Assembly: GCA_030603395.1 (NCBI GenBank)
Contig: JAUVXX010000001.1
Span: 29,822 to 93,821, forward strand
DNA from: a bacterium
Lineage (GTDB): Bacteria; Patescibacteriota; Minisyncoccia; Minisyncoccales; CG1-02-41-26
Length of the DNA stretch: 64,000 nucleotides
Direction of reading: 5' to 3'
Shown here: positions 1 to 64,000 of the stretch, in pieces
Numbering within the stretch: the first letter of the stretch is position 1
Layout: every line of letters begins with the position of its first letter
The notes under the pieces: generated by a model
Databases searched by the model: none
Told to the model about the DNA's origin: nothing
Seen by the model: only the letters and a program-made list of their open reading frames with translations
Position numbers and translations under genes: made by a program

Positions 1-334
1 TTATTCTCCCGAACCCTAAAACTTTTTTAGTGAAAGACGGATAATAAAATCTTCTGCCGTTAGTATCCAGCTCTATAATCACCGGGGGAAATTTCTTTCT
101 GATGAAAGAGAGTATTTTAAAAAAATCGGGGTGAATTGTCGGCTCCCCACCGGTTAAAATGATTTTGTCATCAATGAGATTGCCGTCTTTGTCAAAAATT
201 TTAGCAGCAATAATTCTTCTTTTAAGCTTGGTAAAACTGTAATCCTCAAAAGGGTCCCTATCCTGAAAATCAGAAGGATTAGTGCACATTATGCACTTGC
301 TGTTGCATTTATTCCAAAGACAAATAACCGGCAT
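1..334 (-). CDS. Radical SAM protein, N-terminal fragment; the gene continues past the window start
   Basis: Minus-strand ATG at 334. My translation reads MPVICLWNKCNSKCIMCTNP...ILTGGEPTIHPDF, giving a CxxxCxxC (CNSKCIMC) motif and a GGEP SAM-binding motif. There is no in-frame stop before position 1. It is absent from the ORF track because it is not stop-bounded. Confidence 0.55.
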   Translation of the reverse strand, partial: MPVICLWNKCNSKCIMCTNPSDFQDRDPFEDYSFTKLKRRIIAAKIFDKDGNLIDDKIILTGGEPTIHPDFFKILSFIRKKFPPVIIELDTNGRRFYYPSFTKKVLGFGRI

Positions 335-342
335 ATTTTATC

Positions 343-555
343 TTACTGTTCAATACCAAAAATAATCTCTCTTTCATCTTTGAGTTCTCCGATCGTTGCT
401 TCTCCTATGTTGTAGAATTTTGCTTTCTCTTTTAATTCTTGTTGAGCTCGAATTTTCGCCTCTTCTATACCAGAGCCCCTGACATAACCTAATACTTCAT
501 CGTGCTCCTGGCTCTGGTAAATAATAACATAGTTTTTGAGTTGTTTTTCGACCAT
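343..555 (-). CDS. Small hypothetical protein (70 aa) between two rSAM genes
   Basis: The ORF is compact and sits 17 nt upstream of the next rSAM gene on the same strand. It contains no recognisable motif. Confidence 0.35.
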   Translation of the reverse strand: MVEKQLKNYVIIYQSQEHDEVLGYVRGSGIEEAKIRAQQELKEKAKFYNIGEATIGELKDEREIIFGIEQ

Positions 556-571
556 ATTTTTTATTTATTAT

Positions 572-1492
572 TTATTTCATCGGCTTTAATTCTTTGTCTC
601 CATAGTTCTTAAGATAGTCCTTCCAAATTCCCTCGCATTTATCATAGAGTCGGCACCCTTGGCATCTTTTAGTTTTTGCTCGACCAACCACCTTGCGCGA
701 GCCCTCAACATCTCGGTTTTCAAAATCAGGGGCTAAATGTTCAGTGTGGAATATTTCCACTTCTTGTAATTCACTTACCTGGTCTAAATAATCAGTAAAG
801 TAGCAGAGGGGAACATAGCGGATAGCCCAGTGAGAAATTTTGTGCTTTTTGCCAATATCAAGACATTTGTGGATGTAAGAAGCTGCTTCTGAAATTTTTG
901 GAACAAATTTATAGAACCTATCATGGGCTGCCCCGTAAGAAGGGTCAACAAAAATAAATTCTGAATTTCTGATACCTAAATTATAAATAAGTTTTCCAAT
1001 CTGAGCAATGTATTTATAATTCTGTTTAACAATAGTGGTATTGGAGCCGATATTTTTCAACCCGACCTTTCTTACATTTTCTATTCCCTTTTTCAATTGG
1101 TTGAAACTGCCCTTTACTTGAGTCAAGAAATCATGGAGTTGGGCTGTATGGCCGTGAATAGAAAAGACTAGACTGTTTAAGCCAGCCTCCACTATTTTTT
1201 TAGCAAAGTTCCGATAAGAGTACATTCTGCCATTGGTTGACATCATTATTGTCTTGAAATCCTGTTCTTTGGCAAACTTTATCAAACCAACAATATCCGG
1301 TCTAATGCTCATCTCCCCTCCAACCAATTCTAAATAAGTTGTCCCTGAATTTCTGGCCTCAACCATTTCTTTTTTTATTTGTAAAGTTGTTTTTTCGGGG
1401 ATACTGTTTCTTTTATTAATATTAAGACAAAACTGGCAATTGTTATTACAGCGATAACCAGGGATAATAACGGTTTTTTTGATTTTGGGCAT
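572..1492 (-). CDS. Radical SAM enzyme, small CNNNC paralog family, with a C-terminal CxxCx5C Cys motif
   Basis: It has GYRCNNNCQFC (CxxxCxxC), a GGE SAM motif, the conserved core TNGRMYSYRNFAKKI, and a C-terminal CQGCRLYDKCEGIW. Confidence 0.8.
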   Translation of the reverse strand: MPKIKKTVIIPGYRCNNNCQFCLNINKRNSIPEKTTLQIKKEMVEARNSGTTYLELVGGEMSIRPDIVGLIKFAKEQDFKTIMMSTNGRMYSYRNFAKKIVEAGLNSLVFSIHGHTAQLHDFLTQVKGSFNQLKKGIENVRKVGLKNIGSNTTIVKQNYKYIAQIGKLIYNLGIRNSEFIFVDPSYGAAHDRFYKFVPKISEAASYIHKCLDIGKKHKISHWAIRYVPLCYFTDYLDQVSELQEVEIFHTEHLAPDFENRDVEGSRKVVGRAKTKRCQGCRLYDKCEGIWKDYLKNYGDKELKPMK

Positions 1493-1511
1493 AGCAATTA
1501 ACTTTTATTTA

Positions 1512-2372
1512 CTAAAGTTTAAATTCGTCTGTTCCATACAAATCTATATAACCCTTTAATACCCCGTCACATTTGGACTCGTAGGAACAATTTTGGCAAA
1601 GAGGGATTCTTATTTTGTCAGGATTTTTTTCAAGACAGGGAAAGAAATATTTTCGAGCATCTTTGAGAAGAGAGCAAGGTAAAAACTCCACCAATAAGAA
1701 CTTAGGAGAGAGGTTATCTTTATAATCTTTCAAGACATTAACTACATGTTGACCGAGCTCACTCATTCTCATTATAATCTTTTTATTGCGGGAGCGCCTG
1801 GAAAGAGGAGCGGCATTAAGAATATTTATTTCTTTTACCCCTAAACCACTGATTAGGTTTATCATCTTGGGAAGTTCAAGATAGTTTATTTTGTTTAAGA
1901 GCAGATTAACAATTAGGCTAAAACCTTTGTCTTTTAATTCTATAACATTTTTTATTCCTTTAACAGTTTGAAGAAAACTTCCCTTGGCTTGGGTCTGGCG
2001 ATCGTGCATTTGAGGAGTTGCCCCGTTAAGAGAGATAACTATTTGATTAACACCTATCCCCAATATTTTTTTAGCAAAATTTTTATAGCTAAGTAATCGC
2101 CCGTTGGTGGTGAAGCCGACCTGTTTAAAACCCAGTCCTTTGGCAAATCTCAACAGCTCAATAAAATCTTTTCTCAAAGTTGGCTCCCGACCCATAAAAT
2201 TAACAAAATCATAATGGGTTCTGACTTGAGAAATCTCTTTTTTAAGCTCTCCGGTGCTTTTTACCTTTAATCTCTCCATATATTCATCGGCTTCCGAACA
2301 AAAAATACAGTTGTTGTTGCAATTGTAGCCAATATAAATATAGGGACTAACTTTCATAATTTTAATAAACAT
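1512..2372 (-). CDS. Radical SAM enzyme, paralog of 572..1492
   Basis: It has GYNCNNNCIFC, the core TNGRLLSYKNFAKKI, and a C-terminal CQNCSYESKCDG. Confidence 0.8.
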   Translation of the reverse strand: MFIKIMKVSPYIYIGYNCNNNCIFCSEADEYMERLKVKSTGELKKEISQVRTHYDFVNFMGREPTLRKDFIELLRFAKGLGFKQVGFTTNGRLLSYKNFAKKILGIGVNQIVISLNGATPQMHDRQTQAKGSFLQTVKGIKNVIELKDKGFSLIVNLLLNKINYLELPKMINLISGLGVKEINILNAAPLSRRSRNKKIIMRMSELGQHVVNVLKDYKDNLSPKFLLVEFLPCSLLKDARKYFFPCLEKNPDKIRIPLCQNCSYESKCDGVLKGYIDLYGTDEFKL

Positions 2373-3319
2373 TTATGCTTTTGAGCCAAAGCGACAATCT
2401 CCTTTGGGCCGTATAAATTTAGGTAGTCTTGCCATACTCCCCCGCATTCTTTAAAAAACCGGCATCTCTGGCAAATCTCTATCCGTTCTTTATGAATATC
2501 TGAATAGATATTTCCTTTTTCTTTTTCAAATCTCCTCGGTTGGTATCCCACCTGCTCAGCTGTGGTCTTTCTGCCCTCAGCCGTAATGAGAGTGGTGCGG
2601 GAATCATCTCTTAGTTCCGGCTTAAAAAGACAGAGGGGAAAATCAAAAAAGGTAATCAGGTTAAACTTATCTAAAATAGCTTCAAGGTTATTCAAGGTAA
2701 AGGATAAATCATTTATTTTCACCACCAAAGTTTTATAAAAATCTTTGGCATAACCATCGGGAATAAGGTCTAAAATGTTGAAAAACTTAATTTTTAGAGA
2801 AGAGAGGAGCTTCCCTAGCTGGGTGAGCTTCTGGTAATTCAGTCGGGAAACCACCGTATTGACGATAACGTTGGTGTTGGGAAGTTTTTGAACGTTCTTG
2901 ATTCCCTGAATGGTTTGCTGGAAACTTTTTGGGGTGCGAGTAATGGCGTTGTGAAGTTCTGCTCTTGGACCATAAAGAGAAAAATTAATTCGTTTTACTC
3001 CGCTTTTAATAATTTTTTTAGCAAAATCATTATAACTTAGCATCCTCCCGTTGGTGCTTAAGCCAATATCTTGATAACCCAAATCTTCAGCACGCTTTAC
3101 CAACTCTAAAATATCTTCTCTGATGGTCGGCTCACCTCCGGTAAATTCTACTCTTTTGAAGCCCTGCTTTATTCCTCTCTCTAAATCTTTGATTACTTCT
3201 TTGGTGCTTCTGTCATCATATTTCTTGCCCTTTGGCTTGGTGGTACACATAATGCAGTTATTATTGCAAGAAAAACCAAGCATAGCTAAGAATATCCGTC
3301 TTGAATTATTATTCTTCAT
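2354..3319 (-). CDS. Radical SAM enzyme, paralog of 572..1492
   Basis: It has GFSCNNNCIMC, TGGEPT, TNGRMLSYNDFAKKI, and a C-terminal CQRCRFFKECGGVW. Confidence 0.8.
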   Translation of the reverse strand: MKNNNSRRIFLAMLGFSCNNNCIMCTTKPKGKKYDDRSTKEVIKDLERGIKQGFKRVEFTGGEPTIREDILELVKRAEDLGYQDIGLSTNGRMLSYNDFAKKIIKSGVKRINFSLYGPRAELHNAITRTPKSFQQTIQGIKNVQKLPNTNVIVNTVVSRLNYQKLTQLGKLLSSLKIKFFNILDLIPDGYAKDFYKTLVVKINDLSFTLNNLEAILDKFNLITFFDFPLCLFKPELRDDSRTTLITAEGRKTTAEQVGYQPRRFEKEKGNIYSDIHKERIEICQRCRFFKECGGVWQDYLNLYGPKEIVALAQKHKCLLKL

Positions 3320-3324
3320 AAAAA

Positions 3325-4227
3325 TTAACTTTTAACCGGCTTAAATTCCTGCCAGCCAAAAATTTGGGGGTACTCTTTCCAGGGACCCTCGCAAACCCTA
3401 TAATGTTTGCATTTCGGACAGTCAGGACCCTTGGCTTTACCTTCTGTTTTACGATATTTGCCATAATCTTCTATAGACCAAGTGGCATCATAAACTGCTC
3501 CTTCGGGAATAATTTTTTCAGCAATATAATCCTCGTAATCTTTCATAAAACAATAAGGGATGGCTTCCGTCATAACAGATACTCCTGCGTCAATGCCAAT
3601 TTGCAGTCCTTTTTTAACGTAAGGCATAACCCTGGACTTTTGGGGAACAATCTCATCTATTAGTTTCGGACTGGAAAGAATCATTTGATTGATATGCACA
3701 AAAGCAAATTGAAATTGGTTTACTCCCAAATTTACCAAAAGTTTGGCAATCTGGGGAAGGTATTTGTAATTAGGTTTGGTAATTACCGTATTCATCAGAA
3801 TACGTTGACCTAAAGATTTGAGATTTTTTATGCCGGTGGTAGTCTGCTCAAAGCTTCCCGGAACCGTAGTTAAGCTGTCGTGGAGGTAAGCTGTGTGTCC
3901 GTGCAAAGCCAAAGCAAACTCATTAGCCCCTTTTTTAATCAGGGCTTGGCAGAAATCTTTATAAGCAAACATCCGGCCGTTAGTCTGGATTTGAATAACT
4001 TTAAACCCTAAATCTTTTGCATATTGAACGAGTTCCGGCAAATCTTTCCTGATGGTCGGTTCGCCTCCGGTAAAAACAACCCCGTCGTATTTTTTACACG
4101 TCTTCCTTAAAATCTCTTTGATTTGTTTGGTTGTTTTGTCGGAATATTTCTCTCTTTTGTTTCCCTGAACGCAAAACCGACACCGGTTATTGCATTGAAA
4201 TCCCAATTTAATATCAACGCGTTTCAT
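3325..4227 (-). CDS. Radical SAM enzyme, paralog of 572..1492
   Basis: It has GFQCNNRCRFC, TGGEPT, TNGRMFAYKDF, and a C-terminal CPKCKHYRVCEGPW. Confidence 0.8.
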   Translation of the reverse strand: MKRVDIKLGFQCNNRCRFCVQGNKREKYSDKTTKQIKEILRKTCKKYDGVVFTGGEPTIRKDLPELVQYAKDLGFKVIQIQTNGRMFAYKDFCQALIKKGANEFALALHGHTAYLHDSLTTVPGSFEQTTTGIKNLKSLGQRILMNTVITKPNYKYLPQIAKLLVNLGVNQFQFAFVHINQMILSSPKLIDEIVPQKSRVMPYVKKGLQIGIDAGVSVMTEAIPYCFMKDYEDYIAEKIIPEGAVYDATWSIEDYGKYRKTEGKAKGPDCPKCKHYRVCEGPWKEYPQIFGWQEFKPVKS

Positions 4228-4254
4228 AGCTTTAATTATTTACTTTATTTTATT

Positions 4255-5352
4255 TTATTTAAATAGACGCCAGCACTGTGGATCTGGCAAAAACTGAGGC
4301 TCCTCCAGGTAGGTATCTTTCCAATAACTATAACTGACGCACTTTGCCCCTCCCCTACATTTATCAAAATAAGGGCAATCCTGACAGCGGATGTTTATGT
4401 TCTCGGGATTTCTTAGTTTTTTAAGCTCCCGGGAATTATAAAATATTTCTTCCAAGGACTGCTTTAGAACATTTCCCACGTAGATTGGCAGCCTTCGGCA
4501 GGGGTAAACATCCCCATTGGGCAGAATAGTCAAAGAAGAATATCCGGCCACGCAAGTGTTAGCCGGATAACTTTCCTGGGCTAAAATTCCGTCTTCGCAG
4601 CCTATTTCTAATCTTAATTTTGCTTTCTGCTCTTTTAATTTTTTCTGCGCTCTTAAAGTATAAAGGTACAGCTCTTTTGTTTCTCGGGGAGATAGCATTA
4701 ATTTTTTCATTTGTTTGCCCCTGCCCAAAGGAATAAATCTTCTTAAGCCCAAGCCATTTACTCCCAGATCTCTGGCTAATTGAATTATCTGGGGAACGTC
4801 CCCTAAATTCTGTCTGGTTATAGTCACGGAAATACTGGTGGGAATTTTGTTTTCAACCAGTAATTTTATCGCTTCTATTATTTTTCTAAAAGTTCCCCTG
4901 CCTCGAATTCCATCATTTTTCTCCTCTGTCCCCTCCAGGCTTACCTGGGCATAATCTATTTTTAGTTTTTTAAGTTTGGCTGTTTTTTCTTTATTGAGCA
5001 GAGTGCCGTTAATAAGAATTCCGTACCTGGTTTTCTTTCTATTTTGAAAACATTTCTCTAAAAATTTAAAGAAATCCGCTCTGACCATTGGCTCACCCCC
5101 GGTAATAGAGATTCTCGAGCTTTCACGGAGAAGCTTCCACTTCCTGACAAGCTTGACGTAGTCATTGAGAGTTTTGAAAAGCTGGCTCAAGGAAAGTTCA
5201 TTTTTAAGAAATTTCGGGTCAAAATAGCAGTGGCGGCAAGTCAAATTACACCTTTCGGTAATATGCCATTGGAGATGAAAAGAGGAAGGTTTGTATTCAG
5301 CAAACATTGTTTCTTCTCTTGAAATAATAACATCTCTCAATCTTTTTAACAA
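4255..5352 (-). CDS. Radical SAM enzyme with C-terminal SPASM domain
   Basis: It has CNLTCRHCYF and GGEP motifs. The C-terminus carries a Cys cluster CVAGY...CRRLP...CQDCPYFDKCRGGAKC, typical of SPASM auxiliary 4Fe-4S domains. Confidence 0.8.
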   Translation of the reverse strand: MLKRLRDVIISREETMFAEYKPSSFHLQWHITERCNLTCRHCYFDPKFLKNELSLSQLFKTLNDYVKLVRKWKLLRESSRISITGGEPMVRADFFKFLEKCFQNRKKTRYGILINGTLLNKEKTAKLKKLKIDYAQVSLEGTEEKNDGIRGRGTFRKIIEAIKLLVENKIPTSISVTITRQNLGDVPQIIQLARDLGVNGLGLRRFIPLGRGKQMKKLMLSPRETKELYLYTLRAQKKLKEQKAKLRLEIGCEDGILAQESYPANTCVAGYSSLTILPNGDVYPCRRLPIYVGNVLKQSLEEIFYNSRELKKLRNPENINIRCQDCPYFDKCRGGAKCVSYSYWKDTYLEEPQFLPDPQCWRLFK

Positions 5353-5436
5353 CTGTTATTGACAAATTTTTCTGAAGATGTATAATGAACTAAAAATAAA
5401 AAGCTCTTTAATAATTAGAGCGAAAGGAATAGCAAT

Positions 5437-6190
5437 GAAAAAGATTATAGGGATGATAGGAATTGTAGTAGTGATGATGCTTTTGGTGCTTTGTTTAGTG
5501 CCAAAAGCGGAAGCAAGAACAATAGGACTGTTGGTGGGTCCTAGTCTAAATCTTGAGGGACTAAATGATGTTCTTGGTGTCTTGAACAAAGAGCTAGGAG
5601 CGGATTTTAGCCTTAAAGAAGGACTAATGTATTCATTGGTCCTTAAGGGAGATTGGGTTACCCCGGTCTGGCGTAAAGGGATTGACTTCTCTGTTTGCCA
5701 GGCCAAGGCAGAAGACACTATCATGGGTTCCTGGGTTGGGAACCAAAGAGAGAAAATTGGGATTGAGATAGGAGTCTTGATTATGCCAATTTTTTTCACC
5801 AGAACATATGAGCCGAAAGGCAAGGGAAAAATATCGACTCGTCTGGGATTAGGGTTGGGAGGGGTTGTCACCCTCGTAAATATTTCCCAAGAAAAAACGA
5901 CTTTTTTTTGGGATCAGGATGGCAATCTTCAGGAGACAAAGCAAAGCTCAAGCAAAAGCCTGATTCTACCGTCTTTTGGTGTCCAGCTCTCAGCTGGACT
6001 TGAGTATAGGCTGGGAAAGAATGACGGGGAGTATGATTGGTCCAGAAAGAGAAAAAGTATTTTGCTGGAAGTAAGATATATTTCCAGCACGATAGAAATT
6101 CGAGACCCAGAGGCAAAACCCAATCCGATGGAAATTAGTGTCGAAATGAGTGAATTTTCTTTGAGGATGGGATTTATCACAGAGTTTTAA
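5437..6190 (+). CDS. Secreted beta-rich protein (signal peptide), function unknown
   Basis: The ORF track gives 5378..6190. An internal ATG at 5437 is preceded by a GAAAGGA ribosome-binding site and gives MKKIIGMIGIVVVMMLLVLCLVPKAEA, a signal peptide. The protein has an alternating hydrophobic pattern and ends in Phe. It is followed by terminator hairpins. Confidence 0.5.
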
Positions 6191-6197
6191 GAAAAAA

Positions 6198-6284
6198 ATT
6201 CTCCCCGACTTGGTTTAATCAAGCGGGGAGAATTTATATAGGTTTTAGTGATTTGTAACCCGTTAGATGAGAGTCCAACGGGTT
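6198..6284. terminator. Two stem-loops at the convergent junction between 5437..6190 (+) and 6298..6933 (-)
   Basis: The first inverted repeat is aattctccccg...cggggagaatt at 6198..6234, followed by TTTATATA. The second is aacccgtt...aacgggtt at 6257..6284, followed by TTTTAT. Confidence 0.5.
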
Positions 6285-6297
6285 TTATAATAGATTC

Positions 6298-6933
6298 TTA
6301 GTAAAAAAACTCATTCTCATTTAAATCTATTATCCCCGTTATAAATTCTATGGCAATTGTTTCTCCTATTAAATTCTTTAAAGGTTTGAAACATTTTCTC
6401 TCCTGGGTCCTGTCAACCCACTCTTGAGTGACTTCCTGTTCTTTTATGACCAGAGTAATTAAGTAATAATCGCCAGACAAGGGTTGCCAAACAAACATGT
6501 CAGAAGAATTTAGGGGAACCCGACAATCTTTTTCTGGAGATCTTACTGCCTCATCTATTATTTCAGCAATTTCAATATTGCAACTTCTTATTTGACCCAT
6601 AGAAACCTTTTCTTCCGGATAAAACTTGTCTAAATTAGCGGTCTGGTAAGCGGGACCGAACTCGCAAGAGATTTCACAGTCAGGCCACTTCTTAACAATA
6701 TGAACTAAGTTAATCAGGGAGTTTTCGTTTAATACCGAAGGTCCGAATGCTTCTCTAAGAGGTCCTGTATGATTAAAGATTATCTTATTAATTCTTTCGT
6801 TGCTGGTAATTCGTGGTATAATTTCAACTGAAGGTTCTCTCCGGGCAGAATAATAAATAAGCAATAGAGCAACTATGTCCACCACAAAGAAGATGCCCGC
6901 TATGAGTATTAAAATTTTAAGTTTTTTGCTCAT
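6298..6933 (-). CDS. Hypothetical protein with N-terminal membrane anchor
   Basis: It has an N-terminal TM segment (LKILILIAGIFFVVDIVALLLIYY) and no recognisable catalytic motif. Confidence 0.4.
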   Translation of the reverse strand: MSKKLKILILIAGIFFVVDIVALLLIYYSARREPSVEIIPRITSNERINKIIFNHTGPLREAFGPSVLNENSLINLVHIVKKWPDCEISCEFGPAYQTANLDKFYPEEKVSMGQIRSCNIEIAEIIDEAVRSPEKDCRVPLNSSDMFVWQPLSGDYYLITLVIKEQEVTQEWVDRTQERKCFKPLKNLIGETIAIEFITGIIDLNENEFFY

Positions 6934-6976
6934 ATTTTGAATATAAAGCTTTTTTGCCTTGTAACCTTTAAATAAA

Positions 6977-8458
6977 ATGATAACTTATTTCAGAGATATC
7001 CAGACAAAAAAACATAAAAAGATTGCCGCAGATTATCTTGAAAATAAATATTTTGTTTTTGAGATAGCGAAGACAAAATTTCTAATTACAACGAGGCATC
7101 GCTCTTGGGTTATTCTTTCTAAAAAAGAATATAAACTTCTTCTCAATCATAGGGTTCATCAGAACCCCAAGCTCTTTAAGATATTATCCGGACTCAATGT
7201 TATCTATATTAAAGATAACATATCAGAGGTAATTCAACAATACAAAAATAAATACCATTACCTAAGTCGTCCTCCGACGCTGAATATTATGGTGCCAACC
7301 TTGCGCTGTAATTTAAAATGTGATTACTGCCATTCTCTTTCCGGTCCAAATGTTAGAAAAAAAGATATGACTGAATCTTTAGTTAAAAAGACGATTGATT
7401 TTATTTTTACCATACCTCATCAGTCCAAAAAAGTTCATATAGAGTTTCAGGGAGGAGAACCGCTCTTAAGATGGGATATTGTAAAGTACAGTATAAAATA
7501 CGCAAAAGAAAAATCAAAAAAGATGAAATTTCGGCCTCCTTCTTTTTCTCTGACCACGAATCTCGCATTAATGAACGAGAAAATAGCAGAAGACATAGCC
7601 CGCTATAATTCAAATACAACCTCCTTTAAGATTAATATTTCTCTCGATGGCCCGGAAAAAATTCATGATTCTCAAAGGAAACATTGCGACGGAGAGGGAA
7701 GCTACAAAAAAGTTATTCACTGGCTTGATATTTTGAAGAAGAAATATAAAATCTCTCCCTCGGTGATATCGGTAATAACTCAAAACAGCTTAAATCACGA
7801 AAAAGAAATTATTGACGAATTAATAAAACATAATTTAAGGAACTTCAAATTTTTACCCGTTAGTTTAACGGGTAGACTCTACAATAAACATCAAGAAAAA
7901 AAAGATAATCTTTCTATTTCTCCTGAAGAATTTTTTAATTTTTGGAAGAACTCATTAGAATATATTTTAAAGTTAAATAAAAAAGGAATTAAAGTTAAAG
8001 AACAAATTACCCTTTTTCTTTTATCAAATATCTTGTCTTTAAGGGCAGATTATATGTGCGCAAGAAAACCCTGTGGAGCAGGCATTTCTCAGTTAGAGTT
8101 TGGTTGCGACGGAACAATTCATGCCTGCGACGGAGGAAAAAACATAAAAGAGTTGGAACTGGGCAATGTAAATACTCACCGCTACGAAGATATAACAATG
8201 TCAAAAATCGTTTCTCAATTAAGGTCCATCCGAAGCGAAAACTTACCCATCTGCTCTGATTGTCCCTGGGGCCCATATTGCGGGTATTGCGTCGCTCGAG
8301 GCATTAACCAACACGGCCAACTCAGACCCAAAATACCAGAGGACTATGACTGCCAATTATACAGCCGGATGATTCCTTATCTGTTTAGGGGATTTTTAGG
8401 TAAGGAACGAGCTCAAATTTTTTCTAAATGGGTTAACAATTTACTTGAGGGTTTTTGA
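6977..8458 (+). CDS. Radical SAM/SPASM enzyme with an N-terminal extension of about 110 aa (possible peptide-recognition domain)
   Basis: It has CNLKCDYCHS and GGEP motifs, and a C-terminal CGAGISQLEFGCDG...CSDCPWGPYCGYC, which matches an anaerobic-sulfatase-maturase-like SPASM domain. It is a paralog of 17972..19393. Confidence 0.8.
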   Translation: MITYFRDIQTKKHKKIAADYLENKYFVFEIAKTKFLITTRHRSWVILSKKEYKLLLNHRVHQNPKLFKILSGLNVIYIKDNISEVIQQYKNKYHYLSRPPTLNIMVPTLRCNLKCDYCHSLSGPNVRKKDMTESLVKKTIDFIFTIPHQSKKVHIEFQGGEPLLRWDIVKYSIKYAKEKSKKMKFRPPSFSLTTNLALMNEKIAEDIARYNSNTTSFKINISLDGPEKIHDSQRKHCDGEGSYKKVIHWLDILKKKYKISPSVISVITQNSLNHEKEIIDELIKHNLRNFKFLPVSLTGRLYNKHQEKKDNLSISPEEFFNFWKNSLEYILKLNKKGIKVKEQITLFLLSNILSLRADYMCARKPCGAGISQLEFGCDGTIHACDGGKNIKELELGNVNTHRYEDITMSKIVSQLRSIRSENLPICSDCPWGPYCGYCVARGINQHGQLRPKIPEDYDCQLYSRMIPYLFRGFLGKERAQIFSKWVNNLLEGF

Positions 8459-9395
8459 TTTGTAAGAATTTATAAACTAAGCAGCTGCCGTGACACTGTT
8501 TTCTCTTTTTAAAGAGACAATCTTTACATTCTGGGAATAAATCTATCTCCCACCTCAATTTGTCAAGGAGTTTTTTATAATAATCAATTATTTCTTTCTC
8601 GCTTTTGAAAGTATCTAAGGGAGGCCCCTCAATACCTAAGGCAATGCAGGGCAATAGTGTTTTGGCGGGTGTTATTGCATAACTACTTTTTCCGGCTCCG
8701 CAAATACCTCGCAGCCCGATATTTTTGATTAAAAATGCCCTTTCTTTTTCGGAAAAAAAACATAGAGGAAACGGTTCAGCAAGTTGACATTTGATATTTT
8801 GTCTTAACAAATCTTTTGTCAATTGTAAAATATATCTGGAAAAACCTTTTAAGTTCTCTTTTTTAATGTGCTCATTTTGATTAAAACTTGAAGGAAAAAC
8901 GGGAGTAAACTCTACATAATGAATGTCTAATTTTTTGCAGGCACCTATAATATAATTATAGGAAACATCAGGAGAAATAATATTAAACCTAAAGCCGAGG
9001 TTTTTGGTAATTTTTCTTATGTTTTTTAAATTAGAATATAGAGTTTCTAACTCTTGGGGGGAATATTCTGAGGGAGGGTTGAAATTAACCAAGAAGGAAA
9101 ATATAGCCGGAGATTCAATATTGATTTTTTTTATATCAAAGATTCCGTTGGTATAAAGCAGTATTTTCAAACCATACTTTTCAGCCAATTTTAAGGCAGA
9201 ATCTATTTTACTAAATAAAGTGGGCTCTCCTCCGTTAAAGCCAATCACCTCTTTGATTCCTTGCTTATTGAACCATTTGAAAACAGTTTCAAGTTTCTCT
9301 AAAGAAATTTCTCGGGGCCATTTTTTTAAAAATCCTTTGGCAAAACAATAACGACAATTTCTATTACAAAAATAACTAAGATTAATCTGTCTCAT
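8433..9395 (-). CDS. Radical SAM/SPASM enzyme
   Basis: It has CNRNCRYCFAKG, NGGEPT, and a C-terminal CGAGKSS...CIALG...CKDCLF...CHGSC. Its 3' end overlaps that of the convergent gene 6977..8458 by 26 nt. Confidence 0.75.
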   Translation of the reverse strand: MRQINLSYFCNRNCRYCFAKGFLKKWPREISLEKLETVFKWFNKQGIKEVIGFNGGEPTLFSKIDSALKLAEKYGLKILLYTNGIFDIKKINIESPAIFSFLVNFNPPSEYSPQELETLYSNLKNIRKITKNLGFRFNIISPDVSYNYIIGACKKLDIHYVEFTPVFPSSFNQNEHIKKENLKGFSRYILQLTKDLLRQNIKCQLAEPFPLCFFSEKERAFLIKNIGLRGICGAGKSSYAITPAKTLLPCIALGIEGPPLDTFKSEKEIIDYYKKLLDKLRWEIDLFPECKDCLFKKRKQCHGSCLVYKFLQIKNPQVNC

Positions 9396-9425
9396 TTAAT
9401 AAAAAGGCTGAAGATATTAACTCTA

Positions 9426-11093
9426 TCAAAATGGAGTATAATATCCTTTAGCTTTTAAGATGAAGGAGATTTCTTGGTCAGAATTTATAATTTCTTTTTT
9501 TGCTGGAAATTCCAGGTTAATAAATTGTCCGGGGATTAATCCCACTCTTCCATCTTTTAAGTGCTTCTCATTAATATTCTTATCTTCCGAATGACTAAGA
9601 CTGGATAGCTTAATAGTTTCTTGTTTAATGTCAGGATTAGTCAATGGACTAGCATTTACCAGACCAATAAAGCTTAGATTGTGAGAGTTAGTCCATTTTA
9701 ATTTCAAAGATAATGGACTCTTTCTTTCTTTGGTACATTGAGAAATATCAACTAAGCCCGAGGAAAACTTCTCTCTTGGGTGGACGATGCTAAGCAACCC
9801 TTTTTTATTATTTCCGACATATACATCAACATATATATTAATACTTTTACATAAGTGGACTGCCGCAAAGGCATCTTCTGGCTTTATTACTTCCCCAGCA
9901 ACAGCTGTTCCCAGAGAAGCTATAGCTATTTTCTTTAGGGAGTCGGTCCATTTTCTTTCCGAGGAAAATATTCTTTCTAGGTTTCTGGTTGCTTCGGCAA
10001 TTCTTTGGTAATTTGCCCTAAGGTTAGCCCTGAAGACTAAGTGGCAATTTTCTAAATTTTGCACATTATCGAATTTCACATCTAAGACATCTTCTTTTTC
10101 TCCACCAAAAAATATTTCATCGTTCAAAGTAGATAACTTTTTTGTCCAGTCCCTTCCTTTTTTATTTCTAATTGAAGACGGGAAAATTAGATTTTTATAG
10201 GCAACTATTTTATTGTTTTCTATCCCGATACTAAATTTCTTTGGATGAATAATTTTAATAAGTTCAAGATTATAGAGATGAGAATGTTCTCTTTCAAACT
10301 CCATTACTCGCAAAAGATATTTCTTACTCTTTTGACAGGGCTTTACTTCTAATTTGTATAGTTCTTTAACAATAATGTTCTCCCTTAATATATTTTCAGA
10401 CGCCGGCAAAATATTATTATCAATAACAAATTTTTTGCCGTTCCAAACCATAATAAATGGGCAGCCACAACTACTGTGAGAAACGTGAGAACTGTGTGAG
10501 CTATGACTGCTGTGGCTGCCATGAGCACAACTACTATGGGAGCCGTGTGAACAGTGAGATTGGTGGGAACTGTGAGAGCTGTGTGAGGTGTGGGAACCGT
10601 GAGAAGAGTGGGAAGAGTGAGAGCTGTGAGAAGAGTGAGAACTATGTGAGGAGTGAGAACCGTGGGAACCGTGTGAGGAGTGAGAGGAGTGGGAACCATG
10701 AGAACCGTGAGAGGAGTGTGAGCCGTGGGAAGAGTGAGAACTGTGGGAGGAGTGGGAACTGTGAGAGCTGTGTGAGCCGTGGGAACCGTGTGAGGAGTGA
10801 GAGGAGTGGGAACCATGAGAACCGTGAGATGAATGGGAGCCGTGGGAGGAGTGAGAACCGTGGGAACTGTGAGATGAGTGAGAGCTATGGGAAGTGTGGG
10901 AGCTATGCGAAGAATGTGAGGTATGAGAGCACTCCCAATCAGCTTGAGCTTCACGAGCTACCATTGAGCCAGCAACAGCTGCTCCTAAGATAAAGAGCAT
11001 TGTTCCTGCTTTAACAATGTCTTTCTTGTTGACGTTGCCCTCTTCAGAGGTCAAGAAAGTCTTAATGTTCTTTTTTATTCGTGGAAAATTCAT
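9426..11093 (-). CDS. His-Xaa-Ser repeat protein (HxsA-like precursor) fused to a C-terminal domain of about 320 aa with unknown function
   Basis: The leader MNFPRIKKNIKTFLTSEEGNVNKKDIVKAGTMLFILGAAVAGSMVAREAQADW contains a hydrophobic TM/signal-like segment. It is followed by about 60 consecutive H-x-S triplets (SHSSHSSHGSH...), then CGCPF and a non-repetitive domain. The leader is nearly identical to that of 11887..12321. Confidence 0.75.
   Translation of the reverse strand: MNFPRIKKNIKTFLTSEEGNVNKKDIVKAGTMLFILGAAVAGSMVAREAQADWECSHTSHSSHSSHTSHSSHSSHSSHGSHSSHGSHSSHGSHGSHSSHSSHGSHGSHSSHSSHSSHSSHSSHGSHSSHGSHGSHSSHSSHGSHGSHSSHSSHSSHSSHSSHSSHGSHTSHSSHSSHQSHCSHGSHSSCAHGSHSSHSSHSSHVSHSSCGCPFIMVWNGKKFVIDNNILPASENILRENIIVKELYKLEVKPCQKSKKYLLRVMEFEREHSHLYNLELIKIIHPKKFSIGIENNKIVAYKNLIFPSSIRNKKGRDWTKKLSTLNDEIFFGGEKEDVLDVKFDNVQNLENCHLVFRANLRANYQRIAEATRNLERIFSSERKWTDSLKKIAIASLGTAVAGEVIKPEDAFAAVHLCKSINIYVDVYVGNNKKGLLSIVHPREKFSSGLVDISQCTKERKSPLSLKLKWTNSHNLSFIGLVNASPLTNPDIKQETIKLSSLSHSEDKNINEKHLKDGRVGLIPGQFINLEFPAKKEIINSDQEISFILKAKGYYTPF
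10390..10930 (-). repeat. Tandem 9-nt repeats that encode the His-Xaa-Ser units
   Basis: The units are of the type gtgagaaccgtgggaacc and repeat with 9-nt periodicity across roughly 540 nt. ORFs called on other frames or on the opposite strand in this stretch are artefacts of the repeat. Confidence 0.8.
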
Positions 11094-11896
11094 ATATTTG
11101 ACTGCTCAGCCCCTTTAAGGCAGCTCTGGTAAAGAAACTCTCCTCTTCCCTCTTCATCTTTGTAGGGAATCTCTTCACATAGCGAGGGGTCTTTGGTAAA
11201 CTCAGCTATCTGGGGAAGATAGATCTCTGAACATTCAACCTCACTGCGATATTTTACACATTCATTAATATCTAAGATGCCTCGGCAAAGAATTTGAGCC
11301 CCTCTTTTATAGCTTATTTTGTCACAAAGAGTTATGTCTTTTTTCAAAATAGCTAATAAATTATAGTAACTATCTTTACACTTTTGGATTTCTATTTCCG
11401 AAAGATTTTGGCATTCCTCTTCGTCTTCTCTGATTAGTGCTTTGCAAAGAATCTTTTCTTGTTGAGGAAGTTCTTCTTTTTCACAAAGAGTTTCGTCTTT
11501 TTTAAAAACGGCTTGGCAGAAAAATTCTTTCTCTCCCGCTTTTTGGCAATAATCTATGTTATTTTCCTTAAGTGCTCGGAAGGAATAAAAAAAATTTTCG
11601 CATTGCTCTTTCTCTTCTTGACTTAATGCCATGTCGCAAAAATAAACATTATGAACACCAATACAGTGAAAGGAAGATTTTTCTCCCAGGGTCCAATTAA
11701 TATCAATATTCCCCGCTAGATCTTCTAAATTTTGACATCGCTGGAAATTTTCTTCAAGAAGAGCCAATTGCTTTGCCCTCTCCCATCTTGGAATAAAAAT
11801 TAAAGTTCCCAAAATTATTACTGACAATAAGATAATTATAAGAATGATTTTAGTTTTTTTAGACATTTTTGCATTTTCAATTTTTACTAACACCAT
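11090..11896 (-). CDS. Membrane-anchored protein with repeated Cys pairs
   Basis: It has an N-terminal TM segment (KIILIIILLSVIILGTLIFI) followed by 7 or 8 repeated C-x(8-13)-C units, for example CQKAGEKEFFC, CEKEELPQQEKILC, CQNLSEIEIQKC, and CDKISYKRGAQILC. It lies between the two Hxs-like precursor genes and overlaps both by 4 to 10 nt. Confidence 0.5.
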   Translation of the reverse strand: MVLVKIENAKMSKKTKIILIIILLSVIILGTLIFIPRWERAKQLALLEENFQRCQNLEDLAGNIDINWTLGEKSSFHCIGVHNVYFCDMALSQEEKEQCENFFYSFRALKENNIDYCQKAGEKEFFCQAVFKKDETLCEKEELPQQEKILCKALIREDEEECQNLSEIEIQKCKDSYYNLLAILKKDITLCDKISYKRGAQILCRGILDINECVKYRSEVECSEIYLPQIAEFTKDPSLCEEIPYKDEEGRGEFLYQSCLKGAEQSNI

Positions 11897-12321
11897 GACC
11901 CGGAACTATGTGAAGAATGGGAGCTGTGGGAGGAATGGGAGCAGTGGGACTGATGAGAACCATGGCAAGAGCCGTGAGAGACATGGGAAGAGTGAGAAGA
12001 GTGAGAGGAGTGAGAACCGTGAGAGTTATGAGAGCTATGACCAGAAGCGTGAGAACCGTGGGAAGAGTGAGAGGAGTGAGAGGAGTGAGAGCCGTGGGAA
12101 GAGTGAGAGCTGTGTGAAGAATGCGAAGAATGAGAACCATGGGAAGTGTGCTCACATTGAGGCCATTGAGCTTGAACTTCTCTCACAGCCATTGAACCAG
12201 CAACAGCTGCTCCCAAGATAAGGAGCATTGTTCCTGCTCGGACAATGTCTTTCTTATTGACATTTCCTTCTTCAGAAGTCAGAAAGAATTTAATGTCTTT
12301 TTTTATTTTTGGAAAATTCAC
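11887..12321 (-). CDS. His-Xaa-Ser repeat precursor peptide (HxsA-like), short 144-aa form
   Basis: The leader MNFPKIKKDIKFFLTSEEGNVNKKDIVRAGTMLLILGAAVAGSMAVREVQAQW is conserved with 9426..11093. It is followed by about 30 H-x-S triplets and ends in SGSWC. Nucleotides 11890..12156 have a 9-nt repeat structure. Confidence 0.75.
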   Translation of the reverse strand: MNFPKIKKDIKFFLTSEEGNVNKKDIVRAGTMLLILGAAVAGSMAVREVQAQWPQCEHTSHGSHSSHSSHSSHSSHGSHSSHSSHSSHGSHASGHSSHNSHGSHSSHSSHSSHVSHGSCHGSHQSHCSHSSHSSHSSHSSGSWC

Positions 12322-12326
12322 AAATT

Positions 12327-12791
12327 TTACTCGGTAACCATCTTGGTGATTTTAGTAGCGGTAAATTCCTCAAGTTCGTTTATCTTCTCAAAAGTTGATT
12401 CAACTGTTGCTACAACAATGCTGTCATCTATTTCTATTTCCGAAAATTCCGAGGCAGATTCTTCTTGAGTGGTTATGTTGTAAATTCGCCACTCGGTCTC
12501 TTCGGTAAACTTTATGGTTTTTTCCATCAGGTCTTTCTCGGCTGTCTCAATCAGAGAGGTCCTGGCCTCTATCCTTAAAGTTTTACCTTCAATATCAACC
12601 GCTTTAACTCCTCCTTCAATAAGATTGTTGGGATATTGCTGCTGAGAAGGAGTTTCTTCTTCCGAAGTTTCCGGGGTTTCTTGTTCTTCTTCCTGGACGG
12701 GAGGGGCCTCTTGGCCCAACAAAAACACCCCCATTAAGACAACAACAGCAACAACGAAGAAGATAAGAACAATTTTTGTTTTTTTATCCAT
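12327..12791 (-). CDS. Small membrane-anchored protein, paralog of 20035..20409
   Basis: It has an N-terminal TM segment, an acidic linker, and then a domain that shares YPNNLIEG and TFEKINELEEFTATKITK with 20035..20409, which reads YPHNLIEG and STYEKVNELDQFTAIKISK. Confidence 0.5.
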   Translation of the reverse strand: MDKKTKIVLIFFVVAVVVLMGVFLLGQEAPPVQEEEQETPETSEEETPSQQQYPNNLIEGGVKAVDIEGKTLRIEARTSLIETAEKDLMEKTIKFTEETEWRIYNITTQEESASEFSEIEIDDSIVVATVESTFEKINELEEFTATKITKMVTE

Positions 12792-12874
12792 GTAAATAGA
12801 ATAATTTAATAACGACCTTTAAACTAAAGTGGTGTAATTGTTTCATTATAGCAAACATAGGGATGTCAAGTAAA

Positions 12875-13795
12875 CTACCTGAAATAAATGCCTAAGTTTC
12901 TATTTTCTAAAGCAAAATAACTTATCTTTGCTTCAACATCTTTTATAATTTTAAATGATTCTTTGAGCCATAATTTCTGTTTGGGAAAGTTTTGTTTAAG
13001 TATATTTAACCTTTTAGGAGCAACGCTTTCTTTTAACCGAAACCAGAGCTTTGTTGAGGAAATATCAGAGCTCGGAGAGATACGGCAAAGCATTCCTGTT
13101 TCTTTAACTAGCATGTTTCTTAAAGCTGAAAGAACCGGTTGATAGACTTTTCCTACCTCTTTAGGATTTGGCAGGCCTTTACAGATTAAAGGATAAATCT
13201 TAAGAAAACATTCTCCCCTTGGCAAAAAATCAATCCCCACTGTATCAAAGTCCTTATTCTTAAATGTTTTTTCTAATTTATCTGCTTTAAGGTTTAAAAT
13301 ACAGCTCAGCTTTTTTATAAGCTCTTGAACCTTTTTTCTTTGAAGCTTCAATCCATCGGGGCTGGTAAAATATATCTTTACTCTTTCTATTTTGCTTTGG
13401 GCTAAATCTATGCCAAACTGCACCATCCAGGAATGACTTTTGGCTATTGATAATATGGGTTTAATTTTGTCATTGAATTTGCAGCTTGAATTGTTTAAAG
13501 AAACAAAGATTTTAGCGATACAATCTATTCGTTTTTTCCTTAATTTTTCTTTCTGAGCTAAACTTAAGAATTCTTTCAGAAAATTAAGATGGAGAATCCT
13601 TATTTTTTTCTGACCAGAAACCAAAGAGAACTCAAAACCATTGTAGAGATTTGATTTTAACTCACTGCCCCTTTCTAACTCGTCTATAATTTCAAAAATC
13701 AGCTTATTGGGATTAAATCCCCATCTTTGAGACAACAATCCGATTAATTGTTTTGCTTGAGAATTGTTCATTTTATCCGTAAAAATTTTACTCAA
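12875..13795 (-). CDS. Hypothetical protein of about 300 aa, paralog of 14716..15576, placed directly after an rSAM gene
   Basis: It shares GFEFSL and GFSLKL motifs and a conserved C-terminus (ENRNLGIYFR versus ENDNLILYIRF) with 14716..15576. It overlaps the upstream rSAM gene by 8 nt. Confidence 0.5.
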   Translation of the reverse strand: MSKIFTDKMNNSQAKQLIGLLSQRWGFNPNKLIFEIIDELERGSELKSNLYNGFEFSLVSGQKKIRILHLNFLKEFLSLAQKEKLRKKRIDCIAKIFVSLNNSSCKFNDKIKPILSIAKSHSWMVQFGIDLAQSKIERVKIYFTSPDGLKLQRKKVQELIKKLSCILNLKADKLEKTFKNKDFDTVGIDFLPRGECFLKIYPLICKGLPNPKEVGKVYQPVLSALRNMLVKETGMLCRISPSSDISSTKLWFRLKESVAPKRLNILKQNFPKQKLWLKESFKIIKDVEAKISYFALENRNLGIYFR

Positions 13796-14759
13796 AAATA
13801 TAAGATTTGGTTTTTTTTATATATTCCTGGAAGAGGCTTCGGCTTTTAGCGTTTTCCTTTAAAATTTGGGCTATTTTTTGGGAGGTATTATTGCGCAACT
13901 TGATTATATTTTTATCAAAATGAATGTCAGGGTAAAAATCAAAACACGACGAAGCTCTTTTGCCCGAAACGCTTATTTCAACATTTTTCCTTAAATCCTC
14001 TTTTTTGTTCAGAATTCGGCTTACGGAATTCAAAAAGATAAATCTTTTGTTTTTTATTTCTCTTACAATATAGTCAGAGATTTTGTTTAAGCAAGAAAGG
14101 AAATCTTTTCTTTCTTTTTCTTCCCAGGTTACTGTCTGAATTGGCTCAATGTTTATGCTCTTAAATCCCGTTTTTATTAAATAAATAAAATTTTCATGCA
14201 TTTTTTTAACCTCTGAAGGATGAACGGCCATCAGGGCACAAACATTTTCTTCCTTCAGGTTTTTAAAGACCGCTGGCAACTTTTTTATTATCTGAGAAAA
14301 TGAACTTCTGCCATTTTTAAATACCCGGAATCTATCGTGAGTTTCTTTTTTCCCGTCAATACTTACGGCTAATTTGACATTATATTTCTGAAAAAACTTG
14401 AGGTGTTCTTTTCTAATTAAAGTGCCGTTAGTGGCTACAGATACAGCTAATTGCTTATTTTTTTGCCTGACTAAAGATTGAGCAAAAATGATTATCTTTT
14501 TTAGTAAATCAAAATAAAGCAAGGGTTCTCCGCCATATAAAAGAAGCTGTTTTTCTTTTCCCGGAGATAAAATAAGATTTCTTACTGCTTGCTTGGCTTT
14601 TTCAAAGGGTATAATCTCATTGGTTTTTTTAATAAAACAATACCGACACCTCATATTGCAGCGAGTGCCAACAAAAAGCCACGTCTTTTTAATTTCCCTA
14701 TCTAGGCTCATCTTTTTAAAAACGGATGTAGAGAATAAGATTGTCATTTTCTGCATCAA
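13788..14759 (-). CDS. Radical SAM enzyme without a SPASM-type Cys cluster
   Basis: It has CNMRCRYCF, YGGEP, and ATNGTLIRKEH...SIDGKKETHDRFRVFKN, which is paralogous to the core of 16980..17987. Confidence 0.75.
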   Translation of the reverse strand: MMQKMTILFSTSVFKKMSLDREIKKTWLFVGTRCNMRCRYCFIKKTNEIIPFEKAKQAVRNLILSPGKEKQLLLYGGEPLLYFDLLKKIIIFAQSLVRQKNKQLAVSVATNGTLIRKEHLKFFQKYNVKLAVSIDGKKETHDRFRVFKNGRSSFSQIIKKLPAVFKNLKEENVCALMAVHPSEVKKMHENFIYLIKTGFKSINIEPIQTVTWEEKERKDFLSCLNKISDYIVREIKNKRFIFLNSVSRILNKKEDLRKNVEISVSGKRASSCFDFYPDIHFDKNIIKLRNNTSQKIAQILKENAKSRSLFQEYIKKTKSYIFE

Positions 14760-15576
14760 TTACGTGAATTTTTCCCTTGGCGCTTTTGATGAGAGTTAAG
14801 ATTTCCCTTAAACAGTTAGTATTGCCGCTTAAACTCAGAAGTTTCTCTAGCGTTTCTTTTTTTAATCCATTTTTCAACTGAACTCCGAATTTTCTGGAAA
14901 TAAGCTTGTTCCCCTGATATCTTTCGCCAAAATGATAATGAGAACTGATTGGTTTTAAAAAAGTGAAGATTTTTCGCTCAAGAGAAGAGGGCCCTCCTTT
15001 ATCTTGACATTTTTCCTCTAAAAAATGGGTAAGGTAATAAATTTTATATTTCGGTTTTGGCTCCTGGTCAATATCAAAACCCATTATGACAATCTTTTCC
15101 TTTTTGAGAGGAATGTTTATTTTAAATTGTTCAAGGATGCTTTTTACCGCAGAACGCACTGTCTTAGAGTCATTGATATCGCCGAAATGTAGATAAACTT
15201 TAAATCTTATTTTTTTCTTTTTTGTCTCCAAGCCAAAATAAAGCGAGGGTTTGATTTTATTTAATTTTCTGAGCTTGTGAAATAATAATTTTGAAACATT
15301 AGATTTGCCGTAAGAATTAATGATACCCTCTATCAATTCTATTCTCTCAGTATACAAATTTTCAAAGTTCTTGGAATAAGTATCGTAGTTGACCAATCTT
15401 AAGGTATCCTCAATCTTTCCTTTTTTTAATTTAAGAGAAAATCCGAATTCAGTTTTGTTTGCTAAATCGCCTTTCACTAATTTCTTAATGACAGGGCTTA
15501 TAATCTCCCGGGTGGACGCATCGGGGAGTAACTTTTTTGCTAAATAAGAAAACGTTTCAGATATGTTTTTTTCCAT
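14716..15576 (-). CDS. Hypothetical protein of about 286 aa, paralog of 12875..13795
   Basis: See 12875..13795. It lies 4 nt downstream of the HemN-like rSAM gene. Confidence 0.5.
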   Translation of the reverse strand: MEKNISETFSYLAKKLLPDASTREIISPVIKKLVKGDLANKTEFGFSLKLKKGKIEDTLRLVNYDTYSKNFENLYTERIELIEGIINSYGKSNVSKLLFHKLRKLNKIKPSLYFGLETKKKKIRFKVYLHFGDINDSKTVRSAVKSILEQFKINIPLKKEKIVIMGFDIDQEPKPKYKIYYLTHFLEEKCQDKGGPSSLERKIFTFLKPISSHYHFGERYQGNKLISRKFGVQLKNGLKKETLEKLLSLSGNTNCLREILTLIKSAKGKIHVIDAENDNLILYIRF

Positions 15577-15580
15577 AAGT

Positions 15581-16975
15581 TCACAAAGGAATATATTTTA
15601 ATTCTTCATCCCCAATAATCTTTTTTTTATTTTTTACCGGTTTTATTTTCTTTTGGCATTTTTTAACTATTTCCTCAGAATAAAAATATTTAGAAAAAAC
15701 CAAATAAGCGCCGAAATTAGGAACTTTAGATTGAAGATGAGTCGGTCTTGCGATTATTTTTCCTCTTTTTACCAAATATTCAATTTCTTCTTTCAAAACT
15801 TTGTCTATGTCTTGACCAAAAAGCTGGTAAATCCTTTTTTTGGGAAGAAGATTGTACCTGAGAGAATTTATAACGTACCATTTTATCTCTTCAATTTTAT
15901 TTTTATATCTGCATTGAAGATAAACCGGGCTTTCATTCTGCCGAATGCCTCTTTCGTATTTTTCTAAATCGGGAAAGTTCATATAATTTCCCCAACCGGA
16001 AATATGCGACATAGCCGCCATTCCCAATCCCAAGAAAGGACTGTTATATTCAACCGTGTCAGCTATCTGAATATTTCGGGCTTCATTGCTTTTACCTATG
16101 TCTTCAAACTGTAAAAACTTATAGGAAGAGTCAAGAAGCATTTTGCGGCCCAAAGCGTTCATTTCCTCTCTCTTTTGCATTTCTTCCCGCGACAGGACTT
16201 TTCCCTGCTGGGAGAAGGAAGTAGCCGGATTGGGAAAGAAGGGATTAACGTGAACCACATCCGGTGAAAGCTTAATTACTTTCTTCATTGTCTCTTTAAA
16301 GCTTTTGAGCGTTTGGCCGGGCAAGCCGCACATTATATCAAAGTTTATGTATTTAATGCCGGCTCGCCGCGCCCGCTGATAAGCTTTGTAAACCGATTTC
16401 TCAGACGATAAACGTCCCCACTTTTTCATTAATTTATCATCAAAGCTCTGTACTCCCATATTAAGCCGGCTGACTTTATATCTCTTTAATAATTTCAATT
16501 TTTTCCAAGAAAGAGTACTGGGATTTGCTTCAAAAACCACCTGAATGCATTTCTTAAAATCAAAATGGTTATAGATAAGTTCAAAAAATTTTTCAAGCTG
16601 AGTCGGGCTTAAAAGAGAGGGGGTGCCCCCGCCAACATAAAGTGAACGAAAAGAGACGGATTTAAAAATCTTTGAATACAATTTCACTTCCCTGGCAAGC
16701 AGGTTTAAGTAATTGTCTATTTGGCTGTGATTTTTAAGCTTTTGAGCCGGGAACCGGCAAAAAATACACCTTGAAGCACAGAAAGGAAGGTGAACGTACA
16801 TTCCCACCTTATCTACGCCTCTATTTATTGTTCTTTTCCAGGCAGTTTTTATCTCTTCCTGGTTGGCTTTATGCCAAACAAAAATTGGGGGGTAATAAAA
16901 GGGGAAACCAACAAAGTCAGTCTGGGATATTTTTTCAGTGATTGCTCGGAAGAGCCAATCTTTATCTTTAATCAT
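15581..16975 (-). CDS. HemN/HemW-family radical SAM enzyme (coproporphyrinogen-III-oxidase-like; possible class C rSAM methyltransferase)
   Basis: It has YVHLPFCASRCIFCRF (the YxHxPFCxxxCxFCxF signature), GGGTPS, and MGVQSF motifs, which are typical of the HemN family. Confidence 0.8.
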   Translation of the reverse strand: MIKDKDWLFRAITEKISQTDFVGFPFYYPPIFVWHKANQEEIKTAWKRTINRGVDKVGMYVHLPFCASRCIFCRFPAQKLKNHSQIDNYLNLLAREVKLYSKIFKSVSFRSLYVGGGTPSLLSPTQLEKFFELIYNHFDFKKCIQVVFEANPSTLSWKKLKLLKRYKVSRLNMGVQSFDDKLMKKWGRLSSEKSVYKAYQRARRAGIKYINFDIMCGLPGQTLKSFKETMKKVIKLSPDVVHVNPFFPNPATSFSQQGKVLSREEMQKREEMNALGRKMLLDSSYKFLQFEDIGKSNEARNIQIADTVEYNSPFLGLGMAAMSHISGWGNYMNFPDLEKYERGIRQNESPVYLQCRYKNKIEEIKWYVINSLRYNLLPKKRIYQLFGQDIDKVLKEEIEYLVKRGKIIARPTHLQSKVPNFGAYLVFSKYFYSEEIVKKCQKKIKPVKNKKKIIGDEELKYIPL

Positions 16976-16979
16976 AGCC

Positions 16980-17987
16980 TTAATCTGCCCTGGTTATCTT
17001 TAAAAAATTAGATATGTAAATTTTTGAGATTTCACAGAAGGTCTGGAAATGTTTTTTAAAATCTTTTTTGTTCTCTTGAGACCAAAGATATAAACCAATT
17101 GGACAGAAGCAGTATTCCTGACAAGGACATTTTGAGCATTTGCTGTCTGTTATTTTAAGAATCCCCTTTTTTGCCTTTCTTAACAAGTTTTCTCTTTTTG
17201 CTTTATCAATTCCTCCTCCTCTGCCAACTATGTATTTTTTTCTCCTTTTATCAAAAAAAGAAAATACTTTATCGCAAAGATAAAAATTTCCATCAGGACC
17301 TAAATTCAGCTGCTGGCAGCAGAAATTCTCGCTGTTTTTCTCAAGGCCTTTTGTTATGCTAAACTCGCTAAAAGTTTTTTTAAGGATATTGAGCTGATTT
17401 TTTGACCATAAACCGTAAACCTCTGGATAAAAATCTATTAAGCGAAATCCGTTTTCAACAAAGAACTTAATGTTTTCAGTAAGGTGGTTTACTGTTGAGG
17501 GAGTAAAGATCAGAGAGATTTTAATTTTTTCTTTATTTAAATTTTTGATATTTTTCCAGACCGTTTTGAAGACCGAACGTTCTTTATCATTTTTAAATAC
17601 TCTGTTGACGTCATTTACATCTTGCTTACCGTCTAAACTTATTGAGAGGCCGACGTTGTTCTCGGCTAAAAATTCACTTCTTTCTTTGTTGAGCAAGGTG
17701 CCGTTGCTGGAGAGCACAATAAAAGCCCTCTTTTTTTCGTTCCTTTTCAAATATTCTATCAATTCTTTTAATTCCCCCCAATAAAGCAAGGGTTCTCCGC
17801 CGGTAAAATTAATGGTCGGCTCTTTTATTGAGTGTTTCAAAAAAAAGCTGATTCCCCTTTTTAATTCGGGAACATTGGGGATAATCTTTTTCAAATTCTC
17901 TTTGTCAATAAAACAATAGCTGCAATCAAGATTGCAGCCACCTCCAAGAAAAATAGATAAAGAATGGTATTTTATTTGCTGAGCCAT
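16980..17987 (-). CDS. Radical SAM enzyme with a C-terminal Cys-rich (SPASM-like) region
   Basis: It has GGGCNLDCSYCF, TGGEP, and a C-terminal CSKCPCQEYCFCP. Confidence 0.75.
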   Translation of the reverse strand: MAQQIKYHSLSIFLGGGCNLDCSYCFIDKENLKKIIPNVPELKRGISFFLKHSIKEPTINFTGGEPLLYWGELKELIEYLKRNEKKRAFIVLSSNGTLLNKERSEFLAENNVGLSISLDGKQDVNDVNRVFKNDKERSVFKTVWKNIKNLNKEKIKISLIFTPSTVNHLTENIKFFVENGFRLIDFYPEVYGLWSKNQLNILKKTFSEFSITKGLEKNSENFCCQQLNLGPDGNFYLCDKVFSFFDKRRKKYIVGRGGGIDKAKRENLLRKAKKGILKITDSKCSKCPCQEYCFCPIGLYLWSQENKKDFKKHFQTFCEISKIYISNFLKITRAD

Positions 17988-19393
17988 TTTTTAAATATTT
18001 TTAATGCTTCAGGAGTTTCAAATTTTCGGAATAAATAATCTAAGATGCTTTTGTTTACCTGACAGCGAAAGTTATTGGGAGCTTGAGCAAAGATGTTGCC
18101 TTCTTCAGAATAGTTAAACACCGGACAAACTCCGCAATAAGGCAGGTAAACACAATCACTGCATCCGGTAAGCCCTTCCAACGTAGAGGCAAGGCAAAGA
18201 GATTTAGTAACCTCAGAAGAAATAATTTCTTTATAGGTATTTTTATGAACGTTGCCCAGTTTAAAAGTTCCATCTCCCATCTGTCCCAGCATTCTCCCCT
18301 CATCACAAGTATAAACATCTCCGTTGTAGTGGTAAGCTAGCTGACCAATACCAGCCCCACAGGGTGAACGAAGGTCCAAAAAATTAGGGTCATTATCAGT
18401 GAATGCTTTCTGAGCGATCATTTTAGCTATTCTCTCTCTGATGTCTATTCCCCGAAGATTCAATTCTATTATATAATCTAATGCCTTTTTATAAAAAGTA
18501 ACAAAGTCCTGGGCGCTGTAGCCAAGCAGTTTTTGAAGCCCCTTTGCCATACCGAAAGGGTTAAGCGGTCTTAAGTGAATATCCCTCAAGCCCAGCTTTA
18601 CGTACTCATCAACGATTTCTTTCCATAAGGGAAGCGAATCTCCCGTAGTGGTAATAAGAGCGTTTACTTGATAATGCAGGTCTTTGTATTTTTTCTTTGT
18701 TTTTTTAATTCCCTGACAAGTAGCGCGATAACTGCTTTTTCCATCAAGTTTCGGCCTGTTTTTGTTGTGAAGTTTCTCCGGCCCATCCAGAGAGCTGCAA
18801 ATAGAAATCTTTTTGCCGTGAAGCCAATTCAATTTTTTATCATCTAAAAGACTTAGGGTGGAAACAAGACTGAACCTTAACTCTTTCTTTGCTTTTTTAT
18901 TTTTCTCAAGCACCCGATTGACAATGAATTTAACTATGCCAAAGTTGGCCAATGGTTCCCCTCCCTGAAATTCAACGTTAATAAAGGGGGAGGTGGTTTC
19001 AAAAATCATATCCACTACTTTCTTAGCTGTTGGCTCTTGCATGTCCAAATCAGTTCTGGTCATATTTTTAGACGAAGCATGGCAGTATCTGCAGGCATGG
19101 TCGCAGCGAAGAGTAACCACAATAATATGAAGACCGGGTCCCTGACTTAGATATTTGCCGCGATAGCTGGCGTATCTGTTAGTTAATCTTGCTTGACAGT
19201 TTTCACAGCGCCACGATTTAGAAGTAAAGTGCTTTTTGTCTAATTCTTTGTAAACAGAGGCCTCTTCTTTAAGTTTCCCTTCTTTAAAATTTTTAAAGTC
19301 CTTTTTTTGGAGAAAAATAAAATCGCCAAGATCATTGGTCAGGAGATATTTTTGTCCTAATTTTTTAAAACGGAAAAAACCTGTCTTAATCAT
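17972..19393 (-). CDS. Radical SAM/SPASM enzyme with an N-terminal extension of about 100 aa, paralog of 6977..8458
   Basis: It has CDHACRYCHASS and QGGEP motifs, and a C-terminal CGAGIGQLAYHYNGDVYTCDEG...CSDCVYLPYCGVCP. Confidence 0.8.
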   Translation of the reverse strand: MIKTGFFRFKKLGQKYLLTNDLGDFIFLQKKDFKNFKEGKLKEEASVYKELDKKHFTSKSWRCENCQARLTNRYASYRGKYLSQGPGLHIIVVTLRCDHACRYCHASSKNMTRTDLDMQEPTAKKVVDMIFETTSPFINVEFQGGEPLANFGIVKFIVNRVLEKNKKAKKELRFSLVSTLSLLDDKKLNWLHGKKISICSSLDGPEKLHNKNRPKLDGKSSYRATCQGIKKTKKKYKDLHYQVNALITTTGDSLPLWKEIVDEYVKLGLRDIHLRPLNPFGMAKGLQKLLGYSAQDFVTFYKKALDYIIELNLRGIDIRERIAKMIAQKAFTDNDPNFLDLRSPCGAGIGQLAYHYNGDVYTCDEGRMLGQMGDGTFKLGNVHKNTYKEIISSEVTKSLCLASTLEGLTGCSDCVYLPYCGVCPVFNYSEEGNIFAQAPNNFRCQVNKSILDYLFRKFETPEALKIFKKWLSK

Positions 19394-19590
19394 TGTTTCA
19401 TCATAGCTAAAACATAATTACAAAATTCATCTTCAATTTTTCTCTTGGCGGTCGGTACTATATTCTCTAACTTTACGGTGATTACTTTTTTATTCTGACT
19501 TATTTTAAAATCTGCCAGCCCTTGATAGGCCTGGCTGGCTTTTTCGACAGTTTTAAGGTTATAGAAATTTTTGTTAAACCTTATCGTCAT
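19390..19590 (-). CDS. Small protein (66 aa) translationally coupled to the downstream rSAM/SPASM gene
   Basis: It overlaps the downstream gene by 4 nt (ATGA). It could be an accessory or chaperone-like (HxsD-like?) component, but this assignment is speculative. Confidence 0.35.
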   Translation of the reverse strand: MTIRFNKNFYNLKTVEKASQAYQGLADFKISQNKKVITVKLENIVPTAKRKIEDEFCNYVLAMMKQ

Positions 19591-19596
19591 AACCTT

Positions 19597-20028
19597 TTAT
19601 TTCTTTTCCCCATACTTTTCCTCCCAGGGCACGGCAATGCCCAGAGGATCACTCTCAATATGTTCTTCTTCTGATGTTTCTTCCGAGGGAAAAGCCGAGA
19701 ACAATGCTTTTTCCACAATGGTTTCTCTTATCTTCTTGGTGTTTTTAGCGATGGCCGTTCTTAAAACATAATCTAAAAGTTCATTTTTAAACTCTCCGGC
19801 GAGCTCTTCCAATTTTTTAGAGTCAAGCTTTCGCTTTCCTTCTATAAAAACTTTAATTTCTTTCTTGGGGTCGCCATCTAAAAACAAATATGCTCGGTCA
19901 ACAAAAACATAACAAGCTCCATAGATGGCTTCCAATGGATAAATTTTGGGGTTAAGTGAAATCACCAGCTGGCCATTTTGTTTTTGAGTTTTTATGGTCT
20001 TGATATTCCTTCTATTTTTTGAAGACAT
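19597..20028 (-). CDS. Hypothetical protein (143 aa)
   Basis: It is a compact ORF inside the operon with no recognisable motif. Confidence 0.4.
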   Translation of the reverse strand: MSSKNRRNIKTIKTQKQNGQLVISLNPKIYPLEAIYGACYVFVDRAYLFLDGDPKKEIKVFIEGKRKLDSKKLEELAGEFKNELLDYVLRTAIAKNTKKIRETIVEKALFSAFPSEETSEEEHIESDPLGIAVPWEEKYGEKK

Positions 20029-20034
20029 AAGCGT

Positions 20035-20409
20035 TTATTCTCCTGGAAGATTCATAAACTTGCTTATCTTGATAGCGGTAAACTGGTCAAGTTCATTTAC
20101 TTTTTCGTAGGTTGATTCTTCGGTACCGATTACCACCGGGTCTCCTTTTTTAAGTTGCGAAAACTTCAGGGGAGATTCTTTTTTAGTAGTCATATCATAG
20201 AGAACAATCTCTGTCTTTGAAGTAAGCTTAATGGTTTTTTTCAGAGAAGAAGCTTTGGCCGTACTAATTTTTGAGGTATCAGCATCCAAGATGAAACTGG
20301 TTGGACCTGAATAGTCAATTTCTGATATTTGTCCCTCTATAAGATTATGGGGATACTCTTCAGTAGAAGAGGAATTCTTTGATTGTGGCCGCTTTTTTTC
20401 TTTTGCCAT
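20035..20409 (-). CDS. Small protein, paralog of 12327..12791; first gene of the cluster after clpP
   Basis: It shares motifs with 12327..12791. It begins 18 nt after the clpP stop on the same strand. Confidence 0.5.
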   Translation of the reverse strand: MAKEKKRPQSKNSSSTEEYPHNLIEGQISEIDYSGPTSFILDADTSKISTAKASSLKKTIKLTSKTEIVLYDMTTKKESPLKFSQLKKGDPVVIGTEESTYEKVNELDQFTAIKISKFMNLPGE

Positions 20410-20427
20410 ATTCTTTGTTATTAACCT

Positions 20428-21012
20428 TTATTTTTTCCCTTTGATGACTTCGTCAATGATACCGTACTTTTTTGCCTCTTCGGCCGACAAGTAAAAGTCC
20501 CGGTCGGTGTCTTTTCCTACTTTATTTAAGGGTTGGCCGGTATGTTTGGCTAAAATCTGATTAAGCTTTTGCTTAATCTTCAAAATCTGTCTTGCCCCAA
20601 TTTCAATCTCGGTTGCCTGTCCGGTAATTCCTCCAGCAACCTGGTGTAAAAGAATTTCTGAATTGGGCAGGGCAAATCTCTTGCCTTTGGCTCCCGCTGC
20701 CAGCAAGGTTGCTCCCATGGAACCAGCCAAACCCACACAGATAGTTGAAACATCACAATCTATATATTGGATGGTGTCGTAGATTGCCAAGCCGGCTGTC
20801 ACCGAACCTCCGGGAGTGTTGATATAGAGTTTAATATCTCGATGAGAGTCCTTGGAAGCCAAAAGTAAAATTTCAGCTATGACTAAATTTGCCAAAGGGT
20901 CACTAATTGGTCCTGACAAAAAAATTATTCTTTCTTCCAGCAATTTTGAGAAAATATCGTAAAACCGCTCTCCCCTTTGTGTTTTTTCAATAATGGTTGG
21001 AATAATAGGCAT
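20428..21012 (-). CDS. clpP: ATP-dependent Clp protease proteolytic subunit
   Basis: The sequence [54 protein letters not shown]...VGLAGSMGA is a canonical ClpP core with the Ser/His catalytic region. The track ORF starts at a TTG at 21048. The more likely start is the ATG at 21012 (MPIIPTI), which lies 8 nt after the tig stop. Confidence 0.9.
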
Positions 21013-21019
21013 AGATTGG

Positions 21020-22294
21020 TCATTTCGAGAAGTTTTCGAGTCTCTCAAAAATCTTCTCGTTATATAGTATACCTCTATAATACTCTTTGAGACGGTCTAT
21101 GTCAATTTCCTTTTTGGCTTGGTTAATTCCTGGATAATTTTTTAAAAATCCATTGGCAGCAGTCTTTATTTCTTCTTCAGAAACCACAATTTTTTCTTTT
21201 TTGCCGAGCTCTCTTAAAATCAAGAGGTTTTTAACTTTTTTCTGGGCTTCTTCTGAAAAAGAATCTCTCAGTTCTTTCTCTGTTTTTTGAATTTTCTTCA
21301 GATAATCCTCAAAGCTCATTTTAAGCTCTTGAACCGCTTCCTTTTTGAGGTTGTCCAGTATCCTGTCTTTTTCCAAATCAATTAAAACCTGGGGAATTTC
21401 AAATTTCAGGGCCCCTGATATTTTTTCTAAAATTTCCGTTCTCCGTCTCTGGGTCTCTTTGGTTGTTTTTTCTTTCCTGATACCCTTTCTGATACCTTGC
21501 TTGAGTTCTTCTAAGTTTTTAAACTCCCCTAAATTTTGAGCGAAATCATCATTTAATTCGGGAAGCTCCATTTGTTGGACTTTTTTAACTTTAACTCTAA
21601 AATTAACTTTCCTGTCAGCCAATCCTTTTTTAAAATAATCTTTTGGGAAATGAACAATAAACTCTTTCTTTTGACCAGCCCCCATCCCTTCCAGATTACT
21701 CTCAAACCCTGGCACAAATTGTCCTTTAGCCAGCAAAAACCCGTCTTGAAAAACTTTATCATTTTCAATCTGGGGGCTCTTGTACTCAATCTCCATAAAA
21801 TCCCCTTGTTGAGCCGCTCTGTCCAAATCCTTAAAACTGGCTCTTGACCTTGCCAGAAATTTCAAAGCATCCTCCACCTCTTTGGCTTCAATTGAAACTT
21901 CTTTTTTCTCCACTTCAGAGGCAATCTTTTGGCAATCGGGCAATGGTATCTCAGGTAAAACATTGACCCTAATTCTGAAAGAAAAAGGATTGTCTCTGGC
22001 TAATTTTAAAATTTCAACTTGAGGCGTATCAATAACTTCAAGTTTTTTTTCAAAGACTAATCTGGGATATTTGTTTTTGACGACAAGTTCGGCAGCTTCC
22101 GCTAAAATTCTCTCCTTACCAATCTCTCTCTCAATCATTTCTCTGGGAACTTTACCCTGCCGAAAACCCTTAAATTTTAAATTCTTACCCAAGTCCTGAG
22201 CGGCCCTGTCTAAATAAGGAAAAAATTCCTGCCAGGGAACTTCAAACAAAATCTCAACTTTTGAGTTGGGTAATTTTTTAATCGAGGCTTTCAT
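21020..22294 (-). CDS. tig: Trigger factor
   Basis: It carries the N-terminal ribosome-binding signature [10 protein letters not shown]. Its length of about 420 aa and its position upstream of clpP also fit trigger factor. Confidence 0.9.
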
Positions 22295-22354
22295 AACGAC
22301 TACGAAATACGAAAGAGTACGAATATACGAATATCCTATAAGGGCGAGCTAATC

Positions 22355-22399
22355 AACATTTTTTCAGCATGGGCGTGGGGGGGGCGCTGAAAAAATGTT
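22355..22399 (-). terminator. Stem-loop between hppA and tig
   Basis: It is a perfect 14-bp inverted repeat, aacattttttcagc...gctgaaaaaatgtt, with a G-rich loop. Confidence 0.45.
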
Positions 22400-22425
22400 A
22401 GGTTAGCGAGCGCCTAGGTCAAAGT

Positions 22426-24414
22426 TTAGCTAAATAATAAGAAGAGGGGAATGAAGATTAGAGAAACTACTCCTACCACCTTGATTAAAATGTTCAGAGA
22501 AGGACCGGCGGTGTCTTTGAAAGGATCCCCAACCGTATCTCCTATCACACTTGCCTTATGGGCTCCTGAACCCTTGCCTCCCAAATTGCCAGCCTCAATG
22601 TATTTTTTGGCATTGTCCCAAGCTCCACCAGCATTAGCCATCATCACAGCTAAGAGAAACCCGGTAATCAAAGTTCCCACCAAGAGCCCGGCTAAAGATT
22701 CAAGCCCTAAAAATATTCCCACCAAAATTGGAACCAAAATTGCTACCATTCCCGGCAGAATCATTGATTTTAAAGCTCTTTGAGTAGTGATATCTACACA
22801 TCTGGCATAATCGGGCTTGGCTTTTCCTTCCATCAAACCGGGGATTTCTCTGAATTGACGCCGCACCTCCTCAACCACGATAAAGGCACCCCGACTGACG
22901 GCTCGTATAGCCAGGCTTGAAAAAAGAAAAGGCAGGGCAGCTCCGATAAACAACCCTCCTATGACTTCCGGGGTGATAAGGAAAAGGGTTTCCAAGTTGG
23001 CAGCCTTGGCAAAAACAGCCAACCAGGCCAAGGCAGCGAGAGCCGCCGACCCAATAGCAAAACCCTTCCCGGTGGCGGCTGTAGTATTGCCAACCGAATC
23101 CAAAGCATCGGTCCTTTTCCTGACTATCTCTGGAAGCGAGGCCATCTCAGCGATACCGGCCGCATTATCAACCACCGGCCCGTAGCAATCGGCCGACAAA
23201 TTAATTCCCAGAACCGACAAAATACCCACCGAAGAAACAGCAATACCAAAGAGCCCGGCAAACTTGTAAACCAAAATCATACCTATGCCTACCCCGATAG
23301 CCGGTATAACCACGCTGACCAAGCCCTGAGAAAAACCTTCCAAAATGTTTAAGGAAGGTCCGCTTTGCGAAGATTTGGCAATGCTCATAACCGGCGAGTA
23401 CTTATCTGAAGTATAATACTGGATGGAGAAACTGAGCAAAATACCAATGGCCAAGCCAACGACCACCGCCCAAAAGACCCCCAAATCTCCCAAGATATAT
23501 TGAGCGATAAAATAGGCAGCTATGACCATCAAGCCATTGGCAAAAATCATTCCTTTTTGCATGGCTTGACGAATTTTTTCGGTCTGCTGTTGAAAGTTAA
23601 GTTCGGTTTCCTCCTTTTTTATTTTAACCAAAAAACTTCCCGCCATTGAAGCCAAGATTCCGGCTGAAGCCAAAAGAATGGGGAAGATAAATCCTCGCAC
23701 CCCATAAAGAGGCACTCCCAGCACGGTGGTGGCGGCAATGGCTGAAACATAAGATTCGAAAAGGTCTGAACCCATGCCGGCTATGTCCCCCACGTTATCT
23801 CCTACCGCATCGGCAATGACGGCTGGGTTTCGGGGATCATCCTCTGGTATCCCTTTCTCTATCTTGCCGACCAAATCAGCGCCAATATCGGCTGATTTAG
23901 TGTACATTCCCCCACCAACCCTCAAAAAAAGAGCAATCAAAGAACAACCAAAAGCGAAACTTATCAAAACCCCTGGCGTTTTAAATAAAAGCCAAACCAG
24001 GATTATTCCTAAAAGTCCCAGGGAGGTCACAAACATTCCGGTGATGGTCCCTCCGCGAAAAGCTATTCGAAAAGCCCCTGAAAGAGATTTGAGGGCAGCA
24101 TTGGTAACCCTGCCATTACTTTTGGTGGCGACCAGCATTCCCAGAAATCCGGCCGTAGCTGAAAGTCCAGCCCCCATTAAGAAGGTCATGGCTTGCCTAA
24201 AATCAATTGCTATTCCCAAAACCAAAGCAATAAAAATTAGAATCAAGAATAAAATCTTGAATTCTCTCCTGAGAAAAGTCATGGCTCCTTCTCGGATAGC
24301 CAGGGAAATCTCAGCTATTTTTTCGGAGCCCTCGGGGTTTTTTTTAATTCCTAAAAATAAAAAAAGTCCGAAAACAAAAGCAAAAATAGAAATAATAAGT
24401 GGTAAAAATAACAT
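22426..24414 (-). CDS. hppA: Membrane-bound proton- or sodium-translocating pyrophosphatase
   Basis: It has [20 protein letters not shown] and [21 protein letters not shown], which are signature motifs of the H+-PPase family. The protein has many TM helices. Confidence 0.9.
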
Positions 24415-24420
24415 ATTATG

Positions 24421-24777
24421 TTACTCCTGACATTTCTTGCAAAATGCCGCTTGAGGATAAGCCCTTAACCTTGCCTGAGAAATTGGTTTTTTACATTTCT
24501 CGCAGATGCCGTACTGTCCCTTCTTTATTTTCTCTAAACTATCATTTATTTTTTTCAATTCAAGCTCCAAAGTGTAGCCAACCGAAAGGATATTTCCATA
24601 TTCTTCAACTTCATCTGCTTCTTCTTCTATGCCTCCCCCGTCAAATTTAGGATAAGGAGTAATCCAATCTCCCTTAACTTTTTTACTCCTTTTACCCAGA
24701 GAGTCAAGCCGCCTCTCTAATTTCTCTTTCGCCTCCCTTAGCTTCTCTCTCAACTTTTCTTTTAATTTTTTATCCAT
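24421..24777 (-). CDS. DksA/TraR-family C4 zinc-finger protein
   Basis: It has a coiled-coil N-terminus and a C-terminal CEKC...x17...CKKC four-Cys zinc finger. Confidence 0.65.
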   Translation of the reverse strand: MDKKLKEKLREKLREAKEKLERRLDSLGKRSKKVKGDWITPYPKFDGGGIEEEADEVEEYGNILSVGYTLELELKKINDSLEKIKKGQYGICEKCKKPISQARLRAYPQAAFCKKCQE

Positions 24778-24780
24778 ATA

Positions 24781-26652
24781 TTAGAGATACCGGTGTAAAA
24801 GCAAGTACAAAGCCACCCCCACTCCAATTACCAAAAGGAAAATCAGGACTCTCATTAAAAGCTTCTCTGAAGAGGAAGGTTCTCTGACGATGGGCCTGAA
24901 GACAATCTCTCTTTTCGTTCCCTTCGCCTTTAAGGAAGGCTTTGACCTTTTTCCTTTCTTTTCCTCTCCTCCGGAAACCCTGGCCAAAAACCTTTCCCTC
25001 TCTTCTTCTTCCCCTGAAGAAATTTTAGTCAATTTCTTTAAGATTTCCTCCTTGGAGACAGGTCCTTTAACCTCAACCTCCTTCTTTCCCTCTTCTTTGG
25101 CTCTCTCTCGAACTTCCCTCAGTTTCTTTTCCTCCTCCAAAACCCTTCTTCTTGCTTCTTCAAACTGCTTCTCTTCTTCCTTTTTTTCTTCCTCTTCCAT
25201 TCTTCTTTTTTCTTCCTCCGCCTCTCTCTCTGCCTTCTCCCTTTCTTCTTTTTCTTCAACCTCCCCTAGCTTCTTCTCCGGCTCTCTTTCTCCGAGCACT
25301 TTTTCTTCGGGAACTCTTTTCTCAGGAGCTTCTTTCTCTTCCTCTTGAGCAATTATTTTTTCTCCCTCCTCAATACCAAATTCAAGCAAGGTATCAATTT
25401 CTTCCTTTCTTTGGGAGAGAACGCCTTGTTTTTGAGAAAGGTTTTCTATATTAAGGTCAATTTCTCCGATTTTCTCGTCAACTCTCTTGATTTCTCTTTC
25501 TAATCCCCATCTCTGTTTCTCAATTTCTTTTCTCTCATCTCCGATTTTCCACTTGAGCTTACCAAACTTTCTTCTTTCAGAGAACGTTTCAGCGGCTTTT
25601 TCTTGCTCCGAAATCCTCTTTTTCTCTTCTTCAATCTCTCTCTCTCTTTCTCGAACTTGGCCGAGCTCGCTCTCAATCTCTTTCCTTTTCACCTCAATTT
25701 CCGTTCTCACCCCCAGTAATTCTTTTTTGGCTCCCTCAAGTTGTTCCATCTCTTTGGCTATCCTTTCCCTTTCTTCCCGGAGTCCTATCTCTTTGAGAAC
25801 CTTTGAAATTTCTTCTTGCTTGTCTTGCAAATCTTTTTCTTGGCTAGAAACTTTCCCTAAAGAGTCCTCAATGTTCTTCAATTTCCCTCTCAGACCACCA
25901 ACTTTCCTCTCTTCTTCCCATCTTGCCTGTTCCATCCCTTTCTCTTGTTTCTCAAGAATCCATCGCTTACTTTCTATCCGGTGAATCTTCTCTGGGGTTT
26001 CAGCAGCTCCTTCTTTCTCTTCAATTAACTGGAGCTTTTTTTCAAGCTGTCTTTCTCTTGCTAAAATCTTCTCCAATGATAATTTCTGCTGATTTAATCT
26101 CTTCCGGAGATTATCTCTTACTCCTTCCAAGGGTCTTCTCTTTTCAGGGAAAGTTCCAAGAAGTTTGCTAATCTCAGATTTTTGAACGAGCAATTCGTTC
26201 TTTTTCTTTTCCCTTTCTTTCTTTTCCTCAATTCTCCCCTTTCTTTCCTCCTCTAATTTCTCTTTTGCCTCCTGAGCCCTTCTTCTGACTTCCTCAATTG
26301 CTTCTTTCTCTCCCATTAAGACCCTTTCTTTCTCAACCTCTCCCCGCCTTCTTTCCTCCTCAGCCTTGGCTCTTCCTCTTATTTCTTCGGCTGCAGCCCC
26401 CTCTCTTCTTTTTTGCTCCTCTTTCCTTTTTTCTCCCTCAAGTCTTTCTCTCTTTCTTTCTTCGATCTCCTTAACTATTTTCTCCTCTATTTTCTCCCCT
26501 ATTTTCTCCCTGACAACTTTTTTCTCGGGAATTTTCTTTTTCTTCAATCTCTGGATATCTTCTTCCATGGTTAAAAACATTCCCTTCTCCAGAATCTGAG
26601 AAGTCTTTTTTTGGCGGAGCAAATCTACTTTTTTATCTGGTTCTTGAGCCAT
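24781..26652 (-). CDS. Highly charged E/K/R-rich coiled-coil protein with a C-terminal TM anchor
   Basis: It is 623 aa of low-complexity charged sequence and ends in the hydrophobic segment LLMRVLIFLLVIGVGVALYLLL. The plus-strand ORFs inside it are composition artefacts. Confidence 0.5.
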   Translation of the reverse strand: MAQEPDKKVDLLRQKKTSQILEKGMFLTMEEDIQRLKKKKIPEKKVVREKIGEKIEEKIVKEIEERKRERLEGEKRKEEQKRREGAAAEEIRGRAKAEEERRRGEVEKERVLMGEKEAIEEVRRRAQEAKEKLEEERKGRIEEKKEREKKKNELLVQKSEISKLLGTFPEKRRPLEGVRDNLRKRLNQQKLSLEKILARERQLEKKLQLIEEKEGAAETPEKIHRIESKRWILEKQEKGMEQARWEEERKVGGLRGKLKNIEDSLGKVSSQEKDLQDKQEEISKVLKEIGLREERERIAKEMEQLEGAKKELLGVRTEIEVKRKEIESELGQVREREREIEEEKKRISEQEKAAETFSERRKFGKLKWKIGDERKEIEKQRWGLEREIKRVDEKIGEIDLNIENLSQKQGVLSQRKEEIDTLLEFGIEEGEKIIAQEEEKEAPEKRVPEEKVLGEREPEKKLGEVEEKEEREKAEREAEEEKRRMEEEEKKEEEKQFEEARRRVLEEEKKLREVRERAKEEGKKEVEVKGPVSKEEILKKLTKISSGEEEERERFLARVSGGEEKKGKRSKPSLKAKGTKREIVFRPIVREPSSSEKLLMRVLIFLLVIGVGVALYLLLHRYL

Positions 26653-28759
26653 AACCCTTGGGTTTGAAACCAGCTTGTTTTGCCGAAAGATTTATCCTCC
26701 CTAATTCATCAATTTTTATGACCTTAACCGGAATAATATCTCCGAGGCTAACCACATCAGCTACTTTGTCTATTCTTTGGGGAACAAATTCGGAAATGTG
26801 AACCATTCCCTCCTGTCCCGGGGAAACCTCAACCATTGCCCCGAAATCTAAGATTCTTTTCACCTTGCCCTGGAAAACCTCTCCTGCCTTGATTTCTTTG
26901 GTGATGCTTTTTATCCAATCAATAGCTTTTTGAGCGGCCGCTTCCTTTTCAGCGGTCACAAATACTTCTCCCGACTCTTCAATGTCAATAGCTACCTGGC
27001 AACTCTCAATTATCTCATTGATAATCTTGCCTCCCGGGCCGATGACACTACCTATCTTACTGGGGTCAATTTGCAGCCGGAAAACTTTGGGAGCAAAAGG
27101 AGAAAGCTGGGCTCTGTGCCGTGATAAAACCTTGCCGGTATTTTTCAGAACCTCCAATCTGGCTTTTTGGGCGGCTGCCAAAGCTTCTTTTAAAATTTCT
27201 TTGGTTAAACCGTCGGTCTTAACGTCCATCTGGATAACCGTGATACCCTTTTCAGTGCCGGCAACCTTAAAGTCCATATCTCCCAAAGAATCCTCGGGTC
27301 CCTGGATGTCGGTTAAAAGTTTCCAATTTTTATCTGATTCTTTAACCATGCCAATGGCAATACCGGCGGCCGGTCTTTGGATAGGCACCCCGGCATCCAT
27401 TAAAGCCAACGAAGCCCCGGAAACAGAAGCCATGCTGGTTGAACCATTAGAAGACAAAAGTTCAGAAACCACTCGGATGGTATAGGGGAATTCTTCAAAG
27501 CTTGGAAGAAGAGGGAAAAGAGCTTTCTCGGCCAACATGCCGTGGCCAATCTCCCTTCTGCCAGGCCCCCTCAAGGGTTTAACTTCACCAACCGAATATG
27601 GAGGAAAATTATAATGGTGTAAAAATCGTTTCTTGCCGACAATCTCCATGCCCTCAACGAGCTGCTGGTCTCCAGGAGCTCCCAGGGTTAAAATTGACAG
27701 AACTTTTGTTTCTCCCCGAGAAAAAAACCCGGAACCGTGAACCCGAGGTAAAAGACCAACTTCTGCCTCTATCTTCCTTATTTCGTCCAACTTCCTCCCA
27801 TCCGGCCTTCTCTCTTTCTGGAGAATGTTTTCTTTTAAAATCCTCTCTTTTTCTTTTTCAAAAACAGTTAAAGCTTGAGCAATTTTCTCTTCCCCAAACT
27901 CTTTCTCAATCTTTTCTCGGAGTTCCTCTTCCAAGCCCTTCAAATCGTTATTTCGTTTCTGTTTCTCTTTTTGGAAGAAAGCTTTTTCTAATCTCTTGGC
28001 TAAAAACTTTTTAATTTCTTTTTCAAGGTCTGGCTCAAGCACTGGTTTTTCAAGTTTAATTTTCTCTTTGCCAATTTTTTTGGCAATTTCCTTTTGAAAA
28101 TCAATCAGGGCTTTTAGATGAGGTCTGGCAAACTCAAAAGCTTCCAAAACCATTTCCTCGCTTATCTCCTCTCCCTTACCTTCAAGCATATTGATGAGAA
28201 TCTCTCCCTCCCTTTCAATTCCAGAAAAAATCAAATCCAACTCTCCCTTTTCTCTTTCCTCATAAGTGGGGTTGAGAATAAAATTGTTATCAATCTTGCC
28301 GATTCTGACCACTCCAATCGGTCCCTGCCAGGGAATTTCAGAAATTGACAAAGTTAAAGAAGCCCCCAAAAGCCCGGCGACCACCGGGTCGTTTTGAGCA
28401 TCCCAGCTTAAACAGATAGCTATCACCTGAATCTCGCTTTTGAGATTCTCTGGAAAAAGAGGACGAATAGCTCTGTCAATCATCCTTGAACTCAAGACTG
28501 CTTCGGCGCTCGGTCGTCCTTCTCTTCGGATAAAGCGGGAGCCGCCGATTCTTCCCGCAGCATAATACTTTTCTTCATAATCGCAGGTTAATGGGAAAAA
28601 TCCCAGATCTTCTCTTTCCTCTCCCATTTGGGCTGTCACCAGAACCGAGGTCTCCCCTGACTTGACCAGACAACATCCTGAGGCCTGTTCAGCCAATCCT
28701 CCAAATTCCACCTTAATTTCTTTTTCTGCTAATTTTATTTGAAAAGAATCTTTTTGCAT
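26633..28759 (-). CDS. pnp: Polynucleotide phosphorylase
   Basis: It has two RNase PH-like domains (GGTRxGRR-type region), a KH domain, and a C-terminal S1 domain (GEVFQGKVKRILDFGAMVEV). Its length is about 708 aa. Confidence 0.9.
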   Translation of the reverse strand: MQKDSFQIKLAEKEIKVEFGGLAEQASGCCLVKSGETSVLVTAQMGEEREDLGFFPLTCDYEEKYYAAGRIGGSRFIRREGRPSAEAVLSSRMIDRAIRPLFPENLKSEIQVIAICLSWDAQNDPVVAGLLGASLTLSISEIPWQGPIGVVRIGKIDNNFILNPTYEEREKGELDLIFSGIEREGEILINMLEGKGEEISEEMVLEAFEFARPHLKALIDFQKEIAKKIGKEKIKLEKPVLEPDLEKEIKKFLAKRLEKAFFQKEKQKRNNDLKGLEEELREKIEKEFGEEKIAQALTVFEKEKERILKENILQKERRPDGRKLDEIRKIEAEVGLLPRVHGSGFFSRGETKVLSILTLGAPGDQQLVEGMEIVGKKRFLHHYNFPPYSVGEVKPLRGPGRREIGHGMLAEKALFPLLPSFEEFPYTIRVVSELLSSNGSTSMASVSGASLALMDAGVPIQRPAAGIAIGMVKESDKNWKLLTDIQGPEDSLGDMDFKVAGTEKGITVIQMDVKTDGLTKEILKEALAAAQKARLEVLKNTGKVLSRHRAQLSPFAPKVFRLQIDPSKIGSVIGPGGKIINEIIESCQVAIDIEESGEVFVTAEKEAAAQKAIDWIKSITKEIKAGEVFQGKVKRILDFGAMVEVSPGQEGMVHISEFVPQRIDKVADVVSLGDIIPVKVIKIDELGRINLSAKQAGFKPKGYGSRTR

Positions 28760-29265
28760 TACTTTATCGGCAGTAAATATCTCCTGGGGTCCTCACCGAT
28801 ATCTAAAAATTCATCAGCCGCCTCTTTTAATTTTGTAGAGGTGGTTTTGCCAAAAGCCATCACCTCCACTCTCTTGCCTTGATTGCGTAAATACTCAACC
28901 AAAGGAATAAAATCTCCGTCCCCGGAGCAAAGAATAATCACATCAATATTGGGAGAAGTTCTGATGGCATCAATGACTATACCAACGTCCCAATCAGCTT
29001 TTTTCTGACCTCCGTAAAACTCCTGGAGGTCTCTGACCCGCGTCTCAAACCCCAGCTTAGTTAAGGCCTCAAAAAAAGCTTTCTCTTCCCCGGTTTTGGT
29101 TCGAACCACATAAGCAAAAGCTCGGATGAGTTTTCTTCCAGCAATAGCCTGTCTTAAAATCTCTTTAAAGTTAACCCGTCCCCCGTAAAGATTTTTGGCT
29201 GAGTGATAAAGGTTTTGGACGTCTATCAAAACCTCTACTCTTTGTTCTTTTGGTTTGATAATCAT
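28759..29265 (-). CDS. NYN-domain (LabA-like) protein, a predicted RNase
   Basis: It has [11 protein letters not shown]...[25 protein letters not shown], which is a LabA/NYN-fold signature. It is inserted between rpsO and pnp. Confidence 0.65.
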
Positions 29266-29531
29266 CTTTTTTTAAGTCCTAATTTTTTAACTATACTGTT
29301 GTGTCTTCTGATATTTTCTTTCTTGAGGTATTTTAAAAGTTTTTTCCTCTTGATGACCATTTTCAAAAGACCTCTCCGTGAATGAATGTCTTTGGGGTGT
29401 TTTTTGAGGTGGCTAAGAACTTTTTTGATGTCCTCCGTTAAAAGCGCTATCTGAACATCAGCCGAACCGGTATCTTTCTCTTTAAGTTTGTACTTTTTGA
29501 TTATTTTTTCTTTTTCTTCTGGTGTTAACAT
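29262..29531 (-). CDS. rpsO: 30S ribosomal protein S15
   Basis: It has [49 protein letters not shown], which is a canonical S15 sequence. Confidence 0.9.
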
Positions 29532-29538
29532 AATTTTG

Positions 29539-29611
29539 TGCCCCCATCAGGACTCGAACCTGAAACAAACTGATTAAGAGTCAGCTACTCTACCAATTGA
29601 GTTATGGGGGC
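29539..29611 (-). tRNA. tRNA-Lys (anticodon CTT)
   Basis: I folded the cloverleaf by hand. The acceptor is gccccca/tgggggc, the D-stem is actc/gagt, the anticodon stem is gctga/tcagt with loop ctCTTaa, and the T-arm is tcagg-ttcgagt-cctga. Confidence 0.85.
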
Positions 29612-29612
29612 C

Positions 29613-30203
29613 CTAAAGCCCTATCTCGCAGTCAATGGTGAAAATGAAATTTGTCGTAAAGTTCTGCAAGCCAGTCCACTCAGCTACCCCCATTATTTTC
29701 AGCACTGTACCGACCAGCATAAAAGCGCCGTAAACCAGGAAAAGGCCAATGATCACGTTTCTGATTAAACTTGTACCCTGTTTTACCAGCTCCGGCTTCC
29801 CTCCGGCGAAATAAAACATAATTCCCCCAATCACCAACATCAAAACAGCAATCGGAGGAACAACATAAATTAAAACAAAATCAAATATTCCATCAATCAT
29901 CACAAAAAAATGGCAGAATTGACAAGTAACATTTTCAAGATGCCCTCCATTACTTACACAACTTCGTTCAAATGCTTCAGTTGGACTAAGCCCTGTTTTC
30001 ACTTCATCTTGTACATCTTTAAGTAAATCCTTACAGCCATCACTATCAAAAGCGCCTACGCAAACTTCCTTCCCGCAAGGAACTAAACCATCATAACAAA
30101 CACCTTCGGAATCTGCTTGGTAGAACCCAGCTAAGATTACCTGCGGCAAAAATAAGCCAACCAGGAAAACAATTAAAAACAATAGGGCTATTCTTTTTGA
30201 CAT
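29613..30203 (-). CDS. Cys-rich membrane protein with a signal peptide and two C-terminal TM helices (possibly VirB2/TrbC-pilin-like)
   Basis: It has a signal peptide, a Cys-rich ectodomain, and two hydrophobic helices near the C-terminus. The family assignment is tentative. Confidence 0.4.
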   Translation of the reverse strand: MSKRIALLFLIVFLVGLFLPQVILAGFYQADSEGVCYDGLVPCGKEVCVGAFDSDGCKDLLKDVQDEVKTGLSPTEAFERSCVSNGGHLENVTCQFCHFFVMIDGIFDFVLIYVVPPIAVLMLVIGGIMFYFAGGKPELVKQGTSLIRNVIIGLFLVYGAFMLVGTVLKIMGVAEWTGLQNFTTNFIFTIDCEIGL

Positions 30204-30242
30204 TTATTAAATATTAGCAAATTTTTCACTAAAATAAAAATC

Positions 30243-30317
30243 TGGTGCCCCTGCCAGGACTCGAACCCAGAACACAAAGTCCGAAGCTTCGTGTGATATC
30301 CATTTCACCACAGGGGC
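30243..30317 (-). tRNA. tRNA-Arg (anticodon TCG), CCA encoded
   Basis: I folded it by hand. The acceptor is gcccctg/caggggc, the D-stem is gtga/tcac, the anticodon stem is cgaag/ctttg with loop ctTCGga, the T-arm carries GGTTCGAGTCC, and the 3' end is ACCA. Confidence 0.8.
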
Positions 30318-30426
30318 TAACATTTTATTAGTATAGCAAGAAATTTGCCCTTCGACAAGTGCTCAGGGCAATCCTGAGGTTTCTCGAAGGATTGAAAAAA
30401 AGCAATTTTTAGGGCATAATAAACCA

Positions 30427-31947
30427 ATGAAAATACCCAAAGAAGTCCAATCTGTCATTGACAAACTCAAGGAAAACAAGTTTGAGGCCTATATCGTTGG
30501 CGGTTGCGTCCGTGACATTTTAAGAGGAGTTGAACCCCAGGATTGGGATGTGGCCACCAATGCCAAACCGGAGAAAATCAGCAAAATCTTTTTAAAAAGT
30601 TTTGCTGACAACAAATTCGGCACCATCACCGTGCTAACCGGGGCAAAAGACGCAAAATTAAAAGAAATTGAAATTACCCCTTATCGTATTGATGAAAAAT
30701 ACACTGACAAACGCCACCCTGATAAAATAAAATGGGCTAAAACCATTAAACAAGACTTAGCCAGAAGAGATTTTACAATTAATGCCCTTGCCCTCGGCCC
30801 GAAGGGCCGAAATATCGAAATAGGACCCTACGGGGAGTCGCCTGAAGCGACAGCGAAATGTCGAAATATCGAACTTATTGACCCTTGTGAAGGTCAAAAA
30901 GATTTAAAAAATAAAATCATCAGGGCCGTGGGAAAAGCAGAGGATAGATTCAATGAAGATGCCCTAAGAATGCTCAGAGCAGTAAGATTTGCCGTCTCTC
31001 TTGAACAGAGAACATGGAGGATTGAAGAAAAAACAGCTCAGGGGATTGAAAAAAATGCTCATCTTTTGGAATTTATTTCCCAAGAAAGAATTAGAGATGA
31101 ACTGATAAAAATCATTATGTCTCCCAATGGAGCCCAGGGTATAGAAATCTTAAGAAAATTAGGACTTTTAAAATATATTATCCCGGAACTTGAAGAGGGC
31201 TTTGGTGTTGAACAGAACAAACACCATATCTATCAAGTTTACCAGCACGCTTTGCTTTCTTTAAACTATGCCTGCCAGAATAATTTTTCTTTTCCTGTCA
31301 GAATGGCCGCTTTTTTGCACGACATTGGCAAACCAAGAGTAAAAGAAGGGGAAGGCCCTGACGCCACCTTTTACAATCATGAAATAGTAGGGACAAAAAT
31401 CACCCGTCAAATTCTCCAGAGATTGAGATTCCCCAAAAAAGACATTGAAAAAATAGCCAAATTAGTCAGGTGCCACCTCTTTTATTACAATGTTGATGAG
31501 GTTGGCGAATCGTCAGTCAGACGGCTCTTGAGAAAGGTGGGGACAGAAGACATTGAAGCACTTTTGCAGGTTCGGATGGCAGACAGAATTGGTTCCGCCG
31601 TCCCCAAAGCTGAACCCTACAAGTTGAGACACCTGAAATATATGTTTGAAAAAGTTTCTCAAGACCCCATCTCGGTAAAGATGTTGAAAGTAAGCGGCAA
31701 TGAAGTGATGAAAATCTTGAAAATCAATCCTGGCCCCCAGATAGGTCAGATTTTGGACGTTTTATTAAGCGAAGTTTTAACTGAGCCCAAGAGAAATAAA
31801 AAAGATTATCTGAAAAAAAAGATAAAGGAACTTGGCAAATTGAAACCAAAGAAACTTCAAGAATTGGCTCAAAAGGGCCGCCAAGATATAGAGAAAATAG
31901 AGACAAAAAGAGATGAAATGACCAAAAAAAAATACTGGGTCACTTAA
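30427..31947 (+). CDS. cca: CCA-adding tRNA nucleotidyltransferase with HD domain
   Basis: It has the class II nucleotidyltransferase head motif GGCVRD and an HD motif FLHDIGKP. Its length is about 506 aa. Confidence 0.85.
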   Translation: MKIPKEVQSVIDKLKENKFEAYIVGGCVRDILRGVEPQDWDVATNAKPEKISKIFLKSFADNKFGTITVLTGAKDAKLKEIEITPYRIDEKYTDKRHPDKIKWAKTIKQDLARRDFTINALALGPKGRNIEIGPYGESPEATAKCRNIELIDPCEGQKDLKNKIIRAVGKAEDRFNEDALRMLRAVRFAVSLEQRTWRIEEKTAQGIEKNAHLLEFISQERIRDELIKIIMSPNGAQGIEILRKLGLLKYIIPELEEGFGVEQNKHHIYQVYQHALLSLNYACQNNFSFPVRMAAFLHDIGKPRVKEGEGPDATFYNHEIVGTKITRQILQRLRFPKKDIEKIAKLVRCHLFYYNVDEVGESSVRRLLRKVGTEDIEALLQVRMADRIGSAVPKAEPYKLRHLKYMFEKVSQDPISVKMLKVSGNEVMKILKINPGPQIGQILDVLLSEVLTEPKRNKKDYLKKKIKELGKLKPKKLQELAQKGRQDIEKIETKRDEMTKKKYWVT

Positions 31948-31954
31948 ACTAAAA

Positions 31955-32027
31955 CGGAGCGTGGCCTAGCAGCTAAGGCGCCTCGTTCGGGACGAGGAGA
32001 ACGTGGGTGCAAGTCCCACCGCTCCGA
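31955..32027 (+). tRNA. tRNA-Pro (anticodon CGG)
   Basis: I folded it by hand. The acceptor is cggagcg/cgctccg, the anticodon stem is cctcg/cgagg with loop ttCGGga, the T-arm is gtggg-tgcaagt-cccac, and the discriminator is A. Confidence 0.8.
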
Positions 32028-33269
32028 CTATTCGTATCTCAAGGCCTCAATGGGGTTTTTCTTGGAAGCGGTGCGGGCGGGATAGATCCCGAATACCAAG
32101 CCAACAAAAGCAGAAACTCCTAAACCCAATAAAGCTCCCGTTACGGGAAAAGCGAAGGGCCAATCCAAAGAAAGTACTCTTCCTAAAACCAAACTGCCCG
32201 CAAAAGAAAGAGTTGCCCCCAGGATAATACCAATTATTCCTCCGATGGCGGTGAGTACCACTGCCTCCAAAAGAAATTGATTGAGAATATCTTTGTTTCT
32301 GGCGCCAACGGCTTTTCTTATGCCGATTTCTCGCGTTCTTTCGGTAACCGAAACCAGCATAATGTTCATCACGCCAACCCCTCCCACAATTAAAGAGATA
32401 GCGGCCAAAGAAGCCAAAAGTAAAGATAAAATTCCGGTTATGGTGCCTACCCGTTCGGCAATGTCGGTCTGCGTCATCACGTAAAAATCATCTTTGGCAG
32501 GGTCTTCAATGCCGTGTAATTCTCTCAAGGTCCTTTCTATATCCGCAACCACCATTGGTATAACTTGCTCATTTTTTGCTTTGGCCAAAATTTCATGATA
32601 ATAGTCAATCCCCAAAAGGTATTTTTGAGCCGTGCTGTGAGGAACTACCACTATCTCATCCAGGTTAAACATGGCTACCTGTCCTTTTGAGGGCAAAACT
32701 CCAACTACCTTGAAGTTCCTGTTTTTTATCTTTATTTTCCTGCCCACCGCATCAGAAAGCCCGAAGAGTTCTTTTTTAACCCGGGAACCTATTACCGCCA
32801 CGCTTTCAGCCATTTTAATGTCTTGCTCGGTAAACAAAGTGCCTTCTTCAGGATAGATATTAAACATCTCGCTTAACCATTCAGCTGACCAGCCCATCAC
32901 AGAAGCCTTAAAGGTTTCTCCTTCCCAAGAAACAGTTCCAGGCACAGCCACCGCTGGCACCGCGTCCAGAAGGTCGGGGACGTTTTTTTTATTTTTTAAG
33001 GCCTTGAGGTCACGCTCTTTCAAAGAGTTAGACATCACCTCAGCCATATCGCTGGGACCCTTTGGTTCTCTGCCCGGCCTGATAATGATTAAGTTGGCTC
33101 CCATGCTTTCTATCTGGCCTAAGATGAGATTCTCTGCTCCCTGGCTTACTGAAATGACCGTGATAATAGCAACCACACCGATGACAATACCCAAAATGGT
33201 TAGGGCAGAACGCATCTTATTTGCCCTTAAGCCAGTCAGGGCGGTTTTAAAAGTGTTTTTTAGAGTCAT
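32028..33269 (-). CDS. ABC transporter permease, FtsX/MacB family
   Basis: It has an N-terminal TM segment, a large extracytoplasmic domain, and a C-terminal FtsX region (IGIRKAVGARNKDILNQFLLEAVVLT). Confidence 0.85.
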   Translation of the reverse strand: MTLKNTFKTALTGLRANKMRSALTILGIVIGVVAIITVISVSQGAENLILGQIESMGANLIIIRPGREPKGPSDMAEVMSNSLKERDLKALKNKKNVPDLLDAVPAVAVPGTVSWEGETFKASVMGWSAEWLSEMFNIYPEEGTLFTEQDIKMAESVAVIGSRVKKELFGLSDAVGRKIKIKNRNFKVVGVLPSKGQVAMFNLDEIVVVPHSTAQKYLLGIDYYHEILAKAKNEQVIPMVVADIERTLRELHGIEDPAKDDFYVMTQTDIAERVGTITGILSLLLASLAAISLIVGGVGVMNIMLVSVTERTREIGIRKAVGARNKDILNQFLLEAVVLTAIGGIIGIILGATLSFAGSLVLGRVLSLDWPFAFPVTGALLGLGVSAFVGLVFGIYPARTASKKNPIEALRYE

Positions 33270-33271
33270 AA

Positions 33272-33991
33272 TTATTTTACGAAATGGTCTTTCTCAGCAA
33301 GATGCTGTTGAGCAACCTTAATGTCCTCTTCAATTTTCCCGTCACGCATTTTGATAATACGTTCAGCACATTGAGCAGTATAGGTTTCATGGGTGACTAA
33401 GATAATGGTATGGCCCTGCTTATTTAATTTTTGTAAAATTTCCATAATCACCTGCCCTGATTTTGAATCAAGGTTGCCGGTTGGTTCATCAGCAAATATT
33501 AAACTGGGGCGGTTAACAATGGCTCTGGCAATAGCCACTCTTTGTTTTTCTCCACCCGAAAGCTGGGAGGGCAAATGGTTGATTCTGTCAGTAAGACCCA
33601 CTGCCTCTATTGCCTTTTCAGCGAGCTCTTGTTGTAAACTCCCTTTAATCCCGGAGTAAGAAAGCGGCAGTTTAACATTTTCCAAAACAGTTGTCCTTGG
33701 CAAAAGATAAAAACTCTGGAAAACAAATCCCATTTTTTTGTTTCTTGTCCGAGCCAGTTCATCATCAGAAAACTCATCAATTTTCTTTCCTTCAAAGTAA
33801 TACTCCCCATTGGTTGGTCGGTCAAGGAAGCCCATAACATGCAAAAGCGTTGATTTACCAGAGCCCGAAGGTCCCATGACAGCAACAAACTCTCCTCCTT
33901 TCATGGAAAAAGAAACTCCTCTTAGGGCCGGAGTTTCCACGTCTTCATCTTTATAAATTTTTTCCAAATCTGTTAACTCAATAATAGCCAT
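33272..33991 (-). CDS. ABC transporter ATP-binding protein (MacB/LolD-type)
   Basis: It has Walker A (GPSGSGKST), the ABC signature [14 protein letters not shown], and Walker B ([12 protein letters not shown]). Confidence 0.9.
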
Positions 33992-33992
33992 A

Positions 33993-35648
33993 TTATTCTT
34001 CTTCCATAAAGGTAATTACCTTATCTTGTTTTTCTAATCCCTTGGTAATCTCTACTGTACCATCAGAACCACGAAGCCCTGTTTCAACCTCTACTTCCTC
34101 AATGCTTTCTCCTTCCAACACCCGAACAAATTTCTTCCCATCCCTTGAAATTAAAGCCCGCTGAGGGATAACCAGCACCTTTTCTTTCCTTGCTGCAAAA
34201 ACATCAATGTTGGCGGTCATGCCTGACTTAATTTCTTTTCCCTCTTCCTCAAACTCAAAAATCACCTTGTAGGTAGCAATTCCCTCAATGATGGTCTCAG
34301 CCGGCTCAATTTCAATAATTTTTGCTGGAAACAAAATATCCTCTCCGTAAGCATCAAGGGTCAGGGAGGCCTCATTGCCAATTTTAATTTTAGCTATGTC
34401 GGCTTCAGGAACATTCGCTTCAATTTGAAAGTCCGCTTCAGAATCAATGGTAACCATATCCTGATTTGACGAAACAATCTCTCCCTTTTTTGCCTCAACT
34501 GACGTTACCATCCCCTTGATGGGCGAATGAATAATTGTTTTGCTAAGCTGGGCTTCGATGTATTCAATGCTGGCTCGGGCTTTTTTAGCCTGGGCTTCCT
34601 GAACAGAAATTTGCTCCTCGGTGCTTCCTGCCTCTTTCAGAACTAACTCTTTTTCAGCAAGAGTTAAGGCGTTTTTTGCTTCATTTATCTGGGTTTCAGC
34701 TGCAACAATGTTTTTTTGATTGGTAGCTTTTTGGACTTCAATTCCCTGCTGTTTGCCAGAGATGGTTATAACTTCGTTGTTAATATCGGTCTTGGAAGTA
34801 CTAAGATTGGTTTTTTCAGTGGTGGTTAATTTTGAAATTGGGATAGTTTCAAGACACAGTTTAACTTTTTGAAGAGCCTCTTTAACGTTAAAGAGAGCCC
34901 CGTCAATTTTTTCATTAGTTGGGTCCGAAACCGCCTCTTTAACATCCTCCTTGGTTCCTCCTTCCAATCGAGAAATAAAATCATTTGTCCATCTTCCTGC
35001 ATTCTCTCCACCCAAAAGAGCATCAACAGCCGAGGCTTTCATTGCCGCGATTTGATAGCTCTCCTGGAAATAGTCAGTGAAGTGGACATACTGAATGTCG
35101 GTAACAGTAAAGATAGCATTTGTCCCCACATTGACCGACTCTGAAGCAGCCATAATTGCTTCATCGTAAACTTTTTCAAGATCAACCTCAGCTTTGCTCT
35201 TTACATTTTCTAAGTTCAGTTCAGCATCAATAATCGATTTTTGGGAATTTTCAACTTTTGTTCTAGCAACCGCTATTTCTTCTTCTCTTGTTCCCTGCTT
35301 CAACTCTTCCAGTTTTGCTTCCTGTATTTCAAGGTTTGCTTCTGCCTCTGAAAGCTGGGCAGCCAATTCTGAATTTTCCAAGGCTATAAGCATCTGTCCA
35401 ACAAATACGCTGTCTCCAACCCCTACCAAAACCCCAGCTATTTTCCCGCTTTTCTCAAAAGCAAGAGTAAGGCTCTCCGCTGCCCTTATTTTTCCTGTTA
35501 CGCTGACTTCCTGGCTGATATCTGATATTTCAGCCAAAACAAACTGGTAAGGAAGTTTAGCACTCTTCTTTTTTATGTATAGCCAACCGCCAGCAACAAT
35601 GCCTGCCAAAACAATAATCAGTATTAAAATTTTAGTTATCTTCTTCAT
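33993..35648 (-). CDS. Efflux periplasmic adaptor (HlyD/MacA-family membrane fusion protein)
   Basis: It has an N-terminal TM segment, a long coiled-coil, and a C-terminal beta-domain, and it lies in an operon with the ABC ATPase and permease. Confidence 0.7.
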   Translation of the reverse strand: MKKITKILILIIVLAGIVAGGWLYIKKKSAKLPYQFVLAEISDISQEVSVTGKIRAAESLTLAFEKSGKIAGVLVGVGDSVFVGQMLIALENSELAAQLSEAEANLEIQEAKLEELKQGTREEEIAVARTKVENSQKSIIDAELNLENVKSKAEVDLEKVYDEAIMAASESVNVGTNAIFTVTDIQYVHFTDYFQESYQIAAMKASAVDALLGGENAGRWTNDFISRLEGGTKEDVKEAVSDPTNEKIDGALFNVKEALQKVKLCLETIPISKLTTTEKTNLSTSKTDINNEVITISGKQQGIEVQKATNQKNIVAAETQINEAKNALTLAEKELVLKEAGSTEEQISVQEAQAKKARASIEYIEAQLSKTIIHSPIKGMVTSVEAKKGEIVSSNQDMVTIDSEADFQIEANVPEADIAKIKIGNEASLTLDAYGEDILFPAKIIEIEPAETIIEGIATYKVIFEFEEEGKEIKSGMTANIDVFAARKEKVLVIPQRALISRDGKKFVRVLEGESIEEVEVETGLRGSDGTVEITKGLEKQDKVITFMEEE

Positions 35649-35746
35649 TATCGTTACTTTGAATATCTAAATCTTAAAACTTAAAAACAAAAATGTCAAA
35701 CAGCCAACGGGTTGAAAATAAATAAAATTTGGACTAAGCTAAAGAT

Positions 35747-35818
35747 GGGGCCTGTAGTTTAATGGTAGAATACCTCATTCGCATTGAGGAAATGCGAGTT
35801 CGATTCTCGCTGGGTCCA
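35747..35818 (+). tRNA. Probable tRNA-Ala (anticodon CGC) with an irregular acceptor stem
   Basis: The anticodon stem-loop is good (cctca-ttCGCat-tgagg) and the T-arm is gcgag-ttcgatt-ctcgc. A G3-U70 pair is present. However, I found mismatches at positions 4-69 and 7-66 when folding by hand. Confidence 0.5.
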
Positions 35819-35880
35819 TAGAAATAAAAATCCGCTAACTCAAACTCTCGGTTAGTGGATTTTAACTTTGGTTTTTTAAC

Positions 35881-37566
35881 TTACTCTAATTCTTTTTCGA
35901 TATCCTCAATTTCTTTTCTTACTATCTTTTCAGATCTTTCTAAAATCTCTATTAGTTCGTCTCGAATTATTTTCTCTTTTGGACTCAATCCCGGCCTAAA
36001 ATCAAGACGTTCAATTCTCTTGGTAATTTTTTTCTTTAAATCATTAAAGGTCTTTTTCAAGCTATCTGCTGCCTCTCGAGTCTCCTTCTCAACCTTCCTT
36101 TTCTTGGACAAAATAAGATAAATAATAATTGCCATTATCAAAGCAGTTAAGATTATTAAGATTAAAAATAGGGTTCGATAAGTAAAAATCCAAGGGCCAA
36201 TAGAAATTCCACCCAAGATAACTTTTACCTGATATTCTGGAGAGGAATCACTTATTGCCCCTCTTTCATCTTTACTTCTAGCTGAAATTGTATAGTTACC
36301 TGATTTAAAAAGCTCATCAGTAGAAAATAACCAAATTCCATTTTCATCGCTTCCTACTTCCCATTTTTTTATTAGTTTATCATTTCTTTTGAAAAAGATA
36401 ATTACAGTTACATTTGATAAAGCAGTTCCTTCGACATAAAATACTTCTTCTCCAGCAATATAGGTTTCCGGGTAAATTAAAATTTTAGGAATTAGAATTG
36501 ACTCAACATTTAACAAAGTTGCTGCTTCTCTAAAATTCCCGGCTCTATCTATTGCCTTAACTAAAATCTTATAGGAACCCGGGGCTTGATGAGGAAGTTG
36601 AAAAGGACTAGTTTGAGCTCGCACCAGAGAAAATGTATCCCCTTCACCAATTTTTATCTCGTAATGACTTATCCCTGATAAATCATCTTCAGTCTCAAAA
36701 TACAAAAATGGACGAGGGTTGGTTGAATCCCCTTGATTATCTATAACCACATCAAAAGGATGAGGAGGAGTGGTGTCAATTTGAACTTTATAATGAGAAG
36801 TTCTACTCCAGCCAGCTTTGTTTTGAATTCTCAAATGAAAGTACCATGATCCATCTTCTACTCCTTCATAGCTTTTTGAACTTACCACTTCCTCCGAGAC
36901 AGCTCCTGGGATAGAAAAAGGGCTCTGGTCGAATTTATAACTCACCCCAATAATATCTGGAGAGACTTTCCATTGAAATTTTGGATCGGGATTTTGGTAC
37001 CAGAGGTTTTCTTTGGGATGAGTGGGAGAGGAAATCTTTGGAGGAGCTGGAGCCTCAACAATCTCTGGAGGAACTTCAGTGATTGAGAAAGTTGCTCCTT
37101 GGATAAAAGCTAAAATATCAGTCCCCCTGCCATCAGCAGCTAAAACTGCCGCTTCAGAAAAGGAAACCTTTGCTTGTCCTACTTTCTTTGCCCTAAAGTT
37201 AATCGCAAAAATAGTCCCCACCCCAGTAAATCCCGGGGCTGGCACTCCTCCTTGAAAATTAACTTCTCCTCTTGAATTTGAAAAAATTGGTTCTTCTGGC
37301 CAAAATGTAAATATTGAATCCGTCTTAGAAACACTTTTTACTTCCAATAGCCCCCTGGGAAATAAAATTTTTGCTTTAGCCGCATTAATCGGAGCTCCAT
37401 TACTATTTACTTTTACTCTAACCAGAAATGTGCTCCCTATCTGATATTCTCCACTGCCCGGGCTTAAAAACAAAGATGCCTCCGCTCCCTCTGTAGAGGA
37501 AGCAACCAGCAACAAGCAACAAGCAACAAGAACTAATAATTGAAGTTTTAGAGTTGAAAGTTTCAT
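35881..37566 (-). CDS. Surface protein paralog 1: signal peptide, cohesin-like N-domain, conserved middle domain, C-terminal TM with basic tail
   Basis: It has the signal peptide MKLSTLKLQLLVLVACCLLLVASS, a cohesin-like N-domain (LFLSPGSGEYQIGSTFLVRVKVNSNGAPINAAKAKILFP), and a shared domain SPTHPKENLWY...DGSWYFHL...IDTTPP. It ends with a TM segment plus KKRKVEKE. Confidence 0.6.
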   Translation of the reverse strand: MKLSTLKLQLLVLVACCLLLVASSTEGAEASLFLSPGSGEYQIGSTFLVRVKVNSNGAPINAAKAKILFPRGLLEVKSVSKTDSIFTFWPEEPIFSNSRGEVNFQGGVPAPGFTGVGTIFAINFRAKKVGQAKVSFSEAAVLAADGRGTDILAFIQGATFSITEVPPEIVEAPAPPKISSPTHPKENLWYQNPDPKFQWKVSPDIIGVSYKFDQSPFSIPGAVSEEVVSSKSYEGVEDGSWYFHLRIQNKAGWSRTSHYKVQIDTTPPHPFDVVIDNQGDSTNPRPFLYFETEDDLSGISHYEIKIGEGDTFSLVRAQTSPFQLPHQAPGSYKILVKAIDRAGNFREAATLLNVESILIPKILIYPETYIAGEEVFYVEGTALSNVTVIIFFKRNDKLIKKWEVGSDENGIWLFSTDELFKSGNYTISARSKDERGAISDSSPEYQVKVILGGISIGPWIFTYRTLFLILIILTALIMAIIIYLILSKKRKVEKETREAADSLKKTFNDLKKKITKRIERLDFRPGLSPKEKIIRDELIEILERSEKIVRKEIEDIEKELE

Positions 37567-37615
37567 TTTTCAGTTGATTTTACGAACTTGTCTCCTGTCC
37601 CTTGTCTCCTGTCTC

Positions 37616-38902
37616 TTACTTTATTCTTTTACTGTTTTCTTTTAATTTCGCTTCTCTTTTTTTTAATCTCTGTTTAATTGCTTCTTGAAGTTTTCGATTC
37701 TTTCTCCCCCACCAAAGCAAAATTCCAATAATTAAACTAACTATTAAAACAATAATTATTCCAATCAGCCACCAAGGCAAAAATATTCCCCAAAACCAAA
37801 CTCCTTTCCCGGTTAAACCAATTCCCTTAGGGGTGATTTCAAGTTTTACTGACTCATCTCGCCAATTGCCAGAATTATCAAAAGCTCTCACTACTACCAT
37901 ATATTTTCCAGGTTCAAGAGCTGGAAGTTTGTAAGGACTTGATACTTCAATAAAAAATCCAGCCCCTTTTTCTTCACGGTCAGGATTAATATCAATCACT
38001 TTGATTTCAAAATGGTCTAAACCAGAGAGGGCATCCGTGGTGAAGAAAGAGACAATGGGCTGAGAAACGCTGGTTTGAGGAAAAGGAGTTATTTCGGGAG
38101 TAAAAGAAGCTGGTGGAGTAGAATCAATTTGAACTAAATAGTGACTGGTTCCTCCCCAGACCTCAGCTTTTTTAGCCTTAACATGAAAATACCAAATTCC
38201 ATCTTCCAAATCAGTGAAAGATATCAAAGTAAAGTCGCCTTCCGGAATACTATCGGGAACCCCTTGAGGGTCATGGTCTAAACTATAACTGAAAGTTTCG
38301 ATCCCTTCTTCTTTTACCCAGCTGAAAGTGGGGTTATTGTTTTTATACCATTTGTTTTGGTCAGAATGGGTAGGAGAAAAAACTTCCGGTCCTTCAGGTG
38401 GAGGGATGCGGAGATTATAAACCCCTCTTCCCCTTGAAGTTAAAATATTAGTACCCTTTCCATCATCTAAAAGGGCTCTTGAAGAATCTAAAAAAGTAAT
38501 AGTGGTTTCGCCCGGAGCAATAGCTCTGAAAGTAATGGTTGAAACTAAACCAGCGGAAGTATTAATTCCCGGAGAGGGTATTCCTCCTCGAAAGGAAGCT
38601 TTACCTTCGATATTGGAATAAGTTGGTTGAGAAATCCAAACCGAAATAAAAGACCTCCCAGCAGTAGGACTGGCGATCTGTAATTTTTTAGGGTCGAATT
38701 TTAAATCTACCTGAACGGCATTAACATTTTCTCCTCCAGTATTAACAAATATAGAAACATCAAAAGTATTTCTAACATAAAAAGTGCCAGAATTTGGAGA
38801 AAGATACAGCGAAGCCCCAGCAGCTCCTGTAGATGAGGCAACAAGCAACAAGCAACAAGCAGCAAGAACTAATAATTGAAGTTTTAGAATAGGGTATCTC
38901 AT
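37616..38902 (-). CDS. Surface protein paralog 2
   Basis: It has the signal peptide MRYPILKLQLLVLAACCLLLVASS and the same domain order as paralog 1 (SPTHSDQNKWY...DGIWYFHV...IDSTPP), and it ends with a TM segment plus a basic tail. Confidence 0.6.
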   Translation of the reverse strand: MRYPILKLQLLVLAACCLLLVASSTGAAGASLYLSPNSGTFYVRNTFDVSIFVNTGGENVNAVQVDLKFDPKKLQIASPTAGRSFISVWISQPTYSNIEGKASFRGGIPSPGINTSAGLVSTITFRAIAPGETTITFLDSSRALLDDGKGTNILTSRGRGVYNLRIPPPEGPEVFSPTHSDQNKWYKNNNPTFSWVKEEGIETFSYSLDHDPQGVPDSIPEGDFTLISFTDLEDGIWYFHVKAKKAEVWGGTSHYLVQIDSTPPASFTPEITPFPQTSVSQPIVSFFTTDALSGLDHFEIKVIDINPDREEKGAGFFIEVSSPYKLPALEPGKYMVVVRAFDNSGNWRDESVKLEITPKGIGLTGKGVWFWGIFLPWWLIGIIIVLIVSLIIGILLWWGRKNRKLQEAIKQRLKKREAKLKENSKRIK

Positions 38903-38905
38903 TTT

Positions 38906-40054
38906 TTAGTTGATTTTACGAACTTGTCTCTTGTTTCTTGTTACCCACCAAATTACTCCGGCCACTATTAAACCTAAAATTACCCAAGGTAGAATATCTT
39001 TCCAGGTTATTTTGTAGGGCGGTACAATTTCTGCTGTTCTCTCGTTTCCTGCTTTGTCCGCTGCCTTCACCGATATTCTACTTCTCAAGCTCTGATCCTC
39101 TAACAAATAAGGGCTCATTGCTCTTTTGAAATCTCGTTTCCCTTCCTTGACTTCGTAGTGCTCGATACCTGAAGTTTTATCATCTGTCACAAACACTAAA
39201 TACTTCTTTCCCTCAATTTCAGCAATTTGAGGTTCAAATTCTCCTGGCGGAGTCGCATCAATCATCGCTCTAAAACTTATCTTCGGTCCCCATTTTCCGC
39301 GTTGTTCCGCGTCAATTCCGCGTTTTTCACGCAAATGAAAATAATAGATTCCGTCTTCTAACCCTTTATATTCTATATCTCCCATCCAAATTAATTCTCC
39401 CTCTGGTTTATCTGGTATCTCATCTGGTTCAGCTAAAGGGTCGTGGCTTAAAAGATAGCTGTATTCAGCTCCCTCAATTAAATCCCAGTGTAAGTGCAAC
39501 GTTTTAGCTTTGTACCATTTATTCTGGTCAGGGTGACTTTTTGAGGAAATTACTGGCAACCCTTCTGGCTTTTTAATAATTTCATAACTCCCTGTCAAAA
39601 AGGTTAATTCAGCTTCTGTTCCCTTACCATCATTTAACAAAACCTTGCAATCTTCTTCTTTAAATCTAACTTCTGTTTTTCCTACTTTCTCTGCAGAAAA
39701 ATTAATCATACCAATTGTTCCCTGACCATTAAATCCTTTAGGCACTCCACCAATAAAAGAAATTTCTCCTGGCTGGATTTTTGGCTCTCGAGCCCAAAGA
39801 GTTAAGATTGAACCCCCTTTACTAAAATCAGTTGCCCCTAATAAAGATGAGGGGAAATTTAAATCCACCTCAACCACATTTATTTCCTGACCTTCGGTGT
39901 CCAATCTTATCTCCGCGATAAAAGAGTCACCTGAATAAACAGTCTGATTTTGAGGCAATAAATATAAAACCGCTGCCTGAACAGAACAAGCAACAAGTAA
40001 CAAGTAACAAGTAACAAGGATTAAAAATTGAAATTTTATAATAGAAAGTTTCAT
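38906..40054 (-). CDS. Surface protein paralog 3
   Basis: It has a signal peptide and the shared domain SKSHPDQNKWY...DGIYYFHL...IDATPP, and it ends with a TM segment plus a basic tail. Confidence 0.6.
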   Translation of the reverse strand: MKLSIIKFQFLILVTCYLLLVACSVQAAVLYLLPQNQTVYSGDSFIAEIRLDTEGQEINVVEVDLNFPSSLLGATDFSKGGSILTLWAREPKIQPGEISFIGGVPKGFNGQGTIGMINFSAEKVGKTEVRFKEEDCKVLLNDGKGTEAELTFLTGSYEIIKKPEGLPVISSKSHPDQNKWYKAKTLHLHWDLIEGAEYSYLLSHDPLAEPDEIPDKPEGELIWMGDIEYKGLEDGIYYFHLREKRGIDAEQRGKWGPKISFRAMIDATPPGEFEPQIAEIEGKKYLVFVTDDKTSGIEHYEVKEGKRDFKRAMSPYLLEDQSLRSRISVKAADKAGNERTAEIVPPYKITWKDILPWVILGLIVAGVIWWVTRNKRQVRKIN

Positions 40055-40102
40055 TTTTCAGTTGATTTTACGAACTTGTCTCCTGTCCTTTGTCTCCTGT
40101 CT

Positions 40103-41011
40103 CTATTCGGTCCAATAGTACATCATTATTGAGAAGTCCACTAAATCTACGATACCATCAAAGTTGATATCTGCACAACGATTAGCAGGCCTGGTTTGTC
40201 CCCAGAAATAAAGGAGAATTGAAAAATCAATCAAATCGATTCTCCCATCAAAATTCAAATCCGCTCCTTGACAGACTAAGGCTCCGGGAGCCAAAACTAA
40301 AAAAGAAAGAGTTTGAGAAAATGGGCTTTGTTCTCCGTCTCCAAAGAGAGCTTTGGCTCTTGCTTTATGTTCCCTTTCTTCCAAGGATGCTGTATTTAAT
40401 TTATAAGCCCACTTTCCTTTTTCATCGGTAAAGGCTTCCTTTACTGTTTCTCTAGGGGAAGAAATAAATATATTAATCTGGCTTTCTGGAAATGCCTGAC
40501 CCAAAATATTAACTTTGTTTCCTCTCTCCACCTGAGTGGGAGTTAGAGAAATAGTAGGGGAAATAAAAATCCCAGATATAGTGGTAGTTCTCTCGGCTAA
40601 AATGCTAACAGTAAAACTTAAAGTAACTGATTTGCGACCTTTAGTATCTTCAGCCCAAATTCCAAAAGTATAAATTCCTCCCGGAATCCCAGTTAATTCT
40701 TTTTTAAATAAACCAGAGGACTTAGCAAGAAAAGTAGCAGTAACCACATCATTTCTTAAAATAGTTAAAAAGGCATTGGGGTAAGCCCTTCCTTTAAAGA
40801 CAATCTTTGCTGCTGGAGTTGGCACTACTGCTCCTCCTCCTCCTCCTCCTGTTGGAACAACCTCTTCTTCTTCCTCTTCTTCTTCCCCCGGAGCAACTTC
40901 CACTCTAGCACTTACCGAAATATCCACGGTTGGAGTTTGGCAATATCCTAAAACTGGAAAAAAAAGTAAAATTATTCCCGCTAATAAAATTATGAATCGT
41001 GTCTTCTGCAT
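40103..41011 (-). CDS. Secreted protein with a C-terminal dockerin-like duplicated calcium-binding motif
   Basis: It has a signal peptide, a poly-Glu/poly-Gly linker, and a C-terminal DLNFDGRIDLIDFSIL plus DINFDGIVDLVDFSIM, which looks like a type-I dockerin duplicated F-hand. Confidence 0.6.
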   Translation of the reverse strand: MQKTRFIILLAGIILLFFPVLGYCQTPTVDISVSARVEVAPGEEEEEEEEVVPTGGGGGGAVVPTPAAKIVFKGRAYPNAFLTILRNDVVTATFLAKSSGLFKKELTGIPGGIYTFGIWAEDTKGRKSVTLSFTVSILAERTTTISGIFISPTISLTPTQVERGNKVNILGQAFPESQINIFISSPRETVKEAFTDEKGKWAYKLNTASLEEREHKARAKALFGDGEQSPFSQTLSFLVLAPGALVCQGADLNFDGRIDLIDFSILLYFWGQTRPANRCADINFDGIVDLVDFSIMMYYWTE

Positions 41012-41082
41012 TTCTCTATTATATAAGAAAAATCATCCAATATAAACTGGATGACTTCTTGTCTCTTGTCTCCTGTCTCTTG

Positions 41083-42039
41083 TCACTGTCTCAATACTTT
41101 CTCTCCCCTAACCAAAACATTGAAAGCAGTCGCCCATCTCTTTCTACTTAAAATGAAAAATGCTATTACCGCCATTATCCCTACTCCAGCTTTCCAGGGA
41201 AAAGCCCAAAAGGTAATTACCCTTGGAACTAAAGAAGTGTTACTCAGTCCATAACTTCCAACCAGAGTAGCAGTGTATCTTCCCGCCCAAAGCCATTTTC
41301 TATCCCAGGAGGTTTCAATTTTTCTTACTGAATTTGGGAGAACATTTCTTTGGACAAACCCAACATCAGCCACTTTTTTTCCTAACCAATTAGTAATAAC
41401 TACAAAACCTTTTGGTTTAAGGTGAATTGTCCCTTTATTCTCAAATCTTATGGTGAAATTTATTGGACCATACTCGGAATAGTAGGGAGCAAAAAATTCT
41501 TTGACTATCAAATTTTCTTCAACTTCTCCTGCCACCGAAAGTAAAACCAGAGCACCCACTCTTCCAGCAACCCCAGCTCCCACAAATTCTCCTCCTACCA
41601 CGGCGGTGGTACCAGCTAAAATTGAGCCATAATGACCACCAGGTTCTGCGTTTTCTGGAACATTGATAGTAAATGTAACAAATTTTTGCTCTTTTGGTTC
41701 CAGGGTAAACTCCTCGGGTTCCATTTTTATCCATCTGGCAATGGAGTAAGTTTCTGTTTCTGCTGGTTCAAGTTTCACATGTCCTATCTCACCCATTACA
41801 GTAAAATCTTCTATTTCCATCTTTATTCCAATGGTAGCGTTACTTGGATTATAAACTTTAACTTGATTTGTAATTGCATCTCCGGGGTTAGCTGTCAATT
41901 CAAAAGTCAAGGGAGAAATTCCAACGCCAATTCCTTGAGCAAAAACTGAGTGGCAAAATATTATCCCTCCAATAGCTAAAATTGTAACGGGGATAAACCA
42001 TTTCATATCTTTATCGTTGCTGCTAACCCGTGCTATCAA
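41083..42039 (-). CDS. Surface protein with signal peptide and C-terminal TM anchor (DUF916/DUF3324-like architecture); paralog of 42849..43964
   Basis: It shares the motif FTINVPENAEPGGHYGSI with 42849..43964 (FTISVPENAEPGGHYSVM) and has a C-terminal TM segment. Confidence 0.5.
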   Translation of the reverse strand: MIARVSSNDKDMKWFIPVTILAIGGIIFCHSVFAQGIGVGISPLTFELTANPGDAITNQVKVYNPSNATIGIKMEIEDFTVMGEIGHVKLEPAETETYSIARWIKMEPEEFTLEPKEQKFVTFTINVPENAEPGGHYGSILAGTTAVVGGEFVGAGVAGRVGALVLLSVAGEVEENLIVKEFFAPYYSEYGPINFTIRFENKGTIHLKPKGFVVITNWLGKKVADVGFVQRNVLPNSVRKIETSWDRKWLWAGRYTATLVGSYGLSNTSLVPRVITFWAFPWKAGVGIMAVIAFFILSRKRWATAFNVLVRGEKVLRQ

Positions 42040-42662
42040 AAGCTTCCCGTTAAGGTTAAAGTAATAGTGTCGTAGTAAGTATCTGCTGGTGTGCTAGTGG
42101 CATGAATAGTTGCCTTTAATGTCAGGGTACCCTGATCAAATGCTGTTGCTGTACTAGAACTAGCAAAATTTTGGCTTGTCGTCGCTAACTGTCCTACACT
42201 ATCACCAACTACGTTATAAGGACTATAAATACTCATCCCGCCGGTAGTGGTAGTTCCCTGCGCACCATATCCCTCAGTTCCGGCTGTCAAAGGAGAAGTA
42301 GTTGTCGATATAATGAGATGTTCGGTAGTTGTACCCAAAAGTCCTCCAAGCACAGTATCACCCAGATCTTTTATAGTCAATGTGTACCCATTAGCTGCGT
42401 TGGTCTTTATGCTGAAATCATTAGTAGTAGCGTTAACACTGCCACTACTTAGTGTTCCAAAAACCATTGCTGTAGTTGATACATTTAACTCAATCGTTTG
42501 ACCAACAGTTGCTGAAACAGTTATAACAGAGGTCGTAGCAGCACTAACATAATCAACAGGAGCTACCTTTTCATGTATTCCTATCATTGCCACCATTACC
42601 AAAGCTAAACCAACTCCAATAGCTATAATTATATCGAGATTTCTTTTAATTTTTTTCGCCAT
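42036..42662 (-). CDS. Small Thr/Ser/Gly-rich beta-rich secreted protein (WxL-domain-like)
   Basis: It has a signal/TM N-terminus. Its C-terminus, TYYDTITLTLTGSF, resembles the C-terminus of the giant protein, TYNTTVYYVCTANY. Confidence 0.45.
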   Translation of the reverse strand: MAKKIKRNLDIIIAIGVGLALVMVAMIGIHEKVAPVDYVSAATTSVITVSATVGQTIELNVSTTAMVFGTLSSGSVNATTNDFSIKTNAANGYTLTIKDLGDTVLGGLLGTTTEHLIISTTTSPLTAGTEGYGAQGTTTTGGMSIYSPYNVVGDSVGQLATTSQNFASSSTATAFDQGTLTLKATIHATSTPADTYYDTITLTLTGSF

Positions 42663-42848
42663 TTCTTACTTTAAATTTTTAAATTAGAAATCTATTATCG
42701 ATCTTTGGATTATTTTACTTTACTATAAATTTATTTTACCACAAAACCCTCTATCAAGAGAAAAAAAGTTTTCTACAGGTTATTTTATTATAGCGTTTAA
42801 TTCCCCCTCCTAAGACTGTCAACTGTGGATAACTTTTAAACGTAGGAT

Positions 42849-43964
42849 TCATGGTTTATAATTCTTTTTAACCAAAACCCTTGTTGCTAATTTTATCCGT
42901 TTTCTATATTTTACTACAATAAACATAATTAAGCCAATACTTACCATAAATCCGAGCCAAAATTGCCAGGGGAAAGAGAAGAAAGTTAAAACAAATGGAA
43001 TATTTGGCTGGAGAATTCCTGCAACTACCGGACTTTTTGCTTCAAGTTCTAATCTGGCTTGATATTTTCCAAAAAAGAAATTTCTTGCCAAAAAATTAGC
43101 GATTGATTCTGGCAGCCATTTCAAATAGCTTGGGATTCCTGCTGAAAACTCAATTGGGAATTGGCGAATTTTTCCCGGTAGAATTGTCCTTTGGGGAATT
43201 TTTGCCTCTCCAACTTTCTTGCCAAAAATATTATAAATTAAAACTTTGCCGAATGGTTTGATATGGTAAATATCATTGTTTTTTATCCTCAGCAAAAATG
43301 AGGAGGGAGATTTTTTAGTTATAGTAACTTCATTAGCAGCTTGAACCACTCTTCCAATGAAGGCAGAAGCAAGATTTTCCAAGATAACTAATCTCTCTTC
43401 TTTTGGTACAGAAAATTCAATTACTTCTAACTTTTGTTCAACTTCCGGCTCTAGCATAAAGACTTTCACTGAAAATAAAAACAAAACCCCAATCACTGGA
43501 ATGGCCCGGGGCTGGTCTTCCTCGAAATAAAAAGATGGTAACTGAGGCTCAAAAAGCATAACAGAATAATGACCACCTGGTTCTGCGTTTTCTGGAACAG
43601 AAATTGTAAAATTAACTTTCTCTGTTTCGCCAGAATCCAAAATAAAATTCGGCTTCTCAATCCTGAACCACTTCCGAGAAGCAAAAGATGAATCTTGGGA
43701 AGATTCATCAAACAACATTTCCCCTGAATCTTCGGCTGCCGTGAAGTCAGTTATTCTCACCTCTATTGGAACTGCCACCTCACTCTTGTTTGTGAGATTA
43801 ATTTTTTCAGTTATTTCCTTTTCAGGGAAAACATCTATTTCAAAAATCTGAGGAGAGACAGAGAAACCAATAGATCCAATTTTTTGAGCATTTACTGAAA
43901 AAAGGGGGATTAAAAAACTTACAATAAAAACAGGTATAAAAAGTTTTAATAATTTGCTGTGCAT
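42849..43964 (-). CDS. Surface protein, paralog of 41083..42039
   Basis: See 41083..42039. It has a signal peptide and a C-terminal TM segment. Confidence 0.5.
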   Translation of the reverse strand: MHSKLLKLFIPVFIVSFLIPLFSVNAQKIGSIGFSVSPQIFEIDVFPEKEITEKINLTNKSEVAVPIEVRITDFTAAEDSGEMLFDESSQDSSFASRKWFRIEKPNFILDSGETEKVNFTISVPENAEPGGHYSVMLFEPQLPSFYFEEDQPRAIPVIGVLFLFSVKVFMLEPEVEQKLEVIEFSVPKEERLVILENLASAFIGRVVQAANEVTITKKSPSSFLLRIKNNDIYHIKPFGKVLIYNIFGKKVGEAKIPQRTILPGKIRQFPIEFSAGIPSYLKWLPESIANFLARNFFFGKYQARLELEAKSPVVAGILQPNIPFVLTFFSFPWQFWLGFMVSIGLIMFIVVKYRKRIKLATRVLVKKNYKP

Positions 43965-46900
43965 ACGTAATACACTGTTGTGTTATATGTCCCAGGTGCC
44001 TGGGTGACAGCGGTAGAAACTTTGTAAGTAATTGTATGCTCACTTCCACTTGGAACAGCAGAAGTTTCATCAGCCATTGAGTCACCGGGAGTGGAGGTAG
44101 CAAAACCGGCATATTTTGTTGAAGTGGCGAAACGATTATCATAGCCAGGACCAAGAGAATTATCATCGGTAGTATAACCAAATCCACATTCGCTGTTATT
44201 CATGCAATTACCTGACCAAAGAGCAGGGGTGGAGTTAGCATAAGGCCATCTATCAATATAATTTGTTTCATCAAGTTTTAACCTCCCATCATTACTGGCA
44301 TAGGCTTTAACGGTGTAGCCACCAGAATAAGAAGTGGTAGCATACAAGATTGTCGTTCCGGTGGCGGTAAAATCATTTCCACTATCCAATTGCCCTAAAT
44401 TAACTGATAAAGAATCAACTGAAAACTCTAAATCAGAAGTCATGCCAGCATACCAAGAACCATTAGTTGGAGGTTCATTAACGCTGGGGTAAGGAGTATT
44501 CATAGCGGAACTACTACTCCTAAACCAATCTATTGAAATACATTTATCTACTCCCGAGCTTTCCGTGCTTGAAACTGAAGTAATATACTTATTCCCTTGG
44601 TCATTATAATAATCATAATCGCTATAACCCAAAACCGTAAGTTGCAAATTGTATTTGTAATAAGTAGTTGTAGCGCTGTCTTCCGAATATTCTCTAATTC
44701 TGATGGCTCCGTCAGTTCCGGGTTGAGGAATGGTCCCGGTGGCAGTCCCAGTAGCATAGGTTACTGTAACTTGAGTGGTTGAGGCATCTCCCCAGGCACC
44801 TCCTGACCACTTCCAAATTGTGGCATCAGAAGTAGAAGTGCTATATATAGTTGTCGTAGCACCGGGGACATCAGTGGAAGTAGCGTTGGCATCCACCACA
44901 TGAGCTCCCAAATACCAATCAACATTCAAAACACCATTACTGCTAACATTCTTGTCGTTCAAAGTGGTGTTAATCACTGTGGTAGTTCCGTTAGTAAAGT
45001 TTGGCCAGTTCCAGGTTGACTCTTGGATATTACAAGTACCCAAACAAGCAAAACTCCAAGAAGAAGCCGCTCCTTCGCCAACAATAGTTTTATCAGTAGA
45101 GATTGTTTCCCCGCCTTTAACATTTAGAGTTCCCCCTGCATCAACGGTAGTCGTAGCATTTTGTTGAATGTAAACCTTACATTGTCGATTACTCCCCAAA
45201 GCGGTTCCATCAAAGTCCTTGGTATATTCCCAATAATCAGTGATGCCGGTTGCTGTATGGAAGTCGCCCCAGATATAAAGATAGCCATCATTGCTGGCAT
45301 GGTCTTGTGAATACAAAGAGCCGGAAGAATCTACATCATAGCTGGTGGAGGTGGAGTTCCACATTCTGATATCAGTGCTTGTTCCAATTTTTAAAGTAGC
45401 GTAGGTTTCAGCAGCTTGGGTTGTTGAACCAACAGTATAGGAGGAAGCACTGTTAAGATATAAGGTGGAGTTTGATTGCCAATCAGTAACTGAAGGGACA
45501 GAGGTTGAGATAACATAATTACCTTGAACTTCAATAGTAATGGAGGTAGTAGCGACAAAAGAGGTAGCGTTGGTTATGTTCCAATTACTGGTGGAAGTAG
45601 CATCAGCAATTATGGTCCAACCACCTGAAGCATTGTCAAAAGTAACAATGTTAAAAGGAGAGTTTCCTGGATTAATGGTTTCTCCGGTATCTGAAGAATC
45701 AAAAGTAACTGTTCCTGAAGGATGATTAAAGATTCCTCCTGACTCTACTAACCAAGAGCCGCCAACATGGAGGGTAATATCAGTGGAGGTTGCGGTTCCA
45801 TTGGTGATAGTGAAGTCATTGTCAATATAGGGGTCAGTTCCAGTGGCGAAACTCCAACCCCCTCCTGACCCATTGAAAGTAAGGTTGTATAAATGAGAAC
45901 TACCCAAAGTTATAGTGTGACCAGCGGAGGTAGCAAAGAGTTTTAAAGTTCCATTGTTGTGTTTGAAAGTTCCTCCAGAAACATCAAAGTCACCACCAAC
46001 AGCTAAAGTTCCGGTGGTGGAGGTTGCTGTGCCAGCGCTAATGGTGAAGTTGTTGGTAGTAGTGGCATCAGTATCTTGGAAAGTCCAGCCACCTCCAGAA
46101 CCATTAAAAGTTAAATCATAGAAATCCGAACCACCAGCCGTGATTGTTTTGCCAGTGGTGGTGGCATCAAAAGTAACGGTTCCTTGTTGGGCGCGGAAAG
46201 TGCCAGAGTTTGTCCAAGAACCTGCAACATTGATGTTGTAATTGGAGCTTGAAGCATCAAGGATAGAATCTGAACCAATAATTAATAAATCTCCAGAAAC
46301 TTTGGTTGAGGTAGCGAGAGTGGTGGTGGCAGTTGAAGATTTTTCAAAAGTAAGAGTGTAAAAATCATGGCTATTATCTATGCCACCAGAATTAATGGTG
46401 CTTGTTGTTGTTCCGTTAAAAGTGGTGGTTGAATTAGCAGCATCAAAAGTAGCTCCGGTATCTACGGTCCAATTAGTTCCCAAATTAATTAGAGTTGCGT
46501 TACCAGCCAAAGTATCTGAAGCATTAAGGGTACCATTGATGGTAATATATTCTGTAATATCTAAATCATAACCTCTGGTATTTAAGGTATCGCCATTTTG
46601 AACAGTTAAGCTATCAGCTGTCATATCTGAACTTAAATTAGTGGTAGCTGGTGAGTTTCCAATATGGACATTGCCCAAATTATTCTTGGTAGCATTATCA
46701 TCTTGAAAATAACCGATTCCACTTCCTTCAAATATTAAAAGACCACTACTAGTTGCTTTAGTGAAAGTGGTGCTTGAAGCAATGGTGAAGCTTCTTGTAA
46801 CAAAGTTGTTTGCTCCTTGGCTGAGAGTGCCTTGAGTGATAGTGGTGGTGGCTGAAGTTGTCGCTGCATCCTGGAAAGTCCATTCACCGCCTGAACCATT

Positions 46901-49900
46901 GAAAGTCAGGTTATAGAAGGAATTGCCAGCGGTGGTAATAGTTTTGCCAGTGGTGGTAGCGTTAAAAATAACTGTATTGCTACCAGCAGTAAAAGTAGCC
47001 GTTGAGGAAGCGGTCCAAGAACCAGCTAAAGTAATAGTGCCTCCAGCTGTCAGGGTAGCTTCTGTTCCAATCAGTAAATCACCATCTGGTGTAGAGCTGG
47101 CATTACCCTCCAAAGTAATGGTGCCCCCCGGTGAATAAGAGTCTCCCCCCCAAACAATTAGTTTCTTATAAGGATTTAAAACTAAATTATTGCTATTTGA
47201 AGTAAAGAAAATATCTGTTGGGTCATTATCTCCATCCCATTGACCCAAATCAGCATTAGAAATAGCCGTCCCATCTTCTTCTCTTACAATCAGCCGATTT
47301 TGATAAAGATCAATATCATCGGGGCTGCCGCTGTTGTAGCGAGTGACAGTTACTGCCTGCTCGCCTCCATTAGTATCCAAATAAACTGTCAAAACTTGTC
47401 CGGCTGAAGGTGGGTCAATTCCGGAAACCGTATAAGTGCCATCAGTATTAGCCGTATTGGAATTGTCACCTCCTCCATCAACTTTAACCCGGACTAATGG
47501 CTGGGAAGCCATAGCTGTGTCTCCCTCATTAGTATAAAGCGTACCCGAAACCGTGGTGCCAACGATGGGTGGCACCCAGGTTACTTTCCAATCATCAAGG
47601 GTTGGGGAACTGGTAGCAGAATCAATAGTTAACTCTGCTTTCAAACAAATACGATTGTAAGTAGAAGTACTAAGCCCTGAAATATTTTTAGGACTGGCAT
47701 TTACATCAAAACCAACATCGTTGCCTGGAAGAGTACTGGTGGGAACAAGGGTATCGCAAGCTATGGATAAGGTATAATATACTTTCAACTTTATATCAGA
47801 GCCCGAGGGCTCATTAGTTGACCAGTAAACTTCGCCCCAACTTTCTCGGTTCGGCACCCAATCAAAATCAACTTCAGTTGACATCACGGTTCCTGAATCC
47901 GCTCGGATGGTAGTGATTCCATCAATCTCTACCGGAAAGTCGCCACTAACTGAACCGCCATCAATAGTAACATCGTCAGAGGCATTAATTTTAATCTCAA
48001 TAGTATCGCCCCCATTAGCATTAGAGGTAACATCTAAAACTACATACATGCACATAGCAGTAGTACTTGAAATCTGTACTGCATCGGTAAAAGTAGAGGT
48101 CCCGTTTGGTCCGCTAAATGTACTAGTGGAGCCAAATTGAGTTTCATCCCCACTATAACTCAGACCAGCACAATTATAAGGAGAGCTGGTATCCAAATCA
48201 TACCAGAGCTCAATATTATCAAGACCGGTCTGGGCATTCACGCTTCCGTATTCAGTAATGGTAACCGCGGTCATCGTGGCATTGCCATCATCAGTAGTTG
48301 TAGCAGTAAACATTCCTCCGATATGCTTATCTGTGTCTCCTACATTTAGATTGGCAACCTGGTTTCCGCTAGCGCCAATTGTTATCTCAGGACCAACAAC
48401 TTGAACCGGCACAAGCTCAATCGCCGCAATGCTGTAACCATCGCTCACCGCCTGGCTCCAGTTAAGATTATAAGTGCCGGTGGTAGTAGCTACGAGCTCG
48501 CTACCGGCATAAGCGGTGTCGCTATAAGAGCTTGATCCTGACCGAAAGTCCCAGCGCTCTGTCTGGCCTGAAGTGGGTGCATGAGGATAGGTATCTCCTC
48601 CGTCTCCTGTCACTGCGTCAATAATCAACGAATCGGCGTAGGTAGTAGTAAAGCTAAAAGAGATGGAGATCGTGTTGTTGCCAGTCTGAGTGGAAGTGGC
48701 TCCGATAGGGGTAGTCTGGTCTACTCCGGTGTAGGAGATGGCGACGATACCACTGTTGTCCTGGCTTGAAAGGTTACAGGTTGCGGTATGAGTGCCTGAT
48801 GCGCCGACTAGATACCAAACCGACACCATGGCGCCATTCCCTGAGATGCTGGCGCCGTCGATATTGGTAAGACTTTGCGCGCCGAAAGTGACACTAGAAA
48901 CAGTCTGATTCTCTCCGTGACAGATAACCAAGAGTAATGTGTTGCTGCCTGAGACAGTGTGGTCAACACTAATACTGGTGTGTGTGGAAGAGTCAAAGTT
49001 AGTGCTGGCAGTTCCATCAATAACCGGAGCCGCCTGCGCCACTTTTACTTCCGGCGGTACAGATGGATTTTTCCAAATCTGGGGCCAGCCAGAAAACATC
49101 CAACCTGTCACTATCAACAGAATAAGCAGAAAAGTTATTATTTTTCGGCCCCCTTCCCTTTTCTTCTTTTTAACAAAATAGAAACTAGCGAAGATTACCG
49201 AAGTTCCTGCAATAAGAATAACTACGATAAGGAGATCAGTGGCCCAACCGATACCAGTAGTATCTTCCATTTGGCCGCTATCAGCTTTTTTATCAGCTCC
49301 AGGTCTCGCTCCTTCGTAAAGAGCTAAGACGTCTTCAGTTTCCTCCGAGCTTGAAGACTGGACAATATAATAGCCCTCGGCTGCGAATTCTATTTTTGAA
49401 TAATTTTCAGGGGCATTAAATTCTAAATAGAACTCGTCCCCCTTTTCTATCACCAGGTAATTATCATCTGAAAGCAAAAGCAAACTTTTATCAGCGTCAG
49501 AAATTGCAGAAAGTTCAACGATGTTTTGGTCCTCACCATCTACTCTCAGGAAAATCTTGTCAATATAAGCTCTTTCGTCCATCTCTTCTGTAATTTTGAG
49601 CTTGATTTTACCGTCAATAATTTCTGTTTTTCCAGTAATATCTATGAAGTCTGTGTATTCTTTTTCTGGTGAGGTTGCCCATGGGATAAAGTCTGAGAAC
49701 TTAATGTATTGATCATTTTGATAGACATAAAGAAATGGTGACCATCCTCCTAACTTTACTCCATCGGTGGTAGTCACGGTACTGGTAAGGGTGTCAGTAT
49801 TAAATTGAGCGCCAGTGGTCTGGAACCATTGAGCTACCTCAAGCGTGGAGGAGACACTAATACTTCGTTTGGTAGAATAAGATGACCAGATATTGGTTCC

Positions 49901-52900
49901 TCCAGGATCGCGCGCTTTTACTCGCCACCAATAAACTGTATCCTCGGATAAAGCATCACCGGCTTGAATAGTATAAGTAGTGGTGGCGCCTGAACTACTT
50001 GTAGCTGAACTCCAACCCGCATCTGTAGGATAATCGGCCTGACTTGAAGTAGCTGGTGAGCTGAAGTTGTAATCAATATCCCATTCAAGCCAAAATTCTA
50101 CCGGGTCGCCGTCAGGATCTGTGGCGGAAAAACCTCCCAAGTCCGGGGTGGTTGTGGAAGCTAACATATTGGGGAAAGCCGGGGTATCAGCAAGAATCGG
50201 AGTATTGGGATTTGTTAATTCTCCAGCAATGGTCACCTCAGGATATCTGTCACTGGTGTAAGTAAAGTGAGTGGTGGTGCCAGCATTGGTTAATCGGAAA
50301 CAATAGGTAGCACCATCTGTAGCTGTAGTTGAAGCTTCAATGGAAAATTCTGCTTCTAAGAACTCCGAAGTAGTTAGAGTAGTTGAGGCAATTTGGCTAG
50401 AGGTATCCTTTACTGCATTGTTATCTACTAAAAAGGTGGTGTTTTCATCAGATACTCCCCCAGTTGAAGTAGCAATGTTAGTAGTATCTGCTCCATCAGT
50501 TAAATAAGTAGAAGTTGACATATCCCAATCACCTTCTGCTGCTCCAACGTCAACCCAGGTGGAAATATCCGAACAAGAAGCCCCTGTTTTTTCTCCATAT
50601 TCCAGACGATATTGAACATCGGTAGAGGTAGCTGTTCCTTCATTAGAAATCTCAATCCTTAATCTGGTAGTGGTGGCTTTTTCTAGACCGGTCAGAGCTG
50701 TATCTTGATTACCATTAGTGGCTGAAGTAGCACTGGTAGCATAAGCTCCTGTAATAATATTTCTTTTTTCTATTCGCCATTGCCAATTCCCGGGTACAAC
50801 ATCCATACCTGTGATATAGATATAACCTGAATCAACGGTAACTGCCCGAACGTGATCATCACTATCGAACCCACTGCTGGGATCTACTTGAACCACTCCA
50901 TCCCCGTCAAAAGCACCAGCCACACAAGCATCGGTACTGGTACAGAGATTACCGGTAGTGATATTTCTTTTTTCTATTCGCCATTGATAATCACCAGCCG
51001 GATTAACGTTTTCATAGCCACCAAGATAAACGTAACCTGAGTCAACTTTAATCGAATAGGGAATATCATCATCAGTAGTTGGATCACTAGTTACTTCGCC
51101 GCTGGAACCAAAAGCACTCACTAAATTTCCATCTGATTTATTTCTTTTTTGGACTTTCCATCCCAGGTCCCCTCCAGCATAATCCCAACCAGAAATATAT
51201 AAGTAATTTGAATCAATAGCAATTGAGTGAGAACTTTCTGAACCACCACTGTCCCAATATTGAGTGATTATCCCATCCTCATCAAAAGCACCAGCAGCAC
51301 AGGTGCTGGTACTGTTACAGAGATCTCCTGTACTAATATTTCTTTTTTCTATCACCCATTGGCCGCCGTTGTTATTGTCCTTACCAGCAGCATAGAGATA
51401 ATTATCATCAACAGCAACTGTATAAAAAAGGTCTTCCCCACTAGTTGGATTTCTCTGAGCTACTCCTCCACTACCAAACTCACCAGCTGCACAAGCATCG
51501 GTGCTGGTACAGAGAGCTCCGGTATTGATATTCCTTTTCTCTATTCGCAACTGGTTATCTGTTTCAACACTATCCCAACCAACTATATAGACATAGTTTG
51601 AGTCAATTGTGATTCCATAAGATTGATCGCTACCACTGCTTGGATTGTTTGATGCTATTCCTCCACTACCAAACTCACCAGCAGCACAGGCGCCGGTACT
51701 GGTACAGAGAGCTCCTGTACTAATATTTCTTTTTTCTATTCGCCATTGGTTACCACCAGTCCCGTCTTTACCAGTAAGATAAATATAACTAGAATCAATA
51801 GCAAGGTTGTAAATCATATCACTGCCAGCACTTGGGTTGCTTGTTACTGTTCCTCCACTACCAAACTCACCAGCAGCACAGGCGCCGGTACTGGTACAGA
51901 GAGCTCCTGTACTAATATTTCTTTTTTCTATTCGCCATTGGTTACCGTTGGCAGTATCGTAGCCAGCAACATAAATATAATCCAAATCATCAGCTATGGC
52001 CCGAGCTCTATCATCGCCGCCGGTAGGATTTTTTTGGATTATTCCATCTTCATCAAAGGCAGTTTCCGCACCATCATCATTTCGCCAGTGATAATGGATT
52101 TGTTTAAGATCAGTGAAGGCATCAGAGGCAATCTGCCACTGCCGAATCTCTGAGAATATAGGATTTAGGATATAGGGATCTTGAAACTCTAGGGGACCTA
52201 ATAAATATAAATAGGGGCTTACATCTGGCGCATCAAAGGTGTAACGAAGCCCAATGAAATCATCTTTATTAAAGGTAGCTTCGCAATGGATTTCTTGAGC
52301 TTCTTCAGAATTTAGGGAATAGTAGTTAGAATTTAGGGATTCATTATTTATCCTATATTCTATATTCTGAATACTAAATCCTAGGGGTATTGTTTCAATA
52401 ATTTCTCCTGCAAAATCCTGGTTGGCTTTTATTTTCAAAGTCATCTCATAAGTTGCTGGTGGAAAGATTCTGGTTGGTCCTATTCTTTCTATATCAAAAA
52501 GAACGGAATCACGGACCTCAAAAGAATCCTCAATTTCATAACCGGTATCAAGGTTAGTCAATTTCATCTGATAAATGCCTACTTCCCCTGTCTGATAATA
52601 AGCAAAATAATCTGGTGTATCGGTTACATTATTCGGACCACACTCACCTGACTTTTGAACTTCAAGAGCGGTCACTTTGCCATCAGGTGCAGTAATTTCT
52701 AACTCTAAATTAGCATTACAAACGGTATGACCATCATCTCCTAATGCCGCCATCTGCAAGTATGCTTGCTCACCCGGCGAATAAATTGACTTACTGGTAT
52801 TAATAGCAAGAACTCCCCAGGTGAAATCTTGCTCAAATATTTGCAATCCAGCTAAATCCGCCAATTTATCTTCTATCTTTACAATAAGTTTATATAGACC

Positions 52901-55780
52901 CGGACGAAACTGTAAGGGCTTATTTATCGTTACTGAAAATTCTCCATTATCTTCAAAAGAAATCTCATAATCAATGTCTACTTTGCTCCCTTGGGATCCT
53001 TGAATCTCGGAGGTAATATTGATATCTTCCCAGGGAACAACAGAAGGCAAATTAGTGGAATTGCTTGAGGTAGAATCATTTCCAACCAAAGCCCCCAAAA
53101 CCCTGAAGGTTAAGTTACCGTTGGTTGAGGTAGTAGAAGTTGAGGAGGGAGTAGAGGTTGAGGTAGTGGAGGTTGAGGTAGTAGCGGTTGGGGTGCTTGA
53201 AGTTGAAGTTGAAGTAATGGTTGTCGTGCTAGATGAAGGAAAGCTAACGGAGGTCCGTCCTCCGTCACTTGTCGTGGTGGTGGTTAAAAATTTATTATAA
53301 ATTTTATTATATCGGAATCGAAACTTCGGCTCCTCATTTGCTCGAAAACTGTGTTTCTCAGACACCACTTCAATACCCTCTTTTTCGTCCTCTTTTTTCC
53401 TTTCTTCCCCTTCTTGCTCTTCTTCCTCTATAGTTTCTTCCTCCTCAATTTCCTCCTCTTCAAATTCTTCTTCTGTAGGTTCTTCTTCGAATTCCTCTTC
53501 TGGGAATTCTTCTGTCTCCCCTGATGTTTCTTCTGTTATTTCTTCTGGTGTTTCCTCTGAAAGAAATTCTTCGGGCTCTGTGAGCTCCTCGGTGGGTTGC
53601 TCTTGAGGCTGCTCCTGGGATTCTTCTTGGGGTTCTTCCTGAGGCTGTTCCTCCTCGGTTGCCTGTTCTTTATATGTAACTTCTACCCAGATGCTATCAA
53701 GATAAGCAGTAACATTCGTCTCACCACCAACCACTCCCTCAAATTTTATTTTTAGATTCTCAACATCATCCCAATTTTTCAAAAACGAGATATCGTACTC
53801 AAAATACCCACCACCTTGTCCTGAACTTGCCGAAGGATTCAAAGCATTAGATAAAGGATAACCAGAGATAGTATCTAATATCTGCCAGTTCTCACCGTCC
53901 AACGAATACCAAATAATAATTTTTGTATCAAGATTAGGCAGAGTTTCGCTGGTGCTGGTTGCAGTTGTAGAAGTGCCTTCTTCTGCCTTTACTATGAAGA
54001 CTATGTCAATTAACTGTTTAAGGTTGAATTTTAGATATGCTAATGCTTTCTTTGTTTTAACAACCAAAATTCCAAAGAAATTTTTAACTTTGCCCCATGG
54101 GGAGAAGTGAGTTGGCCCCTCTTCTAAAGAGAATGAAGAATCCGTAGATGTAGCCAATTGGTCATTGGTACCACTTGGGGTATTGGTTGCAGTATTATTT
54201 AAATTTTCAATGGGCAATTCGGCATTAGTAGAGGTAGTAGAAGTACTACTAACTTGCTCAGGAGGATTAACTTGCTCAATAGTAATGTTCACTGTAGCTT
54301 CATTGCTTTCTGCTTTGCCATCCGATGCTTTGAAAGTAAAACTATCTTCGCCATAATAATTTTCATTTGGGCTATATGTTACCTCGGGAAGATTATCGGC
54401 AACTAAAGTTCCATTTTCTGGTTCAGACAAAATAGAATAGCTTAGTGAATTTCCATCAGTATCTGTGGCATTTAAAGTAATGGTAGTTGAAGTATTTTCA
54501 TTTAAGGTTATGTTTTGATCAAAAGCTTGAGGTGGGTGATTTGGTTCAGAAACTTCAATGGTTGTAGTGGCTTCAGTTTCTAATTCACCTCTTTCAACTT
54601 TTACTTCAGCTTCATATATATTAGGTTCTTCGAAATTGCAAAGACCAGAAACAATGTAATTCTCTTCAGTAGTGGTGGCTATTATATCCCAGTCCTCTCC
54701 CAAGCCACAGTTGAAATAATAGGTAACGGTACCAGTGGCAGTTCCAATAGTATTGACAACTAAGTCAACATTATTTAAAGGAGCTTGACCGGAATTGGGC
54801 TCAGCTGTCAAATTAACTGAAATAGTAGTGGTCGTGGGAATTGTTGTGGTTGTAGTAGTTGAAGGTGGCGATGGTGATAAATCAAAATCAGGAATTTTCT
54901 CCCCGATAGCGAAAGAAAATTTAATTTTAGCAGATTGAAATTGCTTTTGGTCGAAATTAGTAGGAGAAATCACCTGGAAATCTTCAGCTACAAGAACTAA
55001 AGAGCCACTTTCATAAACTGCCGAGTTTGTTTCAGAAAACGAATCTAGACCTCCCAGAGGCCCGGCCTCTGGTGGTCCTTGGACATTTTGAGGATTTCGC
55101 CAATCACCGGTAGAAAGGGTGGTATAAAAATTGATTGTCTTTATTTCTTGGGCAAAGATGGCTTCAATTGAGTTTTGTAAAAATTTTGCTGGAGCAAATC
55201 CTGAAACTAAAAGGAAGGTGACAAAAGCAGTTAGACCTAATCGCCAGCCAAAACCAAAAAGCTTATTTCTCCCTTGAGGAATAATTAGATTAAGATAAGG
55301 AGAGAAGTTAGAGGATGTCTCTTTCTGACTTTGAATCTTTGCTTCTTGATATTTTTTTATCGCTTCTTCCGTCGTCACCCAAGAAATTCCAGAATAAATT
55401 TTCCTTCCCTTTATCTTCCCTTTTCTAATTAAATAACCAATGTAGTCAGAAGTATAGCCAGAAATCTCTGCTACTTCTTTTAATAAGAGGTATTTTCTTT
55501 TTACTAAATGAGAATTCCGAACGTCGGAATTCTTGGCTCTTTTACAATATTTAATTACTTCTTCTGGGGTGGTTTGCCAAGAGATATTAGCGAAAATCTT
55601 TTTCCCTTTAATCTTTCCTTGGCGAATCAAATAGCCAACATAATCAGGAGAATAGCCTGAGATTTCTGCTGCTTTTTTAAGAGAGATAAATTGTTTTTCT
55701 CTTGGTTTCATAGAATCTCGAGGGTCGAGATTATTTACTTTTAAGAATTCTAACATTATAACATAGTTTAAAGCCCTCAA
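43946..55780 (-). CDS. Giant surface protein (3,944 aa)
   Basis: It is an uninterrupted 11.8 kb ORF with several parts. Two N-terminal HTH_17-like domains precede a TM segment. Poly-Thr linkers and an acidic EEQPQEEPQE region follow. Then come seven repeats of about 64 aa of the form WRIEKRNISTGALCTSTGACAAGEFGSGG, which may be beta-propeller-like. An internal TM-KKKKR-TM hairpin comes next. After it there are about six repeats of roughly 90 aa of the form YNLTFNGSGGGWTFQD...GTVTFDATTTGKTIT, which may be beta-helix-like. The protein ends in a WxL-like C-terminus. Confidence 0.7.
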   Translation of the reverse strand: MRALNYVIMLEFLKVNNLDPRDSMKPREKQFISLKKAAEISGYSPDYVGYLIRQGKIKGKKIFANISWQTTPEEVIKYCKRAKNSDVRNSHLVKRKYLLLKEVAEISGYTSDYIGYLIRKGKIKGRKIYSGISWVTTEEAIKKYQEAKIQSQKETSSNFSPYLNLIIPQGRNKLFGFGWRLGLTAFVTFLLVSGFAPAKFLQNSIEAIFAQEIKTINFYTTLSTGDWRNPQNVQGPPEAGPLGGLDSFSETNSAVYESGSLVLVAEDFQVISPTNFDQKQFQSAKIKFSFAIGEKIPDFDLSPSPPSTTTTTTIPTTTTISVNLTAEPNSGQAPLNNVDLVVNTIGTATGTVTYYFNCGLGEDWDIIATTTEENYIVSGLCNFEEPNIYEAEVKVERGELETEATTTIEVSEPNHPPQAFDQNITLNENTSTTITLNATDTDGNSLSYSILSEPENGTLVADNLPEVTYSPNENYYGEDSFTFKASDGKAESNEATVNITIEQVNPPEQVSSTSTTSTNAELPIENLNNTATNTPSGTNDQLATSTDSSFSLEEGPTHFSPWGKVKNFFGILVVKTKKALAYLKFNLKQLIDIVFIVKAEEGTSTTATSTSETLPNLDTKIIIWYSLDGENWQILDTISGYPLSNALNPSASSGQGGGYFEYDISFLKNWDDVENLKIKFEGVVGGETNVTAYLDSIWVEVTYKEQATEEEQPQEEPQEESQEQPQEQPTEELTEPEEFLSEETPEEITEETSGETEEFPEEEFEEEPTEEEFEEEEIEEEETIEEEEQEGEERKKEDEKEGIEVVSEKHSFRANEEPKFRFRYNKIYNKFLTTTTTSDGGRTSVSFPSSSTTTITSTSTSSTPTATTSTSTTSTSTPSSTSTTSTNGNLTFRVLGALVGNDSTSSNSTNLPSVVPWEDINITSEIQGSQGSKVDIDYEISFEDNGEFSVTINKPLQFRPGLYKLIVKIEDKLADLAGLQIFEQDFTWGVLAINTSKSIYSPGEQAYLQMAALGDDGHTVCNANLELEITAPDGKVTALEVQKSGECGPNNVTDTPDYFAYYQTGEVGIYQMKLTNLDTGYEIEDSFEVRDSVLFDIERIGPTRIFPPATYEMTLKIKANQDFAGEIIETIPLGFSIQNIEYRINNESLNSNYYSLNSEEAQEIHCEATFNKDDFIGLRYTFDAPDVSPYLYLLGPLEFQDPYILNPIFSEIRQWQIASDAFTDLKQIHYHWRNDDGAETAFDEDGIIQKNPTGGDDRARAIADDLDYIYVAGYDTANGNQWRIEKRNISTGALCTSTGACAAGEFGSGGTVTSNPSAGSDMIYNLAIDSSYIYLTGKDGTGGNQWRIEKRNISTGALCTSTGACAAGEFGSGGIASNNPSSGSDQSYGITIDSNYVYIVGWDSVETDNQLRIEKRNINTGALCTSTDACAAGEFGSGGVAQRNPTSGEDLFYTVAVDDNYLYAAGKDNNNGGQWVIEKRNISTGDLCNSTSTCAAGAFDEDGIITQYWDSGGSESSHSIAIDSNYLYISGWDYAGGDLGWKVQKRNKSDGNLVSAFGSSGEVTSDPTTDDDIPYSIKVDSGYVYLGGYENVNPAGDYQWRIEKRNITTGNLCTSTDACVAGAFDGDGVVQVDPSSGFDSDDHVRAVTVDSGYIYITGMDVVPGNWQWRIEKRNIITGAYATSATSATNGNQDTALTGLEKATTTRLRIEISNEGTATSTDVQYRLEYGEKTGASCSDISTWVDVGAAEGDWDMSTSTYLTDGADTTNIATSTGGVSDENTTFLVDNNAVKDTSSQIASTTLTTSEFLEAEFSIEASTTATDGATYCFRLTNAGTTTHFTYTSDRYPEVTIAGELTNPNTPILADTPAFPNMLASTTTPDLGGFSATDPDGDPVEFWLEWDIDYNFSSPATSSQADYPTDAGWSSATSSSGATTTYTIQAGDALSEDTVYWWRVKARDPGGTNIWSSYSTKRSISVSSTLEVAQWFQTTGAQFNTDTLTSTVTTTDGVKLGGWSPFLYVYQNDQYIKFSDFIPWATSPEKEYTDFIDITGKTEIIDGKIKLKITEEMDERAYIDKIFLRVDGEDQNIVELSAISDADKSLLLLSDDNYLVIEKGDEFYLEFNAPENYSKIEFAAEGYYIVQSSSSEETEDVLALYEGARPGADKKADSGQMEDTTGIGWATDLLIVVILIAGTSVIFASFYFVKKKKREGGRKIITFLLILLIVTGWMFSGWPQIWKNPSVPPEVKVAQAAPVIDGTASTNFDSSTHTSISVDHTVSGSNTLLLVICHGENQTVSSVTFGAQSLTNIDGASISGNGAMVSVWYLVGASGTHTATCNLSSQDNSGIVAISYTGVDQTTPIGATSTQTGNNTISISFSFTTTYADSLIIDAVTGDGGDTYPHAPTSGQTERWDFRSGSSSYSDTAYAGSELVATTTGTYNLNWSQAVSDGYSIAAIELVPVQVVGPEITIGASGNQVANLNVGDTDKHIGGMFTATTTDDGNATMTAVTITEYGSVNAQTGLDNIELWYDLDTSSPYNCAGLSYSGDETQFGSTSTFSGPNGTSTFTDAVQISSTTAMCMYVVLDVTSNANGGDTIEIKINASDDVTIDGGSVSGDFPVEIDGITTIRADSGTVMSTEVDFDWVPNRESWGEVYWSTNEPSGSDIKLKVYYTLSIACDTLVPTSTLPGNDVGFDVNASPKNISGLSTSTYNRICLKAELTIDSATSSPTLDDWKVTWVPPIVGTTVSGTLYTNEGDTAMASQPLVRVKVDGGGDNSNTANTDGTYTVSGIDPPSAGQVLTVYLDTNGGEQAVTVTRYNSGSPDDIDLYQNRLIVREEDGTAISNADLGQWDGDNDPTDIFFTSNSNNLVLNPYKKLIVWGGDSYSPGGTITLEGNASSTPDGDLLIGTEATLTAGGTITLAGSWTASSTATFTAGSNTVIFNATTTGKTITTAGNSFYNLTFNGSGGEWTFQDAATTSATTTITQGTLSQGANNFVTRSFTIASSTTFTKATSSGLLIFEGSGIGYFQDDNATKNNLGNVHIGNSPATTNLSSDMTADSLTVQNGDTLNTRGYDLDITEYITINGTLNASDTLAGNATLINLGTNWTVDTGATFDAANSTTTFNGTTTSTINSGGIDNSHDFYTLTFEKSSTATTTLATSTKVSGDLLIIGSDSILDASSSNYNINVAGSWTNSGTFRAQQGTVTFDATTTGKTITAGGSDFYDLTFNGSGGGWTFQDTDATTTNNFTISAGTATSTTGTLAVGGDFDVSGGTFKHNNGTLKLFATSAGHTITLGSSHLYNLTFNGSGGGWSFATGTDPYIDNDFTITNGTATSTDITLHVGGSWLVESGGIFNHPSGTVTFDSSDTGETINPGNSPFNIVTFDNASGGWTIIADATSTSNWNITNATSFVATTSITIEVQGNYVISTSVPSVTDWQSNSTLYLNSASSYTVGSTTQAAETYATLKIGTSTDIRMWNSTSTSYDVDSSGSLYSQDHASNDGYLYIWGDFHTATGITDYWEYTKDFDGTALGSNRQCKVYIQQNATTTVDAGGTLNVKGGETISTDKTIVGEGAASSWSFACLGTCNIQESTWNWPNFTNGTTTVINTTLNDKNVSSNGVLNVDWYLGAHVVDANATSTDVPGATTTIYSTSTSDATIWKWSGGAWGDASTTQVTVTYATGTATGTIPQPGTDGAIRIREYSEDSATTTYYKYNLQLTVLGYSDYDYYNDQGNKYITSVSSTESSGVDKCISIDWFRSSSSAMNTPYPSVNEPPTNGSWYAGMTSDLEFSVDSLSVNLGQLDSGNDFTATGTTILYATTSYSGGYTVKAYASNDGRLKLDETNYIDRWPYANSTPALWSGNCMNNSECGFGYTTDDNSLGPGYDNRFATSTKYAGFATSTPGDSMADETSAVPSGSEHTITYKVSTAVTQAPGTYNTTVYYVCTANY
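50700..52100 (-). repeat. Tandem repeats of about 192 nt inside the giant gene, with near-identical copies
   Basis: The string atatttcttttttctattcgccattg recurs at about 50757, 50957, 51341, 51530, 51722 and 51915, and the copies at 51722 and 51915 sit in nearly identical flanking sequence. Confidence 0.75.
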
Positions 55781-55857
55781 GTCAATAGTCCAACTGTGGA
55801 AAACTTTTATTCTCCAGGGTTAGATATCCCCCTCCCAAACTTGTCTAAACAAAAATA

Positions 55858-55876
55858 CAGAGACCGGGTCTCTGTC
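55858..55876 (-). terminator. Stem-loop acagagaccgggtctctgt, followed by a T-run on the minus strand
   Basis: It is a palindrome. On the minus strand it is followed by atttttgttt. Confidence 0.45.
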
Positions 55877-56044
55877 AGGCTTTTTAATTTTGTGGCTTAA
55901 ATAATTAAGTCCGAGAAAACTCGAGAAGTATTTAGTAAGGTCTTAAAAAAATACGACTAACTAAAGATTAAAAAACATTGATAAATATATTAATAAAGAT
56001 TAATAAATACTGGTGAGAAATCACTGTATCGGCAACCAAAATTT

Positions 56045-56063
56045 ACAGAGGCCGGGCCTCTGT
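56045..56063 (-). terminator. Stem-loop acagaggccgggcctctgt, 48 nt downstream of 56111..56857
   Basis: It is a palindrome that is nearly identical to the hairpin at 55858. On the minus strand it is followed by aaattttggtt. Confidence 0.5.
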
Positions 56064-56110
56064 ACTACTCTTGTGATAAATAAATTTTATTTGTTCTATT
56101 AAATTAAATC

Positions 56111-56857
56111 TTATTTGCTAAAAAGGTGAAGGAAATTTCTACCAAATTTCTTAAGATTCTGGATGTCTTGAGCAACATCACGTTTAAGTTCATCGGTGAT
56201 ATTAATAAGGGACTCTTTAATTTTCTCTCCCCCTTCCCAGATTTGCTCATTAATCTGTCCCACGAAACTAAGGACAATTCCCGGATTAAAAGTTTTAACT
56301 ACTTGCTCTGTACCCTTTGAAATATTTCCAGAAATTTCTTTTATAAGTTGAGAAGCTGAATTTCCGAGAACTTCTGCTCCTTGGAAGATATCTTGGGAGA
56401 TATTTTTTCCGACATCGGTTGCAAGTCCTCCAATATCGGTCGCGCCATTTTTAATATCGCTGGCAATTACTTTTGTTCTCACAGCAATAAAATTACCAAC
56501 TCCCTTGATTGCTGGCTCAAAATAAGGATAGGCAAAAAGAGTACTGATAGAAGCCAAAATAAAAACCAGGGCACAAACAATAGCAATCCGTTTGGCTCTA
56601 TACAATGATTGGTCAGAAGTAACCTCTTTTATTTTTATTTTTATTTTTTCTTTTTTTCTATCGGATAGCCGATTTTTGAAATTTTTTACTCTTTGCAGAT
56701 ACTCATCAATCCATTCTTTTTTAGTCATCCAATTTCTGGCGACTTTTAGTGCCCGCAATTTTCCCTGTCTTGCTCGCAAGCTTAAATACTCCTGGGAATA
56801 ACCAGAATATTTTGCTGCTTCATTCAAGGAAATATAATTTGATGTATCCTTTACCAT
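56111..56857 (-). CDS. Membrane protein with an N-terminal HTH_17-like domain followed by a TM segment
   Basis: The N-terminus, ISLNEAAKYSGYSQEYLSLRARQGKLRALKVARNWMTKKEWIDEY, matches the giant protein's N-terminal domains. It is followed by the TM segment IAIVCALVFILASISTLFAY. Confidence 0.5.
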   Translation of the reverse strand: MVKDTSNYISLNEAAKYSGYSQEYLSLRARQGKLRALKVARNWMTKKEWIDEYLQRVKNFKNRLSDRKKEKIKIKIKEVTSDQSLYRAKRIAIVCALVFILASISTLFAYPYFEPAIKGVGNFIAVRTKVIASDIKNGATDIGGLATDVGKNISQDIFQGAEVLGNSASQLIKEISGNISKGTEQVVKTFNPGIVLSFVGQINEQIWEGGEKIKESLINITDELKRDVAQDIQNLKKFGRNFLHLFSK

Positions 56858-57008
56858 TATCTAATTATCGGCTATCCAGCATATCTGTCAAGAGCAGACC
56901 TGTGAAAAAAGATGAACAAATCGCTTCTTAATTAGTTTAGGTCTTGACAGGTTTGTTTGGCAAAGTTAAAATTAAATAAAGGTTACAAAACATTAATAAA
57001 TGTAAAGA

Positions 57009-57227
57009 TTGATGAATACATCAAAAAAATATTTTACCATCAAGGAGGTAGCTAAAATTTTAGGAGTTACCCCTTTGACTCTAAGAAATTGGGATAAAAA
57101 GGGGGAATTGAAAGCCTATCGAAATCCTATAAATAATTACCGACTTTACAAACCAGAAGAAATTGAGCTTTTTTTACGCAAAATCGAATCTAGAAAAGAG
57201 CCAGGAGGAAAGATCTTTTTAGGCTAA
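57009..57227 (+). CDS. Small MerR/excisionase-type HTH DNA-binding protein
   Basis: The motif FTIKEVAKILGVTPLTLRNWDKKGELKAYRNP is HTH_17/MerR-like. Confidence 0.6.
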   Translation: MMNTSKKYFTIKEVAKILGVTPLTLRNWDKKGELKAYRNPINNYRLYKPEEIELFLRKIESRKEPGGKIFLG

Positions 57228-57233
57228 AAAAAT

Positions 57234-57611
57234 GTGAATATGAATTCAAAAGAGTTGGGAAAGTTTGGTGAAAAAATTGCTGAAAAAGAGCTTAAAAAGA
57301 AAGGGTACAAAATTTTGGCTCAAAATTTTAAAAGAAAATGGGGAGAACTTGACCTGGTGACTAAAAAGAAAGGGAATATTATTTTCTTTGAAGTAAAAAC
57401 AATCTCGGCAAGAGAAGGGTTTTTACCAGAAGATGAAATTGATTGGAAAAAGAAAAAGCAGTTAAGAAAAATGGCCCAGATTTATCTATCAGAGAATAAA
57501 ATTCCCTTTGAAAGCTCTTGGCAGATTGACATAATAGCCATTGAAATTTCTCCGGATTTCAAAAAAGCAAAAGTTAAACATTTCAAAAACGCTATTGAGG
57601 ATAATTATTGA
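57234..57611 (+). CDS. yraN: YraN-family (UPF0102) predicted endonuclease
   Basis: It has GEKIAEKELKKKGYKILAQNFKRKWGELDLV...IIFFEVKT...QIDIIAIE, which is the family signature. A perfect terminator hairpin lies at 57612..57639. Confidence 0.7.
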   Translation: MNMNSKELGKFGEKIAEKELKKKGYKILAQNFKRKWGELDLVTKKKGNIIFFEVKTISAREGFLPEDEIDWKKKKQLRKMAQIYLSENKIPFESSWQIDIIAIEISPDFKKAKVKHFKNAIEDNY

Positions 57612-57639
57612 CCCTTCACCTTTAGCTAAAGGTGAAGGG
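57612..57639 (+). terminator. Rho-independent terminator after yraN
   Basis: It is the inverted repeat cccttcaccttta..taaaggtgaaggg, followed by a T-rich tract. Confidence 0.6.
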
Positions 57640-57876
57640 TTGACATATTTTCCCTTTTTGTTAAACTTATAAAAGTTAAAGGTCGTTGCGAAACGGCTTT
57701 TAATTTTATAACATATCCTATATCCCCTCCAAGGAGTCCCAGAGATAGGAGAGGGGTCGGGAGAACCGCAGGTTCTCCCGTGTAGGAAAAGATTAAAAAC
57801 CGAGGGTTTTTAAAGAGCGGTGTTAGCGCCCCGCCACAGCGGGGGCGCGTGCCGCGACTAACTCTCTAGTACCATT

Positions 57877-59094
57877 ATGGATCTCAAAATATTTACATCG
57901 GCCGTTATGGAAATAGCTGAAGAGCGTGGGGTGCCTCAAGAAAAAGTCATTGAGGTGATTAAGGCTGCCTTGGCCTCGGCTTACAAGAAAGAGTACGGCA
58001 AAAAGAAACAGAAATTTGAAGCTGAGCTTGATGCTAAAACAGGCAAGGTCAAATTTTGGCAAGTTAGACAGGTGATAGACAAGAATATGATTTTAGCTGA
58101 AGACGAGGAAGCTGCCGAAGGCGAAGAGAAAGTTCGCTTCAATCCCGAACGCCATATCATGATAGAAGATGCCAAAAAGATTGACAAGAAGATAAAAAAG
58201 GGAGAGGAATTAAGAATTCCGGTGAAAACCAAAGAGGACTTTGGCCGGATTGCCGCCCAAACAGCCAAACAGGTTATTTTGCAAAAAATCAAAGAGGTTG
58301 AAAGGGAAGAGATTTTAAAAGAATACAAAGAGAAGGAAGGAGAAATCGTTTCGGGAATCTGCCAAAGAGTTGAGCAAAGTGTGGTCTTTTTTGACATTGG
58401 CAAAGCTTCGGGCATTTTACAGAGGTCGGAGCAAATTCCCGGAGAGTTTTACAAGCCGGGTCAACGATTAAAACTTTACGTTTTAAAAATTGAAGAGACC
58501 CCTAAGGGACCGGTGATTTTTCTTTCAAGGGCTTATCCCAAGTTGGTCTCAAAACTTTTTGAACTGGAGGTGCCAGAAATTTCTTCGGGCCAGGTAGAGA
58601 TTAAATCAATTGCCAGAGAACCAGGCTCTCGCAGCAAAATCGCGGTGGCGACCCTTGAGGAAGGTATCGACCCGATTGGCTCCATGGTGGGACAAAAGGG
58701 AACCAGAATTTGGGCGGTTATCAATGAGCTGGCTGGAGAAAAAATTGACGTTATTGAATGGTCAGAGGAATCAGAAAGATACATCGCCAACGCCCTCTCC
58801 CCAGCCAAAGTTTTGGAGATTAGAATTCTGCCAAAAAACAAAGCTCAAGCCATTGTTCCCAACGACCAACTCTCTTTAGCTATTGGCAGAGAAGGACAAA
58901 ATGTCAGATTGGCTGCCAAGTTAACTGGCTGGAAAATAGATGTCAGGAGCTTGGACCAGGTAGAGGGAGAAAGGAAGGAGGAAGCCAAAGAAGAAGAAAA
59001 AGAAGAAAAGAAACCCGCCTCCGCCGAGGCTACGGCGGGCAAGAAAGAAAAGAAGACAAAAAAGAAAACTAAAGCTAAAACTACTAAAACTTAA
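57877..59094 (+). CDS. nusA: Transcription termination/antitermination factor NusA
   Basis: It has the NusA N-terminal domain, an S1 domain and two KH domains, plus a Lys-rich C-terminal tail. Confidence 0.9.
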
Positions 59095-60641
59095 TGGTTT
59101 CAAAAATTCTTTCGGCTGCTCTAAAAGGTCTCGCGACCCAGCTAATTGAGGTTGAGGTTGCCTGCTCCAAAGGATTGAGGTCTTTTAACGTTGTCGGGTT
59201 GGGAGACAAAGCGATTGGGGAAGCCAAAGAAAGAGTGGGGGCTGCCATCAAAACTATCAATCTCTCCCCACCCCATCATGAAGCTCGCAAGGTTCTGGTT
59301 AATCTTGCTCCAGCTGACTTGAAAAAAGAGGGGAGCTTGTATGACCTTCCCATTGCCTTAGGCTTTCTTTTGGCTTCAGAACAAACAAAATTTAATCCAG
59401 ACCAGAAACTTATTTTAGGAGAATTAGCTCTGGATGGAACTTTAAAACCAATTAAGGGAGCGCTCTCTTTCGCTCTCTTGGCCCGAGCAAAAGGATTTGA
59501 AGAGCTCATTTTACCCAAAGAGAACGCTAAAGAAGCAGCTTTGGTTAATCTTCTAAAAAGTCAGAGGGAGCTTAGTGTTATCGGAGTAGAAAATTTAAAA
59601 GAAGTTCTCGGTTATTTGGAAAAAAGAAAAGAAGTTCCTGAAGCTGAAATAAATTTTGCTGATTTAGAGAACCCGGAGGAAAATTTTGAAATTGAATTTG
59701 GCTGGATAAAGGGCCAGGAGCATAGTAAAAGAGGCATGGAAATTGCGGCGGCTGGAGCCCACCATGTCCTTTTGGAGGGGCCGCCCGGAGCCGGCAAAAC
59801 TTTGTTGGCTAAGGCCGCCATTTCCATCTTCCCTAAGCTGGATTTTGAAGAAATACTGGAATTAACCAAAATCTACAGCACCTGCGGGCTTTTGCCAGAG
59901 GACAAACCTTTTTTAACTCAAAGACCCTTTCGGGTCCCTCACCATACTTCATCAGAAGTTGCTCTGATTGGCGGTGGTTCCCCGCCCCTGCCAGGAGAGA
60001 TCACCTTGTCCCATCGAGGTGTTTTATTTTTGGACGAATTCCCCGAGTTTCACCGCGACGTTTTGGAAAGCTTGCGGCAACCCATTGAAGAAGGAAAAAT
60101 TACCATCCAGCGAGCCAAGCACTTCTCAGTCTTCCCGGCCAACTTCACCTTAATTGCCGCTGCCAATCCCTGTCCTTGCGGCTATCGCAATGACCCAGAA
60201 AAAGAATGCACCTGCACCTCCTCCCAAATCGCCTCCTATCGCAGAAAGTTATCCGGGCCCCTGATGGACAGAATTGACATATTCAGTTGGGTGCCTTCTC
60301 TAAAATACGCAGAGCTTATTTCGCCGGACCAAGAAAATTTAAGTGCCCAAACCAGAAGCAAAATTGAAAGGACCAGGGAGATTCAAAAAGAAAGATTTAA
60401 AGATGACAGAAATTTGACTAATTCAGAAATGATTATCCCTCAAATAAAAAAATACTGCCAGATTCGCAGTAGTTCTCAAAATATTTTAAGAAAATACGTT
60501 GATTCGGGGAAACTTTCGGCTCGCGGCTTTCATCGGGTTTTAAAGGTAGCCAGAACCATAGCTGATTTGGAAGGGAGAGACAATATTTCTTTTCAAGACG
60601 TTAATGAAGCTCTAAGCTATCGGCTGAGAGAAGAACAATAA
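59094..60641 (+). CDS. comM: YifB/ComM-family Mg-chelatase-like AAA ATPase
   Basis: It has an N-terminal Lon-like domain (VVGLGDKAIGEAKERV), Walker A (GPPGAGKT), and the ChlI-type motifs VLFLDEFPEF and AAANPCPCG. Confidence 0.85.
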   Translation: MVSKILSAALKGLATQLIEVEVACSKGLRSFNVVGLGDKAIGEAKERVGAAIKTINLSPPHHEARKVLVNLAPADLKKEGSLYDLPIALGFLLASEQTKFNPDQKLILGELALDGTLKPIKGALSFALLARAKGFEELILPKENAKEAALVNLLKSQRELSVIGVENLKEVLGYLEKRKEVPEAEINFADLENPEENFEIEFGWIKGQEHSKRGMEIAAAGAHHVLLEGPPGAGKTLLAKAAISIFPKLDFEEILELTKIYSTCGLLPEDKPFLTQRPFRVPHHTSSEVALIGGGSPPLPGEITLSHRGVLFLDEFPEFHRDVLESLRQPIEEGKITIQRAKHFSVFPANFTLIAAANPCPCGYRNDPEKECTCTSSQIASYRRKLSGPLMDRIDIFSWVPSLKYAELISPDQENLSAQTRSKIERTREIQKERFKDDRNLTNSEMIIPQIKKYCQIRSSSQNILRKYVDSGKLSARGFHRVLKVARTIADLEGRDNISFQDVNEALSYRLREEQ

Positions 60642-60642
60642 A

Positions 60643-61677
60643 CTATTTAGTCCATTTCAAATAACTTCCTACTGGGTATTTGCTTAAAAAGTTTCTTGCT
60701 CCTCTGACCTCAAAGTGAAGATGGCATCCTGTAACTCCTAGGGTGTAGCCAGTATTCCCGATCCTACCAATAATATTACCGGTAGTTACTTTCTGGTTGG
60801 GTTGAACCAAAATTTGAGAAAGATGTCCATAATAAGTGACTACCCCATTGAGGTGTAAAATAGTCACACTATTGCCCCCTACCCAAATTGGGCCTGCTCT
60901 CTGTACGATGCCTCCAGCCGCGGCTACCACCGGACTTCCGCAGTCGTTGCCGATGTCAACGGCACTGTCAAATGGTCCATGAGGCCCTTGAGTTATTTTT
61001 CCTTCACAGGGAAAAATGAAATAGGATTCAGCCAAGGGAATCTCAGCAAGCTGGGGAAGAATTCTAGGCATTTGGCCTCCAGGGATAATTAAGAGGTCAC
61101 CAATAAAAATATCGCCCTGGTTCGCGAGAGCGTTAAAGCTGACAACCTCGTCTGCTTCCGCTCCGTAAATTTGAGCGACTCCACTTAAGGCATCTCCTTC
61201 TTTAACTACGTGTAATATCCCAGAAACCGGCAGAATAATCAATTTCTGCCCGGGGCTAATCATGGAGTTTAGAGACAAGTCATTGGCCCAAAGGAGGGTT
61301 TCCAGGGAAATGTCAAATCGAGAAGCAATAGTAGAGAGAAAATCTCCCTCCTTCACCAGGTATTCTTCAATCTCTTTTTTGGGTTCAAATCCTCCCAAAA
61401 CTCCCAAAACTCTTCCCTGAACCAAGAAAGGGGGAGCTGAGGGCGCTAACAAAGAACTTTCAATGATGTTCAAATCAAAAATTCTCAAAGCCAAACCCTG
61501 TTCAGCTGAAAGATATTGAGTTCCATCAGCTATATCTCCCCTCAAAGAGAAATCCACCTTCTTTTCAAAGTAAGCTGTCCCGGTAAAACAAAGGAAAATA
61601 ATTACCAAAAGTCCTGCTATCCCTAAATAGAAAAGGGGAGATTTAGAAAACTTTATCATACTGGAAACGTAATCCAA
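60643..61677 (-). CDS. LysM-domain M23-family metallopeptidase
   Basis: It has a LysM motif (GDFLSTIASRFDISLETLLWAN) and an M23 motif (HLHFEVR) with a Gly-rich core. Confidence 0.8.
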   Translation of the reverse strand: MDYVSSMIKFSKSPLFYLGIAGLLVIIFLCFTGTAYFEKKVDFSLRGDIADGTQYLSAEQGLALRIFDLNIIESSLLAPSAPPFLVQGRVLGVLGGFEPKKEIEEYLVKEGDFLSTIASRFDISLETLLWANDLSLNSMISPGQKLIILPVSGILHVVKEGDALSGVAQIYGAEADEVVSFNALANQGDIFIGDLLIIPGGQMPRILPQLAEIPLAESYFIFPCEGKITQGPHGPFDSAVDIGNDCGSPVVAAAGGIVQRAGPIWVGGNSVTILHLNGVVTYYGHLSQILVQPNQKVTTGNIIGRIGNTGYTLGVTGCHLHFEVRGARNFLSKYPVGSYLKWTK

Positions 61678-61775
61678 AACGACCTAAGAGTCAAGTCTTT
61701 TATCCACATCCCCACACCTAATTTAGGTGTGGGGACACATCCCCTTTTTATCGCCCTTTTGTGATAAAATAAGAT

Positions 61776-62621
61776 ATGGACTTTGATTTGGTTTCAAAGA
61801 GGGTTGTTAAAAATTTACTCCGCCGCAAAGCCATCCGACCATCCAAGAGAATGGGTCAGCATTTTCTGGTACAGAAGACAGTTCTCCGTAAGATTATTGA
61901 AAGTTCTGAGTTGGAAACAAATGATATCGTCTTGGAAATAGGGGCGGGCCTGGGAACTTTAACGAGAGAACTGGCTCAAAGAGTTAAAAAAGTTGTGGCT
62001 GTTGAGAAAGACCCCAGGTTGGTAGAAATACTAAGAGAGACTTTGAGAGGCTTTAAAAACGTAGAAATTATCCAAGAAGATATCTTGAAGATTCATGATT
62101 CAAGATTCATGATTTATGAATCATATAAGATGGTCAGTAATCTTCCTTATAGTATCGCCACTGAGGTTATTAGGAAATTCATTGAATCCACAAACCCACC
62201 AAAGTTAATGGTGGTGATGGTTCAAAAAGAAGTGGGCAAGAGAATTTGTTCAAAGCCCCCCAAGATGGAAAGATTGGCAGTTTTGGTCGGAGCTTTGGCC
62301 CACGTCAAAATTTTAGATACTGTTAAAAAAAGTTCTTTTTGGCCCCAGCCCAAGGTAAATTCTGTAATTCTTCGAATTACACCGCTGATTTACGCTGATG
62401 AAAAGCTGATTACCGCTGATAAAGATCTGTTTAGAAGAATAGTTAAGGCTGGGTTTTCTCACCCCAGAAAACAATTAGCCAAAAATCTCTCTGAGGGTCT
62501 AAATCTTCCTCGTCAAAAAGTTAAAGATTGGCTTTTGGAAAACAATATTCAACCCACCCAGCGAGCCGAAAATTTAAGTTTGGGAGATTGGACTAACTTG
62601 ACCAAATCATTTAACGTTTGA
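61776..62621 (+). CDS. rsmA: 16S rRNA adenine dimethyltransferase
   Basis: It has GQHFLV, the SAM motif VLEIGAGLGTLTREL, and a KsgA-type NLPY motif. Confidence 0.9.
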   Translation: MDFDLVSKRVVKNLLRRKAIRPSKRMGQHFLVQKTVLRKIIESSELETNDIVLEIGAGLGTLTRELAQRVKKVVAVEKDPRLVEILRETLRGFKNVEIIQEDILKIHDSRFMIYESYKMVSNLPYSIATEVIRKFIESTNPPKLMVVMVQKEVGKRICSKPPKMERLAVLVGALAHVKILDTVKKSSFWPQPKVNSVILRITPLIYADEKLITADKDLFRRIVKAGFSHPRKQLAKNLSEGLNLPRQKVKDWLLENNIQPTQRAENLSLGDWTNLTKSFNV

Positions 62622-62658
62622 CATTTGGATTTTGGATTTTGTTTGATATAATAATTTA

Positions 62659-64000
62659 ATGGCGAAACTATTCAAAAAAAACTTTTTCAAAATAACAATC
62701 ACTCTTGTCTTACTTTCTGTTGTCTTAGGAACGCTTTTGCCAATCCATCAAAGTTATGCCCAAACCCTTACTCCCTGGATTCCAATTAAGGCACTCGGTT
62801 CTTCAGCCGTCAAAGTAGCTCAAGCTATCTTAGGTTCTTTCCTTTGGCTCATTGTTTTTTTAGCTGAAGGGGTCTTGGCCATTGGTATTGCTCTTTTAAG
62901 CGGGGTCATTGGTTTTACTTTGAAAGGAGCTGTTTCTCTTACCAACCCGGCTAAAAATGAAATCATCAACATTGGCTGGACTTTAATCCGTGACTTTGTC
63001 AATATTGGCTTTATTTTGGGCTTGGTTTATATTGGTTTGGCGACCGCCTTGAGAATAGCTGGCTTTGAGCTGAAAAAAGTATTCCCCTGGTTTTTGATTA
63101 TGGCTCTTTTGATTAACTTCACCCCGGTTATCTGTGGAGTGGTGGTTGATGCGGCTAATATGGTCACTAAATTCTTCCTGGAAGCCATGGCTAACTGGAC
63201 CCTTCTTGGTGAAGTATTTAAACTTCATATGACTGGAATAGGAGATCTTTTTGGCGGTTTAGGTTGGGTTCCGGTGGCTAAATTTGCTTTCTTAATCGCC
63301 TTTGGCTTTGCGGCTGGCTTCGTGCTCCTTATTTTTGCTGTTTTACTTTTGCTCAGGGCTGTCGTTATTCCCATTCTGGTCATCTTTTCCCCCTTGGCGT
63401 TTCTGGCTTATATTTTTCCAAGGACCAGAAGCTATTTCACCCAATGGTGGAACCAACTTTTGCAATGGTCTTTTATCGGGGCCATCGGTGGATTCTTCCT
63501 TTATTTAAGTCGGCTGGCTCTTCGCCAACAAGCTGATTTTAGTTTCGCCATCCCCACAGAAGATCCTGCCCTGGGCACCTTTATGGAACAGATAGCCCCT
63601 TATTTTATGGCTGTTGCTTTTCTTATGGTGGGACTTTTCATTACTCTCAAAAGCAGCGCCATGGGCGCCAATATGGTAACAGGCTTTGCTAAAAAGCAAG
63701 GCATGAAAGCTCTGAAATGGGGAGGCAAGGCAATGGGAGGAGCTGGAGCAGCCACGGTCGGAGCAGTCAGAGGAGCGACAGCAGGAGAAGGTGTAAAAGG
63801 AAGGGCCTGGGAGGCTTTCAAAGGAGCAGTTACTCCAGGGGGTCGAGAAAAAGGAAGAGAAGTGGTAGAAGGGTTCCTTGAAAAAGCCCATCTGGTCAGA
63901 CCGGGATTTTACGAAAAAAGAAGAAGAGAACGCTGGAAATTAGGTGATTTAGTAAAAAGTTTCGAAAAACTTCCCATACCCAGACTCAATGAAATTATGA
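62659..64000 (+). CDS. Polytopic integral membrane protein, truncated at the window end (possibly VirB6/TrbL-like)
   Basis: I translated this frame by hand: MAKLFKKNFFKITITLVLLSVVLGTLLPIHQSYAQ... It then has more than six hydrophobic helices and a Gly/Ala-rich charged tail, with no stop to position 64000. The minus-strand ORFs listed in the track for this region are shadows of it. Confidence 0.55.
   Translation, partial: MAKLFKKNFFKITITLVLLSVVLGTLLPIHQSYAQTLTPWIPIKALGSSAVKVAQAILGSFLWLIVFLAEGVLAIGIALLSGVIGFTLKGAVSLTNPAKNEIINIGWTLIRDFVNIGFILGLVYIGLATALRIAGFELKKVFPWFLIMALLINFTPVICGVVVDAANMVTKFFLEAMANWTLLGEVFKLHMTGIGDLFGGLGWVPVAKFAFLIAFGFAAGFVLLIFAVLLLLRAVVIPILVIFSPLAFLAYIFPRTRSYFTQWWNQLLQWSFIGAIGGFFLYLSRLALRQQADFSFAIPTEDPALGTFMEQIAPYFMAVAFLMVGLFITLKSSAMGANMVTGFAKKQGMKALKWGGKAMGGAGAATVGAVRGATAGEGVKGRAWEAFKGAVTPGGREKGREVVEGFLEKAHLVRPGFYEKRRRERWKLGDLVKSFEKLPIPRLNEIM

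Follow-up and report, generated by a model that had tools for sequence, protein, structure and literature searches.

A 3,944-codon open reading frame with an internal transmembrane hairpin in a Patescibacteria surface-protein cluster

A giant gene and its neighbours

Positions 43946..55780 of the window (the whole 64,000-nucleotide stretch of DNA that was analysed) form one uninterrupted open reading frame on the minus strand, the strand of all genes and protein features described below. Counted from TTG 55780, it runs for 3,944 codons without a stop. The N-termini of homologues (MGAKKEQFISLKK, MKVNRDKK..) point to ATG 55711 (M24) as the start. The coding sequence would then most likely occupy 43946..55711, with its stop at 43946-43948, and give a product of about 3,921 aa. 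ATG 55756 is an alternative start, and the public gene call P0049, which is 100% identical, begins at M9 and predicts 3,936 aa.

This ORF is probably a genuine single gene, set in a surface-protein cluster of a Paceibacteria/Nealsonbacteria-like member of the Patescibacteria. The downstream gene (42849..43964) overlaps its end by 19 nt and encodes a signal peptide, a WxLIP_PGBD-like Ig domain (22.2 bits, sub-threshold) and a C-terminal transmembrane (TM) helix followed by a K/R tail; it has an orthologue at locus L007 (ENA ERZ25039515 contig_41181). The rest of the cluster, at 35881..42662, comprises a 208-aa protein, a WxLIP_PGBD protein (41083-42039; 37.9 bits against a cut-off of 27.3) that also ends in a TM helix and a K/R tail, a dockerin protein and three cohesin-like TM-anchored proteins. 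Upstream, the gene at 56111..56857 codes for a second protein with an HTH_17-like domain and a TM segment, of 248 aa. The intergenic region upstream of the giant gene gave no match in Rfam. A 22-nt tandem repeat lies at 55967-56009, in intergenic DNA of the cluster.

A PDB sequence search with the whole giant protein returned no match. Pfam and NCBIfam, applied to the whole protein and to eight sub-regions, identified only Big_9/cadherin and, weakly, MG2, HTH_17 and PilA4; neither library recognised the SPFLY domain, the C-terminal domain, the DFDWV domain, the module after TM3 or the 80-90-aa repeats, all described below.

A predicted cytoplasmic N-terminus and two predicted ectodomains

Two units of about 50 aa (residues 31-80 and 97-146), identical at 30 of 50 positions, stand at the N-terminus. 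AlphaFold2 folds both into winged helices with a pLDDT above 90 and the secondary structure E-H-H-EE-H (β-α-α-hairpin-α). The first (residues 31-80; 55541..55690) is HTH_17-like by the PF12728 assignments of homologues, and the second (residues 97-150; 55331..55492) matches Pfam HTH_17 (PF12728) with E = 4.5e-5, its 24.1 bits being below the 27-bit cut-off; precomputed PF12728 assignments are present in several homologues of this N-terminal module. In local Foldseek comparisons the best matches, weak ones, are Pukovnik Xis (4j2n) and BldC (6ama), with an rmsd of 1.0-1.7 over 34-35 residues and a probability of 0.69-0.80. TraN (4p0y) and MerR-family entries are far poorer (rmsd ~20, probability < 0.2), and the whole HTH model found no significant match (E > 0.07). 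An earlier note on this DNA had likened these units to HTH_17-type folds and placed them in the cytoplasm, a reading that is supported here.

No signal peptide precedes the HTH pair, and R/K residues lie on the N-side of TM1 (residues 174-201; 55178..55261), a predicted signal-anchor that is defined by hydropathy and conserved in the N-terminal module family. Judging from hydropathy and the positive-inside rule, the product would insert N-in and keep the HTH pair in the cytoplasm, where it may tether or regulate DNA, in a ToxR-like topology. On the other side of TM1, the juxtamembrane motif W(Q/R)NPQNVQGxP..GP.G...SFSE.NSA.Y (54995..55105) is conserved in the homologue alignment. The complete HTH-HTH-TM-WQNPQN module is kept in 16 aligned homologues (38 search matches), most of them 44-64% identical. 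In organisms that have very few classical regulators, it suggests that surface proteins may be coupled directly to DNA. Literature searches found no description of an HTH_17-TM-giant architecture.

TM1 would export a first ectodomain of about 1,980 aa. It contains a Big_9/cadherin-like Ig domain (residues 414-502; 54275..54541; 64.5 bits), an acidic, Glu-rich low-complexity stretch visible in the translation (residues 699-821; 53318..53686) and an MG2-like domain, sub-threshold in Pfam (residues 995-1089; 52514..52798). Next, at 50741..52108, the motif W.IEKRN marks seven repeats, each about 64 aa long, which match Pfam PilA4 weakly. The wider pattern W[RVK][IV][EQ]KRN recurs seven times at a spacing of 59-68 aa: the repeats of the earlier note, tentatively called beta-propeller-like there, are real, but the Cys pair said to be conserved among them is present in five of the seven. 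An FN3-like unit ending in WFQTTGAQFNTDT...VKLGG (49751..50212) is common to L007 and the proteins P0001, P0071 and P0146. The last domain before the membrane, SPFLY (residues 2011-2152; 49325..49750), is elsewhere C-terminal or precedes a TM anchor: 19 proteins carry it at or close to their end, and in eight proteins, the giant included, one or more TM segments follow it. It occurs also in DPANN archaea.

The second ectodomain, of about 1,710 aa, would begin after TM3 with a module of about 220 aa (48377..49030). After the DFDWV...LDDWKVTW domain (47471..47896), again common to L007, P0001, P0071 and P0146, come six to seven units, each about 78-90 aa long (..TFNGSGGxWTF..; residues 2936-3447; 45440..46975), in keeping with the approximately six units of ~90 aa counted before and tentatively called beta-helix-like. 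The C-terminal domain, ending in ..TVYYVCTANY (43949..44458), is kept in 11 fragments and in L007, and distantly resembles the 208-aa neighbour. A WxL-like identity for this domain, suggested by sequence patterns, found no support. Its profile found no match in the PDB, and its AlphaFold2 model was unusable (pLDDT 40.6). The C-terminal WxL domain (Pfam PF13731) gave nothing at E ≤ 1 for the giant's C-terminus, for the 208-aa neighbour or for the counterparts in L001 and L006.

The hairpin between the ectodomains

Hydropathy confirms that the chain has three TM segments and that the loop is strongly positive, and puts TM2-loop-TM3 at 49076..49234, the DNA position given in the earlier note; the hairpin lies some 1,980 residues past TM1, not the ~2,250 reported there. 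TM2 (residues 2183-2203; 49172..49234) is a predicted stop-transfer helix of the C-terminal-anchor type. Its proposed likeness, together with the Lys block, to the anchors of neighbouring surface proteins holds, as these do end in a TM helix and a K/R tail. The loop KKKKREGGRK (residues 2204-2213; 49142..49171) carries a net charge of +6 and is presumably cytoplasmic. TM3 (residues 2214-2235; 49076..49141) has the character of a leader h-region. In the topology that we propose, TM2 would halt transfer, the loop would stay inside and TM3 would restart export.

Together with the motif W.FSGWPQIW.NP..PP..AxA, TM3 forms a leader that stands at the N-terminus of free-standing genes at no fewer than five distinct loci. 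In the free-standing ORFs of L001, L003, L005/L009, L006 and L010-L014 it is found within some 2-65 codons of the preceding stop. At L001 and L006, which are syntenic clusters, the leader gene is accompanied by genes for a WxL-like small protein, for a WxLIP-like protein with a TM anchor, for a dockerin protein and for cohesins. The stand-alone protein P0001 begins at the leader, and its N-terminal module is 73.5% identical in protein sequence to the giant's module after TM3, in a match over giant residues 2227-2464. Within P0071, the N-terminal signal peptide and first domain are 57% identical (E = 3e-80) to the internal loop, TM3 and next domain. The suggestion that TM3 once served as an N-terminal signal is thus borne out both by free-standing homologues and by internal paralogy. 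A DNA alignment of the leaders has a conserved GGTTGGATGTTTTCTGGCTGGCC core; the match of relatives' start codons to the giant's loop in this alignment was discarded as low-complexity and unreliable. The leader motif is not described in the libraries searched.

As previously remarked, the second half has no canonical start of its own, in that no ATG, GTG or TTG occurs between TM2 and TM3. Yet 1,710 codons stay open after TM3 in a gene where off-frame stops fall once per ~10-19 codons (genome GC 39%), which argues that the second half is under selection and translated, probably within the fusion. A promoter and terminator scan at the junction gave no signal above chance.

The halves could still be made separately from the continuous ORF, either because translation restarts at a non-canonical codon (ATA ATA, 49136-49141) or because the A-rich run provokes a programmed frameshift that ends the first half. 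The loop of P0071 holds an in-frame TTG that would open a perfect signal peptide (MKKIGRRTLIV..), that of P0146 contains a Met, and the giant itself has a run of the A AAG type with a +1-frame stop. Against this, the giant's loop lacks the three usual start codons, ATA starts are very rare in bacteria and would leave no positively charged n-region, and no structure or signal was detected at the junction. The purine run AGGGAAGGGGG in the loop was considered as a ribosome-binding site for restart and dismissed: none of 34 genes examined in the window (0/34) has an SD-like motif, and since this genome does not use SD sites, the run is no evidence of a restart. We judge separate synthesis very unlikely.

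Another reading holds that there are truly two genes, with the stop of gene 1 masked by a one-base indel in the loop that stems from sequencing, from assembly or from a frameshift that happened very recently. The loop is homopolymer-rich (A5, A4, G3, G5, A5), and in the +1 frame it reads KRRKGKGAEK and then TAATAA (49135-49140), a typical K/R tail and stop. Double stops occur in that frame only 10 times in all 3,944 codons, although 47% of its 12-codon windows hold a stop by chance. The relatives' free-standing genes begin at TM3, and the exact giant gene was seen on one contig only; the entries P0002 and P0049 led back to no contig. However, both halves share one frame, and gene 2 would be left with neither a canonical start before its hydrophobic core nor an n-region. 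The same junction is moreover continuous in P0071, on an independent contig with the same type of cluster (probably a short-read assembly, from its k141 name), and several further proteins show it. We consider such an artefact very unlikely.

Analogous junctions are found in P0146, P0061, P0063, P0068 and P0070, of which P0063 is annotated as DPANN (Candidatus Diapherotrites). With such recurrence, the hairpin junction resembles a shuffled cassette in its behaviour. When genomes and metagenomes were scanned with it, they returned leaders and distant modules only, and no further hairpin-bearing orthologue.

By its composition, the module after TM3 is a foreign import. It coincides with a GC3 island (codons ~2230-2470, 0.5-0.64 against 0.33), is 76% identical at the nucleotide level to the GC-richer L001, and has its import boundary inside TM3. 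The one syntenic orthologue that spans both halves, L007, has no hairpin and shows no split: a homologue of giant residues 1925-1993 is followed directly by a distant module and then by a homologue of residue 2629 onward, with no TM segment in any frame between the halves and no SPFLY domain. Because the L007 sequence is full of frameshifts, its continuity is only deduced. The hairpin is therefore either not ancestral to all orthologues or was deleted in L007, and this, with the GC3 island, leaves either a simple fusion of neighbours or a cassette recombination.

In its purest form, the latter would be the insertion of a block (SPFLY domain, C-terminal anchor, leader and module) into an already giant, L007-like gene with a single TM segment, where the FN3/WFQTT unit would lie on one side of it and the DFDWV domain on the other. 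Such an insert would be tolerated topologically, because the hairpin brings the chain back outside. The arrangement in L007 and the GC3 island fit this course of events, as does the fact that the WFQT.. and DFDWV.. flanks enclose different inserts in P0001, P0146 and P0071. It requires, however, two in-frame junctions and a donor fused beforehand, while SPFLY and TM2 are not compositionally foreign; a single in-frame deletion in the fused form could equally have given rise to L007, whose sequence has many frameshifts. We regard this insertion as a serious possibility, if on balance an unlikely one.

The scenario that we favour, and judge likely as a whole, is that of a single gene with an N-in product of three TM segments, a hairpin that is a joining scar, fused translation and a role as adhesin or scaffold. 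The 3' end of a gene A (SPFLY, C-terminal TM anchor and Lys/Arg tail) would have been joined in frame to the 5' end of a gene B, made of n-region, h-region, W.FSGWPQIW.NP..PP, AxA leader and module, either because the stop that separated two neighbours was lost or because a cassette recombined into a gene that was giant already. Of the earlier proposal that two ancestral genes fused, the joining scar stands by homology; as a full history the proposal is too simple, given the unsplit, hairpin-less L007, the imported module and the recurrent junction. Nor are a three-TM protein and a gene fusion the alternatives they were thought to be: both are supported, the fusion as history and the single protein as the present state. 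From its domains and neighbours, the giant would act as an adhesin or scaffold within a surface complex of the cohesin/dockerin/WxLIP type.

It is possible that the chain is cut after TM3. The leader tail WKNPSVPPEVKV followed by AQA (A2248-A2250; 49031..49075) forms a putative signal-peptidase site before A2251, which the earlier note does not mention. The (A/V)xA pattern is present in all eight aligned leaders, its -1 Ala being invariant, and this conservation makes signal-peptidase cleavage plausible; the pattern lies ~15 residues past the hydrophobic core, a long distance for the c-region of a canonical signal peptidase I site. On these grounds cleavage at AQA|A is conceivable, with the chances leaning somewhat against it. 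A cut would restore two products, a membrane protein with three TM segments and a free ectoprotein of 1,694 aa with the new N-terminus APVIDGTASTNF; an uncleaved chain would yield a continuous peptide across FVKKKKREGGRKIITF or VKVAQAAPVIDG.

More speculatively, and we think improbably, the gene would combine a contact-to-DNA device with a bacterial polyprotein. The HTH pair, tethered through TM1 to an adhesive ectodomain of about 2,000 aa, would report host contact to the chromosome, in a ToxR-like manner or by Notch-like release through intramembrane proteolysis. The cut at AQA|A would free the 1,694-aa part as a tip adhesin, whose C-terminal domain would dock on the neighbouring WxLIP/Pam-like TM-anchored Ig proteins. 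If so, TM-loop-leader cassettes might generally string surface proteins of CPR and DPANN into one translation unit.

Comparison with known systems

Both Patescibacteria and DPANN archaea lead a life attached to host cells; to our knowledge, almost nothing is established on the construction, export and regulation of their giant surface proteins. The recurrent in-frame joining of a C-terminal anchor to an N-terminal leader would explain odd internal TM hairpins in giant proteins, and annotators may read such hairpins as marks of former gene borders and possible cleavage sites.

The closest parallels to the hairpin are polyproteins. The cytochrome b / c1 polyprotein encoded by Bradyrhizobium japonicum fbcH is cut at a signal peptide within the chain, and signal peptidase also processes polyproteins of the flavivirus type. 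Like these, the giant has one ORF with two membrane or exported parts, and an internal homologue of true N-terminal signal peptides, TM3, that would re-initiate export and is followed by a conserved small-x-small site. It differs in that cleavage is only predicted, that the parts are giant adhesin-like ectodomains and that the site is unusually far (~15 residues) from the hydrophobic core.

With ToxR, CadC and TcpP the giant shares a cytoplasmic N-terminal domain of DNA-binding type, a single TM helix and an extracytoplasmic domain, an arrangement that would offer a direct path from surface to DNA. In contrast to them, it carries a tandem HTH_17 (MerR/Xis/BldC-type) pair instead of an OmpR-type domain, and its ectodomain is about 100 times larger; Pfam found only HTH_17-type similarity and no OmpR/PhoB-type winged helix. 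The giant is thus an analogue, not a member, of ToxR/CadC-type regulators. Its small β-α-α-wing-α units also recall BldC and pIP501 TraN, tandem or multimerising DNA binders of the Xis/MerR-like HTH_17 kind, TraN having two units per chain, but these proteins are soluble and the Foldseek matches are weak, with E > 0.07 for the whole model.

Like the Pam pilus operon and the WxL/Csc clusters of Firmicutes, the cluster brings together Ig-like proteins with a C-terminal TM anchor, secreted proteins of small size and one large protein that has its C-terminal domain in common with these. For WxL/Csc the likeness extends to the WxLIP_PGBD (DUF916) matches of the Ig-like neighbours; unlike those clusters, the giant's gives no Pfam WxL match at E ≤ 1 and has cohesin and dockerin genes in addition. 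The Pam system, reported from CPR mainly among Saccharimonadia and Microgenomatia, assembles Ig-like pilins via donor-strand exchange and includes two-domain, PapD-like chaperones, PamC/D, whose C-terminus is a TM helix (bioRxiv 10.64898/2026.03.03.709456); here the likeness is to that description of Pam, not to its sequences.

The giants of Omnitrophota exceed 10,000-30,000 aa, carry SecA-like and peptidase domains and several TM helices, and are suspected to be processed (bioRxiv 10.1101/2023.11.21.568195). They too are very large proteins of ultra-small bacteria, composed mostly of extracellular, adhesion-type domains. The present giant has neither SecA-like nor peptidase domains, whereas those of Omnitrophota lack an HTH N-terminus.

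The giant gene and its N-terminal domains

The giant gene (43946..55780, minus strand) is a real open reading frame of 3,944 codons, counted from a TTG, and encodes a mosaic giant surface protein with three transmembrane (TM) segments; the giant frame with HTH-like N-domains and an internal TM hairpin, observed in the earlier note, is confirmed. ATG codons in this frame occur at 55756 (M9) and 55711 (M24); no Shine-Dalgarno usage is found in the genome. ATG 55711 is the likeliest start, predicting a product of ~3,921 aa, because aligned N-terminal homologues start 7-10 residues ahead of the first (F/Y)ISLK motif. The public NCBI gene call (P0049, on one 205-kb contig) is identical to the window and starts at M9 (3,936 aa).

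A 19-residue Kyte-Doolittle scan detects exactly three membrane-type segments: TM1 (residues 174-201), TM2 (2183-2203) and TM3 (2214-2235), the last two separated by the loop KKKKREGGRK. This hairpin is correctly placed in the earlier note at 49076..49234; it follows TM1 by ~1,980 residues, not ~2,250. The loop codons (GTT AAA AAG AAG AAA AGG GAA GGG GGC CGA AAA ATA ATA) include no ATG, GTG or TTG, and the nearest canonical start codons past them are within TM3, so the second half indeed has no canonical in-frame start between TM2 and TM3.

The two ~50-aa N-terminal units are 60% identical to one another, counted on the translation. On the giant itself Pfam HTH_17 reaches 24.1 bits (E = 4.5e-5), just short of its 27-bit threshold. 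Residues 24-295 retrieve 38 homologous proteins, nearly all on short Patescibacteria contigs; the top match (63% identity) is named Candidatus Nealsonbacteria, and many of the 38 carry precomputed PF12728. Their alignment conserves the order HTH, HTH, TM and an ectodomain motif, WQNPQNVQGxPxVGPxGDxNSFSExNSAxY. Among the relatives, those of 330-370 aa carry two HTHs and a TM, and smaller ones (~150 aa) one HTH and a TM. AlphaFold2, run on the alignment, returns two beta-alpha-alpha-hairpin-alpha units with pLDDT above 90. Foldseek gives no significant match to the whole model; Xis (4j2n) and BldC (6ama) match locally with low rmsd, while TraN (4p0y) and MerR-family proteins come lower in the list, with poor superpositions. 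Together, the homologues' PF12728, the alignment, the modelled units and the local Xis and BldC matches reasonably support the HTH_17-type assignment of the earlier note, with DNA binding as a putative function.

The gene directly upstream (56111-56857, minus strand) encodes a second membrane-anchored HTH_17-like protein of 248 aa, arranged as HTH, K-rich linker, TM and ~140 aa outside. At its place, the orthologous loci L007 and L008 carry divergent HTH_17/MerR genes that are small (74-91 aa). Between this gene and the giant lie two near-identical terminator-like hairpins (55857-55875 and 56044-56064, minus strand; ACAGAGnCCCGGnCTCTGT plus a T-run), 188 nt apart, which enclose a 22-nt AT-rich tandem direct repeat (55967-56009). 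The region has no Rfam match and could be an operator or attenuator.

The hairpin and its counterparts

A homologue search with residues 2000-2520 finds no protein spanning the hairpin. In other loci the TM3 sequence is an N-terminal leader. Protein P0001 (876 aa) begins with MSRSKKNKGVK-FGATFLVLAVWLFSGYPPIW and shares 73.5% identity with giant residues 2227-2464. It lies in L001, a syntenic cluster ordered as WxL-like small protein, WxLIP-like TM-anchored protein, P0001, dockerin gene and cohesin genes. L006 has, 44 nt behind a gene whose product ends in a TM helix and RRKKQVSKG-stop, a gene starting with MLRLNLWKNKAIKTSRFLLVFVLITGWMFSGWPQ, and then dockerin and cohesin genes. The GWMFSGWPQ helix lies ~2-65 codons from the preceding stop in L001, L003, L005/L009, L006 and L010-L014.

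Members of the leader family (window 49031-49141; L001 2237-, L003 6171-, L005 5258-, L006 7484-; P0117, P0161, P0146) share a K/R n-region, an h-region, W.FSGWPQIW.NP..PP and (A/V)xA, directly followed by the presumed mature protein; Pfam and NCBIfam have no match to it. The L003 leader heads a gene adjoining T2SSE/T2SSF and pilin-like genes. The WxLIP-like protein of L001 (896-2131) has a C-terminal TM helix, a K/R stretch and then a LysM domain; unless its topology is different, this would put a peptidoglycan-binding module in the cytoplasm.

Ahead of TM2, residues 2011-2152 (window 49325-49750) match a domain that is terminal in P0004 and P0005 and near-terminal in P0003; the local copy of Pfam has no family matching this domain. 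We call it SPFLY from its pattern, SPFLYxYxN..Y..SDFI..A.S.EKEYT.F.DIT....I.DGK.KLKITEE.DE..Y.DR.YL..DG ... EF.AEGYYI. An exhaustive HMMER search followed by context classification places it C-terminally in 19 cases, internally without TM in 19 and before TM segment(s) in 8, giant included; for the ~220-aa module behind the TM3 leader the counts are 64 N-terminal, 54 internal without TM and 3 preceded by two TM helices. SPFLY is thus usually terminal or anchor-proximal. It is common to Patescibacteria and DPANN archaea (Diapherotrites, Woesearchaeota), in at most three copies per protein and often directly ahead of a TM anchor (P0003-5, P0050, P0052, P0061-P0070).

The same junction occurs in P0071 (1,244 aa), ordered like the giant: FN3, WTQT, SPFLY, TM, KGKLKKIGRR, TM, a further domain, a DYTWV domain and a C-terminal domain. 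Its TM3 is demonstrably, at the sequence level, a copy of its signal peptide, because the true N-terminal signal peptide and first domain are 57% identical to the loop-through-TM3 stretch (E = 3e-80). The contig, whose k141 name points to MEGAHIT assembly of short reads, carries the same cluster type as the giant's: a 201-aa protein paralogous to the C-terminal domain, a TM-anchored WxLIP-like protein, and one dockerin and two cohesin genes. In the P0071 hairpin (L017 6120-6300), an in-frame TTG four codons past TM2 would open MKKIGRRTLIVIV.., a textbook signal peptide, and the second half of P0071 might also be synthesized separately. Elsewhere, P0146 joins a GT2 glycosyltransferase to the module via TM-RRKRRFVMS-TM(WILASWPPIWKNPRIPPKIPEARA), and the giant proteins P0061, P0063 (annotated Candidatus Diapherotrites), P0068 and P0070 run from SPFLY through a TM, a K-rich loop and a signal-like TM into a new ectodomain. 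P0052, annotated Candidatus Woesearchaeota, has several TM helices after SPFLY.

With TM3 leading other genes, SPFLY mostly terminal or anchor-proximal and the internal copy in P0071, the hairpin has, in sequence, the marks of a join between a C-terminal anchor and an N-terminal leader. A single indel in the homopolymer-rich loop might instead hide two genes, the first with a normal K/R tail: the +1 frame reads KRRKGKGAEK and then the double stop TAATAA (49135-49140). However, the second gene would have neither start codon nor n-region, the two halves share one frame, and an independent contig, probably from a short-read assembly, has the same junction uninterrupted. We consider such an error very unlikely; the independent recurrence of continuous frames with this junction argues against a one-off artefact.

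Origin of the junction

L007, on a 538-kb contig, is a syntenic orthologue, matching giant residues 9-280, 612-712, 949-1223, 1925-1993, 2629-2972 and 3598-3944 in order, followed by the orthologue of the downstream WxLIP gene. It has many frameshifts resembling long-read errors. From TM1 to the residue-2629 homologue, its forward frames encode no hydrophobic segment; SPFLY is absent and the module only distant. The two-gene fusion proposed in the earlier note therefore stands in part: the anchor/leader signature and the internal signal-peptide copy in P0071 favour it, whereas L007, the sole orthologue of both halves, is unsplit and lacks the hairpin.

In this AT-rich genome (39% GC), the giant gene has a mean GC3 of 0.327 (SD 0.085, 50-codon windows). 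An island of 0.5-0.64 covers codons ~2230-2470 (48370-49090), and the ten highest windows all lie at codons 2300-2339. The stretch is 76% identical in nucleotides to L001 (GC 0.50), with similarity beginning within TM3. Island, identity and onset indicate that the module is a lateral import, recombined at the conserved leader with the boundary inside its helix. Two histories would fit: either a fusion of two genes came first, with SPFLY and the hairpin deleted afterwards in L007, or a cassette entered an already giant gene at the WFQT.. / DFDWV.. linker, which holds different inserts in P0001, P0146, P0071 and L007.

Surface cluster, topology and known systems

Downstream, on the giant's strand, follow in order a WxLIP_PGBD-like protein (371 aa, C-terminal TM and K/R tail), a secreted 208-aa protein, another WxLIP_PGBD protein that scores 37.9 bits, a dockerin protein and three cohesin-like proteins, each with a terminal TM helix and K/R tail; the anchors noted earlier on these neighbours are as described. 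Within 35881-40079, 25 nt (acaagttcgtaaaatcaactgaaaa) precede each of the three tandem cohesin-like TM-anchored genes, essentially identical but for one base in the copy ahead of 37616-38902, and encode the ending ..QVRKIN-stop of the copy before. A remnant also lies in intergenic DNA ahead of the first and last copies, which points to a recent tandem duplication. The region 41083-43964 encodes two Ig-like proteins with signal peptide, WxLIP_PGBD-like domain and C-terminal TM, and the 208-aa protein (42036-42662) has a domain like the giant's C-terminus. CPR Pam pili are described as having PapD-like chaperones with a TM helix at the C-terminus as anchor (bioRxiv 10.64898/2026.03.03.709456); the window's two WxLIP-like proteins share this layout, and together with the 208-aa protein they recall, in layout, the membrane-anchored chaperones and pilins of Pam. 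At 24781-26652 (minus strand), in a region of strong GC skew, lies a 623-aa, extremely Glu/Lys/Arg-rich, coiled-coil-like protein with a single C-terminal TM helix.

The giant's N-terminus has no signal peptide and ~21% Lys + Arg over residues 24-173, the loop carries a net charge of +6 and the segment ahead of TM2 is acidic; we infer a topology with N-terminus in, ectodomain 1 out, loop in and ectodomain 2 out. Off-frames meet one stop per ~10-19 codons. The second half is probably translated, since 5.1 kb would not stay open otherwise, and as part of the fusion, since a start codon is missing. (A/V)xA is kept in 8/8 aligned leaders, ~15 residues past the hydrophobic core, with an invariant -1 Ala and the module directly after. 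In the giant (A2248-Q-A2250/A2251-P, 49031-49039), a signal peptidase cut between A2250 and A2251 would restore two products, a proposal we make tentatively because the c-region is long. The internal hairpin is a recurrent anchor-plus-leader junction and possibly a cleavage site.

The ectodomains are Ig/cadherin-like, MG2-like, repeat-rich and Thr/Ser-rich; this make-up and the cohesin/dockerin/WxLIP neighbourhood point to a putative role in a surface complex, as adhesin or scaffold. Summed over the 64-aa repeats (50741-52108), Pfam PilA4 (PF18682) scores 33.2 bits, above its 26.8 cut-off, by many weak partial matches around a Cys-x5-Cys loop, with which the earlier beta-propeller label does not agree.

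The giant is a variation on what is known from giant adhesins, from gene fusions and from HTH proteins tethered to the membrane. Its cytoplasmic HTH pair has a topology like that of ToxR, and a role in regulation or DNA tethering is speculation. The possible cleavage into two products would parallel that of fbcH, the cytochrome b/c1 polyprotein.
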